In this document: piece after piece, positions 1 through 64,000 of the stretch | How positions within the stretch are numbered: the first letter of the stretch is position 1 | How the letters are laid out: each line of letters starts with the position of its first letter | NCBI GenBank assembly: GCA_963422205.2 | Contig: CAXMWX010000009.1 | Coordinates: 1 to 64,000, forward strand | Source of the DNA: Gammaproteobacteria bacterium | GTDB lineage: Bacteria > Pseudomonadota > Gammaproteobacteria > Eutrophobiales > Eutrophobiaceae | Reading direction: 5' to 3' | DNA: 64,000 nt | Translations under genes and position numbers: made by a program | Notes under the pieces: generated by a model | What the model saw: the letters and a program-made list of their open reading frames with translations, nothing else | Told to the model about the DNA's origin: nothing | Database searches by the model: none

Positions 1-1179
1 AGACTTATTTCCAATTTTTCAAATGCTGTTGTCACTGATGTTGGTGTGAAGGTATTGCAAAACAATGCTTTCTTTGCCCATCATGAAAACACACTTTTAG
101 CCATGCTTGGAGATAATGATCAAAACATTCGCGCTGTGGTGGTAGACAAAATTCTTCAAATCCGAATTCAGAATTCCCAACAAGAAGGTGAACGTCTAGA
201 ACGAACAGATCAAGTACGGATGTTTGTTTTTCCGAAGGTAAATGCTGGAGCCAAGGTATACTATGAAATGTCAGACTTACACCTTCCCAACATGCATGAA
301 CCACTAGCTACCACATGTATGTCAGATAACGCTTTGCAACAACTAGCCACAAACAAACTTGAGCTAAACTATCCGTGCCATAACCAAGCAGTGGAACGCC
401 ACATTCAGTTAGTAACAGAAGCTGCTACTGCCGTTGAAGGTTTCGATCGAAGAGACGGCACGATGAGACAGAAAATTAAGTCCAGAAGACTAATGCCATG
501 CTATTGACGCAAAAATAAACAATTTAATGTGTAACATTTTGCTGACTTTAAATGACAAACTGTTTGAACTTTTTTATGTGTGTGTAAAAATGATTTTCTT
601 ACTTTTGTGAAGTGAGGAGTGTATTTCACCAGTGTATTAATATTAAATTTGAGATCATTTTGGAAAGAAATTCCATTCCATTTCAAGAAATCATTTCCTG
701 AATGTCACGTAATATGAAGTTGCTTTTGTTTATTGCTGTTGTTTGTCAGTTTTAATGCAAAGCAAAATATTGAAAGTAAACATTTGTACTATCCTACGAA
801 TAGCCAGTGATGAATGAAATTTGAGAAAATAAGTTTTGTGCAAAAGTTAACCAAATTCAGAGAAATGTTGAACTTGAGCACTAAATTTTTGTAAAAGTAA
901 CATTTTCGCAAAAATAGTCATTTTATAGTACCTGTACACAAAAATGTTCTGTTAGAAGTAACATAAACTTGTACCTTCCGGTCATTTTGAGCCACTGATC
1001 CACTTTCTAGCATTAGTGGTTGCTGAGATATCGACATTTTGATAAAATGGCCGATTTAGGAAACTTTAAGGGGGATGTGCCTGCACCCCTTAAGTGGCAC
1101 CGACAAAAAATTGTGTTAAAATGTATTTTGGGGGTCAACTGCCAATTTTGGTACACTTGACTTTTTTCACTCCACCCTA
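1..1179 (+). mobile_element. 3' part of an animal hAT-superfamily (hATm-like) DNA transposon, truncated by the window start
   Basis: AT-rich. ORF 46-507 has FFAHHENTLLAML and YPCHNQAVERHIQLVTEA, recalled as typical of invertebrate hATm-like transposase C-termini. The element ends in CCACCCTA (1172-1179; reverse complement TAGGGTGG, a hAT-type terminus). Subterminal hairpin TTAAGGGG...CCCCTTAA at ~1066-1093. Confidence 0.6.
46..507 (+). CDS. C-terminal fragment of a eukaryotic transposase (probably degraded)
   Basis: 153-aa ORF with the PCHNQAVER motif; an in-frame TGA lies just upstream, so it is only a fragment. Confidence 0.55.
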   Translation: MKVLQNNAFFAHHENTLLAMLGDNDQNIRAVVVDKILQIRIQNSQQEGERLERTDQVRMFVFPKVNAGAKVYYEMSDLHLPNMHEPLATTCMSDNALQQLATNKLELNYPCHNQAVERHIQLVTEAATAVEGFDRRDGTMRQKIKSRRLMPCY

Positions 1180-1180
1180 G

Positions 1181-1291
1181 TCGCTACTCCTGCGATGTTT
1201 CCTCGAAGCTGTGTTTCCCAGGCGTTAAGCCGCGGAGATGGACCCCGCCACTCGTTAGACGCTTCAAATTCCGCGAGTATGATGAAGATGT
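1181..1291 (+). repeat. Probable 3' fragment of an invertebrate SINE
   Basis: GC-richer island (GCTGTGTTTCCCAGGCGTTAAGCCGCGGAGATGGACCCCGCCACTCGTTA...GCGAGTATGATGAAGAT) in AT-rich DNA, directly after the hAT terminus. Resembles an interspersed repeat I recall from tunicate assemblies; unverified. Confidence 0.35.
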
Positions 1292-1671
1292 GACAATGAC
1301 GGATGACGTTATCATCAAAATTTTTACAGCATAAGCGTTACATAAATTTCACCGTGATTAGGTCGTAACATACCTCTTCGCATTATGCTTGGGTCAAGTT
1401 CAACAGCTTGTTCGAATGGGGTTCCACCATGGATCGCCAACTCATATGTTCTAAACAACAGGAAAAGTTGATAAATTTCAACTTATGAAACCACATATTG
1501 GGAGAGAATTTTCTAATCAAACCCCAACATAGCAAATTAAGAGAAACTAACAATAGGAAAAAAAGAATTTTGAATGAAATTGTCCAATACGGTAAAAATT
1601 AACAAGAAAAAAGTTACTGCAAAAATGGCAGTAGTGCGAATAGAAATATCGACCCACAATTGCAGTACCGT

Positions 1672-1720
1672 AAAGCGGGACAGCGCTGTTTCGGGCTATT
1701 AGCCCTCATCAGCCGCCTTC
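1672..1720 (-). ncRNA. Minimal type I hammerhead ribozyme (inverted copy, canonical)
   Basis: Minus strand reads GAAGGCGG-CTGATGA-GGGCT AAT AGCCC-GAAA-CAGCGCTG-TC^CCGCTTT: core boxes, stem II, palindromic stem III, GUC cleavage triplet and stem I are all present. Confidence 0.88.
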
Positions 1721-2054
1721 AGGTAAGATACATTCATCTTCCAGATGGTACGTTCCAGATGCTCTACGGCACGTTTGACTGGAGTGCTTTGCACTGTTGG
1801 CGATGGAGAGCTGATATTTGCCTCCGACTCAACAAGAGGAAGTCGTCATGGCTTCCCGCCAGTAGGCCAGAAAGGACATTGCTTTTTTAGTTATTGCTCT
1901 TCACCCTGAACACGCAAAGAATTGACCAGCGCGATGGCGTAACCACACGAGTGGATACGTACCACAAAAGTTAAATTCTTTAAGATATATTTATCCAAAG
2001 AGATGAGTGATCCTGGCAAGATCATTCGTTTTGGAAGATCAATGTATTTAACCT

Positions 2055-2103
2055 GAGGGCGGCTGATGAGGGCTAATAGCCCGAAACAGCGCAGTTCCGC
2101 TCT
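2055..2103 (+). ncRNA. Type I hammerhead ribozyme, mutated copy
   Basis: GAGGGCGG-CTGATGA(2063-2069)-GGGCTAATAGCCC-GAAA-CAGCGCAG-TT^CCGCTCT. A-A mismatch in stem III; GUU triplet. Confidence 0.75.
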
Positions 2104-2393
2104 ACGGTACGTTTGACTGGAGTGCTTTGCACTGTTGGCGATGGAGAGCTGATATTTGCCTCCGACCCAACAAGAAGAAGTCGTCATGACTTCCCGCCAG
2201 TAGGCCAGAAAGGACATTGCTTTTTTAGTTATTGCTCTTCACCCTGAACACGCAAAGAATTGACCAGCGCGATGACGTAACCACACGCAGTGGATACGTA
2301 CCACAAAAGTTAAATTCATTAAGATATATTTATCCGAAGGGATGAGTGATCCTGACAAGATCATTCGTTCTGGAAGGTGAATGTATCGTACCT

Positions 2394-2441
2394 GAGGGCG
2401 GCTGATGAGGGCTAATAGCCCGAAACAGCATTGTCCCGCTG
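2394..2441 (+). ncRNA. Type I hammerhead ribozyme
   Basis: GAGGGCGG-CTGATGA(2402-2408)-GGGCTAATAGCCC-GAAA-CAGCATTG-TC^CCGCT. Stem III has a G-U pair; GUC triplet at 2433-2435. Confidence 0.85.
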
Positions 2442-3063
2442 TACGGTACGTTCCAGATGCTCTACGGTAGGTTTGTCTGGATTGCTATGCACTGTTGGCG
2501 ATGCAGAGCTGATATTTGCCTCCGACCCAACAAGAGGAAGTCTAGAAAGCTAGACCCAACAAAAGGAAGTCCTGGCCTAGTCCTTCCCGCCCGTAGGCCA
2601 GGAAAGACATTGCTTTTTTAGTTACCACAATTGCAGTGCATATAAAAGAATAAAACTAGTTACCAATTTCCTCAAAAACATTTGACTCGTTCGATTCCCG
2701 GCTAGAGCCGATCGCATTGGACGAATATTTTGGATATTTTGCTGATGAAAAGAGCGCAAGCTTTTTGCGATCTCTCTCTCACGACGCTTGCTTACCAACC
2801 AGTTTTAATCGTCAAACTCCTCCGAAAAATTTATTCAACTTACCGATCTCTAAAACTAATTATATTCAATCAATGTTTCAACATTACGCTCTCATGTAAA
2901 AGATCAGCGTTTGAAACGCAACACGGCGGTCAAAACCTATCGTTTGGCGAAATGTTTTTCAACGTTTGATCCGTTGTTAATACAAGCGTTGAACCAGAAA
3001 CGTACAGAGGCATGTTCGATTTTCATTCCTTAACTTTGAAATCGCAATCGGCAAAAATTAAAT

Positions 3064-3784
3064 CTACGGCGCGCACGCCTGAGGTCTTGTAACCAATGCC
3101 CGAATAGCCAATGCCGTTGATGGACTTGGTCACACCCTGCACCACCGAGGCAGAGCCCGGCTGCTCATTGACATTATCCTTGAAATCCCCTTTGCACAGG
3201 GCTTTTTTCTTAAAATACCCGTAGGTGCCGGAGACGGAGTTACGACCGTATAACTGAATCGGCCGCTCAGCCCATGCGCCGGTGAGACCTAACTGCCCCC
3301 AGCGGGTAATATCCTCGCCATGACCGCACTTGCGCGTGGCCGAGAAGACGGCATCCACTTCAGCGATGCTCATGCCCTGGATGGGGTTATCCTTGTTGAC
3401 GTACACCGCCAGCGCATCGATCGCAACCGCAACCGGGGTGGGCTTGTAGCCATGCCTGGCCTCAAAGCCGGCGATCTCCTTGTCCTTCATCTTGCGGCTC
3501 ATCGGCCCGAAATTCGAAGTGCCTTCGGTTAATGCCGGTGGGGCGGTTGATGAACCGGCGGCCTGAATCTGTACATTGACGTTCGGGTAGAACTTTTTAA
3601 ATTCCTCCGCCCACAATGTCATCAGATTAGCCAGCGTGTCAGAGCCCACACTGATGACATCGCCGGACACGCCGCTGACCTTCTGGTAATCCGCCAGTGC
3701 CGCATCGACCTCAACGGCAGTGACTGAGACAGGCAGCAGACCTGCCAGGGTGAGACTGATAAGTAACATTAGCTTGTTTTTCAT
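3064..3784 (-). pseudogene. pstS: Phosphate ABC transporter substrate-binding protein PstS, 3'-truncated at the junction
   Basis: Signal peptide plus [26 protein letters not shown] and GYSGIGY motifs. Homology stops after GVRAV, and the ORF runs into AT-rich DNA to a stop at 3023. Confidence 0.9.
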
Positions 3785-3849
3785 GCGGTTAATCCTCCGT
3801 TAAGGTTTGCACATCATCAAACTTGCACCGCACAGCCTGTCGCTGTTTG

Positions 3850-3878
3850 ATGACACAATTATTAACGGAATATGACGA
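3850..3878 (-). promoter_or_regulatory. Pho box upstream of pstS
   Basis: Minus-strand GTCAT / TTAAT / GTCAT half-sites at an exact 11-bp period (plus-strand starts 3872, 3861, 3850). Confidence 0.75.
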
Positions 3879-3887
3879 TTATAAGGA

Positions 3888-5219
3888 TCAGCGCACAGAG
3901 TTAAGCGGGCAGGTAGGCAGGGCAGCTGCCGGGGGCAGACCGGCAGGGCGGACAAGGCGCCTGGGCGGGAAAATACACGTGATCGTGGTGCCCTTGCCCA
4001 ACTCGCTGGAGATGACCAGTTCCGCCCCATGCTGTACCATCACATGCTTGACAATGGCCAGCCCCAGCCCGGTGCCGCCACGTTCCCTGGAACGTCCCTT
4101 GTCCACCCGGTAGAAGCGCTCGGTTACCCGCTTGATATGTTGCGGTGCAATCCCCTCACCGGTATCGGCCACCTCCACCACAGCCTGTGCCGCATCCTGA
4201 ACGTAGCCCCTGATGCGGATAACGCCACCTTGGGGCGTATACTGCACGGCATTGAAGATGATATTGGAGAATGCGCTGTATAAGTTGTCGTGATCACCGC
4301 GCACATACAGGGCCGGATCGGTCTCCAGGTAGAATATATGGTGTGAGTCAGCGCGCAAGGTCTGTGCTTCATGATGAATAAGCGAGAGCAACTCGCCCAC
4401 CTTGACCTGCTCATCGGCATCGTTGTAGCTGCTCTCCAGGCTGGATAATTTCAGCAAGTCCTCAATCAGGTTCTGCATCCGCCTGGCCTGCATCCGCATC
4501 TGCCTTATCTGCGGCTGCCAGGCGGGCGGGCAGTTGGCAGCTTCGCCATCGAAGGCCTCCAGATAACCTGAGATAACGGTCAGCGGCGTGCGTAATTCAT
4601 GTGAGGCGTTGGCAATGAAGTCTTTACGCATCCGGTTAATCCGTTGTATCTCCGTCACATCCCGTGCCACCAGCAACAAGCTGGACTCGCCATACCGGCT
4701 GACCCGAATCTCCAGCTTCAGCCCGGCCTGCAAGGGAGAGTCTATCACCAGCTCGGCATCGGCATTGCCAACATCAGCCAGATCAGGGTGGCGGATAAGA
4801 TGAGAGAGGCGCAGCCCCTTATCGCGGGGCGAGGCAATGCCAAGATAATCCCGGGCGCGCTGATTAGACCACTCAATACGGCCTTGCGTATCCATCACAA
4901 TCACCGCATCCGGCAGGGCCCGGGTGGCGGCCTGGAAACGGTTTAGAAAACCACTCAGCTTCTCTTCCCGCAGGCGATGATAAGCGCGCAGAGAATCAAT
5001 TTCCCGGACGATCTCATGGATAACCCCCGGCATGTCTGGCAGCTCATCGGCCAGGGCTGCATTTTTTAAGAAACGATATACCTTGCTGATCGCCCGATAT
5101 TGCCAGCACAGCAACCCCAGCAGCGCCAGGGACAGGCAGAGCAGAACTTGATTGAAAAGCAGGCCAAGCACTATGGCCAGCCCGGCCACCCAGCCTAATC
5201 GCAGCAGATCAGGGCACAT
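3888..5219 (-). CDS. phoR: Phosphate regulon sensor histidine kinase PhoR
   Basis: N-terminal TM helices, PAS domain, FIANASHELRTPLT H-box, RFYRVDKGRSRERGGTGLGLAIVKH; adjacent to phoB. Confidence 0.96.
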   Translation of the reverse strand: MCPDLLRLGWVAGLAIVLGLLFNQVLLCLSLALLGLLCWQYRAISKVYRFLKNAALADELPDMPGVIHEIVREIDSLRAYHRLREEKLSGFLNRFQAATRALPDAVIVMDTQGRIEWSNQRARDYLGIASPRDKGLRLSHLIRHPDLADVGNADAELVIDSPLQAGLKLEIRVSRYGESSLLLVARDVTEIQRINRMRKDFIANASHELRTPLTVISGYLEAFDGEAANCPPAWQPQIRQMRMQARRMQNLIEDLLKLSSLESSYNDADEQVKVGELLSLIHHEAQTLRADSHHIFYLETDPALYVRGDHDNLYSAFSNIIFNAVQYTPQGGVIRIRGYVQDAAQAVVEVADTGEGIAPQHIKRVTERFYRVDKGRSRERGGTGLGLAIVKHVMVQHGAELVISSELGKGTTITCIFPPRRLVRPAGLPPAAALPTCPLNSVR

Positions 5220-5230
5220 GGCAGGGCAGA

Positions 5231-5923
5231 TCAGTGCTTGCTGGAGAAACGATAGCCCACGCTTCGCACCGTCTGGATATGTTTATCGTAACCACAAGGC
5301 CGCAGGATTTTTCGTAATCGCCGAATATGCACATCCACGGTTCTCTCTTCCACGTAGACATTTTGTCCCCAGACCTGATCCAGAAGCTGGCCTCTGGAGT
5401 ATACCCGTTCCGGGTGTGTGATGAAGAAATGCAGCAGGCGAAACTCGGTCGGGCTGAGGGCAACGAGTTTCTCATCCGCCGTCACCCGAAAGGTCTCCGC
5501 ATCCAGCACCAGACCATCCATACTGGCCTTCGGCTTTGCCGTTGTCGGCCCGGTTCTGCGTAACAGCGCGCGGATCCTGGCCAGCAGCTCCCTGGTGGAG
5601 AATGGCTTGCTCATGTAGTCATCTGCACCTATGTCCAGCCCTTTGATCTTGTCCACTTCCTCGCCACGGGCTGTCAGCATAATGACGGGAATACTGCGGG
5701 TGTCAGGATCAGAGCGCATACGGCGGACATAATCCGCCCCGCTCATCCCCGGCAGCATCCAGTCAAGCAAGACCAGATCCGGCCTGGCAGTAGCGATGAT
5801 CGACCGTGCCTGTTCAGCATCAACGGCCTCACTCAGGCTGTACCCCTCCTTCATCAGGGTATAGCCCAACATCGCCCTGATCGGCTCTTCATCTTCAACA
5901 ATGAGGATTTTGCCTGTCATCAT
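5231..5923 (-). CDS. phoB: Phosphate regulon response regulator PhoB
   Basis: ILIVEDE, LLDWMLPG, EERTVDVHIRRLRK, IQTVRSVGYRFS. Probable start at MMTGK (5923). Confidence 0.97.
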   Translation of the reverse strand: MMTGKILIVEDEEPIRAMLGYTLMKEGYSLSEAVDAEQARSIIATARPDLVLLDWMLPGMSGADYVRRMRSDPDTRSIPVIMLTARGEEVDKIKGLDIGADDYMSKPFSTRELLARIRALLRRTGPTTAKPKASMDGLVLDAETFRVTADEKLVALSPTEFRLLHFFITHPERVYSRGQLLDQVWGQNVYVEERTVDVHIRRLRKILRPCGYDKHIQTVRSVGYRFSSKH

Positions 5924-5967
5924 AATGGGACCCTGTTCTTGGCATGGGAACATTACACAGCAGAAAT

Positions 5968-5985
5968 ATTACAAGCAAATGACAT
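5968..5985 (-). promoter_or_regulatory. Pho box upstream of phoB (autoregulation)
   Basis: Minus strand TGTCATttgctTGTAAT, with half-sites 11 bp apart. Confidence 0.75.
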
Positions 5986-6197
5986 GCTTGATAAGCCTTG
6001 CAGTCGGATTTTCAAGACAACACCATCAAAGCCTTTCGAGTTGGCAATGGAAAACGGCAATAATGCCCTGATACTAAGAAAAATCAGGTAAAATAGCTGC
6101 CCAATCCAGTCTTGATGCGGTTGATCTTCACCGCAAAAGGGTTGCAACGGGCTCTCTTTTTAACTAGCCTTACCAGTTAAGTTTAACGAGTATCGGA

Positions 6198-6577
6198 ATG
6201 CGGAATGTAATGATTATTTTTAGCAAATTGCTACAGGGCATAAAGCGGAATGACGGGGAAGATCATCATGTTCTGGTGCGATTTATGGCGGCTTTTTTGG
6301 CAGTTTCATATTTCACGGCGCCTTGCTTACCATATCGTTTGCCTCACTTTCATTTTCAACATTGCCAGGCGATTTATTTCTTGATGCTGAACTTTCTCTC
6401 ATGCTGGGTCTTGGCTTGATGGGCATCATCAGCTTCCTGTTCGGATTGATCGTTACCCCACGAAGAGGGCAGGATTCTCTGCCTTATCATTTTTTGCTTG
6501 GGGTTTCTCTACCAGCGATGGCCTATGCCCTGGCCAGCTTCATATTACAGATTGCGCCAATTAGGCCGGGATCTTAA
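6198..6577 (+). pseudogene. Small multi-pass membrane protein, frameshifted in a T6 run
   Basis: ORFs 6198-6419 and 6323-6577 join into one hydrophobic protein (…RFMAAFFGSFIFHGALLTISF…) if one T is added at 6293-6298. Confidence 0.45.
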
Positions 6578-6580
6578 AAA

Positions 6581-7168
6581 ATGCACCCGTCGTTACTGAG
6601 AACACTACTAACGACAGCAGTTATCTCCGGTTTTGCCGGTCTGCCCGCCTCTTCTGCAGAGGACACAGGCAGGAAAATATTCTGTGTGGGTGGTCATGCC
6701 TGGCAAGCTGTTGATGTTGATAAGCAGACACGTGCCTATGAAGCATCATTGGCAATAAAATTTATAATCGGGGCCAAGGCCTTATTCGGCAGCGAGGATG
6801 TTTTAAAGCTCTCAAAACTCACATTTGTTGAAGCCCGAGAGGCAGATGCACCTAAAACTCAACAAGCGACAACCCCACAGGAGAATACGCTCGTTTTAAT
6901 CGATGACGATAAAGAAACAGCCACGTACCGCGCAATAGTGGGAGAGTTTCTGGGGAGAGAGGCTGATTTGATTCCATCGTCAAACTGCCCCAGACCTGAT
7001 TATGTCATCGCTCTAAACAAAGCAGCCCATGACGATACCCACCAATTTATCTTGAATGTGGAATCAGAAAAAATGAGGGACTTTATCCTGGGGCCCCGGG
7101 ACCCCGGAGTCAGGGGCCGCTGGCTCATTTTATCTGACACGTGGCTCGCCCCAGGGACGTTGAGTTAA
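6581..7168 (+). CDS. Hypothetical exported protein
   Basis: 195 aa with a Sec-like signal peptide (…FAGLPASSA); no family recognised. Confidence 0.65.
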   Translation: MHPSLLRTLLTTAVISGFAGLPASSAEDTGRKIFCVGGHAWQAVDVDKQTRAYEASLAIKFIIGAKALFGSEDVLKLSKLTFVEAREADAPKTQQATTPQENTLVLIDDDKETATYRAIVGEFLGREADLIPSSNCPRPDYVIALNKAAHDDTHQFILNVESEKMRDFILGPRDPGVRGRWLILSDTWLAPGTLS

Positions 7169-7323
7169 TCTGATACTTTGTTCGCTTTTAAATCCCCACC
7201 TGCACATACCCCACTCACACCATCTGTAACGTTAATCCAACGCTTGCCTCTGCTATACCACACCGATACCGAGCTTAAAAACATGGCGTGATTAGCCATT
7301 TATCGCCTGACCCCTAACCCATG

Positions 7324-7385
7324 CTGTCATGCCGCCAGCGGACAGGCTTAACGCAGCTGTCATATTATGTTCATGTCCACTTAAC
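7324..7385 (+). promoter_or_regulatory. Tandem Pho boxes upstream of the porin gene
   Basis: GTCAT 7326, TTAAC 7348, GTCAT 7359, TTCAT 7370 and TTAAC 7381 all fall on an 11-bp register. Confidence 0.8.
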
Positions 7386-7506
7386 AGTGCCTGCCTACTG
7401 TCTGCCACGCACGAAAACTTTTATACCTTATAAAAATTGCTGTACCAGGCGGGCAGTGCGCCAGCAGTCAATTTTTCTACAAATCCAACTCTCAAGGAGA
7501 AGAACT

Positions 7507-8871
7507 GTGTTTAGAACAATGACGAAGTCCATTTACAGCCTGCTTGTTGCGATGGCCTTTACCCTTCTGCCTGGCGCCCCGGCATACGCCGTCAACAATG
7601 CCATGCTGGACCTGCTCAAGGTCCTTCGAGATAAGGGCACCCTGTCAGCCGCCGAATATGAGATGCTGATCAATGCCGCCCGGGCCGATGGCGAGCAGGT
7701 CGAAGGCAAGGTCAATGAGATGCAGGCCAGTCTCGATAAAAAGACCAAAAGTCTGCCCACGATCAACACCAGGGGCAAGCTGGAGATCAAGCAGGGCGAT
7801 AATAAATTCCGCATCGGCGGGCGTATCATGTATGACTATGCCTTTGTCAACGAGGATGCTGGCCGCGATGGAGAGAAAACTGAGCTTTTGACTGGACATG
7901 AATTTCGCCGTGCCCGGATTTTCTTCAGCGGGACGCTGTGGAAGCTGTGGGATTTCAAGTTCCAGACTGACTTTGCGGGTAACGAGGTGGACAACAAGGA
8001 ATGGACGCTGGCCTACAAGGGCTTTAAGGACACGAAAATTGTTATCGGCAGCGACAAGGAGCCGTTCAGCCTGGAAGAGATGAACAGCTCCAAGTACATC
8101 ACCTTCATGGAGCGCGCCCTGCCCAATGATCTGGCGCCTGGACGTAATACTGGTATACAGATAACACATCATCGCAATAATTTCACTATCGCTGGCGGCC
8201 TGTTCGGTGATGGTTTTGATACGCAGGACAGCGAGCCCGCCTGGTCGTTGACCGGTCGTGCAACGTATGCGCCTGTTGCCGAGGAAGACAAGGTGTTGCA
8301 CCTTGGCCTGGCCGGCAGTTACCGCAAGCTGGACAGCGATAATGAAGTCAGGTTTCGGGCGCGTCCGGAAATCCATACCAGCGCCCAGCGGCTGGTGAAC
8401 ACCGGTAATCAGGATGCTAACAGTTACTCGCTGCTCGGTCTGGAGGCGGCCGGTGTCTATGGCCCGTTCAGCCTGCAAGGCGAATGGATACGCGCCAGCT
8501 TGAGTGGTGGCGGCGGTTCAGAGCCGACCTATAACGGTTACTATGTCTATGGCAGCTACTATCTGACTGGCGAGAGCCGCCGTTACAGCACCAAGAGCGG
8601 TACATTCAAGCAGACCAGGGTACGCCAGCCTTTGGGCAAGGGTGGCTTCGGCGCCTGGGAGTTGGGGCTGCGCTTCAGCGGCCTTGACCTGACCGACAAG
8701 GACGTGCTTGGCGGCGAGGAGAAGAACCTGACCGTGGGGCTGAACTGGTATCCGAATAACAACGTGCGCTTCATGGCGAATTACGTACAGGTGCTTGATC
8801 TGGACAACGGCAGTGAGAACGATGGCGCCGAGCCTTCCGCCTTCATGCTGCGCTCGCAACTGTATTTTTAG
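7507..8871 (+). CDS. Phosphate-selective porin, OprO/OprP family
   Basis: EFRRARI, KEPFSLEEMNSSKYITFMER, GAWELGLRFS, TVGLNWYPN and a C-terminal F. RBS AGGAGA precedes GTG 7507 (alternative ATG 7519). Confidence 0.93.
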   Translation: MFRTMTKSIYSLLVAMAFTLLPGAPAYAVNNAMLDLLKVLRDKGTLSAAEYEMLINAARADGEQVEGKVNEMQASLDKKTKSLPTINTRGKLEIKQGDNKFRIGGRIMYDYAFVNEDAGRDGEKTELLTGHEFRRARIFFSGTLWKLWDFKFQTDFAGNEVDNKEWTLAYKGFKDTKIVIGSDKEPFSLEEMNSSKYITFMERALPNDLAPGRNTGIQITHHRNNFTIAGGLFGDGFDTQDSEPAWSLTGRATYAPVAEEDKVLHLGLAGSYRKLDSDNEVRFRARPEIHTSAQRLVNTGNQDANSYSLLGLEAAGVYGPFSLQGEWIRASLSGGGGSEPTYNGYYVYGSYYLTGESRRYSTKSGTFKQTRVRQPLGKGGFGAWELGLRFSGLDLTDKDVLGGEEKNLTVGLNWYPNNNVRFMANYVQVLDLDNGSENDGAEPSAFMLRSQLYF

Positions 8872-8957
8872 CGCAGGCGAGACCCATGATACCTGCACCA
8901 CAACCAGAGTTAGTGAGCTCATCGAACATCCGGGTGGATGGACGCTGTGCTTATATT

Positions 8958-8999
8958 GACTTATCTCCTGACGGGTGTTTGAATGCCGGGAGATAAGTC
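8958..8999 (+). promoter_or_regulatory. Inverted repeat (stem-loop) between the porin and carbonic anhydrase genes
   Basis: GACTTATCTCC…GGAGATAAGTC, perfect 11-bp arms; function unknown. Confidence 0.5.
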
Positions 9000-9017
9000 T
9001 TGTGAGGATTTTAGATA

Positions 9018-9857
9018 ATGTATCTATCTGTTGCCAGAGAAACAACCCTCGTGTGTATTGTGTTCACAGCCTGCTTCCTGCCTGGTACTGCTTCAGCCGG
9101 AGATCATGACAAAAAAACCGTCGAGTCAGATGAGTCAGATGTTTGTGTTGGCTTTGCCGGCCAAACGCCACGGGATATTGATTCTGTTGCCGGTGAGAAT
9201 GCGGTGAAATTTTCTCTGGCGCCTCCTTCCGAAGAGATGAATCTTTGCAATATTCATTTTCACGCCCATGCTGAACATAAAGCCAAAGACTTTGCGATTT
9301 ATGCCGGTGATGGTGAGCAGGGTTATGGAGGTTATCAGTGTGCCATGTCCAAAGAGTTGACCGAAGCTGAACTGGTTTTGCCCGAGGATAAAATATGTAA
9401 GGGCTTGAATCCAGGTGACACCATTGAGGTACACTGGGTGTATACTAGCTGCGATGTTGGTCCCGGGCCGGGCTTGGGTTCCTGCTTGTCTGATGCCTGC
9501 GCCAACCCTGATCTCCGTGTAGAGACCCAGGTCTTCACCCTGGTTAATGATCCTGATGCGCTGGACTTTAGAGACATGGATTATGCTAAAGGCAAGGTCA
9601 ATGGTTATCATCAGCCTAAAATCATTCCCTCCAATACCGGTGAGCCTGTTCAGTTTATGGGTTCGACAACAGGTCCGAGTTATACCGAGCAGGTTTGTTC
9701 TCCGTTACAGGTTACCTGGCGTGTTCGGCCTCAGTGTGCCAAGCTGGATATCAACTCTGTCGGCGCCTGGTGTGAGGGCAATGTTTTTAATGAAGATCAT
9801 GCACATCAGGTTCGTCGTCTTGTTACTGATCCGAGACTTTTAGCACCTATTGATTAG
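9018..9857 (+). CDS. Exported delta-class carbonic anhydrase (TWCA1-like)
   Basis: Signal peptide; GQTPRDID, LCNIHFHAHAEHK, TIEVHWVYTSC, GSTTGPSY, CSPLQVTW and FNEDHAH motifs. Confidence 0.88.
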   Translation: MYLSVARETTLVCIVFTACFLPGTASAGDHDKKTVESDESDVCVGFAGQTPRDIDSVAGENAVKFSLAPPSEEMNLCNIHFHAHAEHKAKDFAIYAGDGEQGYGGYQCAMSKELTEAELVLPEDKICKGLNPGDTIEVHWVYTSCDVGPGPGLGSCLSDACANPDLRVETQVFTLVNDPDALDFRDMDYAKGKVNGYHQPKIIPSNTGEPVQFMGSTTGPSYTEQVCSPLQVTWRVRPQCAKLDINSVGAWCEGNVFNEDHAHQVRRLVTDPRLLAPID

Positions 9858-10027
9858 CTTGCTACCCAATCTTGTCCAATCACCCCCAATTTTTTGTTAC
9901 TTGATATTGAAGTTGACAGGCGCATCAGGTACGAGGCACAGGATGGAGGTTGCCCCTATTGCCGATAATGGCGTTATGGCGGCGAGCGGAAGAACCTGAC
10001 GGTGGGACTGAAAAAGAGAAACAACCA

Positions 10028-11569
10028 GTGAACACATCAAACACCACCGTCAGCATCTGCCTGGCTCTTGGCATGGTCATCATCAATCCCTGCATGGCCG
10101 CCGAGCTTACGCTGGTGCATCACGGCATGCACAACATGGGCGTCAAGAAAGGCACGGAAATCATCAGCATCCAGGCGGCCAGCAAACGTGCTGCGGTAAG
10201 TAACAGCAAGCAGGCCCGGGTGGATATGATCAGTCTGGCCGTGCCGGAACAGCCACGCATCATCAACACCTTCAGGCTCGAACTCGCCGCTGGCGAGACG
10301 CTGACCTCGGTAGCCCTGCACCCTGATGATGATTATTTCCTAATCGCCATCAAGGCCGGACAGCCGCTGGCCAGAGGCCATGTTGAGTTGCGCTCGGCCA
10401 GCGATGGCACGCTGATTAAGCGCCTGGCCGTGGGCGTGGGGCCGGATGCCGTCATCATTGATAAGCCGGGGCATACCGCGCTGATACCCAACGAGGCGGA
10501 AGGCTTCGTCTACGATAAAGCCACTGGCGCCTTCACCAGTCCGGCGGGCAGCATCAGCCTGATTGATCTGCGTAACGGCCCGCAGCAGGCGAGCGCCAGC
10601 GAGGTGATGCTGGGCGATCTGACCGGCACGCCCGGCATGGTCAGCGCCGCCGATGGCCGGATGCTGGAGCGGGCGGTGGACTGGAACGGCGATGGCAAAA
10701 TCGCCAGCGAGGATGCCGGTCTTGATTTTGATAACGATGGCCGGATCGATGACAAGGCGGTGATTGGCACCCTCGTCGGTGAGCAGGTGAAAGTCAAAGA
10801 AAAGAAAGGAGAGGAGGCCATACTGCTGCCCCTGCCAAATAACAACCCGATGTTGCTGGAGCCGGAATACGGCGTGTTCACCACCGATGGCAAGGCCTGG
10901 GTCACGCTACAGGAAAACAACGGCCTGGTGTTGATCGATGTTGCCCGGGGCGAGGTGATCACGGCGGTGGGCCTCGGCAAGACACAGCACAAGATGGATA
11001 TTGCTGATGATGGCGTGGTTGATTTCAGCGATAACCGCCGCGCCCTGCGAGAGCCGGACGGCATCACGATAACGCCCGATGGCCGCTACCTGATCACCGC
11101 CGATGAGGGCGACACCGATCCCAAGGCCGCCAGGACACCGGCGGGCGCTCCGCTGGGGGGCGGGCGCACGGTCAGTGTGTTTGCCGCCGATAGCGGCGCT
11201 TATCTGGGTGACACGGCTAACCAGATTGACGAGGCCGCCTTTGCCAAAGGCAGCTATCCCGAATCGCGCAGTGATAACAAGGGCGCCGAGCCGGAAATGG
11301 TGGTGAGCTTTGCCATCGCTGGCGTGAACTACGCTGCCGTTGGCCTGGAGCGGGCGAATGCGCTGGCGCTGATCTCGCTGGCCGAGCCTGCCCATCCGAA
11401 AGTGATCGCCCTTGCCGCCATCAACACCTCTGCCAAGGCCGGAAAGATCGCCCCGGAGGGCCTCGCCTATTATCATGATACCGGACAGGACCGGCATTAC
11501 ATCTATACAGCCAATGAGAAAAACGGTACCCTGAGCGTGTTTGAAGTGATCAACGAGCAGAGGCCATAA
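10028..11569 (+). CDS. Exported choice-of-anchor I family beta-propeller protein (alkaline-phosphatase-associated)
   Basis: EPEY, VTLQENN, TADEGD, RSDNKGAEPE, GLER and APEGL motifs; two DxDxDG Ca-binding-like loops. Probable GTG start at 10028. Confidence 0.8.
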   Translation: MNTSNTTVSICLALGMVIINPCMAAELTLVHHGMHNMGVKKGTEIISIQAASKRAAVSNSKQARVDMISLAVPEQPRIINTFRLELAAGETLTSVALHPDDDYFLIAIKAGQPLARGHVELRSASDGTLIKRLAVGVGPDAVIIDKPGHTALIPNEAEGFVYDKATGAFTSPAGSISLIDLRNGPQQASASEVMLGDLTGTPGMVSAADGRMLERAVDWNGDGKIASEDAGLDFDNDGRIDDKAVIGTLVGEQVKVKEKKGEEAILLPLPNNNPMLLEPEYGVFTTDGKAWVTLQENNGLVLIDVARGEVITAVGLGKTQHKMDIADDGVVDFSDNRRALREPDGITITPDGRYLITADEGDTDPKAARTPAGAPLGGGRTVSVFAADSGAYLGDTANQIDEAAFAKGSYPESRSDNKGAEPEMVVSFAIAGVNYAAVGLERANALALISLAEPAHPKVIALAAINTSAKAGKIAPEGLAYYHDTGQDRHYIYTANEKNGTLSVFEVINEQRP

Positions 11570-11675
11570 TCCTGTCCCATAGTCCTGTCATTGCAGGCGG
11601 CTGGTGCGGATTGACTCTGCTATGTACATAAACAACAAAAGTACAAACTGGCATTTAACCGTAAGGGGAAAAAGT

Positions 11676-11951
11676 ATGAAGATCATACGGCATGGTATTT
11701 TACTCGCATTGTTATCGTTATCCGGCCCCGGCCTCTTGTTCGCCGCCGATGCGATCAATATCAACACGGCTGACAAGGAAGCCCTGATGGAACTCAATGG
11801 GGTGGGCGAGAAGCTGGCGCAGGCGATCATTGACTACCGAAAAGAACACGGCCATTTTGGTTCCGCAGATGACCTGACCAAGGTGCATGGCATCGGCCCG
11901 GCGGTGGTCAATAAAAACCGTGAGCGACTGAGCGCGGACAAGCCGCAGTAG
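11676..11951 (+). CDS. comEA: ComEA family helix-hairpin-helix DNA-binding protein
   Basis: Signal peptide, ININTAD, LNGVGEKLAQAIIDYR, VHGIGP. Confidence 0.92.
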   Translation: MKIIRHGILLALLSLSGPGLLFAADAININTADKEALMELNGVGEKLAQAIIDYRKEHGHFGSADDLTKVHGIGPAVVNKNRERLSADKPQ

Positions 11952-12156
11952 CCCATTGCCGTCGTGCTTGCCTGGCAGACATGGTCAGGCGGTTTTACAA
12001 GTTCTGACGTAAATATTCAGACGTAAACTCTGGGGCGGTGGTCTTCACCCGCCGAGGAGAGCCTGCCATGCAGCCGCCGGGCGAAGGCGGATGTTTTTAT
12101 TTTTCCGATCGGTGGCAACAGGGGGTGGGATGCAGCACAGGCCGCATATCATCGTA

Positions 12157-12852
12157 TCAGCCGATGACCTTTCTGAATGTCAGCGAAACCCGGCGCACCC
12201 TGCCGAATTTCACGCCGTGCCATGTGTCGGATCTGCGTGCCGGAATGCCATGACGCCAACACCGCCTGGCAGCAGCCTGCATGGCAATCACGCTGCGGGG
12301 CTGAAGCCAGAGGGACACGGGCTTTTCTGATCGCCCGGTCTCCTCCACAGCATAGATGCCCTTAATCCTGTTGGCCTGCTTGCTGTTTGATTTATCCCTG
12401 GTAAATTCCATGATACAGGCACCGCCCAGGCTGATGGTGATGATCGTCTCCCCGAAACACGGCTTGCAGTCAATATGCGGCGCAATGCCCTGCCCCGGTT
12501 GATATTCGTTGACAATGACCTGATCCGGCAGTTGCCCGGCAATCCCATCGGTAGCAAGACGCTCGGCCAGCCCGGCCAGGCGGGCGGGCAACTCACCCAG
12601 CCGCATGGCGGAGTCAATCCGTCTGGCCTTGTAGTCATACCGCCAGCCGTAATGCTGCACACGCCGCCTCAGATCAGTGATCCACGGCTGCCCATCCACC
12701 CAGGCGAGCAAGTCCCGCTCTTCCTGTTCGGTGATGTAGGCCAGCCGGTATGCCAGCCCGGGGATTTGGCGGGTTATCGCCTGCATGTCGGCCTCCGAGA
12801 TATCAGGACGGGGCTGAGGGAATAGCACGGCCTGTTCAGCTATCTTTAACAT
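12157..12852 (-). CDS. AlkB-family 2OG-Fe(II) dioxygenase
   Basis: RRVQHYGWRYDY, NEYQPGQGIAPHID, WRHGI, RRVSLTFR. Start uncertain. Confidence 0.9.
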   Translation of the reverse strand: MLKIAEQAVLFPQPRPDISEADMQAITRQIPGLAYRLAYITEQEERDLLAWVDGQPWITDLRRRVQHYGWRYDYKARRIDSAMRLGELPARLAGLAERLATDGIAGQLPDQVIVNEYQPGQGIAPHIDCKPCFGETIITISLGGACIMEFTRDKSNSKQANRIKGIYAVEETGRSEKPVSLWLQPRSVIAMQAAARRCWRHGIPARRSDTWHGVKFGRVRRVSLTFRKVIG

Positions 12853-13660
12853 GAAGGATTTCGCAATGCACTGAATTTTCGCGACCATAATTCACCGGGC
12901 GGCAAAACAGTGTGGAGTTAAGGAGTTGACGTTTTAAGATTTCCCAATGTTCATGAAAGTTTTTCTCAGAATGATGCACAGGGTTTTGATACACAACATA
13001 AGCCTCAGCGCTCTTGAACCTGCCAAGCAAGGAAGACAGGCTGTTACATAGCCTTAACATCCCTGACGTGTTCCCTTTGAAGGTGGCTGGTGCCAGGCTA
13101 AAACAAAAATTCAGCAGCACAACCGGGCTGTCCAGCCAATGTGGATATGTCTTGTCAAAGTTCAAGGCATTCAAAAAATCAGAGCCTTTGCGAATAAAAA
13201 AATTGCTCTCCGGCATCCCGATACGGCGGAACAGATCCTCGGCCATTTTCAACATAGGCCCAGCCCGATCTATGCCGATATAGTAAAAATTGGCATCCCC
13301 TTTCCATTCCGCAAAGGCCAGGCCCGAGGTGCCGGGGCCACAGCCAAAATCAACAAACAATGCCTGGTCAAAATCCGTTGGCTTGAAACACCTGCCAAAT
13401 ACCTTTTTGAAGCACGCATCAAACACCGCATAAGAACTGGAAAAGTGCATATCAAAATAATAATGATGGCAATAAAGCACGGCTTTGTCTGAAGGATGAA
13501 TATTTGTTCTGACTCCATACGCATACGATTGAGTAAAATCGGTACTCCCCCGCTCAAGAATGTTATTGATTATATGATCGGGTTGAACCTCCTTAACTCC
13601 GCTCTCTAATGCATTATATTTTTGCCCGATGAACGCTTTACATGCCTCTTTCACATTCAT
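12836..13660 (-). CDS. Putative class I SAM-dependent methyltransferase
   Basis: FVDFGCGPGT motif I and YYIGID motif II; AT-richer than its neighbours. Confidence 0.75.
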   Translation of the reverse strand: MNVKEACKAFIGQKYNALESGVKEVQPDHIINNILERGSTDFTQSYAYGVRTNIHPSDKAVLYCHHYYFDMHFSSSYAVFDACFKKVFGRCFKPTDFDQALFVDFGCGPGTSGLAFAEWKGDANFYYIGIDRAGPMLKMAEDLFRRIGMPESNFFIRKGSDFLNALNFDKTYPHWLDSPVVLLNFCFSLAPATFKGNTSGMLRLCNSLSSLLGRFKSAEAYVVYQNPVHHSEKNFHEHWEILKRQLLNSTLFCRPVNYGRENSVHCEILHVKDS

Positions 13661-13860
13661 TGTAATGCCTTCTGCTCATTATTACCGATTATCCGACCAC
13701 CCTGGGTTGCCTGACAGTGGGCAAGCTCCCGCTTATGCCCATACAATACACCCGATGCAGCGGTCATTCCAACGCCAGAACCCACACCCGTCCGCCTTGT
13801 GAGCCTGACACAGTGCCTGTATATTGAAGCGCTTTTGAGCATGGCCTTTGTTAAACAACG

Positions 13861-16455
13861 ATGGATGAACACTACAAACCCCAGGCGATAGAGGCCGAGG
13901 TACAGGCGTACTGGCGGGACAATCAGTCATTCAAGGCAGTGGAAGATTCGCACCGGGAAAAGTTTTATTGCCTGTCCATGTTCCCCTACCCCAGCGGCAA
14001 GCTGCACATGGGCCATGTGCGAAATTACACCATCGGCGATGTCATCTCCCGCTATCAGCGCATGCAGGGCAAGAATGTCCTGCAACCCATGGGCTGGGAT
14101 GCCTTCGGCCTGCCGGCCGAGAATGCCGCCATGGATAACCAGGTGCCGCCGTCGAGATGGACTTATCAAAACATTGATTACATGCGTGGGCAGTTAAAAC
14201 GGCTGGGGTTTGCCTATGACTGGGACCGCGAGATCGCCACCTGCCGTCCTGATTATTACCGCTGGGAGCAGTGGTTTTTCACACGGCTTTATGAAAAAGG
14301 GCTGGTGTATAAAAAAACCGCCACCGTCAACTGGGACCCGGTGGATCAGACCGTGCTGGCCAATGAGCAGGTCATTGACGGCAGGGGCTGGCGCTCCGGG
14401 GCGCTGGTGGAGCAAAAACAAATCCCGCAATGGTTTTTGAGGATCACCGCTTATGCCGATGAGTTGCTGGAGGGATTAGATAACCTGCCGGGCTGGCCCG
14501 ATGCTGTACTCCTTATGCAGCGTAACTGGATAGGGCGTTCCGAAGGGGTGGAGGTGGATTTTCAACTGCAAGGCCGTGATGACAAATTGCGTATTTTTAC
14601 TACCCGCCCCGACACAATTCTGGGTGCGAGTTATATGGCGGTGGCGCCGGAACATCCTCTCGCCTTGACCGTGGCAGACACGAATGCTGACATTGCGGCT
14701 TTTCTGCAAACATGCAGACAAACCGGCACCTCAGAAGCAATACTTGAGACGATAGAAAAGCAAGGCATGTCGCTGGGACTGAATGTGATTCACCCTGTCA
14801 GCCATGAGTTAGTGCCCGTGTGGGTAGCAAATTTTGTATTGATGCGTTATGGCACCGGGGCGGTCATGTCGGTGCCAGGCCATGATCAACGGGATTGGGA
14901 GTTCGCTAAAAAATACGATCTGGACATATTGCCGGTGATCTACCCCGCCGATGGCGGTGATCTGGATATTGAGTCCGGCGCCTATACAGAAAAAGGCATA
15001 CTGAAAAACTCAGGTCGATTTGATGGCCTTACATCGGAGCAGGCTTTCACGGCGATTGCAGAATTCCTGGAAGCACACGATGCAGGCAGACGCAAAACCC
15101 ATTATCGTTTACGTGACTGGGGGATCTCACGGCAACGTTACTGGGGCTGCCCGGTGCCCATGTTTGTGGATAAGGCAGGCAATTCAAGCTCCGTACCGGC
15201 AGAGGATTTGCCGGTTGAATTACCAGAAGATGTTGAGTTTACCGGCGTGCGCTCGCCACTTAATACCCTGGAGAGTTTTCAAAACGTCATTCACCCGCAA
15301 ACCGGCGAGCGCGTACAAAGAGAAACCGATACCCTTGATACGTTCTTTGAATCATCCTGGTATTTTGCCCGTTATTGTTGCCCTGATAATAAGGCATCCA
15401 TGCTGGATGCACGCGCCCGTTTCTGGCTGCCGGTGGATCAGTATATCGGCGGCATTGAACATGCCGTGCTGCACCTGCTCTACGCCCGTTTCTTTCACAA
15501 GCTGATGCGCGATGAAGGTCTGATCGATACAGATGAGCCGTTTACCAACCTGCTGACCCAGGGCATGGTGGTGGCGGAGACGTTTTATCGAGAGGAGCAG
15601 GGGCGCAAGATCTTTTTTAATCATAAAGAAGTGGCGGTTGAGCGCGATGCAAAAGGCCGCCTGACCGGGGCCACCCTACGTGCCGATGGCAAGCCGGTGA
15701 CTGTCGGCGGCATTGAGAAGATGTCCAAGTCAAAGAATAACGGCGTTGATCCCCAGGACATGATCGAGCGCTACGGTGCTGATACGGTGCGCCTGTTTAT
15801 GATGTCCAATTCACCCCCGGAGCAAAGCCTGGAATGGTCGGATGCCGGTATTGAAGGCAGTTTTCGTTTTCTGAGGCGATACTGGAAATTTGCCCGGGAG
15901 AATTACCGCCGCCCCGCCCCTTACCCGGCCGCTGGCGACACACTGACAGAGACACAGCGGCAGCTGCGATGCAAGATTCACCAGACCATTGCCAAAGTGA
16001 ACGATGACATCGGCCGCCGCTACACATTCAACACGGCGATTGCGGCGGTCATGGAATTGATCAATGCCCTCAGCCGACGTGCGGATACTTCAGAGAATGG
16101 CAGGGCTATCCGCCATGAAGGGCTGATGGTCTCTACCCTGCTGCTCTCGCCCATCGTACCGCATATCACCGATGCGGTATGGCGGCATTCAGGTCACGAC
16201 TCCCGCATCATCGATGCCGCCTGGCCTGAAGTGGATGAGGCGGCACTGGCCCAGGACACCCTGTCGCTGATCGTGCAGGTCAATGGTAAAAAGCGGGGAC
16301 AGATCAGCGTACCAGTAGAGGCGACAGAAGACGTGCAGATACAAGCCGCACTGGCCAATACCCAGGTGCAAAGAAACATCCTCGGCAGGCCGGTCATCAA
16401 GACCATCGTTGTGCCGGGCAAGCTGATCAACATTGTTGTAAAGCCCGCATCGTAA
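13861..16455 (+). CDS. leuS: Leucine--tRNA ligase
   Basis: HMGH and KMSKS motifs; 864 aa. Confidence 0.99.
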
Positions 16456-16508
16456 GGTGTAGAATCCATCGGCAGTACGATGTCCCTTAAATCAACGATA
16501 ACCAGGCA

Positions 16509-16997
16509 ATGAAACCCTCTGTCGGCTTAAGTCTTACTCTCAGCCTGCTGCTACTGCTGCCCGCCTGCGGGTTTCATCTGCGTGGCTCACAAACCAAAAG
16601 CCCGGATATCGCCGTTTATCTGCACAGCATGAATGCCGAGCGCATCTATCAGGCATTGCAGCAGCAGCTTGGCGGTGGATTACGAAAAGAACGCACCGCC
16701 GCCGACTATGAATTGCTGGTGAGCGATGAGTCGTTACAGCAAAACATCCTCACTGTCTCCTCCACCACTGGCAAGGCCGAGGAGTTTACCATCCGCTATA
16801 CCTGTCTTTTGACCATCAGGAAGGTGGGGGGAGGAGGCGATCTGCTGCACAATCAGCGCATCGCCCTGACCAGGGATTACACGTTTGATGAGGATGCGGT
16901 GCTGAGTAAATTTGAAGAACAGCAACTGCTGGAGAACGAGTTGATCACCCAGGCTGCCCAGGCGGTGATACGACACCTCAACGCCATCACCAGGTAA
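16509..16997 (+). CDS. lptE: LPS assembly lipoprotein LptE
   Basis: Lipobox PACGFHLRG; lies between leuS and holA. Confidence 0.93.
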   Translation: MKPSVGLSLTLSLLLLLPACGFHLRGSQTKSPDIAVYLHSMNAERIYQALQQQLGGGLRKERTAADYELLVSDESLQQNILTVSSTTGKAEEFTIRYTCLLTIRKVGGGGDLLHNQRIALTRDYTFDEDAVLSKFEEQQLLENELITQAAQAVIRHLNAITR

Positions 16998-17016
16998 TAC
17001 GTCAGGCAACCTCGCC

Positions 17017-18063
17017 ATGCGGCTTAAAGCAGAACAACTGCCAACGCACCTGCAAAAACCGCCGCTGTTGCCGATCTACCATGTCAGCGGTGATGAGCCG
17101 CTGCAACGGCTTGAAAGCCTTGATCTCATCCGCCGCACCGCCCGGGCAGAGGGGATTAACGAGCGCACGCTGTTGGTGGTTGAAAAAGGATTTAACTGGA
17201 ATCGCCTGCAACAGGCCAGCACCAGCATGTCATTATTCTCTGCCCGGCAACTCATTGAACTCCGGCTGGATAACCAGAAGCCAGGCAAAGAAGGCGCCGC
17301 CGCCCTGCTCGATTACACGAAAAACCATGCGAAGGAAAACGTATTGCTCATCAGTTCAGCGAAGCTGGACAAGCAGGCACAGAAGACAAAATGGTTCAAG
17401 GCACTGGAGAGCATCGGTGCCATCATCCAGCTGTGGGAGATCAAACCGGCACACCTGCCGCGCTGGATAAGCCAGCGGTGTCGACAGTACGGAAAAAACA
17501 TCGAACAGGATGCCGCCCACGTGATTGCCCAGCGGGTTGAAGGCAACCTGCTGGCCGCCAAGCAGGAGATAGATAAACTCTGCCTGATGATCAGTGAGCC
17601 ACAGATCAGCCTGCAAGCGGCCTTGCACGCCGTCACGGACAATGCACGTTTTGAGGTGTTTGATCTCATCGAAAATGCCTGTGCCGGTCACTTGGAACGT
17701 GCCCGCCGGATGCTGCTGGGGCTAAGACATGAGGGAGCAGAGCCTATCGCTATTTTCGCCGCCCTGATGTGGGAGTTTCGGCGTATCAACAAGGTCTGTA
17801 ATGAAATTCAGCAGGGAGCGGCCAGCGAGCAGGTGTTTGGCAAATACCGCATCTGGCAACAGCGCAAGGCCCTCTACAAGCAGCTGGCACACAGGCTGCC
17901 GAGACGAACGCTTTGCCGCATGTTAAGCGAGGCGGCTTATATCGACCAATCGTTAAAAGGCGCCAAGGCGGCCGACAGCTGGCAACTGCTGGAGAGCTTC
18001 ATCTTCCAGCTTGGCGGTACCGCACTGCCCACCCCTGCGGCAACGCCGGTTTTGCCCACATAA
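17017..18063 (+). CDS. holA: DNA polymerase III subunit delta
   Basis: SGDEPL, SMSLFS, VEGNLLAAKQEIDKL. Confidence 0.96.
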   Translation: MRLKAEQLPTHLQKPPLLPIYHVSGDEPLQRLESLDLIRRTARAEGINERTLLVVEKGFNWNRLQQASTSMSLFSARQLIELRLDNQKPGKEGAAALLDYTKNHAKENVLLISSAKLDKQAQKTKWFKALESIGAIIQLWEIKPAHLPRWISQRCRQYGKNIEQDAAHVIAQRVEGNLLAAKQEIDKLCLMISEPQISLQAALHAVTDNARFEVFDLIENACAGHLERARRMLLGLRHEGAEPIAIFAALMWEFRRINKVCNEIQQGAASEQVFGKYRIWQQRKALYKQLAHRLPRRTLCRMLSEAAYIDQSLKGAKAADSWQLLESFIFQLGGTALPTPAATPVLPT

Positions 18064-18150
18064 ACACCCCATCCCATGCCTGCACCGCAGGCCACCCGCC
18101 CCGACACAATAACGGTTGCAAGTCATGTATTCCCATTTATGATGTTATCC

Positions 18151-19407
18151 ATGAACATGAAAGCCGATGTCATCCGCATCGCCAGGCAAGCACGCACGGC
18201 CAGCAAGCTCATGGCACAGGCAACAGCAGGCCGCAAAAACACAGCGCTTGGCCGCATCGCCGAGAACATCCTTAAATCCAGGGCTAGATTGCAGCAGGCG
18301 AATGAGCAGGACCTGGCAGAGGGCAAAACGCATGGCCTGGGAGCGGCGCTCATGGACCGGCTGGCACTCACCGATGCACGTATCGAGGAGATGGCCGAGG
18401 GCCTTCGGCAGATCGCCGCCCTGCCCGACCCGGTTGGTGAGGTAAGCGAGCTGCACTACCGCCCCACGGGCATTGAGGTAGGGCGTATGCGGGTGCCGCT
18501 GGGCGTGATCGGCATCATTTATGAATCCCGCCCCAATGTCACCGCCGATGCCGCCGGTCTGTGCCTGAAATCCGGCAATGCGGTCATACTGCGCGGCGGC
18601 TCTGAGGCGATCCATTCCAATCAGGCCATCGCCGTCTCTATCCGTGCTGGCCTGGCCGCCGCTGGCCTGACCGAGGATGCGGTGCAACTCATCGCCACAA
18701 CCGAGCGGGCGGCGGTCGGCGAGTTATTATCTCTGCCCGAATATATCGATGTGATCGTGCCTCGTGGCGGCAAGGGGCTGATTGAGCGGGTAAGCGCTGA
18801 GGCCAGGATGCCGGTCATCAAACACCTTGACGGGCTGTGTCATGTCTATATCGATGACCGGGCGGATATCGACAAGGCCGTTGCCATCGCCTTCAATGCC
18901 AAGACCCAGCGCTACGGCGTGTGCAATGCGATGGAGTGCCTGCTGATCGCCGAGCCGGTGGCACGAGCCGTGATGGACAGGCTGGCGCCCCTGTATCTGG
19001 ATGAGGGCGTTGAGTTGCGCGGCTGTCCGGCAACATGCAGGCTGGTGCAAGCTGCCGTGGCCGCCACGGCAGCGGATTATGCCACCGAGTATCTCGCCCC
19101 CATCCTGTCGGTGAAGATTGTCGCCGACATGGACGAGGCCATGCAGCACATTGATAAATACGGCTCACAGCATACCGATGCCATCATCACCGAGGACTAC
19201 AGCAGGGCACGGCGCTTCCTGGCCGAGGTGGACTCCAGTTCGGTCATGGTAAACGCCTCAACCCGCTTCGCTGATGGCTTTGAATACGGCCTGGGCGCCG
19301 AGGTCGGGATCAGCACGGATAAATTCCACGCCCGCGGCCCGGTGGGCCTGGCCGGGCTGACATCGCAAAAATATATCGTGCTGGGCGATGGGCATATAAG
19401 AGAGTAA
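18151..19407 (+). CDS. proA: Gamma-glutamyl phosphate reductase
   Basis: [40 protein letters not shown]. Start approximate. Confidence 0.97.
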
Positions 19408-19484
19408 GGCCCATCGCAATCACCTGGCCACAACCATTATCCTGTGCCTGCCCGCCGCCGCCCACCACACGCCCGCAAAGCCAA

Positions 19485-20120
19485 GTGACCCGCCCCACAG
19501 GTCTGCTTGGCGGCAGTTTCGATCCGGTACATAAAGCGCATATTCAGATCGCCTGCCACTGCTGCCGGGAACTTGATTTGCACCAGGTAAGATTCATCCC
19601 GGTGGGGCAACCGGTACATCGTTCGGCCCTGCTTGCTGGCGCCGAACACCGGCTGGCCATGCTGCATCTTGCCACCGCCGAGCACCCGGAGCTTACTGTC
19701 GATGAGATCGAACTTCAGCGGCCGGGCGGAAGTTACACCATAGATACGCTGAAGGCATTAAAACAAACCGCCAGAATACTGTGTCTTGTCATGGGTGAGG
19801 ATGTCTTTCATACCTTGCCCGCATGGAAGGACTGGCAACACCTGTTCAGCTATGCCCATGTCGTGGTGCTGAACCGGCAGCAGGGCAAGTTCACGGCATT
19901 CAGCCCGGCGATGAGGCAAGTGCTGGAGCAGCGCCTGACCACCGATAAAAAGACACTGCATGAGCAGAAGGCCGGGGCCATCTATCGCTTAGGCCAGCCC
20001 GTTATGGATATCTCCGCCACGGCAATCCGGCAACAGCCCGAAGCGATGGCAACAAGATCGCTGCTGCCGGGCGGTGTCTTTGACTACATTCAGAAAAACA
20101 GGCTATACCGATCATCATGA
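19485..20120 (+). CDS. nadD: Nicotinate-nucleotide adenylyltransferase
   Basis: GGSFDPVHKAH, SYTIDTL, ISATAIR. Confidence 0.94.
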   Translation: MTRPTGLLGGSFDPVHKAHIQIACHCCRELDLHQVRFIPVGQPVHRSALLAGAEHRLAMLHLATAEHPELTVDEIELQRPGGSYTIDTLKALKQTARILCLVMGEDVFHTLPAWKDWQHLFSYAHVVVLNRQQGKFTAFSPAMRQVLEQRLTTDKKTLHEQKAGAIYRLGQPVMDISATAIRQQPEAMATRSLLPGGVFDYIQKNRLYRSS

Positions 20121-20455
20121 CGAGATTACTTAAAGTGATTACCCGCACCATGCAGGACCTCAAGGCAACCGACATGCAAACCTATCATGTCGAACCCATC
20201 ACCTCCATCACTGACTACATGGTCGTTGCCAGCGGCCGCTCTGCCCGGCAGGTGCAGGCCATTGCCGAGAGAATTACTGAAACCACCAAACAACACGGCT
20301 ACCGGCCACTTGGCATAGAAGGGCAACAGCAGGGCGAATGGATCCTGCTGGATTTTGGTGATGTGATCGCCCACATCATGCAGCCTGCAACCCGCCGCTA
20401 CTACCAACTGGAAAAACTCTGGGCAGTGGACAATCAGGTGAAAAGACAATCCTGA
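20117..20455 (+). CDS. rsfS: Ribosome silencing factor RsfS
   Basis: DYMVVASGRSARQV, WILLDFGDVIAHIM, YYQLEKLW. Confidence 0.96.
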   Translation: MTRLLKVITRTMQDLKATDMQTYHVEPITSITDYMVVASGRSARQVQAIAERITETTKQHGYRPLGIEGQQQGEWILLDFGDVIAHIMQPATRRYYQLEKLWAVDNQVKRQS

Positions 20456-20459
20456 CTAA

Positions 20460-20908
20460 ATGGAAATCGTGATTTATGTTGTCGTGAATGGATCGGTCAG
20501 GCGGTATCTGAGTATACAGAGCGGCTTACTGGGGAATGACATTTACGCCTGGTTGAAATTCCGGCGGCAAAACGCAACCACGCAAGTAACCATGATGACC
20601 TGTTGCTGGCCGAGGAGAGAAAATCAATAAGCAAATGGATCCGGGCCACAGCACTATCGTACTTGATGAAGAAGGCAAACAGCCAGACTTTACCAAAAAC
20701 ACTTGCTAACTGGATGATCAACAATAACAGTATAAATTTTATAATTGGCGGTGCGGACGGCTTACACAAACAGATCATCGAGGAGGCAGATCAAGTATGG
20801 TCATTATCAAATTACACTCTACCCCATGGTCTTGTGCGTGTTCTCCTAGTCGAACAATTATATCGCGCAACGAGTATTCTGAGGAACCACCCCTATCACA
20901 GGAAATAA
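20460..20908 (+). pseudogene. rlmH: 23S rRNA methyltransferase RlmH, pseudogene
   Basis: Intact C-terminus (FIIGGADGL…SLSNYTLPHGLVRVLLVEQLYRA…HPYHRK). The N-terminal motifs (EWI..AVSEY, LVEIPAAKR, IVLDEEGK) are spread across frames, with a TGA at ~20538. Confidence 0.85.
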
Positions 20909-20921
20909 CACAGACAGTAAC

Positions 20922-20984
20922 ATGACCCGGGTCTATCTTGCTTCCAAATCTCCACGCCGCAGAGAGTTGCTTGAACAAATTTAA
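20922..20984 (+). pseudogene. maf: Maf/YhdE N-terminal stub
   Basis: MTRVYLASKSPRRRELLEQI* directly after rlmH, ending at the IS5 remnant boundary. Confidence 0.85.
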
Positions 20985-21406
20985 GGAAACGCTGACTTAA
21001 TCAACGCTCCCTATGACCAAGAAGCGCTGCGAAATTCAATGACGACGAGCCATTGAATTTGTAAGCAAACTAAAAAACACATTTTTAGTTTGCTTACCTT
21101 AAGCCAAGTCTAAAATGGACTTGTTAGCGGTTTATTAACACAAGGGACTACCGGGCACCTACCCGAGCGGAACAGGTCTTTGGATATCATAAAGCCCGTT
21201 ACCGGGGATTGGAAAAAAATGCCGCGCAGGTGTTTACCTGTATGCTTTAGTCAATCTTTAGATGAGCAAGCGAGAGTGGATCACTAGTATAGAACAAATC
21301 GATCTATTGTGGTTGCTAAGAAAATCAGGCTGCCCAAGATGGGTCATCCGTGCAAATATCGTGAATAAAACTCAAATTTTTTAAACCGGGGCTTGTTCGG
21401 AACCCC
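20985..21406 (+). mobile_element. Internally deleted IS5-family element
   Basis: Left end GGAAACGCTGACTTAA follows TTAA; right end CTTGTTCGGAACCCC precedes CTAA (YTAR target). Remnant reading FGYHKARYRGLEKNAAQVF at ~21179-21236 matches the IS5 transposase C-terminus. Confidence 0.75.
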
Positions 21407-21453
21407 CTAAATCTTATGAGGCAGTAATGAGTTAGTGATATGAGAAATGTTTT

Positions 21454-22230
21454 TTATCTGAACCTTGTAAAATAATCATCAATTTCCTCCCTCATTTCAA
21501 TGCCTACTCGCTCAAAGCACCTGAGCAAACTATCATATGCTCCTTCCCCTCCAAGAAAATTCCAGAACTCTTCCGCAACTTTCAGTTCTTTTTCCAGATC
21601 AAGCATACCGGCAATTGTCTATCTGCTATAAGGTTTGGGTTCGTATGGGTTATACGGAATTGCAATAAGCGTATTAATATTTGTGTCTGGATTTTCTAAC
21701 AGCGCTGTTGCTGTCCACTCTAAAAGGGTTCGTTTAAACTCTTTAAACCCACCTTTATTCGGTTTTGCAGTTTTTATATCAATCAAGTAAATCTCTCCTT
21801 TGTCATCTTCAAGGTAAACATCTACTCTTGTTGGTTTAACTGTGCGAATTTCACCTTCCTGGCAAACTTCACGAATTATTTCTATCTCCTCTTGCTTGTC
21901 CGGCCTTCGATCAGCAGAGGTCAGACCATCCATAATTTTCTGAATTTCATATTGTGCCTGTGTGCTAATCTGGGAGCCTGACCTGGTCTGGAGTTTTGCG
22001 GATTTAAACCGAGTTAATGCCAGTGAAACCGCAACCGGTTCAAAGATACTTGTTCCAAAACTGGTATTTAATGAATGGATAAATGCATAAAGTGCAAGCC
22101 TGTCTTTGCCAAGCAGCCTGGTATGGAAAGGCATTACTGCCGGTTCCGGATTATAGGTTTTAAATCTATTTAGCAGGCTTTGTTTGATCGTTTCCTCAAC
22201 TGACTTTATCTGCTCTTTAGTCAGGGCCAT
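21454..22230 (-). pseudogene. TdeIII/MjaII-family type II restriction endonuclease with an internal nonsense codon
   Basis: MPFHTRLLGKDRLALYAFIHSLNTSFG, DIKTAKPN, AIPYNPYEP. TAG at 21619-21621, after which the frame continues (TIAGMLDLEKELKVAEEFWNFLGGEG…) to TAA at 21454. Confidence 0.88.
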
Positions 22231-23840
22231 TATTTTTCTTTTAAATGAAATATGATTTCCGCATAAGCCGATTTGTTTTTTTCCGTCCTGTTTAAAACCG
22301 GTCTTTTGTACTGATTTACGATCTGCATTTCCGACTTTTCTGCAATGATCGGATATAAACTGTATTTATCGTTTGCCACAAGGAAAATATCATAATCCTC
22401 CTGCAAGTATTGTTTAACGTTATTGAGCACATCGGTAATGCCCTGGGTATAGTCGCTCCTTGCTTTTTTACTCTGCCCCTTGAAAAGAGGGCCTATTTCC
22501 AATTTATCATTACGCTTAAAACCGAATAAATCATAAGCATAGGCGTGCTGTTCGTGGTAATCAATCAGTCCGACATAGGGGGGACTGGAAAATATACCTT
22601 TTATTTTTTGCTTTTTTACCAACTTCCCAAATGCAGGGTTCTTTAGGGACAGAGCGTCAAAAATATTAATATTTCGAGCATCTCCCTGTAGGCATTTTTG
22701 ATAGGTTTCTGTTCTTAATAGATTAAATTCCGAAAAACGTTTTATCATATCTTTAGTGTAACGTTCCCACCAGGACAGTATAGAAAAAAGAGGCTTACAA
22801 ATTTTACCGTGTTTACTGCAGTAATAAGTCTTGGTGATCGGCTCTTTCAGTGTGGCCAGGTCGGCATGTGTTGTTGCTTTACATGAGCGAATTGTTCTAC
22901 TTAAAATGATGGCAATAGCTTTTTTTGTAGTTGGGTTTTTAACGGTTTTTAATTGCTCAAAAGCAAAATCAAGTTCCTTTTTTACCGGCTCAAGGTACCA
23001 TTTTTCAAGAAAAGTGACTGCATTGTCTTGTTTGATTTTCAATTGATATTTTTTTTGCAAACTATCGAAGATGGCACCGAATTCTTTTTCTTTTGTCGGT
23101 GTATATTTCCGTTCAATAATCTCTCTTTGCCGAATCTTTATTTTGTATTCGGGTGACGGGAAGTATTCTTTGTTAAAAATATTCAGTTCCTCAAGCAATT
23201 CATTTTCAAATTTGGCATTGGCGTTATGTGCAATAAAGTCCTTTAAAGCGGATGTAATTCTTTGCGTTTCATCGTATAAGTTCTGAAAATCAACCTTGCC
23301 AATTTTTACATTGGCAATCAACGTATTGAATGCCGAGATATCTATTCCAACGGCGTGTATTCCAAGTTCATTTGCTTGCACCATCGTTGTGCCGCTGCCT
23401 GAAAACGGGTCTAGTATAATATCTCCTTTTTTAAAATAGGTTTGGGTTTTGAAATTGTCCGTGTGGTCGTCAATAAAATACTCGACAAGCTGCGGAATAA
23501 ACTTTCCCTTATACAGGTGGAGTCTATGGATGTGTTTTGTAGTATCTTTTTCTTTTAAGTTATCAAATGACAGTGCCCAGTTGAGGTCTTCTCCAAGTTT
23601 TTCTCGCCAGTTGACTTCTCTTTGGCCGGTAAAACTTTCATAGTAGTTAATCAAATCAGCCTTGCTGATGACGGTGGTTCCGTTTTTGCCATATTTCGGA
23701 ATTTTACCGTACTGTATTAAATACGATATGTTTGAAGTGGTTACATTTCTTCTCAGATGACTACTCGCCCATAGGCTGGCTTCTTTGGTCGTTAGTAATT
23801 CCATGTCTTCAGTTGTCATAAAAAAGTTATTCGGTGTCAT
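22230..23840 (-). CDS. N4-cytosine DNA methyltransferase (M.MjaII-like) with N-terminal HTH-like region
   Basis: DPFSGSGTT motif I precedes SSPPY motif IV; coupled to the TdeIII-family gene; low GC. Confidence 0.88.
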   Translation of the reverse strand: MTPNNFFMTTEDMELLTTKEASLWASSHLRRNVTTSNISYLIQYGKIPKYGKNGTTVISKADLINYYESFTGQREVNWREKLGEDLNWALSFDNLKEKDTTKHIHRLHLYKGKFIPQLVEYFIDDHTDNFKTQTYFKKGDIILDPFSGSGTTMVQANELGIHAVGIDISAFNTLIANVKIGKVDFQNLYDETQRITSALKDFIAHNANAKFENELLEELNIFNKEYFPSPEYKIKIRQREIIERKYTPTKEKEFGAIFDSLQKKYQLKIKQDNAVTFLEKWYLEPVKKELDFAFEQLKTVKNPTTKKAIAIILSRTIRSCKATTHADLATLKEPITKTYYCSKHGKICKPLFSILSWWERYTKDMIKRFSEFNLLRTETYQKCLQGDARNINIFDALSLKNPAFGKLVKKQKIKGIFSSPPYVGLIDYHEQHAYAYDLFGFKRNDKLEIGPLFKGQSKKARSDYTQGITDVLNNVKQYLQEDYDIFLVANDKYSLYPIIAEKSEMQIVNQYKRPVLNRTEKNKSAYAEIIFHLKEK

Positions 23841-23931
23841 TTTTGCACAGTGGCGATTAGTCTTTGATCAAACATCATTTTCTGTCTTCAAAGTCACCCC
23901 AATCAATACAGTCACTATATGGTTATTTTAA

Positions 23932-24099
23932 TGGCCCTCTGATTAAGAGTCCATACTATGTATAGGTTTGCCACATATTGCACTTTTTGTTGTGGTTGAT
24001 AAAAAATCTGGCTGAAAAAGATGAATCATTGTTCAGATATCGTGAGCAAAACTGAAATACCAAACCACTTTTTAAAAACGAGACTTATTCAGAGCCCCC
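23932..24099 (+). mobile_element. IS5-derived MITE-like remnant
   Basis: Imperfect inverted ends GGCCCTCTGATTAA / TTATTCAGAGCCCC. The 24000-24099 segment resembles 21318-21406. Confidence 0.6.
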
Positions 24100-24208
24100 A
24101 TAGACAAAGCAGGAGAATTTATTTCAAAAATCAAAGAAAGCTATTCAGGGATCATGGGGCTGCCTCTATATGAGACAGCAATACTTTTGTGTAAATGCAA
24201 TATTAACG

Positions 24209-24739
24209 TTAATTAAAATAACGCCGAAGGCAAACCCCGTAATAATGATCGATGACATAAAAATAGATCCCTATCCAGTCGGGCTTGCCGTTCTCATCTG
24301 TCGGCCACCAGAGCTTTTGATTCGTCCAGTAGTGGTGATAATGATCAGCGCAGTAGGCGACCGTCATCTCATCATAAGATAACTCATCGTTGCCCAGCGC
24401 ATGCTCGGCGACAATAAATTCCCGTATCACCTGCCGATAGGCAGCAGCTAACTTCGGCTTGCCATCCGATCCCAGCATGGCGTCTTGATCAATGCGCCTG
24501 CCGTACTCCTCGGCCCGTTGATCCAGCCTTGCCAGCTTGTCAACATCTGCCCGGGAACCCTGCAAGCGCACACAGGCACGGGTATCACCCGCATCGCATT
24601 TTTGCTGCCAGAAATCCAGCATGGAGAAATGACGCGGCTCAGCCAGGACAGCAGGCAAAAGCCCTGTCAGGATCGGCCCCAGGATAGGCCCGATCAAGAA
24701 CAACACCGGCTTAACACAAAAACGCCAGGCTGACTGCAT
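24209..24739 (-). CDS. Hypothetical exported protein
   Basis: Hydrophobic N-terminus, paired Cys, aromatic-rich C-terminus; co-oriented downstream of hppA. Confidence 0.7.
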   Translation of the reverse strand: MQSAWRFCVKPVLFLIGPILGPILTGLLPAVLAEPRHFSMLDFWQQKCDAGDTRACVRLQGSRADVDKLARLDQRAEEYGRRIDQDAMLGSDGKPKLAAAYRQVIREFIVAEHALGNDELSYDEMTVAYCADHYHHYWTNQKLWWPTDENGKPDWIGIYFYVIDHYYGVCLRRYFN

Positions 24740-24769
24740 GGCATTGCCGGTTACTCATCGTGCTTGCAC

Positions 24770-26803
24770 CTAAATCAACGGCACGATCAACAGGGCGACA
24801 ATGTTGATGATCTTGATCAGCGGGTTGACCGCCGGGCCGGCGGTATCTTTATATGGATCGCCCACGGTATCCCCGGTCACCGCCGCCTTGTGGGCCTCAC
24901 TGCCCTTGCCGCCACAGTGGCCATCTTCGATGTACTTCTTGGCATTATCCCAGGCCCCGCCGCCGGTGGTCATGGAAATCGCCACAAACAGGCCGGTGAT
25001 AATCGTCCCCAGCAACAACCCGCCCAGCGCCACCGGCCCCAGTATCACCCCAACCAGCACCGGCACCAGCACCGGCAACATGGACGGCAGGATCATCTCC
25101 TTGATGGCCGCCCTGGTCAGCAGATCAACAGCACGGGAATAATCCGGCTTGCCGCTGCCATCCATAATGCCGGGGATCTCTTTGAACTGGCGACGGACCT
25201 CCAGCACCACCGCCCCCGCCGCCCGGCCCACCGCCTCCATGCCCATGGCGGCAAACAGATACGGCACCAGCCCGCCGATAAACAGGCCGATGATCACCAT
25301 GGGATCAGACAACAGAAAATCAACGCTATAACCCAGCTCCTTCTCCAGGGCATTGGTGTAATCAGCAAACAACACCAATGCGGCCAGCCCGGCCGAGCCG
25401 ATGGCATAACCCTTGGTCACCGCCTTGGTGGTGTTACCCACGGCATCCAGCGGGTCGGTGATGTTGCGAACCTTCTCATCCAGCTCCGCCATTTCCGCAA
25501 TGCCGCCGGCATTGTCCGTGATCGGCCCAAAGGCATCCAGCGCCACGATGATCCCGGTCATGGATAACATGGACGTGGCCGCAATGGCAATGCCATACAG
25601 GCCAGCCAGTTCATAGGCGCCCCAGATACTGGCGCACACGGCGATCACTGGCAGGGTGGTCGCCTTCATGGACACGCCGATACCGGCGATGATGTTGGTC
25701 GCATGACCGGTCTCAGAGGCCGCCGCCACGTGTTGCACCGGCTTGTACTCAGTGCCGGTATAGTATTCGGTGATCCACACCAATGCTGCCGTCAGCAGCA
25801 AGCCGATCAAGGCCGTGTAGAACACATTGACAGCCGCCACCTCACTGCCACTCAGGATCACCGTATCGCCCAGTATCCAGCCGGTGACAAAATAAAAGGC
25901 GACCAAGGCTAACACGCCGGCCACGATCAGCCCCTTGTACAAGGCGCCCATGATGCTGCCGCCAGCACCGGATTTAACAAAAAACGTACCGATCACCGAG
26001 GCCACGATAGACACAGCCCCCAGCACCAGCGGATATAACACGCCGCCTGCATCGCCTTGCGGGAATAAGAGACTGCCCAGCAGCATGGTGGCGATCACGG
26101 TCACGGCATAGGTCTCGAACAGATCGGCAGCCATGCCAGCACAATCGCCCACGTTATCGCCCACATTATCGGCAATCACCGCCGGGTTACGTGGATCATC
26201 TTCCGGGATCCCGGCCTCCACCTTGCCCACCAGATCAGCACCGACATCCGCCCCCTTGGTGAAGATGCCGCCGCCCAGACGGGCGAAGATGGAGATCAGC
26301 GACCCGCCAAAGCCCAGCCCAATCAGGGCATGCAGGATGGCATCCAGTTCAAAACCCAGCAGCACCAGCAGCGCATAATAGCCAGCCACCCCCAACAGCC
26401 CCAGCCCGACGACGAGAAGACCCGTGATAGCACCGCCACGAAAGGCCACCTGTAGTGCCGGATTGATGCCCTTGCTCGCTGCCTCGGCAGTACGCAGGTT
26501 GGCACGCACGGAGATATTCATGCCGATGTAGCCCGCCGCCCCGGAGAACAGCGCACCGATCAGAAAACCCACCGCTGTCGCCCAGTCCAGCAGCACGCCC
26601 AGGGCAATAAACAAGACGGCACCGACATAGGAGATGGTGGTGTACTGCCGGTTCAGATAGGCCGAAGCGCCCTGCTGCACCGCTGCGGCAATTTCACGCA
26701 TACGCTCATTGCCTTGTGGCTGGGCCAGGATCCAGCGCACTGACCAGATACCATAGACGATGGCAAGCGCCCCGCACAGCAGGGTAAATAATAATGGTGA
26801 CAT
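24770..26803 (-). CDS. hppA: Membrane H+-translocating pyrophosphatase, K+-independent type
   Basis: [11 protein letters not shown] and DNVGDNVGD motifs; GNTTKA has the Lys diagnostic of the K+-independent type. Confidence 0.97.
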
Positions 26804-26891
26804 GTGATCCCCTTAAAAATCGTTAGCTGATTAACAGAAAGGGGCAAGGCCCCGAATATGAAAGAAAAGCGCCACGAATTTTACTCAGTTA

Positions 26892-28160
26892 TCAACAAAG
26901 TTCAAAGTCTGTATTCAGTTTTTTCTTAACCGGCGCATTTCTCAACACGACATAATCCGGCAGGCCGTTTTTGTAAGGCGGATAATCCTCGCCCTGGATC
27001 AGGGGATAGAGATAGCGGCGACAACTATCGCTGATACCAAACCCGTCCTCGCTGATAAACGCCTGCGGCACGCATTTCTCCACATTCGCCACCGCCGTCA
27101 ATGGCGCCTGCCCGATCTGCCATTGATACGGGCTGTCACTCAGGCGCTCAATGATCGGCATCACGGCATTCTCGCCCGCCAGTGCTAACTCCACCGCCGC
27201 CCGGCCTACCGCATAGGCCTGTTCTACGTCTGTCCTGGAGGCGATATGTCTTGCTGAACGTTGCAGATAATCCGCTACGGCCCAGTGAAATTTGTAACCC
27301 AGTTCTTGTTTCACCATATTAGCGACCACCGGCGCCGCCCCGCCCAACTGGGCATGACCGAAGGCATCTCGGGTACCCTGTTCGGCCAGAAATCGCCCGT
27401 CCGGCCAGCGCGCCCCCTCTGAAACCACCACGGTGCAATAGCCATAACGGGCGACTTTATCGCGCATGGCGGCGATAAACCTGCCCTCATCAAAGGCCAC
27501 CTCCGGAAACAGGATGAGCACGGGAATGTCGTTATCGGCATCGGCAGCCAGCCCGCCGGCCGCTGCGATCCAGCCGGCATGTCGGCCCATGACCTCCAGC
27601 ACAAACAGCCGGGTGGATGTTCTGGCCATAGAGCGGACATCATAAGCCGCCTCACGGGTGGCGATGGCGATATACTTGGCGACCGAGCCAAATCCCGGGC
27701 AGGTATCGGTGATGGGCAAGTCATTATCCACCGTCTTCGGCACATGGATCGCCTGTATGGGAAAGCCTAGTTTTTCTGACAGTTGTGAGATCTTGTGGCA
27801 GGTATCGGCGGAGTCGCCACCGCCATTGTAAAAAAAATAGCCGATATCATGCGCCCTGAATACCGCCAGCAGGCGCTCATATTCCGCCCGGCCCTCCTCC
27901 AGCCCTTTGAGTTTATAACGACAGGAGCCGAAGGCGCCGGCGGGCGTATGGCGAAGGGCGGCGATCGACTTAGCCGACTCAGCGCTGGTGTCAATCAGAT
28001 CTTCGGTCAATGCACCCAGTATCCCGTTACGTCCGGCATAGAGGCGGGCGATCCGGTCTTGATGTTGCCGGGCGGTCTCAATCACACCACAGGCTGAGGC
28101 ATTGATGACCGCAGTGACCCCACCGGACTGGGCATAAAAAGCATTTCTAGTGGCGCACAT
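26892..28160 (-). CDS. pfp: Pyrophosphate-dependent 6-phosphofructokinase
   Basis: QSGGVTAVIN; GGGDS (Asp) and PKTVDND (Lys) PPi-specificity residues; EVMGRHAGW. Confidence 0.92.
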   Translation of the reverse strand: MCATRNAFYAQSGGVTAVINASACGVIETARQHQDRIARLYAGRNGILGALTEDLIDTSAESAKSIAALRHTPAGAFGSCRYKLKGLEEGRAEYERLLAVFRAHDIGYFFYNGGGDSADTCHKISQLSEKLGFPIQAIHVPKTVDNDLPITDTCPGFGSVAKYIAIATREAAYDVRSMARTSTRLFVLEVMGRHAGWIAAAGGLAADADNDIPVLILFPEVAFDEGRFIAAMRDKVARYGYCTVVVSEGARWPDGRFLAEQGTRDAFGHAQLGGAAPVVANMVKQELGYKFHWAVADYLQRSARHIASRTDVEQAYAVGRAAVELALAGENAVMPIIERLSDSPYQWQIGQAPLTAVANVEKCVPQAFISEDGFGISDSCRRYLYPLIQGEDYPPYKNGLPDYVVLRNAPVKKKLNTDFELC

Positions 28161-28309
28161 TTTCTTGCGGCTTGCCTCGTTGCATTTTCACACTGATTAA
28201 GTGGCTGGCACATGGTAGACTGCCGTTGTAACTGGCACGGCAGACGGCGGGCCGGCGCCATTGTAAGCCAGTCCGAACTCTGCCCACAAACCAAACTCTA
28301 TGATATGCA

Positions 28310-29797
28310 GTGATGTATACATACGCAAACAGACCAACCGCTGCCCGCATCAGAAAACTTGGCTGGTGTTTGTTATTTTTCAGCCTCAGCGTACACAGCA
28401 CCACCACGCTGAACCTGCCCGATATTGGCGATTCCACCGGCGGCATCATCGGCCCGGAGTTTGAACGCCGCCTGGGGCAGGCATTTTTAAGCCAGATCCG
28501 CAAGCAAACCGACATCATCACCGACCCGGAAGTGGAAACCTATATCCAGTCGATTGGCTACCGGCTGGTTGCCCAAAGCGATAACAACACGCAGCAATTC
28601 ACCTTTTTCGTGATCAGCGATGTGCTGATCAATGCCTTCGCCGCCCCGGGCGGCATTGTGGGCATCAACAGCGGGGTGATCATCAATTCAGGATCAGAGA
28701 GCGAACTGGCCGGCGTGATGGCACATGAGATCGCGCATGTCTCCCAAAAACACATGGCACGTTCGATTGAGATGCAACAACGACTCAGCATCCCGACCCT
28801 GGCGGCGACCCTGGGGGCGATATTGGTGGCGGCGATGGATCCCTCGGCGGGTCAGGCGGCGATAGCGGCCGTGCAGGGCGGGGCGGCCCAGGCGCGCATC
28901 AATTTTACCCGTGCAAATGAGCAGGAAGCCGACCGGGTGGGGATGCAGTTACTGGCCCGGGCGAAATTTAATCCCCATGGTATGCTGGGGTTTTTTGAGA
29001 AGCTGCAAAAAAATGCCCGTTACTCAGCCCAGGCGCCGGAGTTTCTGCGTACTCACCCGCTGACCAATAGCCGCATCGCCGATGCCCAGGCACGGGCGGC
29101 CAGCTACCCGCCGGATTTCGCCTATCGAGAAAGCCAGACCTATCACTACATCAAGGCCCGGCTGATCGTCAAGGCACACAAAAACCCCGACGATGCGGTC
29201 ACGTTTTATCGCCAGCAGTTGCAAAACAATGATCAGAAACACCTGATGATCGCACGTTACGGGTATGCTATCGCACTCACCGCCGCCGGCGACTACCCGG
29301 CAGCAAGAGAGCAGCTGCGCCGGCTGCTGGCAGAGAGCCCGGAGAACAGTGCGTTTTTGCTCGCCGCCGCCCAGGTTGAAGCCGCCGCCGGTGCTTACGA
29401 TGATGCCATCAGGATCTACCAGCAGGCAGAGGAGATTTACCCTGACTACCGCCCGCTGATCATCAATTACGCCACCTTGTTATTGCAGGCCGACCGGCCA
29501 CATAGTGCCAAGGCGTTGTTGATCAATTCTGGCAAATACAGCACGCCCGACATCACCTACTACAACCTGCTGATGCGGGCGGAAGCGGAATCTGGCAACC
29601 TGATCGAATCCCATATTGCCAGTGCGGAATATTATTTCTTGACCGGCGAGACACGTGTTGCCATCCAGCAATTAAGATATACGCTGGCACAGAAAAATCC
29701 CCGGCCTGATTACTACCAGCAGGAGCGCATACAGGCACGGCTGGTGCACCTGGAAAGAGAGCTGGAAATCGAGCGGGACTTAAAGCTGATACGTTAA
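28310..29797 (+). CDS. bepA: Periplasmic M48 metalloprotease/chaperone BepA with TPRs
   Basis: INAFAAPGG, HEIAH, FTRANEQEADR, LRTHP. Confidence 0.92.
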   Translation: MMYTYANRPTAARIRKLGWCLLFFSLSVHSTTTLNLPDIGDSTGGIIGPEFERRLGQAFLSQIRKQTDIITDPEVETYIQSIGYRLVAQSDNNTQQFTFFVISDVLINAFAAPGGIVGINSGVIINSGSESELAGVMAHEIAHVSQKHMARSIEMQQRLSIPTLAATLGAILVAAMDPSAGQAAIAAVQGGAAQARINFTRANEQEADRVGMQLLARAKFNPHGMLGFFEKLQKNARYSAQAPEFLRTHPLTNSRIADAQARAASYPPDFAYRESQTYHYIKARLIVKAHKNPDDAVTFYRQQLQNNDQKHLMIARYGYAIALTAAGDYPAAREQLRRLLAESPENSAFLLAAAQVEAAAGAYDDAIRIYQQAEEIYPDYRPLIINYATLLLQADRPHSAKALLINSGKYSTPDITYYNLLMRAEAESGNLIESHIASAEYYFLTGETRVAIQQLRYTLAQKNPRPDYYQQERIQARLVHLERELEIERDLKLIR

Positions 29798-29843
29798 ACT
29801 CAAGCACCATCGCTGCATCAACGTAATCTGCCAGAGAGTATCT

Positions 29844-30719
29844 TTGCGCCCCATCCTTACCTTCATCCTGGTTTTTTTAGCCGCCATCGTGCTGGCCGCC
29901 GTGCTGGCCTGGCCGGTTTATGAATTGACCACGACCATCACGGAGGCGAGTTTTCGGCGAGTGATCTCGCACACCACATTATTATGCGGCCTGCTCATCA
30001 GCCTGCTGTATGTCACACGTTATGCGGGGATCTCCCCTGCCATCCTCGGCTACAGCCCGCCGCACAAAGGCCGGCAGTTTCTGCACGGCTTCATCATCGG
30101 CCTGGGGCTGATGGCCGTCATCGAAATCACCTTGCTGGGGTTTGGCGCCCACCGGCTGGACAGCGGTTTTGCGATGCGCTTCAGCCGCCTGGCGATGCTG
30201 CTGCTATCGGGTCTTGCGACCGGCATGGTCGTTGCGCTGATTGAAGAGACGATTTTTCGCGGTGCCATGTACGCTGGCCTTCGCCAGCAAAGCCCACTGG
30301 TCTTAACCATCATAATGACCAGCCTGACCTATGCGGCGGTGCATTACCTGAAATACCCAGATCCCGGCCCGGACACGGCTGTCACCTGGTCAACCGGTCT
30401 TAACGCCCTGCCACAGGCGGTGATTCGCTTCTCCCAGCCTGTGTATTATGATGCCATGCTCACCCTGTTCATGTTAGGTGTGCTGCTGGCGATGATGCGA
30501 CACTTCTCCGGCAACCTCCTCTGCTGTATCGGCCTGCATACGGCGGTTGTCATGGGTGATAAGACGATCACCAAACTCACCAATTACGCACCTGATGCCG
30601 GTTTTTTCTGGCTGACAAACACATATGACACGCCCCTGGGTTATGCCAGCACCGGCTGGCTAATCGTTTTTTGTCTCGCTTATTATGTTTACATGAAAAG
30701 AAAGCGACACAATGCCTAG
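29844..30719 (+). CDS. CPBP (CAAX/Abi) family intramembrane protease
   Basis: EETIFRG, YAAVH and CIGLH motifs; multiple TM helices. Confidence 0.88.
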   Translation: MRPILTFILVFLAAIVLAAVLAWPVYELTTTITEASFRRVISHTTLLCGLLISLLYVTRYAGISPAILGYSPPHKGRQFLHGFIIGLGLMAVIEITLLGFGAHRLDSGFAMRFSRLAMLLLSGLATGMVVALIEETIFRGAMYAGLRQQSPLVLTIIMTSLTYAAVHYLKYPDPGPDTAVTWSTGLNALPQAVIRFSQPVYYDAMLTLFMLGVLLAMMRHFSGNLLCCIGLHTAVVMGDKTITKLTNYAPDAGFFWLTNTYDTPLGYASTGWLIVFCLAYYVYMKRKRHNA

Positions 30720-31380
30720 GCCATGCCGCATCGCCCTGTTACTGCTGGTATCGGCCTGTGAGCCTCGGGCCGCTCTTGACTACTTCCCGCTACAGGCCGG
30801 GCTGGAATGGCACTACCAAATCCACAAGACCATATTAAATAAAGGCTTCACCCAAAGAGCTATCATAAGAAGTGTGCCGGCCGAGATCGTGGATGATAAA
30901 ACACGCTACCCACAGGTATCAGCCAACGGCAAGCGCTATCATTTTTTCACGGACAAAGACGGCCTCTACCGGCTGAGGCCAGACGGCAAAACACAGATCA
31001 GAGTCCTCAAATACCCCTTACAGCCAGGCACCGCATGGACGGTACCCACCCGTCTGTTTTTATTCGATCTGCCAAGACAACTGGCAGATGATATGCGAAA
31101 AATCAGCCGTGATATGACGATGGACTACAAGATCAGCAGCATGGAAGATGCCCTGGCAACACCCGCCGGACGCTTTTATGACTGTATGCGGATTGACGGC
31201 ATCGGCTTTGCTGATATTCCCAAACACCTGATGCTGGGCATACGCACGGTCAAAGCCGAAGAGACACAATGGTATTGCCCCGGTGCAGGACTGGTGAAGC
31301 AAGTCAGAAAAGAATATGCCCTGCCAGCACAATACCCGACTGAATACACACAGGAGTTGATCGGCTTTGAACGCTTGTAA
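30712..31380 (+). CDS. Hypothetical lipoprotein
   Basis: Lipobox VSAC; YFPL…W.Y, TPAGRF and WYCPGAGLVK pattern. Confidence 0.75.
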   Translation: MPRPCRIALLLLVSACEPRAALDYFPLQAGLEWHYQIHKTILNKGFTQRAIIRSVPAEIVDDKTRYPQVSANGKRYHFFTDKDGLYRLRPDGKTQIRVLKYPLQPGTAWTVPTRLFLFDLPRQLADDMRKISRDMTMDYKISSMEDALATPAGRFYDCMRIDGIGFADIPKHLMLGIRTVKAEETQWYCPGAGLVKQVRKEYALPAQYPTEYTQELIGFERL

Positions 31381-31463
31381 GGCTGGTCCTGCCAGGCGCC
31401 GCCGGAGAGCGCCCCGATGCCAAGCGATGATCTGTCGGCTGTTTATCTTCCCCAAGGCGCTAT

Positions 31464-32546
31464 TTATCTCCCGGACTTCCTCCGGTTATCTTCCCGGCAA
31501 AGCATCTGGCAGTTGTCCGCTTCCGTTTTGCCACCTTCGCACCAGGGCGTGATGTGATCGGCTTCCATTTGCTCCAGTTCAAAATGCTCATCACACACAG
31601 CGCAAATGCCTTTTTGTCTTTCGTAGGCTTCTCGTTTCTGGCTTGCACTGAAAGAACGGATATTAAGATGCTTTTCCTTGCCGGTTAAAAGATATTCATA
31701 AATACCTTTCTTGGCAGTGACATCTTCGTCTTCCATTAGTTTGGCAATTTCTTCTGCCAATTTTTTAGAGTCAAATTTTTGGCCTTGAAACTGGTTGTAA
31801 TACAGACCCCAAGGCAGCCCTTTCATTTCTTTACGATACTTCGGAAACACCGCCTGCACCCAATTAATCACCGCTTGAAAATAAAGCCACAATTCACTGG
31901 CATTGGGTTCATGCTGGTGTTTGCCCATATAGTCTTCTATCTTATCTCCGCTTAGCCATTTTATCGCCGTCTCAAGGTATTCCTGACGAATGGGCGTGCC
32001 ACTTAAATAATTGCTTCCCAGCCCGTAAGCAGGACAACCCGTTTTGCTGAAATAACGCTTGGCATCGGTCGCCCAGGAACCGGCATACACCGCATTCCTC
32101 AATTCCTGATCGGTCAGTTTCTCGCCCGCGATATTGATGGTCTCGAACCATTCCAGTCTTTCGCTGTCTGTGCCGCTACACAAATACACCGTGAGCCTGT
32201 AGTTGAGAATTTGCGCCTGCTGATCGTCTTGCAGATTATGAAAATAAAGGCCCTGAAAAGAAAAATCCCCTTTTGTATATTGGCAGATTGAAATCGTTCG
32301 CTGCTGCCCGTCTATGATTTCAAAATTGCCATCTTTTCGCACCGCCCAGTACATCACATTCAGTGGAAAATCTTTTTTAACGGTATCAATCACCGCGTCC
32401 CTTTGTTTCTCTTTATAGATAAATTCTCTTTGATAGGGTGGGCGAATATCCAGCCTGCCGCCGTAGCCGGTCACGCCGCTTTCCTGATTATCTTGATAGC
32501 CCTCCGTCAATTCGCGAACGGTGATTTCTTTGAGTTCTATCTTCAT
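31464..32546 (-). CDS. DUF262 (ParB/Srx-like, GmrSD N-terminal-like) plus HNH endonuclease
   Basis: PPYQREF, IIDGQQRT, FETIN; C-terminal CAVC…ADHITPW…NCQMLC…N. Confidence 0.9.
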   Translation of the reverse strand: MKIELKEITVRELTEGYQDNQESGVTGYGGRLDIRPPYQREFIYKEKQRDAVIDTVKKDFPLNVMYWAVRKDGNFEIIDGQQRTISICQYTKGDFSFQGLYFHNLQDDQQAQILNYRLTVYLCSGTDSERLEWFETINIAGEKLTDQELRNAVYAGSWATDAKRYFSKTGCPAYGLGSNYLSGTPIRQEYLETAIKWLSGDKIEDYMGKHQHEPNASELWLYFQAVINWVQAVFPKYRKEMKGLPWGLYYNQFQGQKFDSKKLAEEIAKLMEDEDVTAKKGIYEYLLTGKEKHLNIRSFSASQKREAYERQKGICAVCDEHFELEQMEADHITPWCEGGKTEADNCQMLCREDNRRKSGR

Positions 32547-33112
32547 TTTTTGTTCTTGATGGTGTGTTTGATTTTGATCATGGCGAGATTGAGTTCAATC
32601 GTGGTTTCGCTGCGGGTATCACCGGCAAATTCCTGATTGAGAATATCGCCGATCAACTCCCCACTTCTGGCAATGAGTTTTTCCTGTTCGGATTTGTCTT
32701 TTTCTATCGCCAGAGATTTTGCCACCTTGCTGAATTCCCGCACCTTCGCAAAGGTTTCAATAATCTGCAAGGCGGCTTGCGTGGCCTGCTTTGATTTCAG
32801 GATAGTCGCCAGCATGTACAAGCCTTTTTCGGTAAAGGCTTTGGGAAGTTGCGGGGAGAATTTCAGCTTCTCAAGGTGGTGGAAATTTTCCACCACCTCC
32901 TGTTTTTCCCTTGAGTTGAGTTCGAAGATATATCCCTGCGGAAATTTATCTATATTATTTTTAACCGCCTGGTTGACATCTCGGGTTTGCACGCTGTAGA
33001 TAGCCGCCACATCGCTGTCCAGAATGACTTGATGCCCGCGCAGTTCAATAATAAGTGATGTTATATCGTTTAATATATTCGCTTTATTCAGGTTTTTATC
33101 AGGCTCTTTCAT
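32543..33112 (-). CDS. ORF6N (KilA-N-like) DNA-binding domain protein
   Basis: LRGHQVILDSDVAAIY, VNQAVKNN..KFP, AFTEKGLYMLATILKS. Confidence 0.9.
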   Translation of the reverse strand: MKEPDKNLNKANILNDITSLIIELRGHQVILDSDVAAIYSVQTRDVNQAVKNNIDKFPQGYIFELNSREKQEVVENFHHLEKLKFSPQLPKAFTEKGLYMLATILKSKQATQAALQIIETFAKVREFSKVAKSLAIEKDKSEQEKLIARSGELIGDILNQEFAGDTRSETTIELNLAMIKIKHTIKNKK

Positions 33113-33163
33113 GGTTTTCTATTAAGACTCTCAAATAAGGAACATCGGCAACTCAACTACTCA

Positions 33164-33754
33164 TCATGGCTGGGAGGGTGTAATTCCTCTATTGAGAAAA
33201 TCAACCAGTGGCCTTAATGCTTCCGAGTCTAAATTCCATATTTCCGAATCTTTATAGAAAAAATTTTCTTTTTTCAACTCTTTTTTCTGTTCATTGGTTT
33301 TCGGAAAGGCGTCAACATAGGCGTATATTTTGGACTTTCTAATGGGAAGAGCATAGGTTTTTTCGTATTTTTTCAGACAGTCTTCATATTGCTGAAAGCA
33401 ATCCAAAACCCGCCTGTGTTTATCATTTGCGATACACTCAAGTAACGTTTCAAGGTCTCCGCTCAATGAATTGTCTGGAAGCAGAAAAATATCAAAATTC
33501 AGATTATTATTAGCCTTAAACTTTTCGATATATGCTCTTCTTTCTTGGTAATCATCGTCGGCATCAAAAATGATTTTCACGCTGTGACCTTCGTCATTCA
33601 AGCGCTTTATTGTGGGTGTATTTTTCTCAAGGTTATTCCAACCTCCTACTTCTGTTATCTCAAAGTCAGTGGCTTTGTTTTTATCAAGTCTTACTTCAAT
33701 AAGATCTTCAAGAAACCTCAAATCGCTTTTTCCTTCAACCAACAGCTTGACCAT
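33164..33754 (-). CDS. TOPRIM-fold protein (DUF3226-like)
   Basis: LLVEGKSD, GG, IIFDADD, G.LETLL; follows an ABC ATPase. Confidence 0.75.
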   Translation of the reverse strand: MVKLLVEGKSDLRFLEDLIEVRLDKNKATDFEITEVGGWNNLEKNTPTIKRLNDEGHSVKIIFDADDDYQERRAYIEKFKANNNLNFDIFLLPDNSLSGDLETLLECIANDKHRRVLDCFQQYEDCLKKYEKTYALPIRKSKIYAYVDAFPKTNEQKKELKKENFFYKDSEIWNLDSEALRPLVDFLNRGITPSQP

Positions 33755-33757
33755 GCT

Positions 33758-34873
33758 TTATCTCAATTCAATTTTTTGATCAATGGCATGTTCAAAACTT
33801 TCAAAGTCATACTTATAGGATTTATGTTCCCCGCCAATATCCCTCAATGTATAAACCCTTACCTGTGGTTGAAAATCTTTATTTTTCTCCTGCTCCAACG
33901 CTACTTTTAAAGCCCGAAGCGTCTCGATATTGTGAGTGCTGATAAATAACTGCACATTCAATTCCTGTGAGAGCCGAATCAGGCTGTCCCATAAATCAAC
34001 CAGCGTAGAGAAATGAATACCATTTTCGAGTTCATCTATCAGCACAATGCCGCCTCTGGAGTTATACATAGCCAATAGCAGCGATAAATACCGCCTTACG
34101 CCATCGCCAGATAAATTGAGCGGGATAAGCTGCTGCATACCAACATCCGCATAAATCATTTGATTAGTTCCGAGAGAAATGCTGGTGATTCTTGAATCAA
34201 TCGCCTTTAACATCACAATCAGATTGTCATGCTGTTTATTGACAATCAAATGCTCCAATTCTTTTTGCAGATTTTGGGAAAGAGGTGCCTTGGGCGTCAC
34301 ATAGACACAACGTACACTCTCAGCATAATCACGAGGCGTGACCAGGTTAAAACCAGCAGCAGCTCTATTAAAAGTTAATTTACTTTCGATTTTTCTTTGT
34401 TCTGAATGCTTTTTCTTAATGATTGCATCCAGCACCAATTCATTAATTTCATCTTCTTTTATGGCAGAATCATAGGAAAAATTTTTAACATCAGCCCGCA
34501 CTTTCTCCGCTTGAGCCTTTCTTGTTATTGTGTTTTCAGATGAAGAATAAGGCGAAATGGAGACGGCTCTAAAATCTTCGTCTGTGCCGTTATTCTGCTC
34601 GCCGGACGATGCCCTGATTTTGATGGTATTGTTAAAATCAAGATTGTGGAAAACAAAACCCAAGTCATTTGCTTCACTGAGAAAGAAATCTCTGAAGTTG
34701 TGTATTGTGAGTATGAGTTCAGGATTACTCGCCCCAAAAAGAAGGAATAAAGCCTCCAGCACTGTGGTTTTGGCCGAGTTATTTTTGCCAAGCAAAAGAT
34801 TGATCCTGCCTAAATCTTCGATGTTCAGGTGCCTGATGCTTCTGAAATTCTCTATGTCAATATTTTGGTACAT
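33758..34873 (-). CDS. Soluble ABC-type ATPase (AAA_15/AAA_21-like)
   Basis: IENFRSI, variant Walker A GKNNSAKT, LSGDG signature, LIDELENGIH Walker B/D-loop, ISTHN. Confidence 0.9.
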   Translation of the reverse strand: MYQNIDIENFRSIRHLNIEDLGRINLLLGKNNSAKTTVLEALFLLFGASNPELILTIHNFRDFFLSEANDLGFVFHNLDFNNTIKIRASSGEQNNGTDEDFRAVSISPYSSSENTITRKAQAEKVRADVKNFSYDSAIKEDEINELVLDAIIKKKHSEQRKIESKLTFNRAAAGFNLVTPRDYAESVRCVYVTPKAPLSQNLQKELEHLIVNKQHDNLIVMLKAIDSRITSISLGTNQMIYADVGMQQLIPLNLSGDGVRRYLSLLLAMYNSRGGIVLIDELENGIHFSTLVDLWDSLIRLSQELNVQLFISTHNIETLRALKVALEQEKNKDFQPQVRVYTLRDIGGEHKSYKYDFESFEHAIDQKIELR

Positions 34874-35004
34874 AATATTTTTGAGTTGTAAATTTCGGTT
34901 TTTTGGTCGATAGCTCTATCACAATTATATCGTAATTTTTACACTCACCATCTTTTGTTTTTGAGGATCATTCGGGCAGATATCCAGCATGGGGCCGTAG
35001 GCGG

Positions 35005-36087
35005 TCACGCCGCCCTCACGCGGTGGCGGATGAGAATGCGGGCATAAGGAACATCCACAACTCCGTTTGTAATCATATACAAGTCTCCGTCTACTGCACC
35101 TCTTTTTTGGATTTCTTTTCTATACTTTTTGTGTTCTAGTTTATAGGGTCTTACTCCAATCTCTATTCCAGAATTAGATATGCCTAAGCCAATTATCTCA
35201 AACTGCTCCGGGTTGTATTTATCCAGGAAAGTAATCGGTACGCCCATTGCCCCATCCCAGTCCATGGGAATGTCTTTGACCTTATCGACGTTAATCGCAT
35301 CGTAGTTGTCATATCGGGGATATTCTTCGGGGGTGTAGGTTTTGTATAAAATCAGATCCTCGTGGCGTTTGACATGGTCGAGGTTGGTGAACCAGATACT
35401 TTGGGAACGACCTTTCACAACTCCATCTACAATCTTATACGAACTCCCCTGTTTCCCTTTGTCCTGCAATTCTTTTGCGTAATCTTTCGGTACATCAAAC
35501 AACAAGTCTCTGCTCATTGGCGTGTTGCCAACCCACAACCTATTTTCCTTTATGAGCGGGAAAATTTCTTTATAGGTGATGGCATTTTTATTTCCGATAA
35601 CGACAAACTTCTTCTCATATTCCATCAACTGCGCCACATATTCCCGAAACAGCGAAAAAGGCGGGTTGGTGACCACAATATCGGCCTGCTGCAAGAGGGC
35701 AATCGCCTCAGCGCTCCTGAAGTCGCCATCGCCTTGCAAGTGATGAATGCCGATTTCTTCGGGGTCGGGCACGCGGTTAGCGTTTTCATCGCCCTCGTAT
35801 TCAAGATAGATCGCCTTTTCAGCATCGTGCCGGCTGAACAAATCCATATCCTGGTTCTTGTAACAGGTGGTGATGAGTTTTTTCAGTCCCAGCGCTTCAA
35901 ATCCATAGGAAAAATAATGAAAGAAATTACTGATGCGCGGATCATCGCAGTTGCAATAGACCACCTTGCCCTTGAAGTGCTTTTTATAGTGCCGCAATTC
36001 AGCTTCTATATCGGCCAACTGCGTATAGAACTCGTCTTTTTTACCTACCTTGGCCCGGTGCAGGCTCCGGTTAAGTTTATCCGGCAT
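35005..36087 (-). CDS. Adenine-specific DNA methyltransferase, EcoRI family
   Basis: DEFYT, VYCNCDDP, GDGDFRS, VVTNPPFSLFREY, MGVPITFLDKYNP. Confidence 0.93.
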   Translation of the reverse strand: MPDKLNRSLHRAKVGKKDEFYTQLADIEAELRHYKKHFKGKVVYCNCDDPRISNFFHYFSYGFEALGLKKLITTCYKNQDMDLFSRHDAEKAIYLEYEGDENANRVPDPEEIGIHHLQGDGDFRSAEAIALLQQADIVVTNPPFSLFREYVAQLMEYEKKFVVIGNKNAITYKEIFPLIKENRLWVGNTPMSRDLLFDVPKDYAKELQDKGKQGSSYKIVDGVVKGRSQSIWFTNLDHVKRHEDLILYKTYTPEEYPRYDNYDAINVDKVKDIPMDWDGAMGVPITFLDKYNPEQFEIIGLGISNSGIEIGVRPYKLEHKKYRKEIQKRGAVDGDLYMITNGVVDVPYARILIRHRVRAA

Positions 36088-36261
36088 ATACTATTCGCCT
36101 TGGTTGAATCGCTGGGGCAGCATCATAGCTTGCTTCAAAGCCCCTTGAACAGGGCAAACATCATGATGATGACCCGGCAGATAAGGAAAGCTGCTTGCCA
36201 GCGAGAGGGCCTGCAATGCCATCATCCCGCCGCCCGGCAACCAGGCAATGGCGATTTTGAT

Positions 36262-36337
36262 TGGTGGGTCGTGCAGGAATCGAACCTGCGACCAACTGAT
36301 TAAAAGTCAGCTGCTCTACCGGCTGAGCTAACGACCC
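36262..36337 (-). tRNA. tRNA-Lys(TTT)
   Basis: GGGTCGTTAGCTCAG…CTTTTAA…GGTTCGATTCC…CACCA: 76-nt cloverleaf with encoded CCA. Confidence 0.98.
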
Positions 36338-36519
36338 TCATCGCAATGACACCACGACACATCCATCCCTGGCGCCCGGGTATCGCATGTTGCGGCATCG
36401 GGTGTTGAAAAGCGGCGATGATACCGAAGTTCTACAGCAGGGTAAAATGCGATTCAGCACTTGAAATTTGCAGGCTTCAACCCTATTTTGCCATTTTTTC
36501 AAGGTGTGAGGCGAAATCC

Positions 36520-36858
36520 ATGCCCATTTATGAATACCAGTGTGACGATTGCGGCCAGAAATTGGAAAAATTGCAGAAAATTTCTGATGCCGCACTCACG
36601 GATTGCCCGGATTGCGGTACGGCCAGCCTGAAGAAGCTGGTCTCCGCCGCCGCCTTCCGGTTAAAAGGTGCTGGCTGGTATGAGACGGATTTCAAGGAAG
36701 GCAAGTCGCAGAAAAATCTGGTCAAGCCTGACGATAAACCCGCAACAGACAAGGATGAGAAAGGCGCCGATAAAAAAGACACGCCCGCAGAGAAAAAAGA
36801 GGACGATAGCGGCAAGACGACAACTAAAAAAGCCACCAGCGAGAGCACGACCGACTAG
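36520..36858 (+). CDS. FmdB family zinc-ribbon protein
   Basis: MPIYEYQCDDC…CPDC…FRLKGAGWYETDF; typical upstream neighbour of aspS. Confidence 0.93.
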   Translation: MPIYEYQCDDCGQKLEKLQKISDAALTDCPDCGTASLKKLVSAAAFRLKGAGWYETDFKEGKSQKNLVKPDDKPATDKDEKGADKKDTPAEKKEDDSGKTTTKKATSESTTD

Positions 36859-37011
36859 CGCACAGATTGCAGGCTCGGTCTGGCGGCGGGCATGATACCG
36901 CTGCTCGTCCCTGATGCGACATTATATAGTCGCTGCCCAGATGCGGTTGCCTAAACGAGGGCTGGCTCGTAAGATGCCCGCTTTCCCCAGCCAGCCAACT
37001 TGAGACCCACC

Positions 37012-38796
37012 ATGCGTAGTCATTATTGCGGAGAGCTGACCACCGCCCTCATTGAACAAGACATTGCCCTGTGTGGCTGGGTGCACAGACGCCGGGATCA
37101 CGGCGGCGTGATCTTTATCGATCTGCGTGATCACCAGGGCCTGGCACAGATCGTCTTTGATCCGGATCGGGCCGAGCCGTTTGCCATCGCCGATCGTATC
37201 CGCAACGAATACGTCATCCGCATCACCGGCAAGGTCAGACACCGGCCGACCGGCACAGTCAACCCGGACTTGGCCACGGGCGAAGTCGAGGTGCTGGCCT
37301 ACAGCATTGAGATCCTCAACCAGGCCAGCACACCGCCGTTTCAACTGGACGATGAACAGGTACACGATGACATCCGCCTGCGCTACCGGTATATCGATCT
37401 GCGGCGTCACCAGATGCAGCACAACATCCGGCGGCGCCACCAGATCACCCGCTGCCTGCGCCAGTTTCTTGACGAGAGTGGTTTTATCGACATTGAAACG
37501 CCGCTGCTGACTCGTGCCACGCCGGAGGGTGCGCGCGATTACCTGGTGCCCAGCCGCACCCATACCGGCGAGTTTTTCGCCCTGCCGCAATCGCCCCAGT
37601 TGTTCAAACAACTGCTGATGATCGCCGGCATGGATCGGTATTATCAAATCGTCCGTTGTTTCCGTGATGAGGACCTGCGCGCTGATCGCCAGCCGGAGTT
37701 TACCCAACTGGATATCGAATTGTCCTTTGTTGATGAGGCCGGGATCATCGATCTCATGGAGGCGCTGCTGTGCCAAGTGTTCAAGCAAGTCAGGGGCGTT
37801 GATCTGCCAAGGCCGTTTCCGCGCATGCGTTATGCGGATGCCATCGCCAACTTCGGCACCGACCGGCCCGATTTACGTAACCCGCTGCGTTTGACAGAGC
37901 TAAGTGATGTCATGAAGAGAGTGGAGTTCAAGGTCTTCTCCGGCCCGGCGGCCATGGCGGATGGGCGCGTGGCCGCCTTGCGACTGCCACAGGGCGGCCA
38001 GCTAAGCCGCCGGCAGCTTGATGAGTACACGGCTTTTGTCGGTCGGCATGGCGCCAGCGGCCTGGCTTATATCAAGATCAATGCGCTGGCCGAGGGTCGT
38101 GCCGGCTTGCAGTCGCCGATCTTGAAATTCCTGCCCGATGCGGCTCTGAACGCCATCCTCAAGCGCACGGCAGCCGAGGACAACGATCTGATCTTCTTCG
38201 GGGCGGACAAGGCCAGCATAGTCAACCATGCCCTGTCTGCCTTGCGTGATCTTCTGGCCGAAGACCGGGCGCTGCTGAGCGGGGATTGGGCGCCCCTGTG
38301 GGTGGTGGACTTTCCGATGTTCGAATACCGCAAGGATGAGAAGCGCTGGCACGCCCTGCATCATCCGTTCACCGCGCCGGTCAATCCAGACCCGGCCGCC
38401 CTGACAGCCTCGCCCGACCAGAGCGTCTCACGTGCTTATGATCTGGTGATGAATGGCCTGGAGTTGGGCGGCGGCTCCATCCGTATCCACGATGCCGAAC
38501 TGCAAATGAGCGTGCTTTCGCTGCTGGGCCTGGATGAGGATGAGGCACAGGAGAAGTTTGGCTTTCTGATCAATGCCTTACGCTATGGCTGCCCGCCCCA
38601 TGGCGGTATCGCCTTCGGCCTGGATCGGCTGGTCATGCTGCTGGCCGGGGCGAGCAGCATCCGGGAGGTCATCGCCTTCCCCAAGACCCAGACAGCCAGT
38701 TGCCCGCTGACCGCCGCCCCCTCGGCGGCCAGCCGCCAGCAGCTGCGCGAGTTGGGCATTAAACCGATAAAAGCCGACAAACCGTCCGGGCGATGA
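37012..38796 (+). CDS. aspS: Aspartate--tRNA ligase
   Basis: [42 protein letters not shown]. Confidence 0.99.
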
Positions 38797-38809
38797 TGAC
38801 CGACTTGCG

Positions 38810-38830
38810 TTAGTGTAATTTATACACTAA
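38810..38830. promoter_or_regulatory. Putative NrtR operator
   Basis: Perfect 21-bp palindrome TTAGTGTA-N5-TACACTAA directly upstream of nrtR-nadA. Confidence 0.8.
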
Positions 38831-38863
38831 GATTTGCGTGTATCAACAGCACGCAAGGCCGTT

Positions 38864-39529
38864 ATGTACCACTATCCCTGCCCGCATCCGGCGGTTACCA
38901 CCGATATCGCCCTGTTCACTGTCCAGCAGCAGCAATTACAGGTCGTGCTGATTCGGCGCGAAAACCCGCCTTACCAGAACCAGTGGGCGCTGCCCGGCGG
39001 CTTTGTCGATAGTGAAGAAGACCTCGATAGCTGTGCGGTACGTGAACTGGAAGAGGAGACCGGCATCAGCGGTATTTACTTAGAGCAGCTGTATACCTTT
39101 GGCCAGCCCGACCGTGACCCCCGTGAGCGCGTCATCACCATCGCCTACTATGCGCTGATGGCGGCCAGCCAGCTCGCCCTGCGCCCGGCCAGCGATGCCC
39201 GCACCGCCGCCTGGCATCCGGTGACAGACTTGCCCGGCCTCGCCTTTGATCATGCCGACATCATTGCCCTGGCACAGCAACGCCTGGCAGCAAAACTGGA
39301 TTACTCCACCATCGCCTTTAATCTCATGCCGCCCCGTTTCACGCTCAGCGAGCTGCAACAGGTCTATGAGATCATTCGCAATGAGCCGCTGGACAAGCGC
39401 AATTTCCGCAAACGGGTGATGGCCTATGACTGCCTGCAGGAGACCGGCGAGAGACGCCGTAACGGCAGCCACAGGCCGGCCATGCTCTATAAGGTCAAGA
39501 CCCCCGGACAACTCGCCATCGTCAAGTGA
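38864..39529 (+). CDS. nrtR: Nudix-related transcriptional regulator NrtR
   Basis: [32 protein letters not shown], winged helix DKRNFRK; precedes nadA. Confidence 0.9.
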
Positions 39530-39532
39530 GCG

Positions 39533-39576
39533 GCGAGATGAGAAGCGAGATGAGAAGCGAGATGAGAAGCGAGATG
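39533..39576 (+). repeat. 12-bp tandem repeat (GCGAGATGAGAA)x3.7 spanning the nadA start
   Basis: Perfect copies at 39533, 39545 and 39557, partial at 39569; each contains an in-frame ATG. Confidence 0.95.
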
Positions 39577-40635
39577 ACACTCAAAGACTATCGTCTGCCC
39601 GCCAGCCAGGTGCCGGAGACCGTCCATGAGCAGCTTGATGAGGCAAAGCGCCAGATCAAGATCGAACGGATCAAGACCCTGCTTGAGCAGCAGAACGCCG
39701 TGCTGGTGGCGCATTACTACACCGATGCCGAGCTGCAACGGCTGGCCGCTGCCACCGGCGGGCATGTGTCGGACTCGCTAGACATGGCACGATTCGGGCA
39801 TGAGTCTGACAAAGACACCCTGATCGTCTGCGGCGTGCGTTTTATGGGCGAGACGGCCAAGATTCTGAATCCGGAAAAACGGGTGCTGATGCCGGATCTT
39901 GCGGCCGAGTGCTCGCTTGATCTTGGCTGTCCTGCCGATGAGTTTACCGCCTTTTGCGATGCCCGCCCTGAACATACGGTGGTGGTCTACGCCAATACCA
40001 GCGCAGCAGTGAAGGCGCGCGCCGACTGGATGGTCACCTCCGGCAGTGCGGTGGACGTGGTGAGATACCTGGCCGATAAAGGCGAGCCGATTATCTGGGC
40101 GCCGGACAAATATCTGGGCGAGTACGTGCAGCAACAGAGCGCCGCCGAGATGTTGCTGTGGCAGGGGAGTTGCGTTGTGCATGAGGAGTTCAAGGCACGG
40201 GAGCTGGCCGAGTTGCGCCAGGACTACCCGCAGGCCAGGGTGCTGGTGCATCCGGAATCACCGGCGGGCGTGGTGGCACAGGCCGATGTCATCAGCTCCA
40301 CCACGGGGATTATCAAGGCCGTCACCGAGCTGGACACAGACACCTTCATCATCGCCACCGACAAAGGCATCTTCCACCAGTTGCAACTGGCCGCCCCGGA
40401 GAAGACCTTTATTGCCGCCCCGACTGCCGGCCACAGCGCCACCTGCAAAAGCTGTGCGTACTGCCCCTGGATGGCGATGAACAGCTTGAGCAAGCTGCTG
40501 CACATACTGCAAACAGGCGAGCATGAGATCCGGCTGGATGCCGAGATTATTGACCAGGCCCGCCGCCCCATCACCCGGCTGCTGAAGTTCACCCAGGAAC
40601 ACCAGCCGCCGGTCTATGGCAACAATGATGCTTGA
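39574..40635 (+). CDS. nadA: Quinolinate synthase A
   Basis: [36 protein letters not shown]. Confidence 0.98.
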
Positions 40636-40654
40636 CAGCCACTAGGCCGTCATC

Positions 40655-41332
40655 ATGTCCTGCACGGAGGCCGCCATCGTGCTGGTACACGGCCTGTGGG
40701 TCAATGGCCTGGATATGGCCTTGTTGCGCTACCGGCTGGTGCGGTACGGGTTCGATACGTATCAATTCAGCTACCGCAGCGTGCGTGACGCACCAGCGAC
40801 CAATGCAGAACGACTCGCCGGGTTCATCCGCACACTTGACCATCCCGTGGTGCATTTTATCGGCCATAGCCTGGGCGGTATCGTCATACGGCATTACTTC
40901 GCCGGGCGCCATGACCACCGACCCGGCCGCATCGTCACCCTGGGCACACCGCATCAGTCAAGTCAGGCCGCCAGGGCATTGCTGCGCTTCAGGCCGACAA
41001 GGCGGCTGCTTGGCAAAAGCGTACAGGCCGGCCTGGCCGGTGCCATCCCGCCCTGGGAGGGCCGATGCGAACTCGGCAGCATTGCTGGCAGCGTGCGATT
41101 GGGCCTCGGTCTGATGATGGCGGGAGTCCCTCAACCCAGTGATGGCACGGTGGCCGTGGCCGAGACCCGGCTTGAGAACATGGCCGATCATCTCATCATC
41201 CGGGCCTCGCACCTTGGCCTGTTGCTATCACGGCAAGCGGCCTGGCAATGCGAACACTTCCTGCGACAGGGCCGGTTTGAGCATGGTGGTGGCAGATCAG
41301 CAGAGGATAAAATTACCCCGAGGGAAAAATAG
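40655..41332 (+). CDS. Alpha/beta hydrolase
   Basis: VLVHGLW, GHSLGG, SDGTV, catalytic His. Confidence 0.9.
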   Translation: MSCTEAAIVLVHGLWVNGLDMALLRYRLVRYGFDTYQFSYRSVRDAPATNAERLAGFIRTLDHPVVHFIGHSLGGIVIRHYFAGRHDHRPGRIVTLGTPHQSSQAARALLRFRPTRRLLGKSVQAGLAGAIPPWEGRCELGSIAGSVRLGLGLMMAGVPQPSDGTVAVAETRLENMADHLIIRASHLGLLLSRQAAWQCEHFLRQGRFEHGGGRSAEDKITPREK

Positions 41333-41470
41333 CAAACGACAGAGGCGTTAAAACGGCAAGGGAGGAAGATGTGTATAAGGCTTGCGTTTTCAGTCGAATT
41401 TTTCTTGTGTTTGAAGTGTTCCTGAAAAGTTGAGATACTGATTGTCATCAAAACAGGTTAATCAGGATAG

Positions 41471-43321
41471 ATGACGTTGGCAGAAATCATTCCACCGCTT
41501 AATGAATTGATTCGGAGCCGCATGACAACGGGAGAGAGAAAGTTAACTCAATGCCTGAAGTCCCTGTTGGAAGATGATTGTCTTTGTTGGTATAACGTTC
41601 CGATAGGTGAAAAACGCCAGCATCCTGATTTTATTATCCTGAATCCAGGCCGTGGTTTATTGTTCCTAGAGGTGAAAGACTGGAAGCCCGGCACCCTGAA
41701 CAAAATTGACAAATTGGGTGCGGAAATATTAACAGACAAGGGGTTGGTCAGAAAAGATAATCCGCTGGAGCAAGCGCGGCAATATATTTATCCCGTAATA
41801 AACATGTTGTCCCGCGATCCCTGTCTACGACATAAAGACGGCAAGCATAAAGGCAAATTTCTAGTGCCCTATGGCTGGGGCGCAGTGCTGACAAACATAG
41901 ATCGCCAGCAAATCCACAAAGCCGTAACAGATGAAAATCAAAGAAAAGAAGTATTGCCGGATCATCAGCTGATTTACAAGGATGAACTCTCTGAGCAGCG
42001 TGATGCCAAGCTATTTCAAAAACAGTTATGGGGCATGTTCAACCACCAGTTTGGGAATAAATTAAGTACGCGACAAATTGACCGTATTCGCTGGCATCTG
42101 TTTCCAGAGTTACGCATAGATAACAGACAAGTGACGTTATTTGACAAGGATCAGAATGCACAAAATTTTTCCGATAACATCAGTATGATGGACATCAAAC
42201 AGGAAAAACTGGCACGCGGTCTGGGAGAAGGGCATCGCGTGATCCACGGTGTTGCGGGATCTGGCAAAACCTTGATTCTTGGCTACCGTTGTCAGCAATT
42301 AGCACAGATAAGCAACAAGCCAATTCTGGTATTGTGTTTTAACAGATCCCTGGCAGCCATGCTCAGATCTTTTATTTCCGCAAAAGGCATCGGCGAGAAA
42401 GTAGAGGTGCATCACTTCCACGGCTGGTGCGCCAAGCAATTAAAGACACATGATGTGGATGTCATAAAATCTGAAGAAGAGTTTCCGAACCGCCAGGTTC
42501 AATCCGTGATAAAGGCGGTGGATAATGAGCAGATTCCGCGCGCACAGTACGGTGCTATATTGATTGATGAGGGGCATGATTTTGAGGCTAAATGGCTGAA
42601 GTTGATCGTTCAAATGGTTGACCCAGAGAGCAAATCACTCTTGTTTATTCATGATGATGCCCAGGCGATTTACAAGCAATGTCCCGGCTTGGGTTTTACT
42701 TATGCAAGCGTTGGGATACAGGCTCGAGGCCGTACTACCATATTAAACAAGAATTACCGAAATACTCGAGAAATTCTGCAATTCGCCTATGAGTTTATTC
42801 TTCCTTATGTTGATTCAGGCGAGACTGACGATGGGCATATTGTGCTTATTGAACCCGAGGCGGCAGGCACACATGGCGATAAGCCTGAAGTGCATCAGTT
42901 CAACAGCTTCACAGAGGAGATGCGTTATGCCGTATCATGCTTGCAAACATGGCATAAACAAGGCGCATCATGGGCCGATATAGCCGTGCTTTATTTCTAC
43001 CACGACACGGGCGGTAAGGTGAGCGAGCGTCTTAAGCAGGCAGAAATTCCTCATTTACAGATGAAAGACAGCCAGTCTAAAGATGCTTACAATCGTATGA
43101 TTGATCGAGTTACCGTATCAACCTTTCATAGCAGTAAGGGCCTGGAGTTTTCCCATGTGGTAGTTATCGGGGTAGGCAAGCATTCAAACAATCAAGAGGA
43201 ATTGCAAAGCAATGCCAAGTTATTATATGTGGGAATAACCCGGGCACAGAAAACATTATTGCTCACCACCTCAACAGACGATCAGCTAAGTTGTAAGTTG
43301 TTAAAAATCGCTGCCGTATAA
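41471..43321 (+). CDS. NERD-type nuclease fused to an SF1 (UvrD-like) helicase
   Basis: PDF…LEVKDW nuclease motif; GVAGSGKT, DEGHD, NYRNT, HSSKGLEF and YVGITRA helicase motifs; lower GC. Confidence 0.9.
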   Translation: MTLAEIIPPLNELIRSRMTTGERKLTQCLKSLLEDDCLCWYNVPIGEKRQHPDFIILNPGRGLLFLEVKDWKPGTLNKIDKLGAEILTDKGLVRKDNPLEQARQYIYPVINMLSRDPCLRHKDGKHKGKFLVPYGWGAVLTNIDRQQIHKAVTDENQRKEVLPDHQLIYKDELSEQRDAKLFQKQLWGMFNHQFGNKLSTRQIDRIRWHLFPELRIDNRQVTLFDKDQNAQNFSDNISMMDIKQEKLARGLGEGHRVIHGVAGSGKTLILGYRCQQLAQISNKPILVLCFNRSLAAMLRSFISAKGIGEKVEVHHFHGWCAKQLKTHDVDVIKSEEEFPNRQVQSVIKAVDNEQIPRAQYGAILIDEGHDFEAKWLKLIVQMVDPESKSLLFIHDDAQAIYKQCPGLGFTYASVGIQARGRTTILNKNYRNTREILQFAYEFILPYVDSGETDDGHIVLIEPEAAGTHGDKPEVHQFNSFTEEMRYAVSCLQTWHKQGASWADIAVLYFYHDTGGKVSERLKQAEIPHLQMKDSQSKDAYNRMIDRVTVSTFHSSKGLEFSHVVVIGVGKHSNNQEELQSNAKLLYVGITRAQKTLLLTTSTDDQLSCKLLKIAAV

Positions 43322-43420
43322 TTTACATTTCAAACCAGCACACAAAGCCACTGTCCAACACTTTATGCTCGCCCCTGTAACTGCTAGACTGGCCAGCACA
43401 GTTATCCTAAGGAAACCAAT

Positions 43421-44158
43421 GTGGCTGGCCACAGTAAATGGGCGAATATTCAGCACCGCAAGAACCGACAGGACGCCAGGCGGGGCAAGCTGTTCAGCAA
43501 ACTCATCCGCGAGATCACGGTGGCCGCCCGGCTGAGTGGCGAGGAGCCGGCGGCCAATCCGCGCTTACGGGCGGCTATCGACAATGCGCTGGCGGCCAAC
43601 ATGGCCCGGGATACGATTGAACGGGCGGTTAAGCGGGGCGGCGGAGGCGGCGAGAGTGACAGCCTTGAGGAAGTGCGTTATGAGGGCTACGGCCCGGGCG
43701 GGGTGGCCGTGATGGTGGACTGCATGACCGATAACCGCAACCGCACCGTGGCCGAGGTGCGCCATGTCTTGAGCAAATGCGGCGGCAAGCTGGGCACCGA
43801 TGGCTCGGTTGCCTGGATGTTCACCAAGGTCGGGCAGATATCCTATGCCAGCGACACGGATGAGGACAAGCTCATGGAGGCCGCCCTGGAAGCGGGCGCC
43901 GAGGATGTGATCAACAATGCTGACGGCTCTTATGATGTGCTGGCCTCGGTGGATGATTTTGTCGATGTGAAGGCGGCGTTGACAGGCCAGGGGCTAACAC
44001 CGGAAGCCGCCGGGATCACCATGCACGCCAACACCACCAGCACGCTCGATCCCGCCAATGCGGCCGCCCTGCTACGGCTGCTGGAGCGGCTGGATGATTT
44101 GGATGATGTGCAGCAGGTCTATGTCAACACCGATGTGCCGGCTGAGTTGCTGGCCTGA
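43421..44158 (+). CDS. yebC: YebC/PmpR family protein
   Basis: MAGHSKWANIQHRK, YEGYGPGG, TDNRNRT. Confidence 0.97.
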   Translation: MAGHSKWANIQHRKNRQDARRGKLFSKLIREITVAARLSGEEPAANPRLRAAIDNALAANMARDTIERAVKRGGGGGESDSLEEVRYEGYGPGGVAVMVDCMTDNRNRTVAEVRHVLSKCGGKLGTDGSVAWMFTKVGQISYASDTDEDKLMEAALEAGAEDVINNADGSYDVLASVDDFVDVKAALTGQGLTPEAAGITMHANTTSTLDPANAAALLRLLERLDDLDDVQQVYVNTDVPAELLA

Positions 44159-44203
44159 TCCCATGGCAGGCGCCCAATGTAGCGGATGGCGCTCTCCTCA
44201 CCC

Positions 44204-44728
44204 ATGGCGGTAGTGCGGATCCTGGGCATCGATCCCGGCTCTGTGAACACCGGTTATGGCGTGATTGACATGCAGGGCAACCATGCCGCCTGCATTACCT
44301 TCGGCATCGTCAAAGTCCAGGGCGAAATGCTGGCCGCCAGGCTGCAAACGATCTACGCCGGGCTTGAGCAAATCATCACAGAGTATCAGCCGGCAGAGGC
44401 GGCCATAGAAAAAGTCTTTATGCACCAGAATGCCGATTCTGCCTTGAAGCTCGGCCAGGCCCGGGGCGCCGCCATCACGGCCTGTGCCAACCGCCAGCGG
44501 CCAGTATATGAGTACACGGCCAATCAGGTGAAACAGGCCACAGTCGGCAAGGGCCATGCGGCAAAACAACAGGTGCAGCACATGATCCGGGTGTTACTGT
44601 GTTTGCCGAAATCACCGCCAACCGATGCCGCCGATGCCCTGGCGATCGCCCTGTGTCATGGCCACTGCCGGGAGACCGTACGGCGGATGCCGGGGGTGAG
44701 CGGCATACGCCGGGGGCGCTGGCGATGA
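44204..44728 (+). CDS. ruvC: Holliday junction resolvase RuvC
   Basis: ILGIDPG, KLGQARG, DAADALAIALCH. Confidence 0.97.
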   Translation: MAVVRILGIDPGSVNTGYGVIDMQGNHAACITFGIVKVQGEMLAARLQTIYAGLEQIITEYQPAEAAIEKVFMHQNADSALKLGQARGAAITACANRQRPVYEYTANQVKQATVGKGHAAKQQVQHMIRVLLCLPKSPPTDAADALAIALCHGHCRETVRRMPGVSGIRRGRWR

Positions 44729-45327
44729 TTAGCCTGCTTCAAGGCGTCTTGCTGGAGAGACAGCCACCGCACCTCTTGATCGATGTGGGCGGCGTGGGCT
44801 ATGAGGTGGAAGCACCGATGACCACCATCTATAACCTGCCGGAGATCGGCAGCGAGGTGCGGCTGCATACCCATCTGATCGTCCGGGAAGATGCTCATCT
44901 GCTGTTTGCCTTTGGCGATGTGGCCGAGCGCCGCATGTTCCGCCACCTGATCAAGGTAAACGGCGTGGGCGCCAGGATGGCGCTGGCGATCCTCTCCGGT
45001 ATCGAGGCGGACGCCTTCTATCACTGTGTGCAACACGGCGATACCGACCGGCTGGTGAAGCTGCCGGGCATCGGCAAAAAAACCGCTGAGCGATTGATCG
45101 TGGAGATGCGGGATCGGCTGCAAGACTGGCCGGCCAGTCAGCCGGTCTCGCCACCGGGCAAGGCGAGAAGAGGCGCAACGGCTGATCCGGTGGATGAGGC
45201 GGTCAGCGCGCTGATCGCCTTAGGCTATAAACCACAGGAGGCCAGCCGCCTGGTGCTGGCGGTGGCGGCACCGGATGCAGACAGCGAAGCACTGATCAAA
45301 GATGCCCTCAAGGCTTCGGTAAAATAA
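44725..45327 (+). CDS. ruvA: Holliday junction DNA-binding protein RuvA
   Basis: GVGYEV, VREDA, VNGVG, PGIGKKTAER. Confidence 0.97.
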   Translation: MISLLQGVLLERQPPHLLIDVGGVGYEVEAPMTTIYNLPEIGSEVRLHTHLIVREDAHLLFAFGDVAERRMFRHLIKVNGVGARMALAILSGIEADAFYHCVQHGDTDRLVKLPGIGKKTAERLIVEMRDRLQDWPASQPVSPPGKARRGATADPVDEAVSALIALGYKPQEASRLVLAVAAPDADSEALIKDALKASVK

Positions 45328-45449
45328 CCCCGATCAGCCCGGCGAGCAGCGGCCCTGAATATTGATTTGGGGCTATCATAAACTCAGCTTCCCATGGCTT
45401 TGAACCGACTGGCATCTGACAACGCAACCGTAGAGAATAAGGCCCTGTT

Positions 45450-46514
45450 ATGAGTAAACCCGGCTCGGTCATCTCCGCCAACAGCTCGGCTGAGGATATT
45501 GCCGTGGAGACCACGCTCCGCCCGCAACGGCTACAGGATTATACCGGCCAGCCGGCGGTGTGCGAACAGATGGAGATATTCATCGGCGCAGCGCACAAGC
45601 GCAATGAATCGCTGGATCATGTCTTGATCTTCGGCCCGCCCGGCTTGGGCAAAACCACCCTGGCGCATATCATCGCCAATGAAATGCAGGTCGGCTTGCG
45701 GCAGACCTCGGGCCCGGTGCTGGAGCGCCCGGGCGATCTGGCCGCCCTACTGACCAACCTGGAGCCTAAGGATGTGTTGTTCATCGATGAAATTCATCGC
45801 CTAAGCCCGGTGGTGGAAGAGATTCTGTATCCGGCGATGGAGGACTATCAGATCGATATCATGATCGGGGAAGGGCCGGCGGCGCGTGCCATCAAGCTGG
45901 ATGTGCCGCCGTTCACGCTGGTCGGGGCGACTACCCGCGCCGGTCTCTTGACCTCGCCGTTGCGCGATCGTTTCGGCATCGTCCAGCGGCTGGAGTTTTA
46001 TTCCGTGGCTGATCTCGGCCATATTGTCAGCCGCTCGGCCGAGATCCTGGCCGTGCCGGTGGAAGCGGCGGGGGCAAATGAGATCGCCGCCCGCTCCCGT
46101 GGTACGCCGCGCATCGCCAATCGCCTGTTGCGCCGAGTGCGCGATTACAGTGAAATGAAGGCGGACGGGCGTATCACGGCAGACACTTCGCAACGGGCGC
46201 TGAACATGTTAAACGTGGATGAGCATGGCTTTGATGCGATGGATCGGCGGCTGCTGCTGGCGATTATCCAGAAGTTTGATGGCGGGCCGGTGGGGCTGGA
46301 CAGCATCGCTGCTGCCGTTGGCGAGGAGCGCGATACCATAGAGGATGTGATTGAGCCTTTTTTGATCCAGCAGGGGTTTATGATGCGTACCCCGCGGGGC
46401 CGGGTGGCCACGAAGAACGCCTGGCTGCACTTCGGGCTGGACCTGCCGAAGGGGCATCAGCTTGCTCATGATCTGTTTGCCGCCGACAGCCAGGAAGGCC
46501 AGACAGGCGGATGA
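45450..46514 (+). CDS. ruvB: Holliday junction helicase RuvB
   Basis: [34 protein letters not shown]. Confidence 0.99.
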
Positions 46515-46515
46515 C

Positions 46516-46920
46516 ATGACTGAATTTAGCTGCACTGTGCGGGTCTATTATGAGGATACCGATGCGGTCGGGCTTCTCTACCATGCCAATTACCTGAAAT
46601 ACATGGAGCGGGCGCGTTCAGAATACCTGCGATCACTGGGCTATACCCATCCGCTGCTTGCCCGCCACGAGCGGCTGATCTTTGTGGTAAGCGGGCTCAC
46701 CATCGAGTATAAAAAACCAGCACGGCTTGATGACCTGCTAACCATCACGGCGGGCTTTGCTACGGTCAATGCGGCCAGCATAATATGCTCGCAGACTGTC
46801 CGGCGTGATGCTGACATACTGTGCACCGGCCTGATAAAGATAGCCGCTCTCGACAGTGACAGTTACATGCCAAAACGTATCCCGGCACAGATGAGGGGAA
46901 AATTTGATCATGACGGCTGA
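46516..46920 (+). CDS. ybgC: Tol-Pal-associated acyl-CoA thioesterase YbgC
   Basis: RVYYEDTD…YHANYLKYMERAR. Confidence 0.95.
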   Translation: MTEFSCTVRVYYEDTDAVGLLYHANYLKYMERARSEYLRSLGYTHPLLARHERLIFVVSGLTIEYKKPARLDDLLTITAGFATVNAASIICSQTVRRDADILCTGLIKIAALDSDSYMPKRIPAQMRGKFDHDG

Positions 46921-47584
46921 TATGAGCTTCCTGCATTTGATCATGAGCGCCAGCGCCCTGGTGCAACTGGTGATGTTATCGCTGCTGCTGGCCTCGCTGA
47001 TCTCCTGGACGATGATCTTCAAAAAACGCATCGCCTTGAACGATGCCCGGCGTGAGGCGGACGCCTTCGAAGAGCGTTTCTGGTCACTGGAGGACTTAAC
47101 ACCACTGTATGCCCGGGTCAGCAATTCACGTTATGATGCCGTCGGCATGGAAAAACTGTTCGAGGCCGGGTTTAACGAATTTGCCCGCCTGCGTAAGCAG
47201 GACAACATCGATCCCGATGCCGTCATGGAAGGCACGCAGCGCGCCATGCGCGTCGCCCTGAACAAGGAGATCGAATGGCTGGATACGCACTTGTCTTTTC
47301 TCGCCACAGTAGGCTCGACCAGCCCCTATGTCGGCCTGTTCGGCACCGTCTGGGGGATCATGAACAGCTTTCGGGCGCTGGGCAATGTGCAGCAGGCATC
47401 CATCGCCATGGTGGCCCCCGGCATCGCCGAGGCACTGATCGCAACGGCAATGGGCCTGTTTGCCGCCATCCCGGCCGTCATCGCCTATAACCGTTTCTCC
47501 AACGATGTGGAGCGGCTGATCAATCGCTACGACACGTTCACCGAGGAGTTCTCCGCCATACTGCACAGACACGCCCACCAATAA
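46910..47584 (+). CDS. tolQ: TolQ
   Basis: SPYVGLFGTVWGIM, APGIAEALIATAMGL. Confidence 0.97.
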   Translation: MTADMSFLHLIMSASALVQLVMLSLLLASLISWTMIFKKRIALNDARREADAFEERFWSLEDLTPLYARVSNSRYDAVGMEKLFEAGFNEFARLRKQDNIDPDAVMEGTQRAMRVALNKEIEWLDTHLSFLATVGSTSPYVGLFGTVWGIMNSFRALGNVQQASIAMVAPGIAEALIATAMGLFAAIPAVIAYNRFSNDVERLINRYDTFTEEFSAILHRHAHQ

Positions 47585-47597
47585 CAACGAGGCCAAC

Positions 47598-48035
47598 ATG
47601 AAGCCGAGACGACGCAAACGACCCCTGGCCGAGATCAACGTGGTGCCTTATATTGACGTGATGCTGGTGCTGCTGATCATCTTTATGATCACCGCCCCGC
47701 TGTTAAGCCAGGGCATCAAGATAGATTTGCCTGAAGTGGCCGCCGAGACCCTGCCGGCCGACACCAAAGACCCGCTGGTGATCAGCATCGATAAAGCCGG
47801 CAACTATTACATGAATTACGGTGATAAGCAGGATAGACCGGTGGCCGCACAAACCATGGTCAACCGGGTGGCCGCCCTGCTCAAACACCGCCAGCGGCTG
47901 CCCGTGCTGGTGAAAGGCGACCGGCATGTGGCCTATGGCCACATCGCCGAGGTCATGGCCTTGTTGCAAAATGCCGGCGTTGACCGGGTTAGCCTGGTGA
48001 CCGATCTGCCTGATAACGTGATGCCCGAAAAATGA
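47598..48035 (+). CDS. tolR: TolR
   Basis: EINVVPYIDVMLVLLIIFMITAP. Confidence 0.97.
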   Translation: MKPRRRKRPLAEINVVPYIDVMLVLLIIFMITAPLLSQGIKIDLPEVAAETLPADTKDPLVISIDKAGNYYMNYGDKQDRPVAAQTMVNRVAALLKHRQRLPVLVKGDRHVAYGHIAEVMALLQNAGVDRVSLVTDLPDNVMPEK

Positions 48036-48070
48036 TGCTTCGAAAAATGACGCCCAAAAAGTAATGCAAC

Positions 48071-48883
48071 ATGCCGTTTTTAACCTTGCGCTCTTTTGCC
48101 TGCTCCCTGCTCATCCATATCATCATCGGCGGCCTGCTCCTGTTCAGCTTCGATAACACGCCAGCCCCTCGCCCCATGCCCCGCCCGCAGGAGAATATGA
48201 TCACGGCCACCGCTGTCAACAGCAAGGCGGTGGAGCAGGAACTGCGGCGGCTGGAAGATATAGAAAAACAAAAACAGCAGCAAAAGCTGAAGGAGCAGAA
48301 AGCATTGGAGAGAAGGCGTGAGGATTTGCAGCAGCAAGCCAGCGAGGCCGAACGGCAGAAAAAGCAGGAAAGAAAACGGCTGGATGAGATAAAAAAACAG
48401 CAGGCGGAGGCCGCCGAAGCATTGAAACGCAAACAGCTGAGGTTAAAACAAGAGCAGGAGGCGGCGGAGAGAAAACGGCAGCAGGAAGCAGAGGCGAGAC
48501 GAGCGGCAGAGGAGAAGCGGCGCAAGGCACAACAGGCAGAAAAGGCGCTGAAAAAACAGCTTGCCGAAGAGCGGGCGGCAGAGCAAAAACACCAGGATCA
48601 ACAGCTATTGCAAGGCATTATTGCCAACATCAATCGCAAGGTAAATAATAATTTCAATAAAACCGGCTTGCCGCTCGGCCTTGAGTGCATCTTGTCAGTG
48701 CAGACCGTGCCGGGCGGGGAGGTCATCAGCGTGACGCTCAAAAAATCCAGCGGCAATGCGATCTTTGATCGGCGGGCAATCACCGCCGTGGAGAAATCCT
48801 CACCGCTGCCTTTGCCCGGTGATGCGAAGCTATTTAACCGACTGCCATTACGCAACTTTACTTTTCGATTCAGCCCTGACTGA
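48071..48883 (+). CDS. tolA: TolA
   Basis: TM segment with SLLIH, K/E/Q/A-rich coiled coil, SSGNAIFD C-domain. Confidence 0.92.
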   Translation: MPFLTLRSFACSLLIHIIIGGLLLFSFDNTPAPRPMPRPQENMITATAVNSKAVEQELRRLEDIEKQKQQQKLKEQKALERRREDLQQQASEAERQKKQERKRLDEIKKQQAEAAEALKRKQLRLKQEQEAAERKRQQEAEARRAAEEKRRKAQQAEKALKKQLAEERAAEQKHQDQQLLQGIIANINRKVNNNFNKTGLPLGLECILSVQTVPGGEVISVTLKKSSGNAIFDRRAITAVEKSSPLPLPGDAKLFNRLPLRNFTFRFSPD

Positions 48884-48896
48884 GGATGAATATTCA

Positions 48897-50207
48897 ATGA
48901 GACGTGCCATTCGCATTTTGCCCCTGCTTTGCAGCCTGCTCATCTTGGGCCAACACGCCAGGACCGATGAGCAACTGGTGATCGACATCACTGGCGTGAA
49001 CAAGACCCTGCCTATTGCCATCGTCCCGTTCGGCTGGAACGGCGAGCCCGGCAAACCGCCTGCTGATCTGCACCTCACCATCGCCAACAACCTGGCACGC
49101 AGCGGTCGGTTTGACACCATGGATGCCGCCGATATGCCGCAAATGCCGAACAGCTACAGCGAGGTCAATTTTAAGGACTGGCGGTTATTGCAGATGGAGA
49201 CCCTTGTCATTGGCAACCTGAAACAAACCGCCGAGGGCCGCTATGATGTCGAGTTCAGGCTGCTGGATGTCTATACCGGCTCGCAGCTTGCCGGTTTTCG
49301 TATCCCGGCCACTCGCCAGCAACTGCGCCGCACAGCACACCGCATCAGCGATATCATCTTCCAGAAGCTGACCGGGCAGCGCGGGGCATTCGACACCCGG
49401 ATTGCCTATGTCACGGTCACCGGGGTGAGAGCAGAGGATCAACGCTTCACCCTGCAAATCGCCGATGCCGATGGCTTTCATCCTAAGGTGCTGCTGGAAT
49501 CCACCGAGCCGCTGCTCTCCCCGGCCTGGTCACCGGATGGTCGGGCGCTGGCCTATGTGTCGTTTGAGGGACGAAATTCCGCCATCTTTGTGCAGGATAT
49601 TAAGAGCGGGCAGCGCGAGAGACTCGCCGCCTTCCCCGGCATCAACAGCGCCCCGGCCTTCTCGCCGGACGGCAGCCGCCTGGCGCTGACCCTGTCCCGG
49701 GATGGCAACCCGGAAATTTATGTCCTGCACCTGTCCACCCGCTCGTTACAGCGCATCACCCGCAATCGCGCCATTGACACCGAGCCAGGCTGGGCGCCGG
49801 ACGGCAACAGGCTGGCCTTCACCTCAGACCGGGGCGGCTCACCACAGATCTACGAGGTGGCGCTAAACGGCGGCAGCCCGAAAAGATTGACCTTCGATGG
49901 CCCCTATTTTGCCAGACCGCGCTATGCACCGGACGGCAAGAGCATGGCGATGGTCTCCGGCAAAGACGGGCAATACCGTATCGCCTGGCTGGACTTGAGC
50001 AGCAATTACCTCGCCCTGCTGACCGGCGGCGCGCTGGACGAATCACCCAGCTTCAGCCCGGATGGCAGCATGATCATCTACGCCAAAACGGGCCGCCGTG
50101 GCTCTGAGCTGGCGGCGGTGTCGGCTGACGGCGAAGTACACCAGCGGCTCGCCCTGCAGGATGGCGAGGTGCGTGAACCGGCCTGGGGGCCTTTCCCGAA
50201 ACAATAA
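48897..50207 (+). CDS. tolB: TolB
   Basis: PIAIVPF, TRIAYV, repeated P.WSPDG propeller motifs. Confidence 0.97.
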   Translation: MRRAIRILPLLCSLLILGQHARTDEQLVIDITGVNKTLPIAIVPFGWNGEPGKPPADLHLTIANNLARSGRFDTMDAADMPQMPNSYSEVNFKDWRLLQMETLVIGNLKQTAEGRYDVEFRLLDVYTGSQLAGFRIPATRQQLRRTAHRISDIIFQKLTGQRGAFDTRIAYVTVTGVRAEDQRFTLQIADADGFHPKVLLESTEPLLSPAWSPDGRALAYVSFEGRNSAIFVQDIKSGQRERLAAFPGINSAPAFSPDGSRLALTLSRDGNPEIYVLHLSTRSLQRITRNRAIDTEPGWAPDGNRLAFTSDRGGSPQIYEVALNGGSPKRLTFDGPYFARPRYAPDGKSMAMVSGKDGQYRIAWLDLSSNYLALLTGGALDESPSFSPDGSMIIYAKTGRRGSELAAVSADGEVHQRLALQDGEVREPAWGPFPKQ

Positions 50208-50259
50208 ACATCGGCATGAATGAATGGTATGCTGAGAACCTGTACGTGGAGACTGCGTT

Positions 50260-50835
50260 ATGCTCAACAAAATCCTGCGGCGATCATTCGCCCTGCTGCT
50301 GGCCCTGACACTGACCGCCTGCACATCTTCCGGCAAAAAAGAAGAGGCCGCCCGTGTTGAGGATCGATCGATCAGCGCTGGCCCTGGCGATAGCGGCGAT
50401 GGGGCGATGGACGATGCTGGCGGGGCGGCGACCGCTTACGGGGCTGGGGCTGACAGCGGCTCGCCCTTGAGTCTGCTGGATGATCCGGACAGTGCCTTGT
50501 CGGTGCGTATTATTTATTTTGCCTATGACAGCAGCACCATCCAGCCACAGTTCAATGATGCCATCGCCGCCCATGCCACCTTTCTCGCCCAGCACCCCGA
50601 ACATAGCCTGACGCTGGAAGGCCATGCCGATGAGCGTGGCTCAAGAGAATACAATCTTGCGCTCGGTGAACGGCGGGCAGAGGCCGTCAAGCAGCAAATG
50701 GTGTTGCTGGGCGCCGCCGCCTCGCAAATACGCACGAGCAGTTATGGCGAGGAGAGACCGATCACCACCGGCCATAATGAGCAGTCCTGGGCGCAAAACC
50801 GTCGTGTCGAAATCGTTTACAATCAGGCACTGTGA
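50260..50835 (+). CDS. pal: Peptidoglycan-associated lipoprotein Pal
   Basis: Lipobox LTAC; GHADERGSREYNLALGERRA. Confidence 0.97.
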   Translation: MLNKILRRSFALLLALTLTACTSSGKKEEAARVEDRSISAGPGDSGDGAMDDAGGAATAYGAGADSGSPLSLLDDPDSALSVRIIYFAYDSSTIQPQFNDAIAAHATFLAQHPEHSLTLEGHADERGSREYNLALGERRAEAVKQQMVLLGAAASQIRTSSYGEERPITTGHNEQSWAQNRRVEIVYNQAL

Positions 50836-51818
50836 AGCGCAAGCTGACATCACCCCTGCCCTGCCTGGCCTGCTTGTTACTGCTCTCGACCAGTGCCGGG
50901 GCGGCTAATGAATCGGCCAATCAATCAGAGACAGCCGCTCGCCTTGCGCGCATTGAACAATTACTCAGCAGCCATGCCTTGCTGGAGTTGCTGCAACAGG
51001 TACAAGCGCTGGAGGATCAGGTCAAACAGTTGCAAGGGCAGCTGGAATTACAAGACCACCGCCTTGAACAGCTAAAGAAAAGACAGCGCGCCCTGTATGT
51101 GGATATCGATCAACGGCTGCAAGCCGGTGAGCGTCGCGGCGCCTCCTCGGCGGCCGCTGCCCAGCCGGGCCCGGCTGATGAGAACCCCTCCCCGCCGTTG
51201 GCAACGCTGGCCCCTGTTCACTCCGACCAGCACCAGGCAGACAGACCGGCAACGGCGCAGAATCTGACGGTAGAGATGATCAACCGGCCCGAGGCCACGC
51301 CATCAACCGGGCCAGCGAGCTCGGCAGACCCGTCAGCAGCGGAGCAGAGCATCCCGACAGCGCCAGTATCCGACCCGGTAAAAGCGCGGGCCGATTATCA
51401 ACACGCCTTTAAGCTATTGAATGATAACCTGTACGATCAATCTATTAAGGCGTTTATCGCCTTCATGCAGTCTCATCCCGACAGCGCCCTGTCTGACAAG
51501 GCGCAATACTGGCTGGCTGAAACCTATTTTGTTACCGCCGCCTATCAACAGGCGTTGACCGAATACAGCAATCTGATCACGAATTACCCCGATAGCCAAA
51601 AACTCACACAGGCGCAACTCAAAATTGCCTATGCCTATCAGGAACTGGGGCAGATCGATGCCGCCAGAAAAACCCTCACGGGGCTGATTGATACCTACCC
51701 TGGCACCACGGTAGCACGCCTGGCCAGCGAGCGTTTGCAGCAGCTCGCCAGCCTGCCGCAAGCAGCACAAGCCGATGCCGAAGATCCCCTGCCGCCCGCA
51801 TCAGCCCCGCCCGACTGA
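50832..51818 (+). CDS. cpoB: Cell division coordinator CpoB (YbgF)
   Basis: Signal peptide, coiled coil and TPRs; follows pal. Confidence 0.92.
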
Positions 51819-51847
51819 CCACGCTCAACTGCACAGGGGCCTCAGCA

Positions 51848-52552
51848 TTGAACAAGCCACCTGCGATCGTGCTGCTCTCCGGCGGCCTGGACTCGGCCAC
51901 GGTGTTGGCCATGGCCAACCAGCAGGGGTTCGCCTGCCATGCCTTGAGCTTTGACTATCAGCAACGTCATCAGGTTGAACTCCGTGCGGCCAGGGACATC
52001 GCGCACCACCTGGGGGCGGTTGAACATAAAATCATAAAAATAGCGCTGGGGGAGCTTGGCGGCTCGGCACTGACAGATAAAAATATCGCCGTGCCAGAAG
52101 CTCGCCCTGAAGCCGTGCCGAAGGCTGGGGATGACGACATTCCCGTCACCTACGTGCCAGCCAGAAACACCATCTTTCTGGCCTTTGCGCTGGCGTATGC
52201 AGAGACCCGCCAGGCCAGTGATATTTTCATTGGCGTGAATGCAGTGGATTATTCCGGTTATCCCGACTGCCGACCCGCATTCATCAAGGCATTTGCCGAG
52301 ACAGCCCGGCTGGCCACCCGGGCAGGGCTTGTCGGTCAGTCTTTTGCTATCCATACGCCCTTGATCGGCATGCACAAGGCAGAGATCATTCGAACGGGAA
52401 GCCGCCTTGGTGTGGATTATGATCTCACTATCTCCTGCTATCAGGCAGACGAAGCAGGCCAGGCATGTGGCCGTTGTGATGCCTGTCGGTTTCGGCGTCA
52501 GGGCTTCACAGCGGCCAGCATCACCGACCCGACTGTCTACGCCAACGACTGA
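51848..52552 (+). CDS. queC: 7-cyano-7-deazaguanine synthase QueC
   Basis: [31 protein letters not shown]. Confidence 0.98.
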
Positions 52553-52896
52553 CCGGGCAGGTGCCATCTTTTGCCTACACGCCTGCCGCCACCCATTGCC
52601 TCTTGCGATGGACTGCTATCGCCCCACTCAACACCGACACACCGACATCTTTCAGTCGACGGGTAAATTTCAGCGTATCAAACATCACGGCGCTCATCGC
52701 TCTGCCTCACCTGGTCGGGACGCTGATACTAGCATACATACCGCATGGCGTGCAGCCGCAGTCACTGCAATGACCCGGCAGCCAAGGCACATACAAACAA
52801 GAACCCTCTGATCAGCACCCCCCGCTATAAGCATCACGTATCCCACCATCCCTGGCCTATTTTCGAGCGACCGTAAGGCTCTATTGCAGTAGCACA

Positions 52897-53150
52897 TAGA
52901 TTCTTCGCTCGAAAACCTGTTCCCGACGTTTTCTACCTCGATAATGTGTTCCTGACATTCTCTACCTCCTACATCCCTGTAGTCGTTCGCTCAGAATGAC
53001 GTGCTGCTTGTCACATCCTGAGCAGTTGCCCTCCCTCTCGTCATCCTGAGGAACAAAGTGACGAAGGATCTATCACACAGAACCATAGATTCTTCGCTAC
53101 GCTCAGAATGACGGGTTACTGCCATCCTGAGCAGTCGCCCCTGCGTCATC
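52897..53150. repeat. Cluster of REP/MITE-like palindromic elements
   Basis: Full hairpin GTCATCCTGAG…GAAGGATCT / AGATTCTTCG…CTCAGAATGAC at 53040-53112; partial arms at ~52897-53000, ~53010-53022 and ~53121-53132; located between convergent genes. Confidence 0.7.
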
Positions 53151-54359
53151 CCACCCCACCTAATAGGCATACTCCAACCTGACAATCCCACTCAAGGCCC
53201 GCTCACTCACCTCCCCCACATCATGGTTGTATTCCACATCGACCAGCAGCTTGAGATTATCACGGAGCTCGTGCCGACCATCCACACCGACATACAGGCT
53301 GTGTACGCTCTTATCCGCATCGCTGGCATAGCTGAAGCTCGCCCCACTCAAAGTCCCTTCAAAGTCACTGCTGTCGGTGAAGCGGCTCTGTAATCCTAAG
53401 CGCAGCCCCAGCCCGCTGTTACTCTTCGGCAGCGCCCAGTCGCCACCCAGTTGCAGCCGGGTGGTCAGGTTATGGGCCGTGCGGCTATCAACGCTAAGAT
53501 TAAACCCCGCTGCCCCCCGCTCGGTGTAGTCCCCATAGAAGGCGGCGGTGTAGCTCATGCTCAGGGAGGGAGTGAGACGAAAGGTTGCCCGGCCGGACAG
53601 GGCCTCTACCCTATAGCTCTGGCTGACTGTCAGGGACGGGTTGATAAAGAAGCTGTGGGTGCTGGTTTCGGCAGTTTGTCTTTGCTGGGGGATAAAGCGC
53701 TGATTGTCATGCTCTTCATAGCCTAAGTTCAGCCCCACATCCACCGCCAGTCCAGCCAGGTCAAGACGGCCATACACTCCCCCGAAGAGGCTGCCGGTCT
53801 CGACATTCAGCGCCGTGATGTGGGTGCTGACATCGGCATCGGCATAGCCCAGCATCAACCCCAGCACGGCCTCCTGCCCATAACGCTGCTCGGCCCCGAA
53901 CAACACGCCCCGGTACTCATGGGAGTAGGACAGGGTGCGGCCATCCCGTCCCCGTTGCCGGTCAGAAGCAAACAATTCTCCCCAGATGAGCGGGTCTTCT
54001 CCCCTGGCCAGCATCCCCGGCAGCAGGGCGGTGGCGGCCACCTGCACCGGTGGGCGGGCAGCACGGCGATAAGCGGACAGCCGTTGACTGATGAGGGTGT
54101 TGATGGTGGTGGTCAGAGCGCCCACGGCAGAGGCTTGTACGGACGGGCCGGTGGGGTCAACATAGACATAGCTCTCGACCTGGCTCTGGAAGCGGTCACG
54201 GGCGGCTGCCCTGGCAGGCTCATCGGGCAGGGTGGTCGGGTCAGGGAGTGCTGGCGGGGTCGGTGTGACGGTGGCCGGTCGGGTGGCGGTGGCGGGCTGA
54301 CAGGCTGTCCCCGTGGCCTCACAATAGGCCGCCGCCAACACCGCAAAGTCGGTCGGGGA

Positions 54360-54610
54360 TGGGGGTGGGGGTGTGGCTGTGCCGCCTGTGGGCGGTGGTG
54401 TTGTGCCTGTCCCCGTGCCTGTGCCTGGGGTGGGCGGTGTCGTTGTCCCTGTCCCCGTGCCGGTGGTGAGCGGTGGGGGTGTGCCTGTGCCGCCTGTGGG
54501 CGGTGGTGTTGTGCCTGTCCCCGTGCCTGTGCCTGGGGTGGGCGGTGTCGTTGTCCCTGTCCCCGTGCCTGTGCCTGGGGTGGGTGTGCCTGGCGGTGGC
54601 GGGGTGATGG
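54360..54610. repeat. Low-complexity P/T/G-coding repeats with a 108-bp period
   Basis: Block at 54379 recurs at 54487. Confidence 0.85.
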
Positions 54611-55051
54611 GTTGGCTGTCCGTTCCCGTAGCAGGCGGCATGGGACCCACCGGAGCGACCGGCATCGGATTCACAGGAGTTATCGGCATTGGAGGCACTA
54701 CAGGAGGAACCACGGGAGCCGGTGGCTGAGGCATCGGAACCACCGGTGGCACTACCGGAGCCACAGGGCGAGGCGCAAATCCTCTTGCCCCATTGTTTTC
54801 GGTTATCGCCACTACCGGCAGGTTGGTCAGCAGTTCTGTCTCACCATTGACGTTCTCAAAGTTGCGGAAGCGGAAGATGGTGGTGGCACTGGCCTCGGTG
54901 AACAGTTGCAGGCCATTCAGGGTGTCCATGCCGGGGCCACCATCGGCCAGACCAAAGAAGCGCACATCGGCACTGGCAAAGGTCAGGGTATCATCGCCTG
55001 TCCCCAGGGTAATATCACCGACCAGCCGGGCATCCCCGTCCAGGATGACCG

Positions 55052-57398
55052 TATCATTGCCATCGCCGCCAGTGAGGTTGCCTGTGAGGGTACCGGCGCT
55101 CAGGGTGAAGCTGTCATCGCCCGCCCCACCATCAAGGTTGCCGGTGTGGTCGGTGCTGATGGTGAAGGTATCCATCATCGCCCCGCCGGTCAGGTTCTCG
55201 ATGTTGCGGAAGGTGAGGGTTTCCGCATTCTGTCCGCTGCCGGTGGTGTAGGTCGCATCCATGCCGCCGTCTATCTCCCAGGTGGCATCGGCATCATAGC
55301 CGGTGAGGGTATCCATACCCGTGCCGCCGGTCAGGGTGTTGATGTCACTGACCGTGCCGGTGATGCCGGTGGCCCCGCCCATGGTGGTGGTAAAGCCATT
55401 GGCGGCGCTGGAAGCCAGGGTCACGCTGACGGCCGTGCTGCGGTTGGCATAAGAGGGGGTGTCGCTGTCCGCACCGAGGGACACATTGCCATTGAGGAAG
55501 CCGCCGGTGTTGAGGGTGAGGGTCAGCACATCATCGCCGGGCCCGCCGGTCAGATTGCCCGTGATTAGCCCGCTCAGGTTGAAGCGGTCATCGCCTGCCC
55601 CGCCATTGATGTCGATATCGTCGTTGAAGCCCACATTGAAGGTATCGTTGCCCGTGCCACCGGTGAATTGTTCAAAATGGAATAATCCCAGGCTGCGGGT
55701 GGTTGTGCCTTCGGTCACGGCATACCGTATGCCCTGGCTATCCGACGTCCAGGTGGCGTTCCGGTTCAGGCCGATCAGGTTGTGGACTGCGCCGCCGGTT
55801 GGGGGGTCGTTGGCAGCAAGTGAATTTACGCCCCGGAACCCGCCCGTAATCGCCGAGTGGGTGCCGGAAAAGCCGGTGGCATCGCTGCCGGTGAGGGTGA
55901 AGTCGCCCGAGCCCAGGTTGTTAAATTGCAGAAAATCCCCGCCGCCTGCCCCCAGATTAACGACACCGGTGAGGGTGACAGAGCCATAAAGGGCGACGAT
56001 GTCATCGCCCGCGCTGCTGTTGATATTGCCGCGGTGGTTGGTGCGGATCTCAAAGGTGTCCGCCATCGCGCCGCCGGTGAGGTTTTCAAAGCCGGAGAAG
56101 GTGAGGCTGCGCGCATTTTGCCCCGTGCCAGTGCCGTAGGTGTTGCCCGCTGTGGCGACTGTCCAGGTGGCGGCCACGTTATAGCCGGTGAGGGCATCGT
56201 CCATCGCACTACCAGCGGTCAGGGTATTCACACCAGTGAAGCCGCCGGTGTCGGTGGCACTGCCCGCAAAACCATCGGCATCGCTGCCGGTCAGGGTGAC
56301 GGCCACTATGGTGCTGCGGTTGCCGTAAGAGAAGCTGTCGCTGCCTGCACCGAGGGCCACGGTGCCAGTGAGGCTGCCGCCGGTGTTGATGGTAAAGGCA
56401 TCATCGCCATCCCCGCCGTTAAGGTTGCCAAACAGGGCGTTGCTCAAGGTAAAGACATCATCGCCTGCCCCGCCACTGAGGCTGCCGATGTAGAACGTAC
56501 TGACGTCAAAGGTATCGGCCATGGCCCCGCCGGCGAGGTCTTCAAAATTGGTGAAGCTGATGGTCGGGTTGCTGCTGCCCGCCGGGTCATAGGTCTCACT
56601 CGCCCCGCCATCCAGCGTCCAGGTGGCATCGGTGTTATAGCCAGTGAGGGCATCGTCCATCGCACTACCAGCGGTCAGGGTATTCACGCCGGTGAAGCCG
56701 CCGGTGTCGGTGGCACTGCCCGCAAAACCATCGACATCGTTGCCGGTCAGGGCGACGGCCACCATCGTGCTGCGGGCGCTGTAGTCCAGAGTATCGCTGC
56801 CCGCGCCCAAGCTGAGGCTGCCGGTGAGGCGGCCAGTGTCCTGCAAGCGCAGCAGATCATTGCCATCGCCGCCAGTGAGGTTGCCTGTGAGGGTACCGGC
56901 GCTCAGGGTGAAGCTGTCATCGCCCGCCCCACCATCAAGGTTGCCGGTGTGGTCGGTGCTGATGGTGAAGGTATCCATCATCGCCCCGCCGGTCAGGTTC
57001 TCGATGTTGCGGAAGGTGAGGGTTTCCGCATTCTGTCCGCTGCCGGTGGTGTAGGTCGCATCCATGCCGCCGTCTATCTCCCAGGTGGCATCGGCATCAT
57101 AGCCGGTGAGGGTATCCATACCCGTGCCGCCGGTCAGGGTGTTGATGTCACTGACCGTGCCGGTGATGCCGGTGGCCCCGCCCATGGTGGTGGTAAAGCC
57201 ATTGGCGGCGCTGGAAGCCAGGGTCACGCTGACGGCCGTGCTGCGGTTGGCATAAGAGGGGGTGTCGCTGTCCGCACCGAGGGACACATTGCCATTGAGG
57301 AAGCCGCCGGTGTTGAGGGTGAGGGTCAGCACATCATCGCCGGGCCCGCCGGTCAGATTGCCCGTGATTAGCCCGCTCAGGTTGAAGCGGTCATCGCC
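55052..57398. repeat. ~540-bp direct repeat pair 1803 bp apart inside the autotransporter
   Basis: 55053-55595 and 56856-57398 appear identical by eye. Confidence 0.9.
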
Positions 57399-59491
57399 CC
57401 GCCGGTCAGGTTCTCGATATTGCGGAAGCGCAGGGTTTCCGCATTCTGTCCGCTGCCCGTGGTGTAGGTCTCATCCATGCCGCCATCGAGCGTCCAGGTG
57501 GCATCGGCATCCCTGCCCGCTAAGGTATCCACCCCCGCACCGCCAGTGAGATTCTCAAAGTTGCGGAAGGTGAGCCTCTGCCCCTCTGCCTCATAGGTGT
57601 TAGCGCCCAGCGTCCAGGTGGCATCGGCATCATAGCCGGTAAGGGCATCGTCCGTGGCACTGCCAGCGGTCAGGGCATTGACGCCGGAAAAACCGCCGGT
57701 GTCGGTGGCATCGCCCGCAAAACCGTCAGCATCACTGCCGTTGAGGGCCACGCTCACCGCCGCACTGCGGTTGCCGTAGGAGAGGGTATCGCTACCCGCA
57801 CCGAGGTCAACATTGCCCGCGATACTGCCGCCGGTGTTGAGAATCAGGGTATCATTGCCCACCCCACCGGTGAGGCCGCCCGTGACTGCCGCGCTAAGGG
57901 CGAACATATCATTCCCTGCCCCGCCGGTCACCATGCCGGTGATGCTGCTGCCGGTGTTGAAGAGCAGCCTATCCGCCCCGGCGCCGAGATCAATATCGCC
58001 GGTGATAGCAGCGCCATTGAGCAGCAGCCGAATGCTGGTGTTACTGCTATCGCGAATGGCGGCGGCGATACCGTCGGTGCTGATCCCGCCGGTAATGCGG
58101 ATTTCGCCGCCGTTGGTTGTATCGCCATCCACATCGGCCAGGGCGAGGTTGGCGTCACTAAGTTGCAGGCCCACCGCATTGGCACCGGTGACCTCGATAC
58201 GCCCGCCTAAATCCAGCGCCACTGGGGCGGTATTGGTGGCACCAATGGTATTGTCAATCAAGATGCCGTGGGCGCCAGCGCCGGTGGTACTGATCAGGCT
58301 GTCGGCGTAGGTGGTGATGCGGCCGATATTGGTTGTCGCCGCGTTCCCGTCGGCAAAAAGGCGGATGCCGTGGGAGTCAGGGCCCTGGGTGAGAATACGG
58401 GCGTTATTGCTGGCGGTCGTCTCATCAAAGCTGATGCCAGTCCCCGAAGTACCTAGGGTGATATTGGCGTTTTCCCCGGCAATGCTTATACCGTAACCTC
58501 TGGAGGTGCTGGCATTGGCGGGGCAGGCGGCGGTGTCCGCCCGCAGACAGGTGTTGGTTTCCAGCAGGCCACCGCTCATGATGTGGATGGTGGCATTATT
58601 AATAGCGCCAAAGTTCGTGCTCCTGATAGCGCTCCTGCCGCTGACTGCCCCCACCCTGCGGCCCTCGGTGGTGATGGTGCCGGCCACAGTGATGGTGACG
58701 TTGTTAGTACGGCTTCCAAATTCCACGGCATGGTTGTGGGTGCTGCGGATGCGCCCACCCATATCCAGGTTCAGCCTGGTATGAGCGCCCTCTATAAACA
58801 CCGCTGCGGAATCGTCGCCGGTGCTTTGCAAATCCAACAGGCCAGTGCTGCGAATGCGGACGGTGTTCGGATTGGTGCTCGTACCATCAGCTTGCGCCCA
58901 GAGCGCACTGCGACCAGAAGTGCTGCCCATCAGCCGCAGGGTGCCACTGATATCCAGGCTGAGGTCAGTGCCACTATTAAGATGCACGGCCTGCGGCCTG
59001 TTCACGCTATCGGCTTCCAGGGTTTGTCCTGTGGGTACGTTGCCGGTTTGATTGTTCCCATCCAGGGTGTAGAAGGGATTTCCGGTAGCATCCGGGGGTG
59101 TCGAGTTATCGCCTGCGGTAAAGGAAACGGCCAGAGCGGTGTTGCAAGGCCGGTCAAGGCAAAGAGACAGAGCAAATAGCCTGTGGCGCGGCGGGATTTG
59201 GTGGGGGAATGGGGGCGCTGTTCTGGATGGCAGCACTGCTTCCGGTTGTGAGATTTTTTAGGTAGGTTAGTTAAGCGCTTGTTTTTATTTGTGATTTCTG
59301 GGGGTGGGGGGGTAGATTGATAAACCGCAGGCAGTAGAGAAGCGGCGGCTCAACTGTTGATTATCTGGCACGGCGGTGGCGTCAAGGTGTTCGCTGGTGG
59401 GGTGGTTTATCATGGTCATGCTTATCATCGGTATCTGCATTGTTGTCTTAGCTCCGTTGTCGTTGTTTGATGCGCCACAGCAAATAAACCA

Positions 59492-59758
59492 TTATTTCTG
59501 AAGCAAAATAAATAGTATACCCGAGCTCAAGGCCAGATTAAAACCAATCATCCACTTTAGCAGACGTTGCTCTGCCTTTACGTCCTGTATCTCGTCTTTT
59601 AGCTTCTGAATATCCGCCTTGGTCGCCACCTGCGTATTCAGGGCTTCACTAAAAGCGCCCTGAATGGCGATGGCTTCGGCCTTGGCCTGCTGTTCAGGAA
59701 CGCCGGCCTGTTTCAGGGTCTCGGTAAACTTCAATGTGTCAAAGGCGACTTGGCTCAT
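59492..59758 (-). CDS. DUF1640/CCDC90-like coiled-coil protein with C-terminal TM
   Basis: AFDTLKF..TLKQAGV.EQQAKA, ATKADI, LKWMIG. Confidence 0.85.
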   Translation of the reverse strand: MSQVAFDTLKFTETLKQAGVPEQQAKAEAIAIQGAFSEALNTQVATKADIQKLKDEIQDVKAEQRLLKWMIGFNLALSSGILFILLQK

Positions 59759-59863
59759 AGGGTCATCGTCTCATTTTTGCAGTGGTGTTGGTTCGGGAAT
59801 TTGTCATGGTTGCTTTCCTGTCGTTTGTTGAATTTGGGTTATTTGTCATTGGTGCTTGTCGGG

Positions 59864-60316
59864 TTACTGGCTGAACAGCTTCCAGAACATGGCCAGGGTA
59901 AAAGCCAGATTGAAACCAACCATCCAGTGAACCAAATTAATCTTGGCCGTTAGTTTGGTGTCTACGGCGTCAATCCTGGCCGTTAGCTCGGTATCCACGG
60001 TGTCAATCCTGGCCGTTAGCCCGGTATCCAGGTTATCCATCCTGGCGCCCAGTTTGGTTACGTCATCCTTCAAGCCTTGCGTATCTTTTTTCACCTCGTC
60101 CTTGAATGCCTGCATGTCATCTTTTATCTCCTCTTTGAATGCCTGCACGTCGTCCTTCAGCTTCTGAATATCCGCCTTGGTCGCCACCTGGGTGTTCAGG
60201 GCTTCACTAAAAGCACCCTGAATGGCGATGGCTTCGGCCTTGGCGTGCTGCTCGGAGACACCGGCTTGTTTCAGGGTCTCGGTAAACTTCAATGTGTCAA
60301 AGGCGACTTGGCTCAT
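59864..60316 (-). CDS. DUF1640/CCDC90-like protein, longer paralogue
   Basis: Near-identical N-terminus to 59492-59758 plus 11-aa repeats (LTARIDxVDT). Confidence 0.85.
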   Translation of the reverse strand: MSQVAFDTLKFTETLKQAGVSEQHAKAEAIAIQGAFSEALNTQVATKADIQKLKDDVQAFKEEIKDDMQAFKDEVKKDTQGLKDDVTKLGARMDNLDTGLTARIDTVDTELTARIDAVDTKLTAKINLVHWMVGFNLAFTLAMFWKLFSQ

Positions 60317-60435
60317 GGGGTCATCGTCTCATTGTTGCAGTGGTGTTGGTGCGGGAATTTGTCATGGTTGTGCTGCTGCTGTTTGTCTGCTGTTCGTTGG
60401 GTTGGCTATTGTAGGTGAGTCTGGAATGATATCAA

Positions 60436-60723
60436 TCAGGCCACCGCCCTTGCCACAATGGCCTCGCGCAACCCGTCCAGCAGCCCTTCCAGGTGTGCCG
60501 TGCGCTCGCGCAACGCGTTGATGTCCTTGCGGACTGCCGTGATTTCTTCCTGCAAGCGATCTTCCATCTGCCGCATATCCTCACGCAGGACTTTCATATC
60601 CGTCTGCCATCGATCTTCCATGCGGCGGGTATCGGCTCGAAGCCAGGCCACCAAGCCAATCATCAGGCCGGCCAGGGATACTCCTGTGCCGACAGTCGTC
60701 ATCATCAAGGTCGCCATGTTCAT
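60436..60723 (-). CDS. Small N-terminally anchored coiled-coil protein
   Basis: TM helix followed by heptad repeats (RRMEDR/RQMEDR) and ERTAHLEG. Confidence 0.7.
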   Translation of the reverse strand: MNMATLMMTTVGTGVSLAGLMIGLVAWLRADTRRMEDRWQTDMKVLREDMRQMEDRLQEEITAVRKDINALRERTAHLEGLLDGLREAIVARAVA

Positions 60724-60974
60724 GTCTGTGGTCTCTTGTTACTCAACGTAACAGCCCGTGCGGTGTTATTTGTCATGGGCGCGGGTCGGGCGTTTTTGTT
60801 CGATCATTGTAAGGTCAAAGCACGGATAAAGGCAATCATGCTGGCGGCTTTCCAGGGTCATGCCTCAGTGGCACGATGGGCCTTGTTCTTGCAAAGTGTT
60901 CCAGCAGCAGGCCAAAAACCGCCTCATCATTCGGCAATCATGATCAGTATGCACGAAGTGAATGCTTACTTATA

Positions 60975-61640
60975 CTAAGAGATAAGGCAAGCAAGGTCGG
61001 CAAGCCGTTCTGGTGTGCCAATGTCATGCCACTGGCCGTGATACAGCTCGCCTGAGACCTGGCCTGCCGTTATCTGCTGGCGCAGCAGCGGTGCCAGTGG
61101 AAATGCCCGTTGCCTGACAGCGCTGAACATCTCCGGCGAGTAAAGCCCGATGCCGCTGAAGGTATACCGCTCAAGGCCCTGGTTCTGCACCCGGCCATCC
61201 TGCAGGGCAAAATCGCCCGCCGGATGCTGTTCAGGATTCGGCACCAGAACGAGATGCGGCGGCGTGATGGCAGCGCACAGCAGCCGTGCAAACGGGTAAT
61301 CCGTCCAGATGTCGGCATTGATAGCAAGAAAGGGGGCGCTGCCGAGATAAGGCAGGGCCTGTTTGATGCCGCCACCTGTCTCCAGCGGCTCATCGCCTTC
61401 GGGCGAGTAGCGGATGGTAACCCCGAAACGCTCGCCCGTGCCGAAGTGCGCCTCGATCATCTCACCATAGCGTGCGTGATTAATCACGATATCCCGTATG
61501 CCGGCGGCGACGAGGGCTTCGATATGATATTGCAACAGGGGTTTGCCAGCGACCTGCAACAGGGGTTTCGGCAGCGCATCGGTCAAGGGGTGCATACGGC
61601 GGCCCTTACCGGCGGCCAGCAGCATGGCCTTCATTATCAT
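60975..61640 (-). CDS. murU: N-acetylmuramate alpha-1-phosphate uridylyltransferase MurU
   Basis: MKAMLLAAGKGRRM.PLT…PKPLL, LETGGGI, WHDIGTPERL. Confidence 0.92.
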   Translation of the reverse strand: MIMKAMLLAAGKGRRMHPLTDALPKPLLQVAGKPLLQYHIEALVAAGIRDIVINHARYGEMIEAHFGTGERFGVTIRYSPEGDEPLETGGGIKQALPYLGSAPFLAINADIWTDYPFARLLCAAITPPHLVLVPNPEQHPAGDFALQDGRVQNQGLERYTFSGIGLYSPEMFSAVRQRAFPLAPLLRQQITAGQVSGELYHGQWHDIGTPERLADLACLIS

Positions 61641-61770
61641 CCATCCCTCCGCCTGGCGCAGGTTCTCTGATCCAACCGCAGCCAGAGCAATAACGCAAGA
61701 AAAACCGCACAGATGCTTTTACAGCAGCAGTGTATCTGGCATTATCGCTTAAAAAAGAGATACATACATC

Positions 61771-62730
61771 ATGTTACCTGCCTTTTTGTTCATGCTTGCC
61801 GGCCTTGTCTTTCTGGTATTTGGCGCCGATCGTTTCATCCTGGGCGCCGCTGGCACGGCCCGATGCTTAGGCGTTTCGCCGCTGATCATTGGCCTGACTA
61901 TCGTCGGTACAGCCACCTCGGCGCCGGAGGTGCTGGTTGGTGTGGTGGCAGCGCTGGACGGCAAGACCGCTATCGCCATCGGCAATGCCATCGGCTCGAA
62001 TATCGCCAATGTTGGCCTGGTGCTGGGCGCCACCGTGTTGTTCAAGCCGTTGCTGGTGCAATCAGACACGCTGCGGCGAGAATACTTGCTGATGCTTGCT
62101 GCCAGCCTGCTGGCGATGGCCCTGATGCTCGATGGCCGCCTGACTGCGCCGGACGGCCTGATATTACTCATCGCCCTGGGGCTGATGCTGGGCTGGGTCG
62201 TCTGGCTTGCCGGGCGCTCACAGCAGAATGATCCCTTGAAAAAAGACTTAGATCAGGAGTTTGGCAGCCGCCCGGATCTGGGCAAATCACTGCTGCTGGT
62301 GTTGTTCGGCCTGATTGTCCTGCTGCTGGGCGCTGAGATGCTGGTTGAGGGCGCCGTGTTTATCGCCCGCCGACTGGGCCTCAGCGAGCTGGTGATCGGG
62401 CTGACGATTATCGCTGTCGGCACCAGCCTGCCGGAGTTGGCCGCTTCCATTGCTGGCGTCATGAAGGGCGAGGCGGATATTGTCATCGGCAATATTATCG
62501 GCTCGAATATGTTTAATATGTTAATGGTGTTGGGCATTCCGGGTATCATCCATGAAGCTGATTTCGGCAGGGCTGTCATTTATCGTGATGCCGCCGTCAT
62601 GTTGCTGCTGATGCTCAGCATGGGCATCATGCTGTTACAGCACAGCAAAAACCGATTTGACCGGAAAGAGGGAGGGGCGTTGCTGCTCGTGTTCATTACC
62701 TATCAAACCCTGCTGTTAGTCAGCGCTTAA
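61771..62730 (+). CDS. yrbG: Calcium/sodium antiporter, YrbG family
   Basis: TSAPE / GTSLPE and GSNI/GSNM alpha-repeats; precedes kdsD. Confidence 0.93.
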   Translation: MLPAFLFMLAGLVFLVFGADRFILGAAGTARCLGVSPLIIGLTIVGTATSAPEVLVGVVAALDGKTAIAIGNAIGSNIANVGLVLGATVLFKPLLVQSDTLRREYLLMLAASLLAMALMLDGRLTAPDGLILLIALGLMLGWVVWLAGRSQQNDPLKKDLDQEFGSRPDLGKSLLLVLFGLIVLLLGAEMLVEGAVFIARRLGLSELVIGLTIIAVGTSLPELAASIAGVMKGEADIVIGNIIGSNMFNMLMVLGIPGIIHEADFGRAVIYRDAAVMLLLMLSMGIMLLQHSKNRFDRKEGGALLLVFITYQTLLLVSA

Positions 62731-62733
62731 CCC

Positions 62734-63726
62734 ATGCAGCAACAGGCAGATGATGACGCCACCGCCCGGCTGATTCGCTCAGGCCAGGCGGTGATTGAGA
62801 CCGAACAGCAGTCGGTTGCCCGTCTGGCGATTCGCATCGATGCCCGATTTGTCAACGCCTGTCGCTACATGCTGGCCTGTACTGGCCGGGTGGTGGTGCT
62901 GGGCATGGGAAAATCAGGGCATATCGCCAGTAAGATAGCGGCCACGCTGGCAAGCACCGGCACACCAGCCTTCTTTGTCCATGCTGGCGAAGCCAGTCAT
63001 GGCGATTTGGGGATGATCACGGCCAGCGATGTCGTCATGGCCTTGTCGAACTCTGGCGAGACCGAGGAGCTGATCACCGTGCTGCCCGTGATAAAACGGC
63101 TGGCCGTGCCCCTGATCGCCATGACGGGCAACCTTGGCTCAACGCTGGCCAGGGCGGCATCGGTCAGCCTGGATGTCAGCGTGAGCAAAGAAGCCTGTCC
63201 CCTGGGCCTGGCGCCCACGGCCAGCACCACGGCCAGCCTGGCGATGGGGGATGCGCTGGCCGTTGCCCTGCTGGAAGCGAGGGGGTTTGCACCGGCGGAC
63301 TTTGCACGGGCACACCCCGGCGGCAGCCTGGGCAGGAAATTACTGCTGCGGGTTGATGATATTATGCACAGAGGCAAAGACATACCGACAGTCGGCGAGC
63401 AGACACTTCTCAGCCGGGCGCTGCTGGAGATGACCGAGAAGGGCCTGGGCATGACGACCGTCACCGACAGGGGCGGGCAGTTGAGCGGTGTCTTTACAGA
63501 TGGCGACCTGCGCCGTACCCTCGATGGCGGCAAGGATATTCACAACATCAGGGTGGGCGAGGTGATGACGCGCCAGTACAAAACCATCCCCAGCCATGCC
63601 CTGGCCGCCGAGGCATTGCAACTTATGGAGCAATATAAAATCAACGCCTTGCTGGTGATAGACGATGGAGGCGCCCTGGCCGGGGTGTTGAACATGCACG
63701 ACCTGCTCAGGGCGAAGGTGGTATGA
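62734..63726 (+). CDS. kdsD: Arabinose-5-phosphate isomerase KdsD
   Basis: GMGKSGH, EASHGDLG, APTASTT, HPGGSLG, CBS pair. Confidence 0.97.
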   Translation: MQQQADDDATARLIRSGQAVIETEQQSVARLAIRIDARFVNACRYMLACTGRVVVLGMGKSGHIASKIAATLASTGTPAFFVHAGEASHGDLGMITASDVVMALSNSGETEELITVLPVIKRLAVPLIAMTGNLGSTLARAASVSLDVSVSKEACPLGLAPTASTTASLAMGDALAVALLEARGFAPADFARAHPGGSLGRKLLLRVDDIMHRGKDIPTVGEQTLLSRALLEMTEKGLGMTTVTDRGGQLSGVFTDGDLRRTLDGGKDIHNIRVGEVMTRQYKTIPSHALAAEALQLMEQYKINALLVIDDGGALAGVLNMHDLLRAKVV

Positions 63727-64000
63727 GCGCCCCGGCCCGGGCAAAAGCCGCTTGCCGGGCGGGCAACATGGCGGCTCTTCGGCATGGCGTTAAGGTGCTG
63801 ACCCGAGCAAAAATGGCCAACGGGCGGCGGGCGATCTTCGCTGTTGATGGCGTGCCGGGCTGTGTTTGTTTTGTGATCGAAGGCGAAGCGGCTCAAGACA
63901 GAGACAGGGGTCTTCATGTCAGCAACCCTGAGAGCGAAGGCCATCGAAAGCGGCCCTGGGGCATCCTGGCTTCGCTGGTGCAGATGATGTCGCTCATCAT
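63723..64000 (+). pseudogene. Possible degraded kdsC (partial, at window edge)
   Basis: ATGA overlap with kdsD. The frame contains AIFAVDGV, resembling the KdsC IFDVDGV motif but lacking the first Asp; the rest is poorly conserved. Confidence 0.35.

Follow-up and report, generated by a model that had tools for sequence, protein, structure and literature searches.

A retrozyme-like hammerhead repeat in ascidian-like DNA mis-joined to a gammaproteobacterial contig

The hammerhead ribozyme repeat near the start of a contig filed under a gammaproteobacterium (CAXMWX010000009.1, whose first 64,000 nt, hereafter the window, were analysed here) is real, and belongs to a type of mobile, non-coding repeat already known from animals, the retrozyme-like elements. 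Its presence in a bacterial record is due solely to a mis-join of host DNA at 3065/3066. Our preferred reading, to which we assign a probability of roughly 0.7, is that a non-autonomous, non-coding retroelement of the metazoan non-LTR retrozyme kind, or equivalently a Penelope-derived hammerhead repeat, accounts for positions 1667-2624 as a single insertion in the DNA of an ascidian-like host, carried into the contig by that mis-join. The original prediction, in which the locus was a hammerhead tandem array releasing a 339-nt and possibly circular RNA, is partly supported; self-cleavage, release of the 339-nt RNA and its circularity are, here as there, predicted from the sequence.

A bounded insertion with three hammerhead copies

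The repeat forms a discrete 958-bp insertion (1667-2624) between perfect 13-bp target-site duplications, and consists of a 79-nt inverted arm followed by about 2.6 head-to-tail units. By direct reading, the left copy of the duplication (1654-1666) is identical to the right copy (2625-2637), while the bases beyond differ on both sides. The start and end given in the original prediction (1654 and 2637) coincide with this 13-bp direct repeat, which was not mentioned there. The inverted arm (1667-1745, minus strand), detected as an inverted repeat, is a reverse-complement piece of the unit that carries the best hammerhead (1672-1720), and pairs with 2369-2449 over 81 nt at 93% complementarity, including 2 nt common to the duplication. 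On the plus strand, unit 1 (1747-2096; direct repeat families D1-D4) ends at the predicted cleavage site of a degenerate hammerhead (2055-2103), unit 2 (2097-2435) is the 339-nt monomer between predicted cleavage sites and bears the hammerhead at 2394-2441, and an alignment places a partial unit 3 at 2436-2624. Unit spacings from a repeat search are 338, 339 and 360, the last reflecting partial unit 3, which begins with a 21-22-nt duplication, contains an extra stretch of about 33 nt, and stops at the second fixed terminus of the element. Unit 2 is 93.5% identical to unit 1 within this contig (C11), and a 21-nt indel runs with/without/with across the three window units. Tandem Repeats Finder returned no rows for 1-8000. 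What was originally described as a tandem array is a bounded insertion of head-to-tail units with an inverted arm. Units of the family (339-341 nt, GC 47-49%) have no recognisable ORF, and none of the six internal ORFs tested (60-115 aa) has a Pfam domain at E 0.1.

Complete type I hammerheads at 1672-1720 (minus), 2055-2103 (plus) and 2394-2441 (plus) were confirmed, where they had been predicted, by direct reading, pattern search and Infernal. Core box, stem II and GAAAC lie at 1688-1712 (minus), 2063-2087 (plus) and 2402-2426 (plus) by direct reading and pattern search, and the hammerhead pattern has three matches against 0.07 expected, with 0 of 100 shuffles reaching three, the matches being copies of a single repeat and hence counted as one event. 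The plus-strand core boxes are 339 nt apart, as originally noted, so that predicted cleavage after 2096 and 2435 would yield a 339-nt monomer. A structural scan of both strands of the 2.99-Mb assembly (requiring the core, GAAA and the H nucleotide, at least 3 bp in each of stems I and II and at least 2 bp in stem III) found five matches. Three are the window copies and two are weak matches within the other host-like block; bacterial DNA had none. An Rfam scan around a second hammerhead-like repeat found no hammerhead.

Hammerhead_HH9 is the best-scoring curated model for the window copies; it represents a conserved single-copy amniote motif, not a repeat. Infernal with Rfam in E-value mode (1-3200) places it at 2385-2458 (plus; 31.1 bits, E 3.9e-5), 1656-1729 (minus; 31.0 bits, E 4.4e-5) and 2047-2118 (plus; 25.7 bits, E 0.0022), all under its gathering score of 52. 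At the gathering threshold the sole match in the whole window is a tRNA, and no hammerhead is reported.

Core and helices support the assignment to minimal type I hammerheads with a palindromic stem III. The catalytic core (C3-U4-G5-A6-N7-G8-A9 and G12-A13-A14) is invariant in all six copies, three in the window and three at a second locus on another contig (C7, described below). Helix II has 5 bp, a 3-nt loop and a G10.1-C11.1 pair at its base in each window copy, and all three C7 copies have A-A at the stem II base, a position that is almost always G-C. Helix I is open, with a stem of 5-7 bp, and helix III has A15.1-U16.1 leading into a predicted cleavage site of N-U-H form. The perfect 10-nt stem III palindrome, predicted for a canonical copy, is found in one of three window copies and three of three C7 copies; in the window it belongs to the minus-strand copy, which also has a GUC site and a 7-bp stem I. 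In the 2394 copy the core is intact and the site is GUC, with two central stem III bases altered. The 2055 copy is mutated as had been described, with a stem III A-A mismatch and GUU (one of three window cleavage sites, the other two being GUC). At the window locus, one of the two plus-strand ribozymes is degenerate. In contigs assembled from the sequencing runs (below), position 2093 is T in about 95% of the depth, and this base restores the stem III palindrome of the 2055-2103 copy. The C7 hammerheads score 16.8-19.2 bits in an Rfam scan of a 1.5-kb stretch, and an E-value scan of the 20-kb C7 locus reported no hammerhead, only miRNA-like matches on the long hairpin of the element.

A weak or palindromic helix III implies action as a dimer. 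Modelled as a dimer, the minus-strand copy folds at -61.7 vs 2 x -24.7 kcal/mol, and the predicted structure is a double hammerhead in which stems I and II form on both sides of a 10-bp intermolecular stem III; the minimum-energy dimer folds of the two remaining window copies are not double hammerheads. Window unit 2 as a whole has a minimum free energy of -120.3 kcal/mol (z -5.84; none of 100 shuffles reached this stability), with z -5.81 for a C7 unit and -3.33 for the opposite strand. In a structure built from the same four sequences, of two lineages only, 98% of 403 cells are paired; compensatory changes occur in 3 of 101 pairs, and the covariation score is reached by 6 of 500 shuffles, again for those four sequences and two lineages. 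The expectation that the core boxes would be better conserved than the rest of the unit was not borne out, as there is no excess conservation of the ribozyme core between the window and C7 loci: in two comparisons the hammerhead region has 11/62 and 9/62 differences vs 48/283 and 49/283 in the rest of the unit (Fisher p 0.85 and 0.71).

A second locus and a dispersed family

The second insertion (C7:810002-810990) has an 11-bp target-site duplication and lies in a BEL/Pao-like pol relic, with an integrase-core-like ORF on one side and a DUF5641 ORF (E 1.7e-13) on the other. Its unit spacings are 341 and 341, and its inverted arm is 38 nt vs 79-81 nt in the window; unit identity is 98.2% within C7 and 84-85% between window and C7. 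Both insertions consist of head-to-tail units plus a short inverted arm, at two independent loci in 131 kb of host DNA, and they share both outer end points: counted downstream from the predicted cleavage site, one is at 13-15 nt and the other at 128-135 nt.

Three sequencing runs of one study, assembled as contigs (X1, X2 and X3), point to a very high copy number for the family. At least 53, 51 and 39 run contigs, respectively, end at the left terminus (1666/1667) with unlike, AT-rich flanks; among the run-contig ends listed, a shared terminus is visible for one terminus only. Summed run-contig depth over element bins 1681-2520 is 0.7-2.6e5, and unique flank bins in X1 have 41-47, putting the depth of the family at thousands of times that of unique flanks. 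Exact-pattern scans of metagenome and genome contigs with two patterns found no stretches in any of four scans. The proposal of a non-coding, mobile, high-copy repeat, retrozyme or Penelope-associated, is supported by the duplications at two loci, the Penelope-style inverted arm and the six ORFs devoid of Pfam domains.

Very high copy number, degenerate ribozyme copies and a core that shows no excess conservation would also suit ordinary satellite DNA spread by recombination, with the hammerhead a decayed, functionless relic and no retrotransposition involved. Such an origin seems improbable for two short bounded insertions that have inverted arms and 13-bp and 11-bp duplications and lie in unrelated sequence, one of them inside a pol relic, and that share termini at which many contigs with unlike flanks also end.

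Penelope-like elements appear to co-occur with the hammerhead repeat in the host DNA. A relic ORF at C7:802468-803004 resembles GIY-YIG (Pfam 18.9 bits, below the cut-off of 22.6) and is 56-70% identical to the C-termini of proteins of 685-841 aa; the two proteins scanned with Pfam (P0131 and P0121) have RVT_1 followed by a C-terminal GIY-YIG, at 22.5 and 21.1 vs the cut-off of 22.6. The relic came from reading ORFs, a GIY-YIG family search of the genome having returned three bacterial genes only. It has no hammerhead nearby in an Rfam scan.

It is conceivable that the unit is itself the pseudo-LTR of an autonomous host Penelope-like element, and that the loci are heavily 5'-truncated or solo pseudo-LTR insertions. 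The hammerhead is of Penelope type (palindromic stem III, and dimer-dependent folding as modelled), the insertion architecture is that described for Penelope elements, Penelope-type proteins are present in the host and its relatives, and the categories blur in Xenopus, where retrozyme families are placed as sister to Penelope pseudo-LTRs (bioRxiv 10.64898/2026.07.22.740005). Against this, both duplication-bounded insertions hold only head-to-tail 339-341-nt units and no reverse transcriptase or endonuclease; the four RVT_1 matches all fall in other parts of C7, and of these the two ORFs read look like LINE reverse transcriptases; and the sole Penelope relic seen has no similarity to the unit. 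This evidence is weak because the host DNA amounts to 131 kb only, and we judge the pseudo-LTR explanation unlikely beside that of a non-autonomous retroelement.

Animal DNA joined to a bacterial contig

GC content, run contigs and homology all identify 1-3065 as AT-rich animal (ascidian-like) DNA, in keeping with the animal host originally proposed, and the bacterial part of the contig starts after the join. GC is 0.41 in 1-3065 vs 0.55 in the rest of the window. The original prediction passed over this bacterial remainder and the artefactual junction. Since the assembled contig is continuous across 3065/3066, and bacterial DNA is likewise joined to host-like DNA on C7, near 708.1 kb, one might suppose that the element or the whole 3 kb truly belongs to the bacterial chromosome through animal-to-bacterium transfer, or that bacterial DNA has been inserted in the host genome. 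We consider either highly improbable. In all three runs the host contig and a 44.7-kb bacterial contig stop matching at 3065 and continue with other sequence, and the join is absent from the public run contigs. Related bacterial genomes match the window from 3065-3066 onward only. A bacterial pstS-like phosphate-binding protein gene (3023-3799, minus; Pfam PBP_like_2, E 1.7e-25), which neighbours a PhoR-like gene, is cut at the join and covers profile positions 8-189 of 267. Depths of host and bacterium also differ, at about 45 vs 578 in X1 and about 26 vs 9 in X2. The join is an assembly artefact by which about 3 kb of animal DNA was wrongly attached to a bacterial contig.

The host DNA looks most like that of ascidian tunicates, on the strength of an IFT80 ORF from the host block of C7 whose closest named relatives are from Clavelina (70%), Ciona (65% and 62%) and Styela (55%). 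An Atlas look-up of IFT80 had indicated Arthropoda, a candidate dropped in favour of these graded identities to named tunicates; a 168-aa ORF at 1-507 gave nothing usable from Atlas or Pfam. In all, two chimeric contigs contribute about 131 kb of animal DNA, or about 4%, to a bacterial genome record whose marker-based contamination figure is 0.12%, and host DNA of this sort in a symbiont record could pass for eukaryote-like genes or gene transfer.

Proposed mechanism and comparison with known systems

We hypothesize that arrays of the repeat are transcribed into multimeric RNA, that stem I would keep the RNA ends together such that a host RtcB-type ligase can close a circle, and that a Penelope-like RT/GIY-YIG protein may copy multimeric RNA into AT-rich target DNA. 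The template could be a linear oligomer or a circle that is copied repeatedly; the with/without/with pattern of the 21-nt indel favours a heteromeric template (linear multimer or dimeric circle) over a monomeric circle. The protein would nick both strands and start reverse transcription at internal RNA sites, and internal initiation combined with two nicks could account for the inverted arm and the long duplication as well as for the pair of fixed termini. Because its copies are partly decayed, the window locus is probably no longer active itself, whether or not the family still is.

Hammerhead-bearing tandem repeats are known as retrozymes in many animal phyla, and the element itself is of an expected kind. 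More tentatively, with the odds in our view against it, this may be the first retrozyme family recognised in tunicates, whose ends at two fixed internal RNA positions in opposite orientations are the footprint of Penelope-like integration. [quoted passage not shown] The original suggestion that the repeat is undescribed for its lineage is plausible to the extent that we found no report of a tunicate retrozyme in the literature (the supplements of PMC7229834 or of the 2026 preprint may list tunicates), but nine type I hammerhead loci were counted in one ascidian genome paper, the only tunicate record found.

Among curated models, Hammerhead_HH9 (RF02275, clan CL00010) has the same catalytic core, together with a stem I internal loop and outer helix, although the window copies (25.7-31.1 bits) score far under its threshold of 52. 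Within the reach of our searches, the unit sequence is unrelated to any known sequence.

Metazoan non-LTR retrozymes (Cervera & de la Pena 2020, PMC7229834; bioRxiv 10.64898/2026.07.22.740005) are characterised by units of about 150-450 bp, repeated head-to-tail and each bearing a type I hammerhead, and by target-site duplications of more than 4 bp; units are 350-390 bp in Mytilus galloprovincialis and 330/350 bp in axolotl and newt satellite 2, monomeric linear and circular RNAs are expressed, and the elements co-occur with Penelope-like elements, by which they are thought to be mobilised. The present family likewise has units of a few hundred bp, arranged head-to-tail with one type I hammerhead each, no ORF, LTR, PBS or PPT (here on the basis of the ORF/Pfam scan) and a GC content under 50% (0.47-0.49); it has duplications of 13 and 11 bp, thousands of dispersed copies, a monomer RNA that is strongly self-paired as modelled, and Penelope-like elements in the same genome. 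Its weak or palindromic helix III recalls amphibian retrozymes. Unlike the retrozymes described, it comes from an ascidian-like tunicate, a host not named in the main texts, and its monomeric linear and circular RNAs are predicted. Its stem III, a loop-free 10-nt palindrome, departs from the canonical retrozyme hammerhead and is closer to the 'minimal' variants of Penelope, and the main texts describe no retrozyme insertions bounded in this way, with an inverted arm and two fixed termini.

Penelope elements differ from the present insertions in having RT/GIY-YIG ORFs, which neither insertion contains, and a 30-40-bp 'tail', where the termini here are about 115-120 nt apart; the window hammerheads also have no bulge between A9 and G10.1. 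The Penelope pseudo-LTR nevertheless has a hammerhead of the same kind, minimal, type I and with a palindromic helix III (Cervera & de la Pena 2014, PMC4209133), and Craig et al. (2021, PMC8557442) describe Penelope insertions as partial tandems with an inverted 5'-truncated copy, which, with AT-rich flanks, is the arrangement seen here. In the work of Frangieh et al. (2024, PMC11167929), purified Penelope protein nicks and extends both strands, and reverse transcription begins inside the RNA, at two positions downstream of the Penelope hammerhead. The anatomy of our two cleanly bounded insertions, with their duplications, inverted arms and two fixed termini downstream of the hammerhead, matches this recently described mechanism, and is consistent with internal initiation on both nicked strands.

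Host DNA at the contig start

The assembly is a bacterial one of 14 contigs and 2.99 Mb, and the window, which is the opening 64 kb of contig C11, begins with DNA of a different character: GC is 41% in 1-3065 versus 55% in the remainder. A biological junction at 3065/3066 could be imagined, but the public contigs from both sides leave the window sequence at 3065. In the three runs that contain window DNA, all from one study (X1, X2 and X3), a host contig covers 2606-3065 and then continues with different letters, while a 44.7-kb bacterial contig covers 3065-4200 and extends about 8 kb the other way. The join also cuts a pstS-like gene (from 3023, minus strand, followed by a PhoR-like kinase) at position 189 of 267 in the Pfam profile, and homology to related bacterial genomes begins only at 3065-3066 (16 of 21 genomes with a match), the first 465 query bases having no match among the 21 apart from a second contig of the same assembly, C7. 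The join is therefore an assembly chimera and no biological junction. A similar join near 708.1 kb of C7 cuts a SecD gene and is followed by about 128 kb at 35-41% GC, to 836315. Together with 3.1 kb on C11, about 4% of the record is thus animal DNA; the marker-based contamination figure of the assembly is 0.12%.

The C7 host block contains LINE reverse transcriptases, BEL/Pao-like pieces (including DUF5641, E 1.7e-13), a trypsin exon, Sushi and VWA pieces, and an IFT80 gene as a single uninterrupted full-length 774-aa ORF (C7:783226-785547; 3226-5547 in stretch L023) that may be a retrogene or reflect intron loss. The closest named relatives of this IFT80 are from Clavelina lepadiformis (70% identity), Ciona intestinalis (65%), Ciona savignyi (62%) and Styela clava (55%), with vertebrates at 52-56% and unnamed relatives at up to 74-83%. 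Judged by these graded identities in a single gene, the host is an ascidian-like tunicate; Arthropoda, hinted at by the Atlas for IFT80, was set aside because the tunicate identities point to an ascidian.

Hammerhead copies and two insertions

The string of core box, 5-bp stem II with 3-nt loop, and GAAAC, as in the original prediction of a hammerhead array, is indeed present at 1688-1712(-), 2063-2087(+) and 2402-2426(+), against 0.07 matches expected (100 shuffles), the three being copies of one repeat and so not independent. Direct reading confirms 339 nt between the plus-strand core boxes, and the arithmetic of predicted cleavage after 2096 and 2435 agrees with the 339-nt RNA proposed. At gathering thresholds Rfam reports tRNA alone in the whole window, and no hammerhead. 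In E-value mode on 1-3200, Hammerhead_HH9 matches the three copies at 31.1, 31.0 and 25.7 bits (E 3.9e-5, 4.4e-5 and 0.0022), all under its gathering score of 52, the remaining six rows being miRNA or snoRNA noise (E 5-8.4). A structural hammerhead scan of both strands of the 2.99-Mb assembly gave five matches, namely the three window copies and two weak ones in the other host-like block, with none in the bacterial DNA. The copies differ much as first described: that at 1672-1720(-) combines a GUC site with a stem III that is a perfect 10-nt palindrome; the 2055 copy is degenerate, with an A-A mismatch and GUU; and in the 2394 copy the core is intact and the site is GUC, while two central stem III bases are changed. 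Position 2093 is T in about 95% of run-contig depth, so that the palindrome is restored there in the family majority. All three C7 hammerheads have A-A at the position expected to be G10.1-C11.1.

The outer limits first assigned to the array (1654-2637) coincide with two identical 13-bp direct repeats (1654-1666 and 2625-2637), which are a target-site duplication. The 958 bp between its copies comprise a 79-nt inverted arm (1667-1745, minus strand) containing the best hammerhead copy, followed on the plus strand by unit 1 (1747-2096), unit 2 (2097-2435) and a partial unit 3 (2436-2624). Units 1 and 3, though not unit 2, begin with a 21-22-nt duplication, hence spacings of 338 and 360. The sole other copy in the assembly (C7:810002-810990) is built of three 341-nt units plus an inverted arm of 38 nt and is bounded by a duplication of 11 bp, or 14 bp with one mismatch. 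It sits in a BEL/Pao-like relic, with an integrase-core-like ORF on one side and the DUF5641 ORF on the other. Unit identity is 98.2% within C7, 93.5% within C11 and 84-85% between loci; between the two loci the hammerhead shows no conservation beyond that of the remaining unit sequence (p 0.71-0.85). With the C7 copy turned over, both insertions have the same outer ends, 13-15 nt and 128-135 nt past the predicted cleavage site and oppositely oriented, and the inner switch point alone differs. Unit GC is 47-49%, and none of six internal ORFs tested has a Pfam match.

Summed word depth, which is not a copy number and is read only as thousands-fold repetition, reaches 0.7-2.6e5 in element bins (1681-2520) of X1 versus 41-47 in unique flank bins, with similar ratios in X2 and X3. 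Among the matches listed, which bear on the 1666/1667 end, 53, 51 and 39 contigs in X1, X2 and X3 end exactly there, with AT-rich letters of low agreement beyond (0.38-0.39); these unlike continuations indicate a terminus common to many copies at different genomic sites. The unit could be plain satellite DNA, but the target-site duplications and shared termini count against this.

Several other repeats were observed. Positions 1121-1400 and 2661-2800 are two further very high-copy host repeats in run contigs, neither with an Rfam match. In X1 the summed depth of the 1121-1260 bin, 7.8e5, exceeds that of the hammerhead unit; the next bin has 2.4e4, and 2661-2800 has 6.3e4. A 168-aa open frame (1-507, plus strand) runs off the contig start and has no Pfam family or usable Atlas match; its depth in the run contigs is about 10-60 times that of unique sequence and variants occur, which makes it a probable piece of another host repeat. 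An unrelated hammerhead-like repeat lies at C7:807805-808976 (7805-7862(-) and 8698-8976 in stretch L010), where Rfam finds no hammerhead. Its core box is intact in one copy; in another, A replaces G8 and stem III is a palindrome with no loop, and this copy sits in a 279-nt near-perfect palindrome directly after a B-box-like motif. Tandem Repeats Finder returned no rows for 1-8000, although roughly 2.6 copies of the 339-nt unit, 93% identical to one another, are present there. Finally, an approximately 80-nt hairpin at L010 10002-10095 is the C7 inverted arm plus the unit's own small hairpin, and its sub-threshold miRNA-family matches (mir-1266, 43.4 bits versus a gathering score of 70) are an artefact of insertion structure.

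Predicted RNA folding

The 339-nt monomer is predicted to fold at -120.3 kcal/mol (z -5.84; 0 of 100 shuffles equally stable), with stem I joining both ends, and the C7 unit at -130.1 kcal/mol (z -5.81); the opposite strand gives z -3.33. Across four units from two lineages 98% of 403 cells are paired, compensatory changes occur in 3 of 101 pairs and 6 of 500 shuffles score as high for covariation, counts that lend weak support because the structure was drawn from the same four sequences. Two cofolded copies of the (-) arm hammerhead are predicted to pair through a 10-bp intermolecular stem III, giving a double hammerhead in which stems I and II also form in each copy (-61.7 versus 2 x -24.7 kcal/mol), whereas the best predicted fold of a single copy differs from the active one. 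The best dimer fold of the other two window copies contains no double hammerhead.

Penelope-like elements and retrozymes

Both loci have the insertion architecture of Penelope-like elements, in which a partial tandem is accompanied by a 5'-truncated copy in inverted orientation (PMC8557442). When purified, one Penelope protein nicks both strands of its DNA target and extends them; reverse transcription starts inside the RNA, at two sites that lie downstream of the element's own hammerhead, the targets are AT-rich, and ribozyme cleavage is dispensable in vitro (PMC11167929). Such a mechanism would yield two fixed, outward-facing termini in opposite orientations, as seen here. We hypothesize that the element would be transcribed, that its hammerheads would cleave as a dimer, that the cleaved RNA may be ligated to circles, and that integration into host DNA would be Penelope-mediated. 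The with/without/with pattern of the 21-22-nt indel in the three units speaks in favour of a heteromeric template and against a monomeric circle. Judged on 131 kb of host DNA, an alternative is that the unit may belong, as a pseudo-LTR, to an autonomous Penelope element. In that DNA, a Penelope relic (C7:802468-803004; L010 2468-3004) encodes a C-terminal GIY-YIG endonuclease domain with 56-70% identity to 685-841-aa proteins, two of which, scanned with Pfam, have RVT_1 followed by a C-terminal GIY-YIG match just below the curated cut-off; no hammerhead lies close to the relic, and its sequence does not resemble the 339-nt unit.

Our search of tunicate, ascidian and Ciona literature for hammerheads or retrozymes found no such element described, the sole tunicate mention being a count of nine type I hammerhead loci in the Didemnum vexillum genome paper (PMC8704543). 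Tunicates and inverted arms are absent from the main text of two retrozyme papers (PMC7229834; 10.64898/2026.07.22.740005). The second, a 2026 preprint, uses phylogeny to link vertebrate retrozymes with Penelope pseudo-LTRs. Amphibian retrozymes and Penelope hammerheads are reported to act as dimers (PMC4209133), and by analogy a weak or palindromic helix III would imply the same. Metazoan non-LTR retrozymes are defined by 150-450 bp tandem units with a type I hammerhead, GC below 50%, absence of LTR, PBS and PPT, duplications >4 bp, thousands of copies and self-paired RNA (PMC7229834). The element matches this published definition, resembling them in unit size, hammerhead type, GC, duplications, copy abundance and self-paired RNA.

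Follow-up and report, generated by a model that had tools for sequence, protein, structure and literature searches.

Whether an abrupt change from eukaryote-like to bacterial DNA inside a single gene marks a piece of symbiont chromosome inserted into the genome of its host, or an error in the reconstruction of the sequence, is the question raised by the first kilobases of the DNA analysed here, a window of 64,000 nt. The initial annotation of this window left two readings open, namely an integrated bacterial segment or a host/symbiont chimera rated at least as likely. It also tacitly assumed that the window had been taken from an invertebrate assembly, a premise which has to be reversed: the window is positions 1-64000 of C11, a contig of 326,720 nt belonging to a bacterial bin (G000; 14 contigs, 2,988,056 nt, 97.97% complete and 0.12% contaminated according to marker genes), and the foreign DNA is confined to the terminal 3,064 nt of this contig, its bacterial part amounting to 323.7 kb.

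A break within pstS

Base composition and gene density change together at the junction. The GC content is 0.406 in 1-3064 and 0.549 in 3065-64000, in 100-nt windows it rises from 0.36 (2966-3065) to 0.62 (3066-3165), and the maximum-likelihood change point, scanned over 1-8000, falls after base 3066, while the share of the sequence taken up by ORFs of 100 aa or more is 0.28 to the left of the junction and 0.95 to its right. The observed/expected CpG ratio does not separate the two sides, being 0.95 and 0.90 in the host-like parts and 0.93 in the bacterial parts.

The gene in which the change occurs is found on the minus strand as an ORF of 253 aa (3023-3784), composed of the first 240 codons of pstS, encoding the phosphate ABC transporter substrate-binding protein (3065-3784, 3' part missing), and of a false C-terminal tail of 13 codons and a stop contributed by host-like DNA (3023-3064). 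The ORF scores 217.7 bits against TIGR02136 (cut-off 206.6), covering profile positions 3-227 of 295 only. In an alignment with 10 relatives, homology extends up to the residues GVRAV and is lost immediately after them, where PL or AL follows in the relatives, and the 13-residue tail has no counterpart in any of the 10. The relatives have PstS proteins of 309-330 aa in total, and about 82 residues are missing here, with 240 of some 322 codons being present on C11. The codon for the final V of GVRAV occupies 3065-3067, and the break can therefore be placed at 3064|3065, only 1-2 nt from the position of about 3063 given by the initial annotation, whose description of an abrupt compositional switch within pstS, and of a gene cut after GVRAV and deprived of its C-terminal part, is borne out by the GC step, the ORF cover and the PstS alignment. 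The GC change point, the break in the protein and the ends of the contig matches discussed below together define the feature at 3064-3065, which we regard as an artificial junction.

The join itself is seamless: nothing has been inserted, and the two sides share 1 nt (3065) at most. Neither an N-gap nor an IS end had been noticed at this site, and this proved correct on a wider scale: not a single N base is present across all contigs of the bin, and no transposase-like ORF adjoins the break, whose neighbours are phoR, phoB and a phosphate porin gene.

These neighbours form an intact Pho regulon neighbourhood, consisting of phoR (3888-5219, minus strand; TIGR02966, 392.3 bits, cut-off 334.2), phoB (5231-5953, minus strand; TIGR02154, 331.3 bits, cut-off 296.2) and a gene for a phosphate-selective porin O/P (7321-8871, plus strand; PF07396, 230.1 bits). 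The truncated PstS is 73-85% identical to the PstS proteins encoded at 80 loci of uncultured Gammaproteobacteria, and in both sequence and gene order (phoB-phoR-pstS-pstC-pstA-pstB-phoU) the cluster resembles these related, marine-type loci. It differs from them in that pstS breaks off on C11 after codon 240 of about 322, and this truncation is an effect of assembly and not a property of the gene. Searches of the bin with the truncated protein and with TIGR02136 (E up to 1) returned the C11 copy alone and no 3' end of pstS; the missing piece lies in an assembly gap.

Two other ORFs of this neighbourhood can be mentioned. An ORF of 195 aa with a signal-peptide-like start (6581-7168, plus strand) is located between phoB and the porin gene and has no Pfam or NCBIfam match, and an ORF of 279 aa beside the porin gene (9018-9857, plus strand) matches PF10563 (CA_like, delta carbonic anhydrase) with 249.9 bits. 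The delta class of carbonic anhydrases is known mainly from diatoms, and a bacterial copy may merit attention.

Nothing in 3065-64000, whether gene decay or inserted host repeats, points to a stay in the genome of a eukaryote: the ORF cover is high, as given above, and host repeats are absent. Three islands of low GC (0.37-0.46) in this part contain bacterial restriction and defence genes and are not eukaryotic insertions. The first (21,619-23,840) encodes a TdeIII endonuclease and an N6/N4 methylase, the second (31,464-36,087) a GmrSD-HNH protein, ORF6N, DUF3226 with an AAA_15 ATPase, and an EcoRI-type methylase, and the third (41,471-43,321) a NERD-UvrD helicase.

Eukaryote-like DNA on two contigs of the bin

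The left part of the window (1-3064) is considered host-like, that is eukaryote-like, DNA wrongly joined to the start of C11, on the grounds of its GC content, ORF cover, shared repeats and depth. It begins with the 3' end of a multi-copy ORF of no known family (1-507, plus strand, 168 aa), open at the contig start, for which 12 longer relatives of 380-766 aa were found on large contigs with 42-88% identity, the best of them (86-88%) on contigs of 0.6-0.9 Mb. Neither this ORF nor five of its longer relatives have a Pfam or NCBIfam match, and the ORF is possibly part of a mobile element that has yet to be characterised. A dispersed repeat of about 110 nt (approximately 1181-1293) has five copies with 79-83% identity at 712-790 kb of another contig of the bin, C7, and the interval 1171-1404 reaches a summed k-mer depth of 478,931 in X1, one of the public runs introduced below. 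At 1665-2624 a tandem unit of about 338 nt is present in approximately 2.8 copies with inverted 80-nt arms, the region being made up of four direct repeat families (D1-D4, spacing 338-393) and two inverted pairs (I1, I2). This unit was found by the pairwise repeat search alone, Tandem Repeats Finder reporting nothing in 1-3300; it is also present at C7:810,033-810,988 with 84-86% identity, and its region has summed k-mer depths of 10^5 in both X1 and X2.

The initial annotation called this DNA transposon-filled, a description which is plausible for the left 3 kb and is favoured by the tandem unit, the dispersed repeat and the multi-copy ORF, although no transposase or reverse transcriptase ORF is present within 1-3064. 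Within the bin, the repeats of the left part recur only in the last 128 kb of C7, host repeats being otherwise limited to C11:1-3062.

It is on C7 that a second join between bacterial and eukaryote-like DNA was identified, at approximately C7:708,117 and within secD, followed by 128,198 nt of gene-poor DNA of low GC (C7:708,118-836,315; 0.37-0.39) containing 14 ORFs of at least 150 aa, as against 187 in an equal length of bacterial DNA. The secD ORF at this junction has 458 aa, with relatives matched from its first residue, and in 12 out of 12 relatives SecD is encoded by ORFs of 569-697 aa. Neither the 5' end of secD (SecD-TM1, PF13721) nor yajC (TIGR00739) was found anywhere in the bin. The contig carrying tgt was also considered as the continuation of C7 and rejected, tgt being located at C12:36,800-37,879, 3.1 kb from the contig end and not abutting secD.

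The tail of C7 carries a reverse transcriptase ORF as well as a complete IFT80 (intraflagellar transport) gene in the form of one uninterrupted ORF of 774 aa (C7:783,226-785,547). When compared with the PDB, the product of this ORF matched 8bd7 and 5n4a (both IFT80, E 1.1e-209), the remaining matches being generic WD40 proteins, and its nearest Atlas clusters are commonest in Arthropoda and Chordata. The left part of the window is called animal because the C7 segment shares its repeats and carries these two ORFs, and both low-GC pieces, the C11 tip and the C7 tail, come from one eukaryotic genome, most likely that of an animal.

Animal IFT80 genes usually have many exons, and one with a single coding exon would be unusual; the C7 copy may be a retrogene. 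A splice-acceptor-like motif (a pyrimidine run and CAG) is located just upstream of the ORF and a donor-like GTATGT just after its stop codon, and a tRNA-like stretch is found about 250 nt downstream.

Continuation of the two sides in public runs

How each side of the junction continues was assessed with Logan k-mer contigs, not raw reads, from three public runs (X1, X2 and X3), which contain the stretch with word shares of 0.83, 0.81 and 0.28, respectively, and were compared with positions 1-7000. The three runs come from one study and are not independent populations, and the assembly itself may derive from among them; k-mer contigs drop rare variants. A host contig of 915 nt in X1 and X2 (494 nt in X3) matches 2606-3065 with no substitutions and 1 indel and then continues past 3065 for 454 nt (33 nt in X3) which are unlike the window. 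The bacterial side is represented by a contig of 44,754 nt (X1, X2), which matches 3065-7000 without any difference and extends in the other direction past 3065 for 8,256 nt, these being likewise unlike the window. No k-mer contig spans 3065 among the longest matches listed of approximately 25,600 from X1-X3, although a short bridging contig of low depth may exist among the others. The absence of spanning sequence, proposed by the initial annotation as evidence against integration, was to this extent observed at the level of contigs.

The depths of the two sides vary independently. Unique host pieces have depths of 30-47 in X1 (41 for the host contig), 26-26.7 in X2 and 2-2.9 in X3, and the bacterial contig has depths of 578.4, 9.02 and 0 in the same runs, corresponding to bacterial/host ratios of about 14, 0.35 and 0. 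A coverage step, likewise suggested as an argument against integration, is thus present, its direction differing between runs (578/41, 9/26 and 0/2). This bears directly on the reading that a bacterial segment is fixed in the host genome: the bacterial depth would then have to equal or exceed that of the host in every run, whereas in X2 it is about one third of the host depth and in X3 there is none.

Absence of pstCAB from the window had also been noted, correctly, and the remainder of the operon is found at the start of another contig of the bin, C4. The best matches to the pstC model in the bin are at C4:1192-2136 and C4:3000-3797, and C4 starts inside a long-form pstC (ORF 1-2160, 720 aa; TIGR02138, 184.1 bits, cut-off 196.45), after which come pstA (242.1 bits), pstB (406.8 bits) and phoU (235.4 bits) in the same orientation. 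Among the 80 related loci, pstC was located on the same strand within 1.5 kb after pstS in 56 of the 74 with room downstream, and phoR before pstS in 52 of the 72 with room upstream. When C11 is read backwards from 3065 and then C4 is added, the conserved pho-pst gene order is obtained.

The distance between these two contigs can be estimated from the ends of the k-mer contigs, which are located where 31-mers cease to be unique. To the right of the junction, the first repeated 31-mer of C11 starts at 39,533, so that unique 31-mers extend as far as 39,562, precisely where the bacterial contig ends on its right (7000 + 32,562 = 39,562). The corresponding limit of unique 31-mers on C4 is 7,704, and if the left end of the bacterial contig is placed there, the gap between C11:3065 and C4:1 is 8,256 - 7,704 = 552 nt; the equivalent gap in four near relatives is 478, 514, 555 and 559 nt. 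Judging from these lengths, the 8,256-nt run-on very likely represents pstS'-pstC-pstA-pstB-phoU, and continuation into the pst operon, the third observation that had been put forward as speaking against integration, is thereby matched by a run-on which fits C4 after a gap of 552 nt. The living bacterium would then have this operon in intact form. The stretches of repeated 31-mers, at C4:7,675-8,651 and, much smaller, at C11:39,533-39,577, mark repeat elements which break k-mer assemblies.

Origin of the join and consequences for the genome record

The two sides of the junction are different molecules in the sampled DNA. They continue differently, their depths are uncoupled, and the missing operon is located on C4 at a fitting distance, which makes it highly probable that 3064|3065 is a host-symbiont assembly chimera and not bacterial DNA integrated in an animal genome. 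Of the two readings first offered, it is the chimera that is now strongly supported, and integration that is left unsupported. Joins at two unrelated housekeeping genes in one bin also fit a random artefact process. One point that counts against a chimera is that 552 nt were dropped from the assembly exactly here.

Under this explanation, DNA of the host animal would have been joined to the symbiont chromosome, whether within a single sequenced molecule or during assembly, leaving a 3-kb tip on the bacterial contig. The most likely mechanism would be blunt ligation of fragments during the preparation of the long-read library, or the reading of two molecules as a single one. The assembler would then have used such a chimeric read for the tip of C11 and, in C7, to reach a host contig of 128 kb; alternatively, the assembler itself may have made a false edge. 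In the living bacterium phoB-phoR-pstS would run unbroken into pstC-pstA-pstB-phoU, now the start of C4, and the approximately 552 nt lost between the two contigs would comprise the last 82 or so codons of pstS, a spacer and the first 40-60 or so codons of the long-form pstC.

Chimeric reads are given in PMC8495745 as making up 0.02-3.17% of reads depending on the type of long-read library, being commoner in ligation-based preparations, and are named there as a hazard for the validation of lateral gene transfer. The junction resembles the long-read chimeras of mixed host and microbial DNA in being a seamless join at a random site inside a gene and at the tip of a contig, with sides which differ in depth and each of which continues normally elsewhere. 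It differs from them in being known from contigs, and in that the foreign part of C7, at 128 kb, would be a bridged host contig and not the tip of a read. A further parallel is the debate on the tardigrade Hypsibius dujardini, in which bacterial and animal DNA in one assembly were told apart by means of coverage and independent data (10.1101/033464, PMC4824900); in the present case it is animal DNA that contaminates a bacterial bin, and it is joined within contigs rather than forming separate ones.

A real integration that is rare or not fixed, being somatic or limited to one individual or a minority of cells, could have been caught by the long reads of the assembly and yet be too rare for the k-mer contigs, which cannot show the absence of rare variants. 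In the interval 3043-3276 there are indeed about 1.0-1.5 depth units beyond the two listed contigs in X1 and X2, a small excess that would suit such an event, but similar excesses are present elsewhere, e.g., at 3979-4212. Positive evidence for it was not found, a single rare molecule would be indistinguishable from a library chimera, and the second join at the unrelated secD is easier to reconcile with a random artefact than with two rare integrations, each of them selected in assembly, making this reading improbable. A more specific version, in which several hundred kilobases were inserted very recently and without fixation in the individual, or a few of the cells, used for long-read sequencing, with the secD join of C7 as its other boundary, or as a boundary of a sister event, is in our view decidedly improbable.

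Fixation of the bacterial DNA in the germline would mean that at least 324 kb of symbiont chromosome reside in the nuclear genome of the host, with 3064|3065 as a true boundary. The seamless join, free of N and of adapter-like filler, and the second host-bacterium join in the same bin both speak for such an event, and large symbiont-to-host transfers are known in Wolbachia hosts (PMC8495745). The closest analogue, if the integration were real, would be the large Wolbachia-to-host nuclear transfers such as that of Drosophila ananassae chromosome 4 (PMC8495745, citing Klasson et al. 2014; PMC5429809), with hundreds of kilobases located beside host repeats. Those inserts have host copy number and spanning support, whereas here the bacterial side is below the host depth in X2 (9.02 vs 26) and absent in X3 (0 vs 2). 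Moreover, both the host contig (+454 nt) and the bacterial contig (+8,256 nt) pass unbroken through the site, and C4 opens with the rest of the operon, at a distance that fits. The segment of more than 60 kb which had been taken as potentially integrated DNA is part of a 326,720-nt contig from a bacterial genome that is 97.97% complete and has its genes intact. Fixed integration is accordingly very improbable. The converse event, the uptake of host DNA into the symbiont chromosome with interruption of pstS, would agree with a contig which is bacterial over 323.7 kb and whose foreign piece is small, but can be dismissed as extremely improbable, given that the bacterial contig of depth 578 passes the site into 8,256 nt fitting pstS'-pstCAB, that the host piece has a host-like and not a bacterial depth, and that pstS, no second gene of its family having been found in the bin, would be inactivated.

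In conclusion, the junction very probably being a chimera of host and symbiont sequences, the join has no biological function or meaning, and its value is one of curation and data quality. The bin is used as a species representative, yet carries eukaryote-like DNA totalling about 131 kb (3,064 nt on C11 and 128,198 nt on C7), or approximately 4.4% of its 2,988,056 nt, which the marker-based contamination estimate of 0.12% misses because marker-gene checks are blind to eukaryotic DNA. If left uncorrected, the record will contain a falsely truncated PstS with a foreign tail of 13 residues, a SecD falsely truncated at its N-terminus, an apparent loss of yajC, and IFT80 and a reverse transcriptase filed under a bacterium, all of which invite mistaken reports of lost genes or of gene transfer between domains. 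It would be corrected by trimming C11:1-3064 and approximately C7:708,118-836,315, and by recording C11 and C4 as adjacent, some 552 nt apart.
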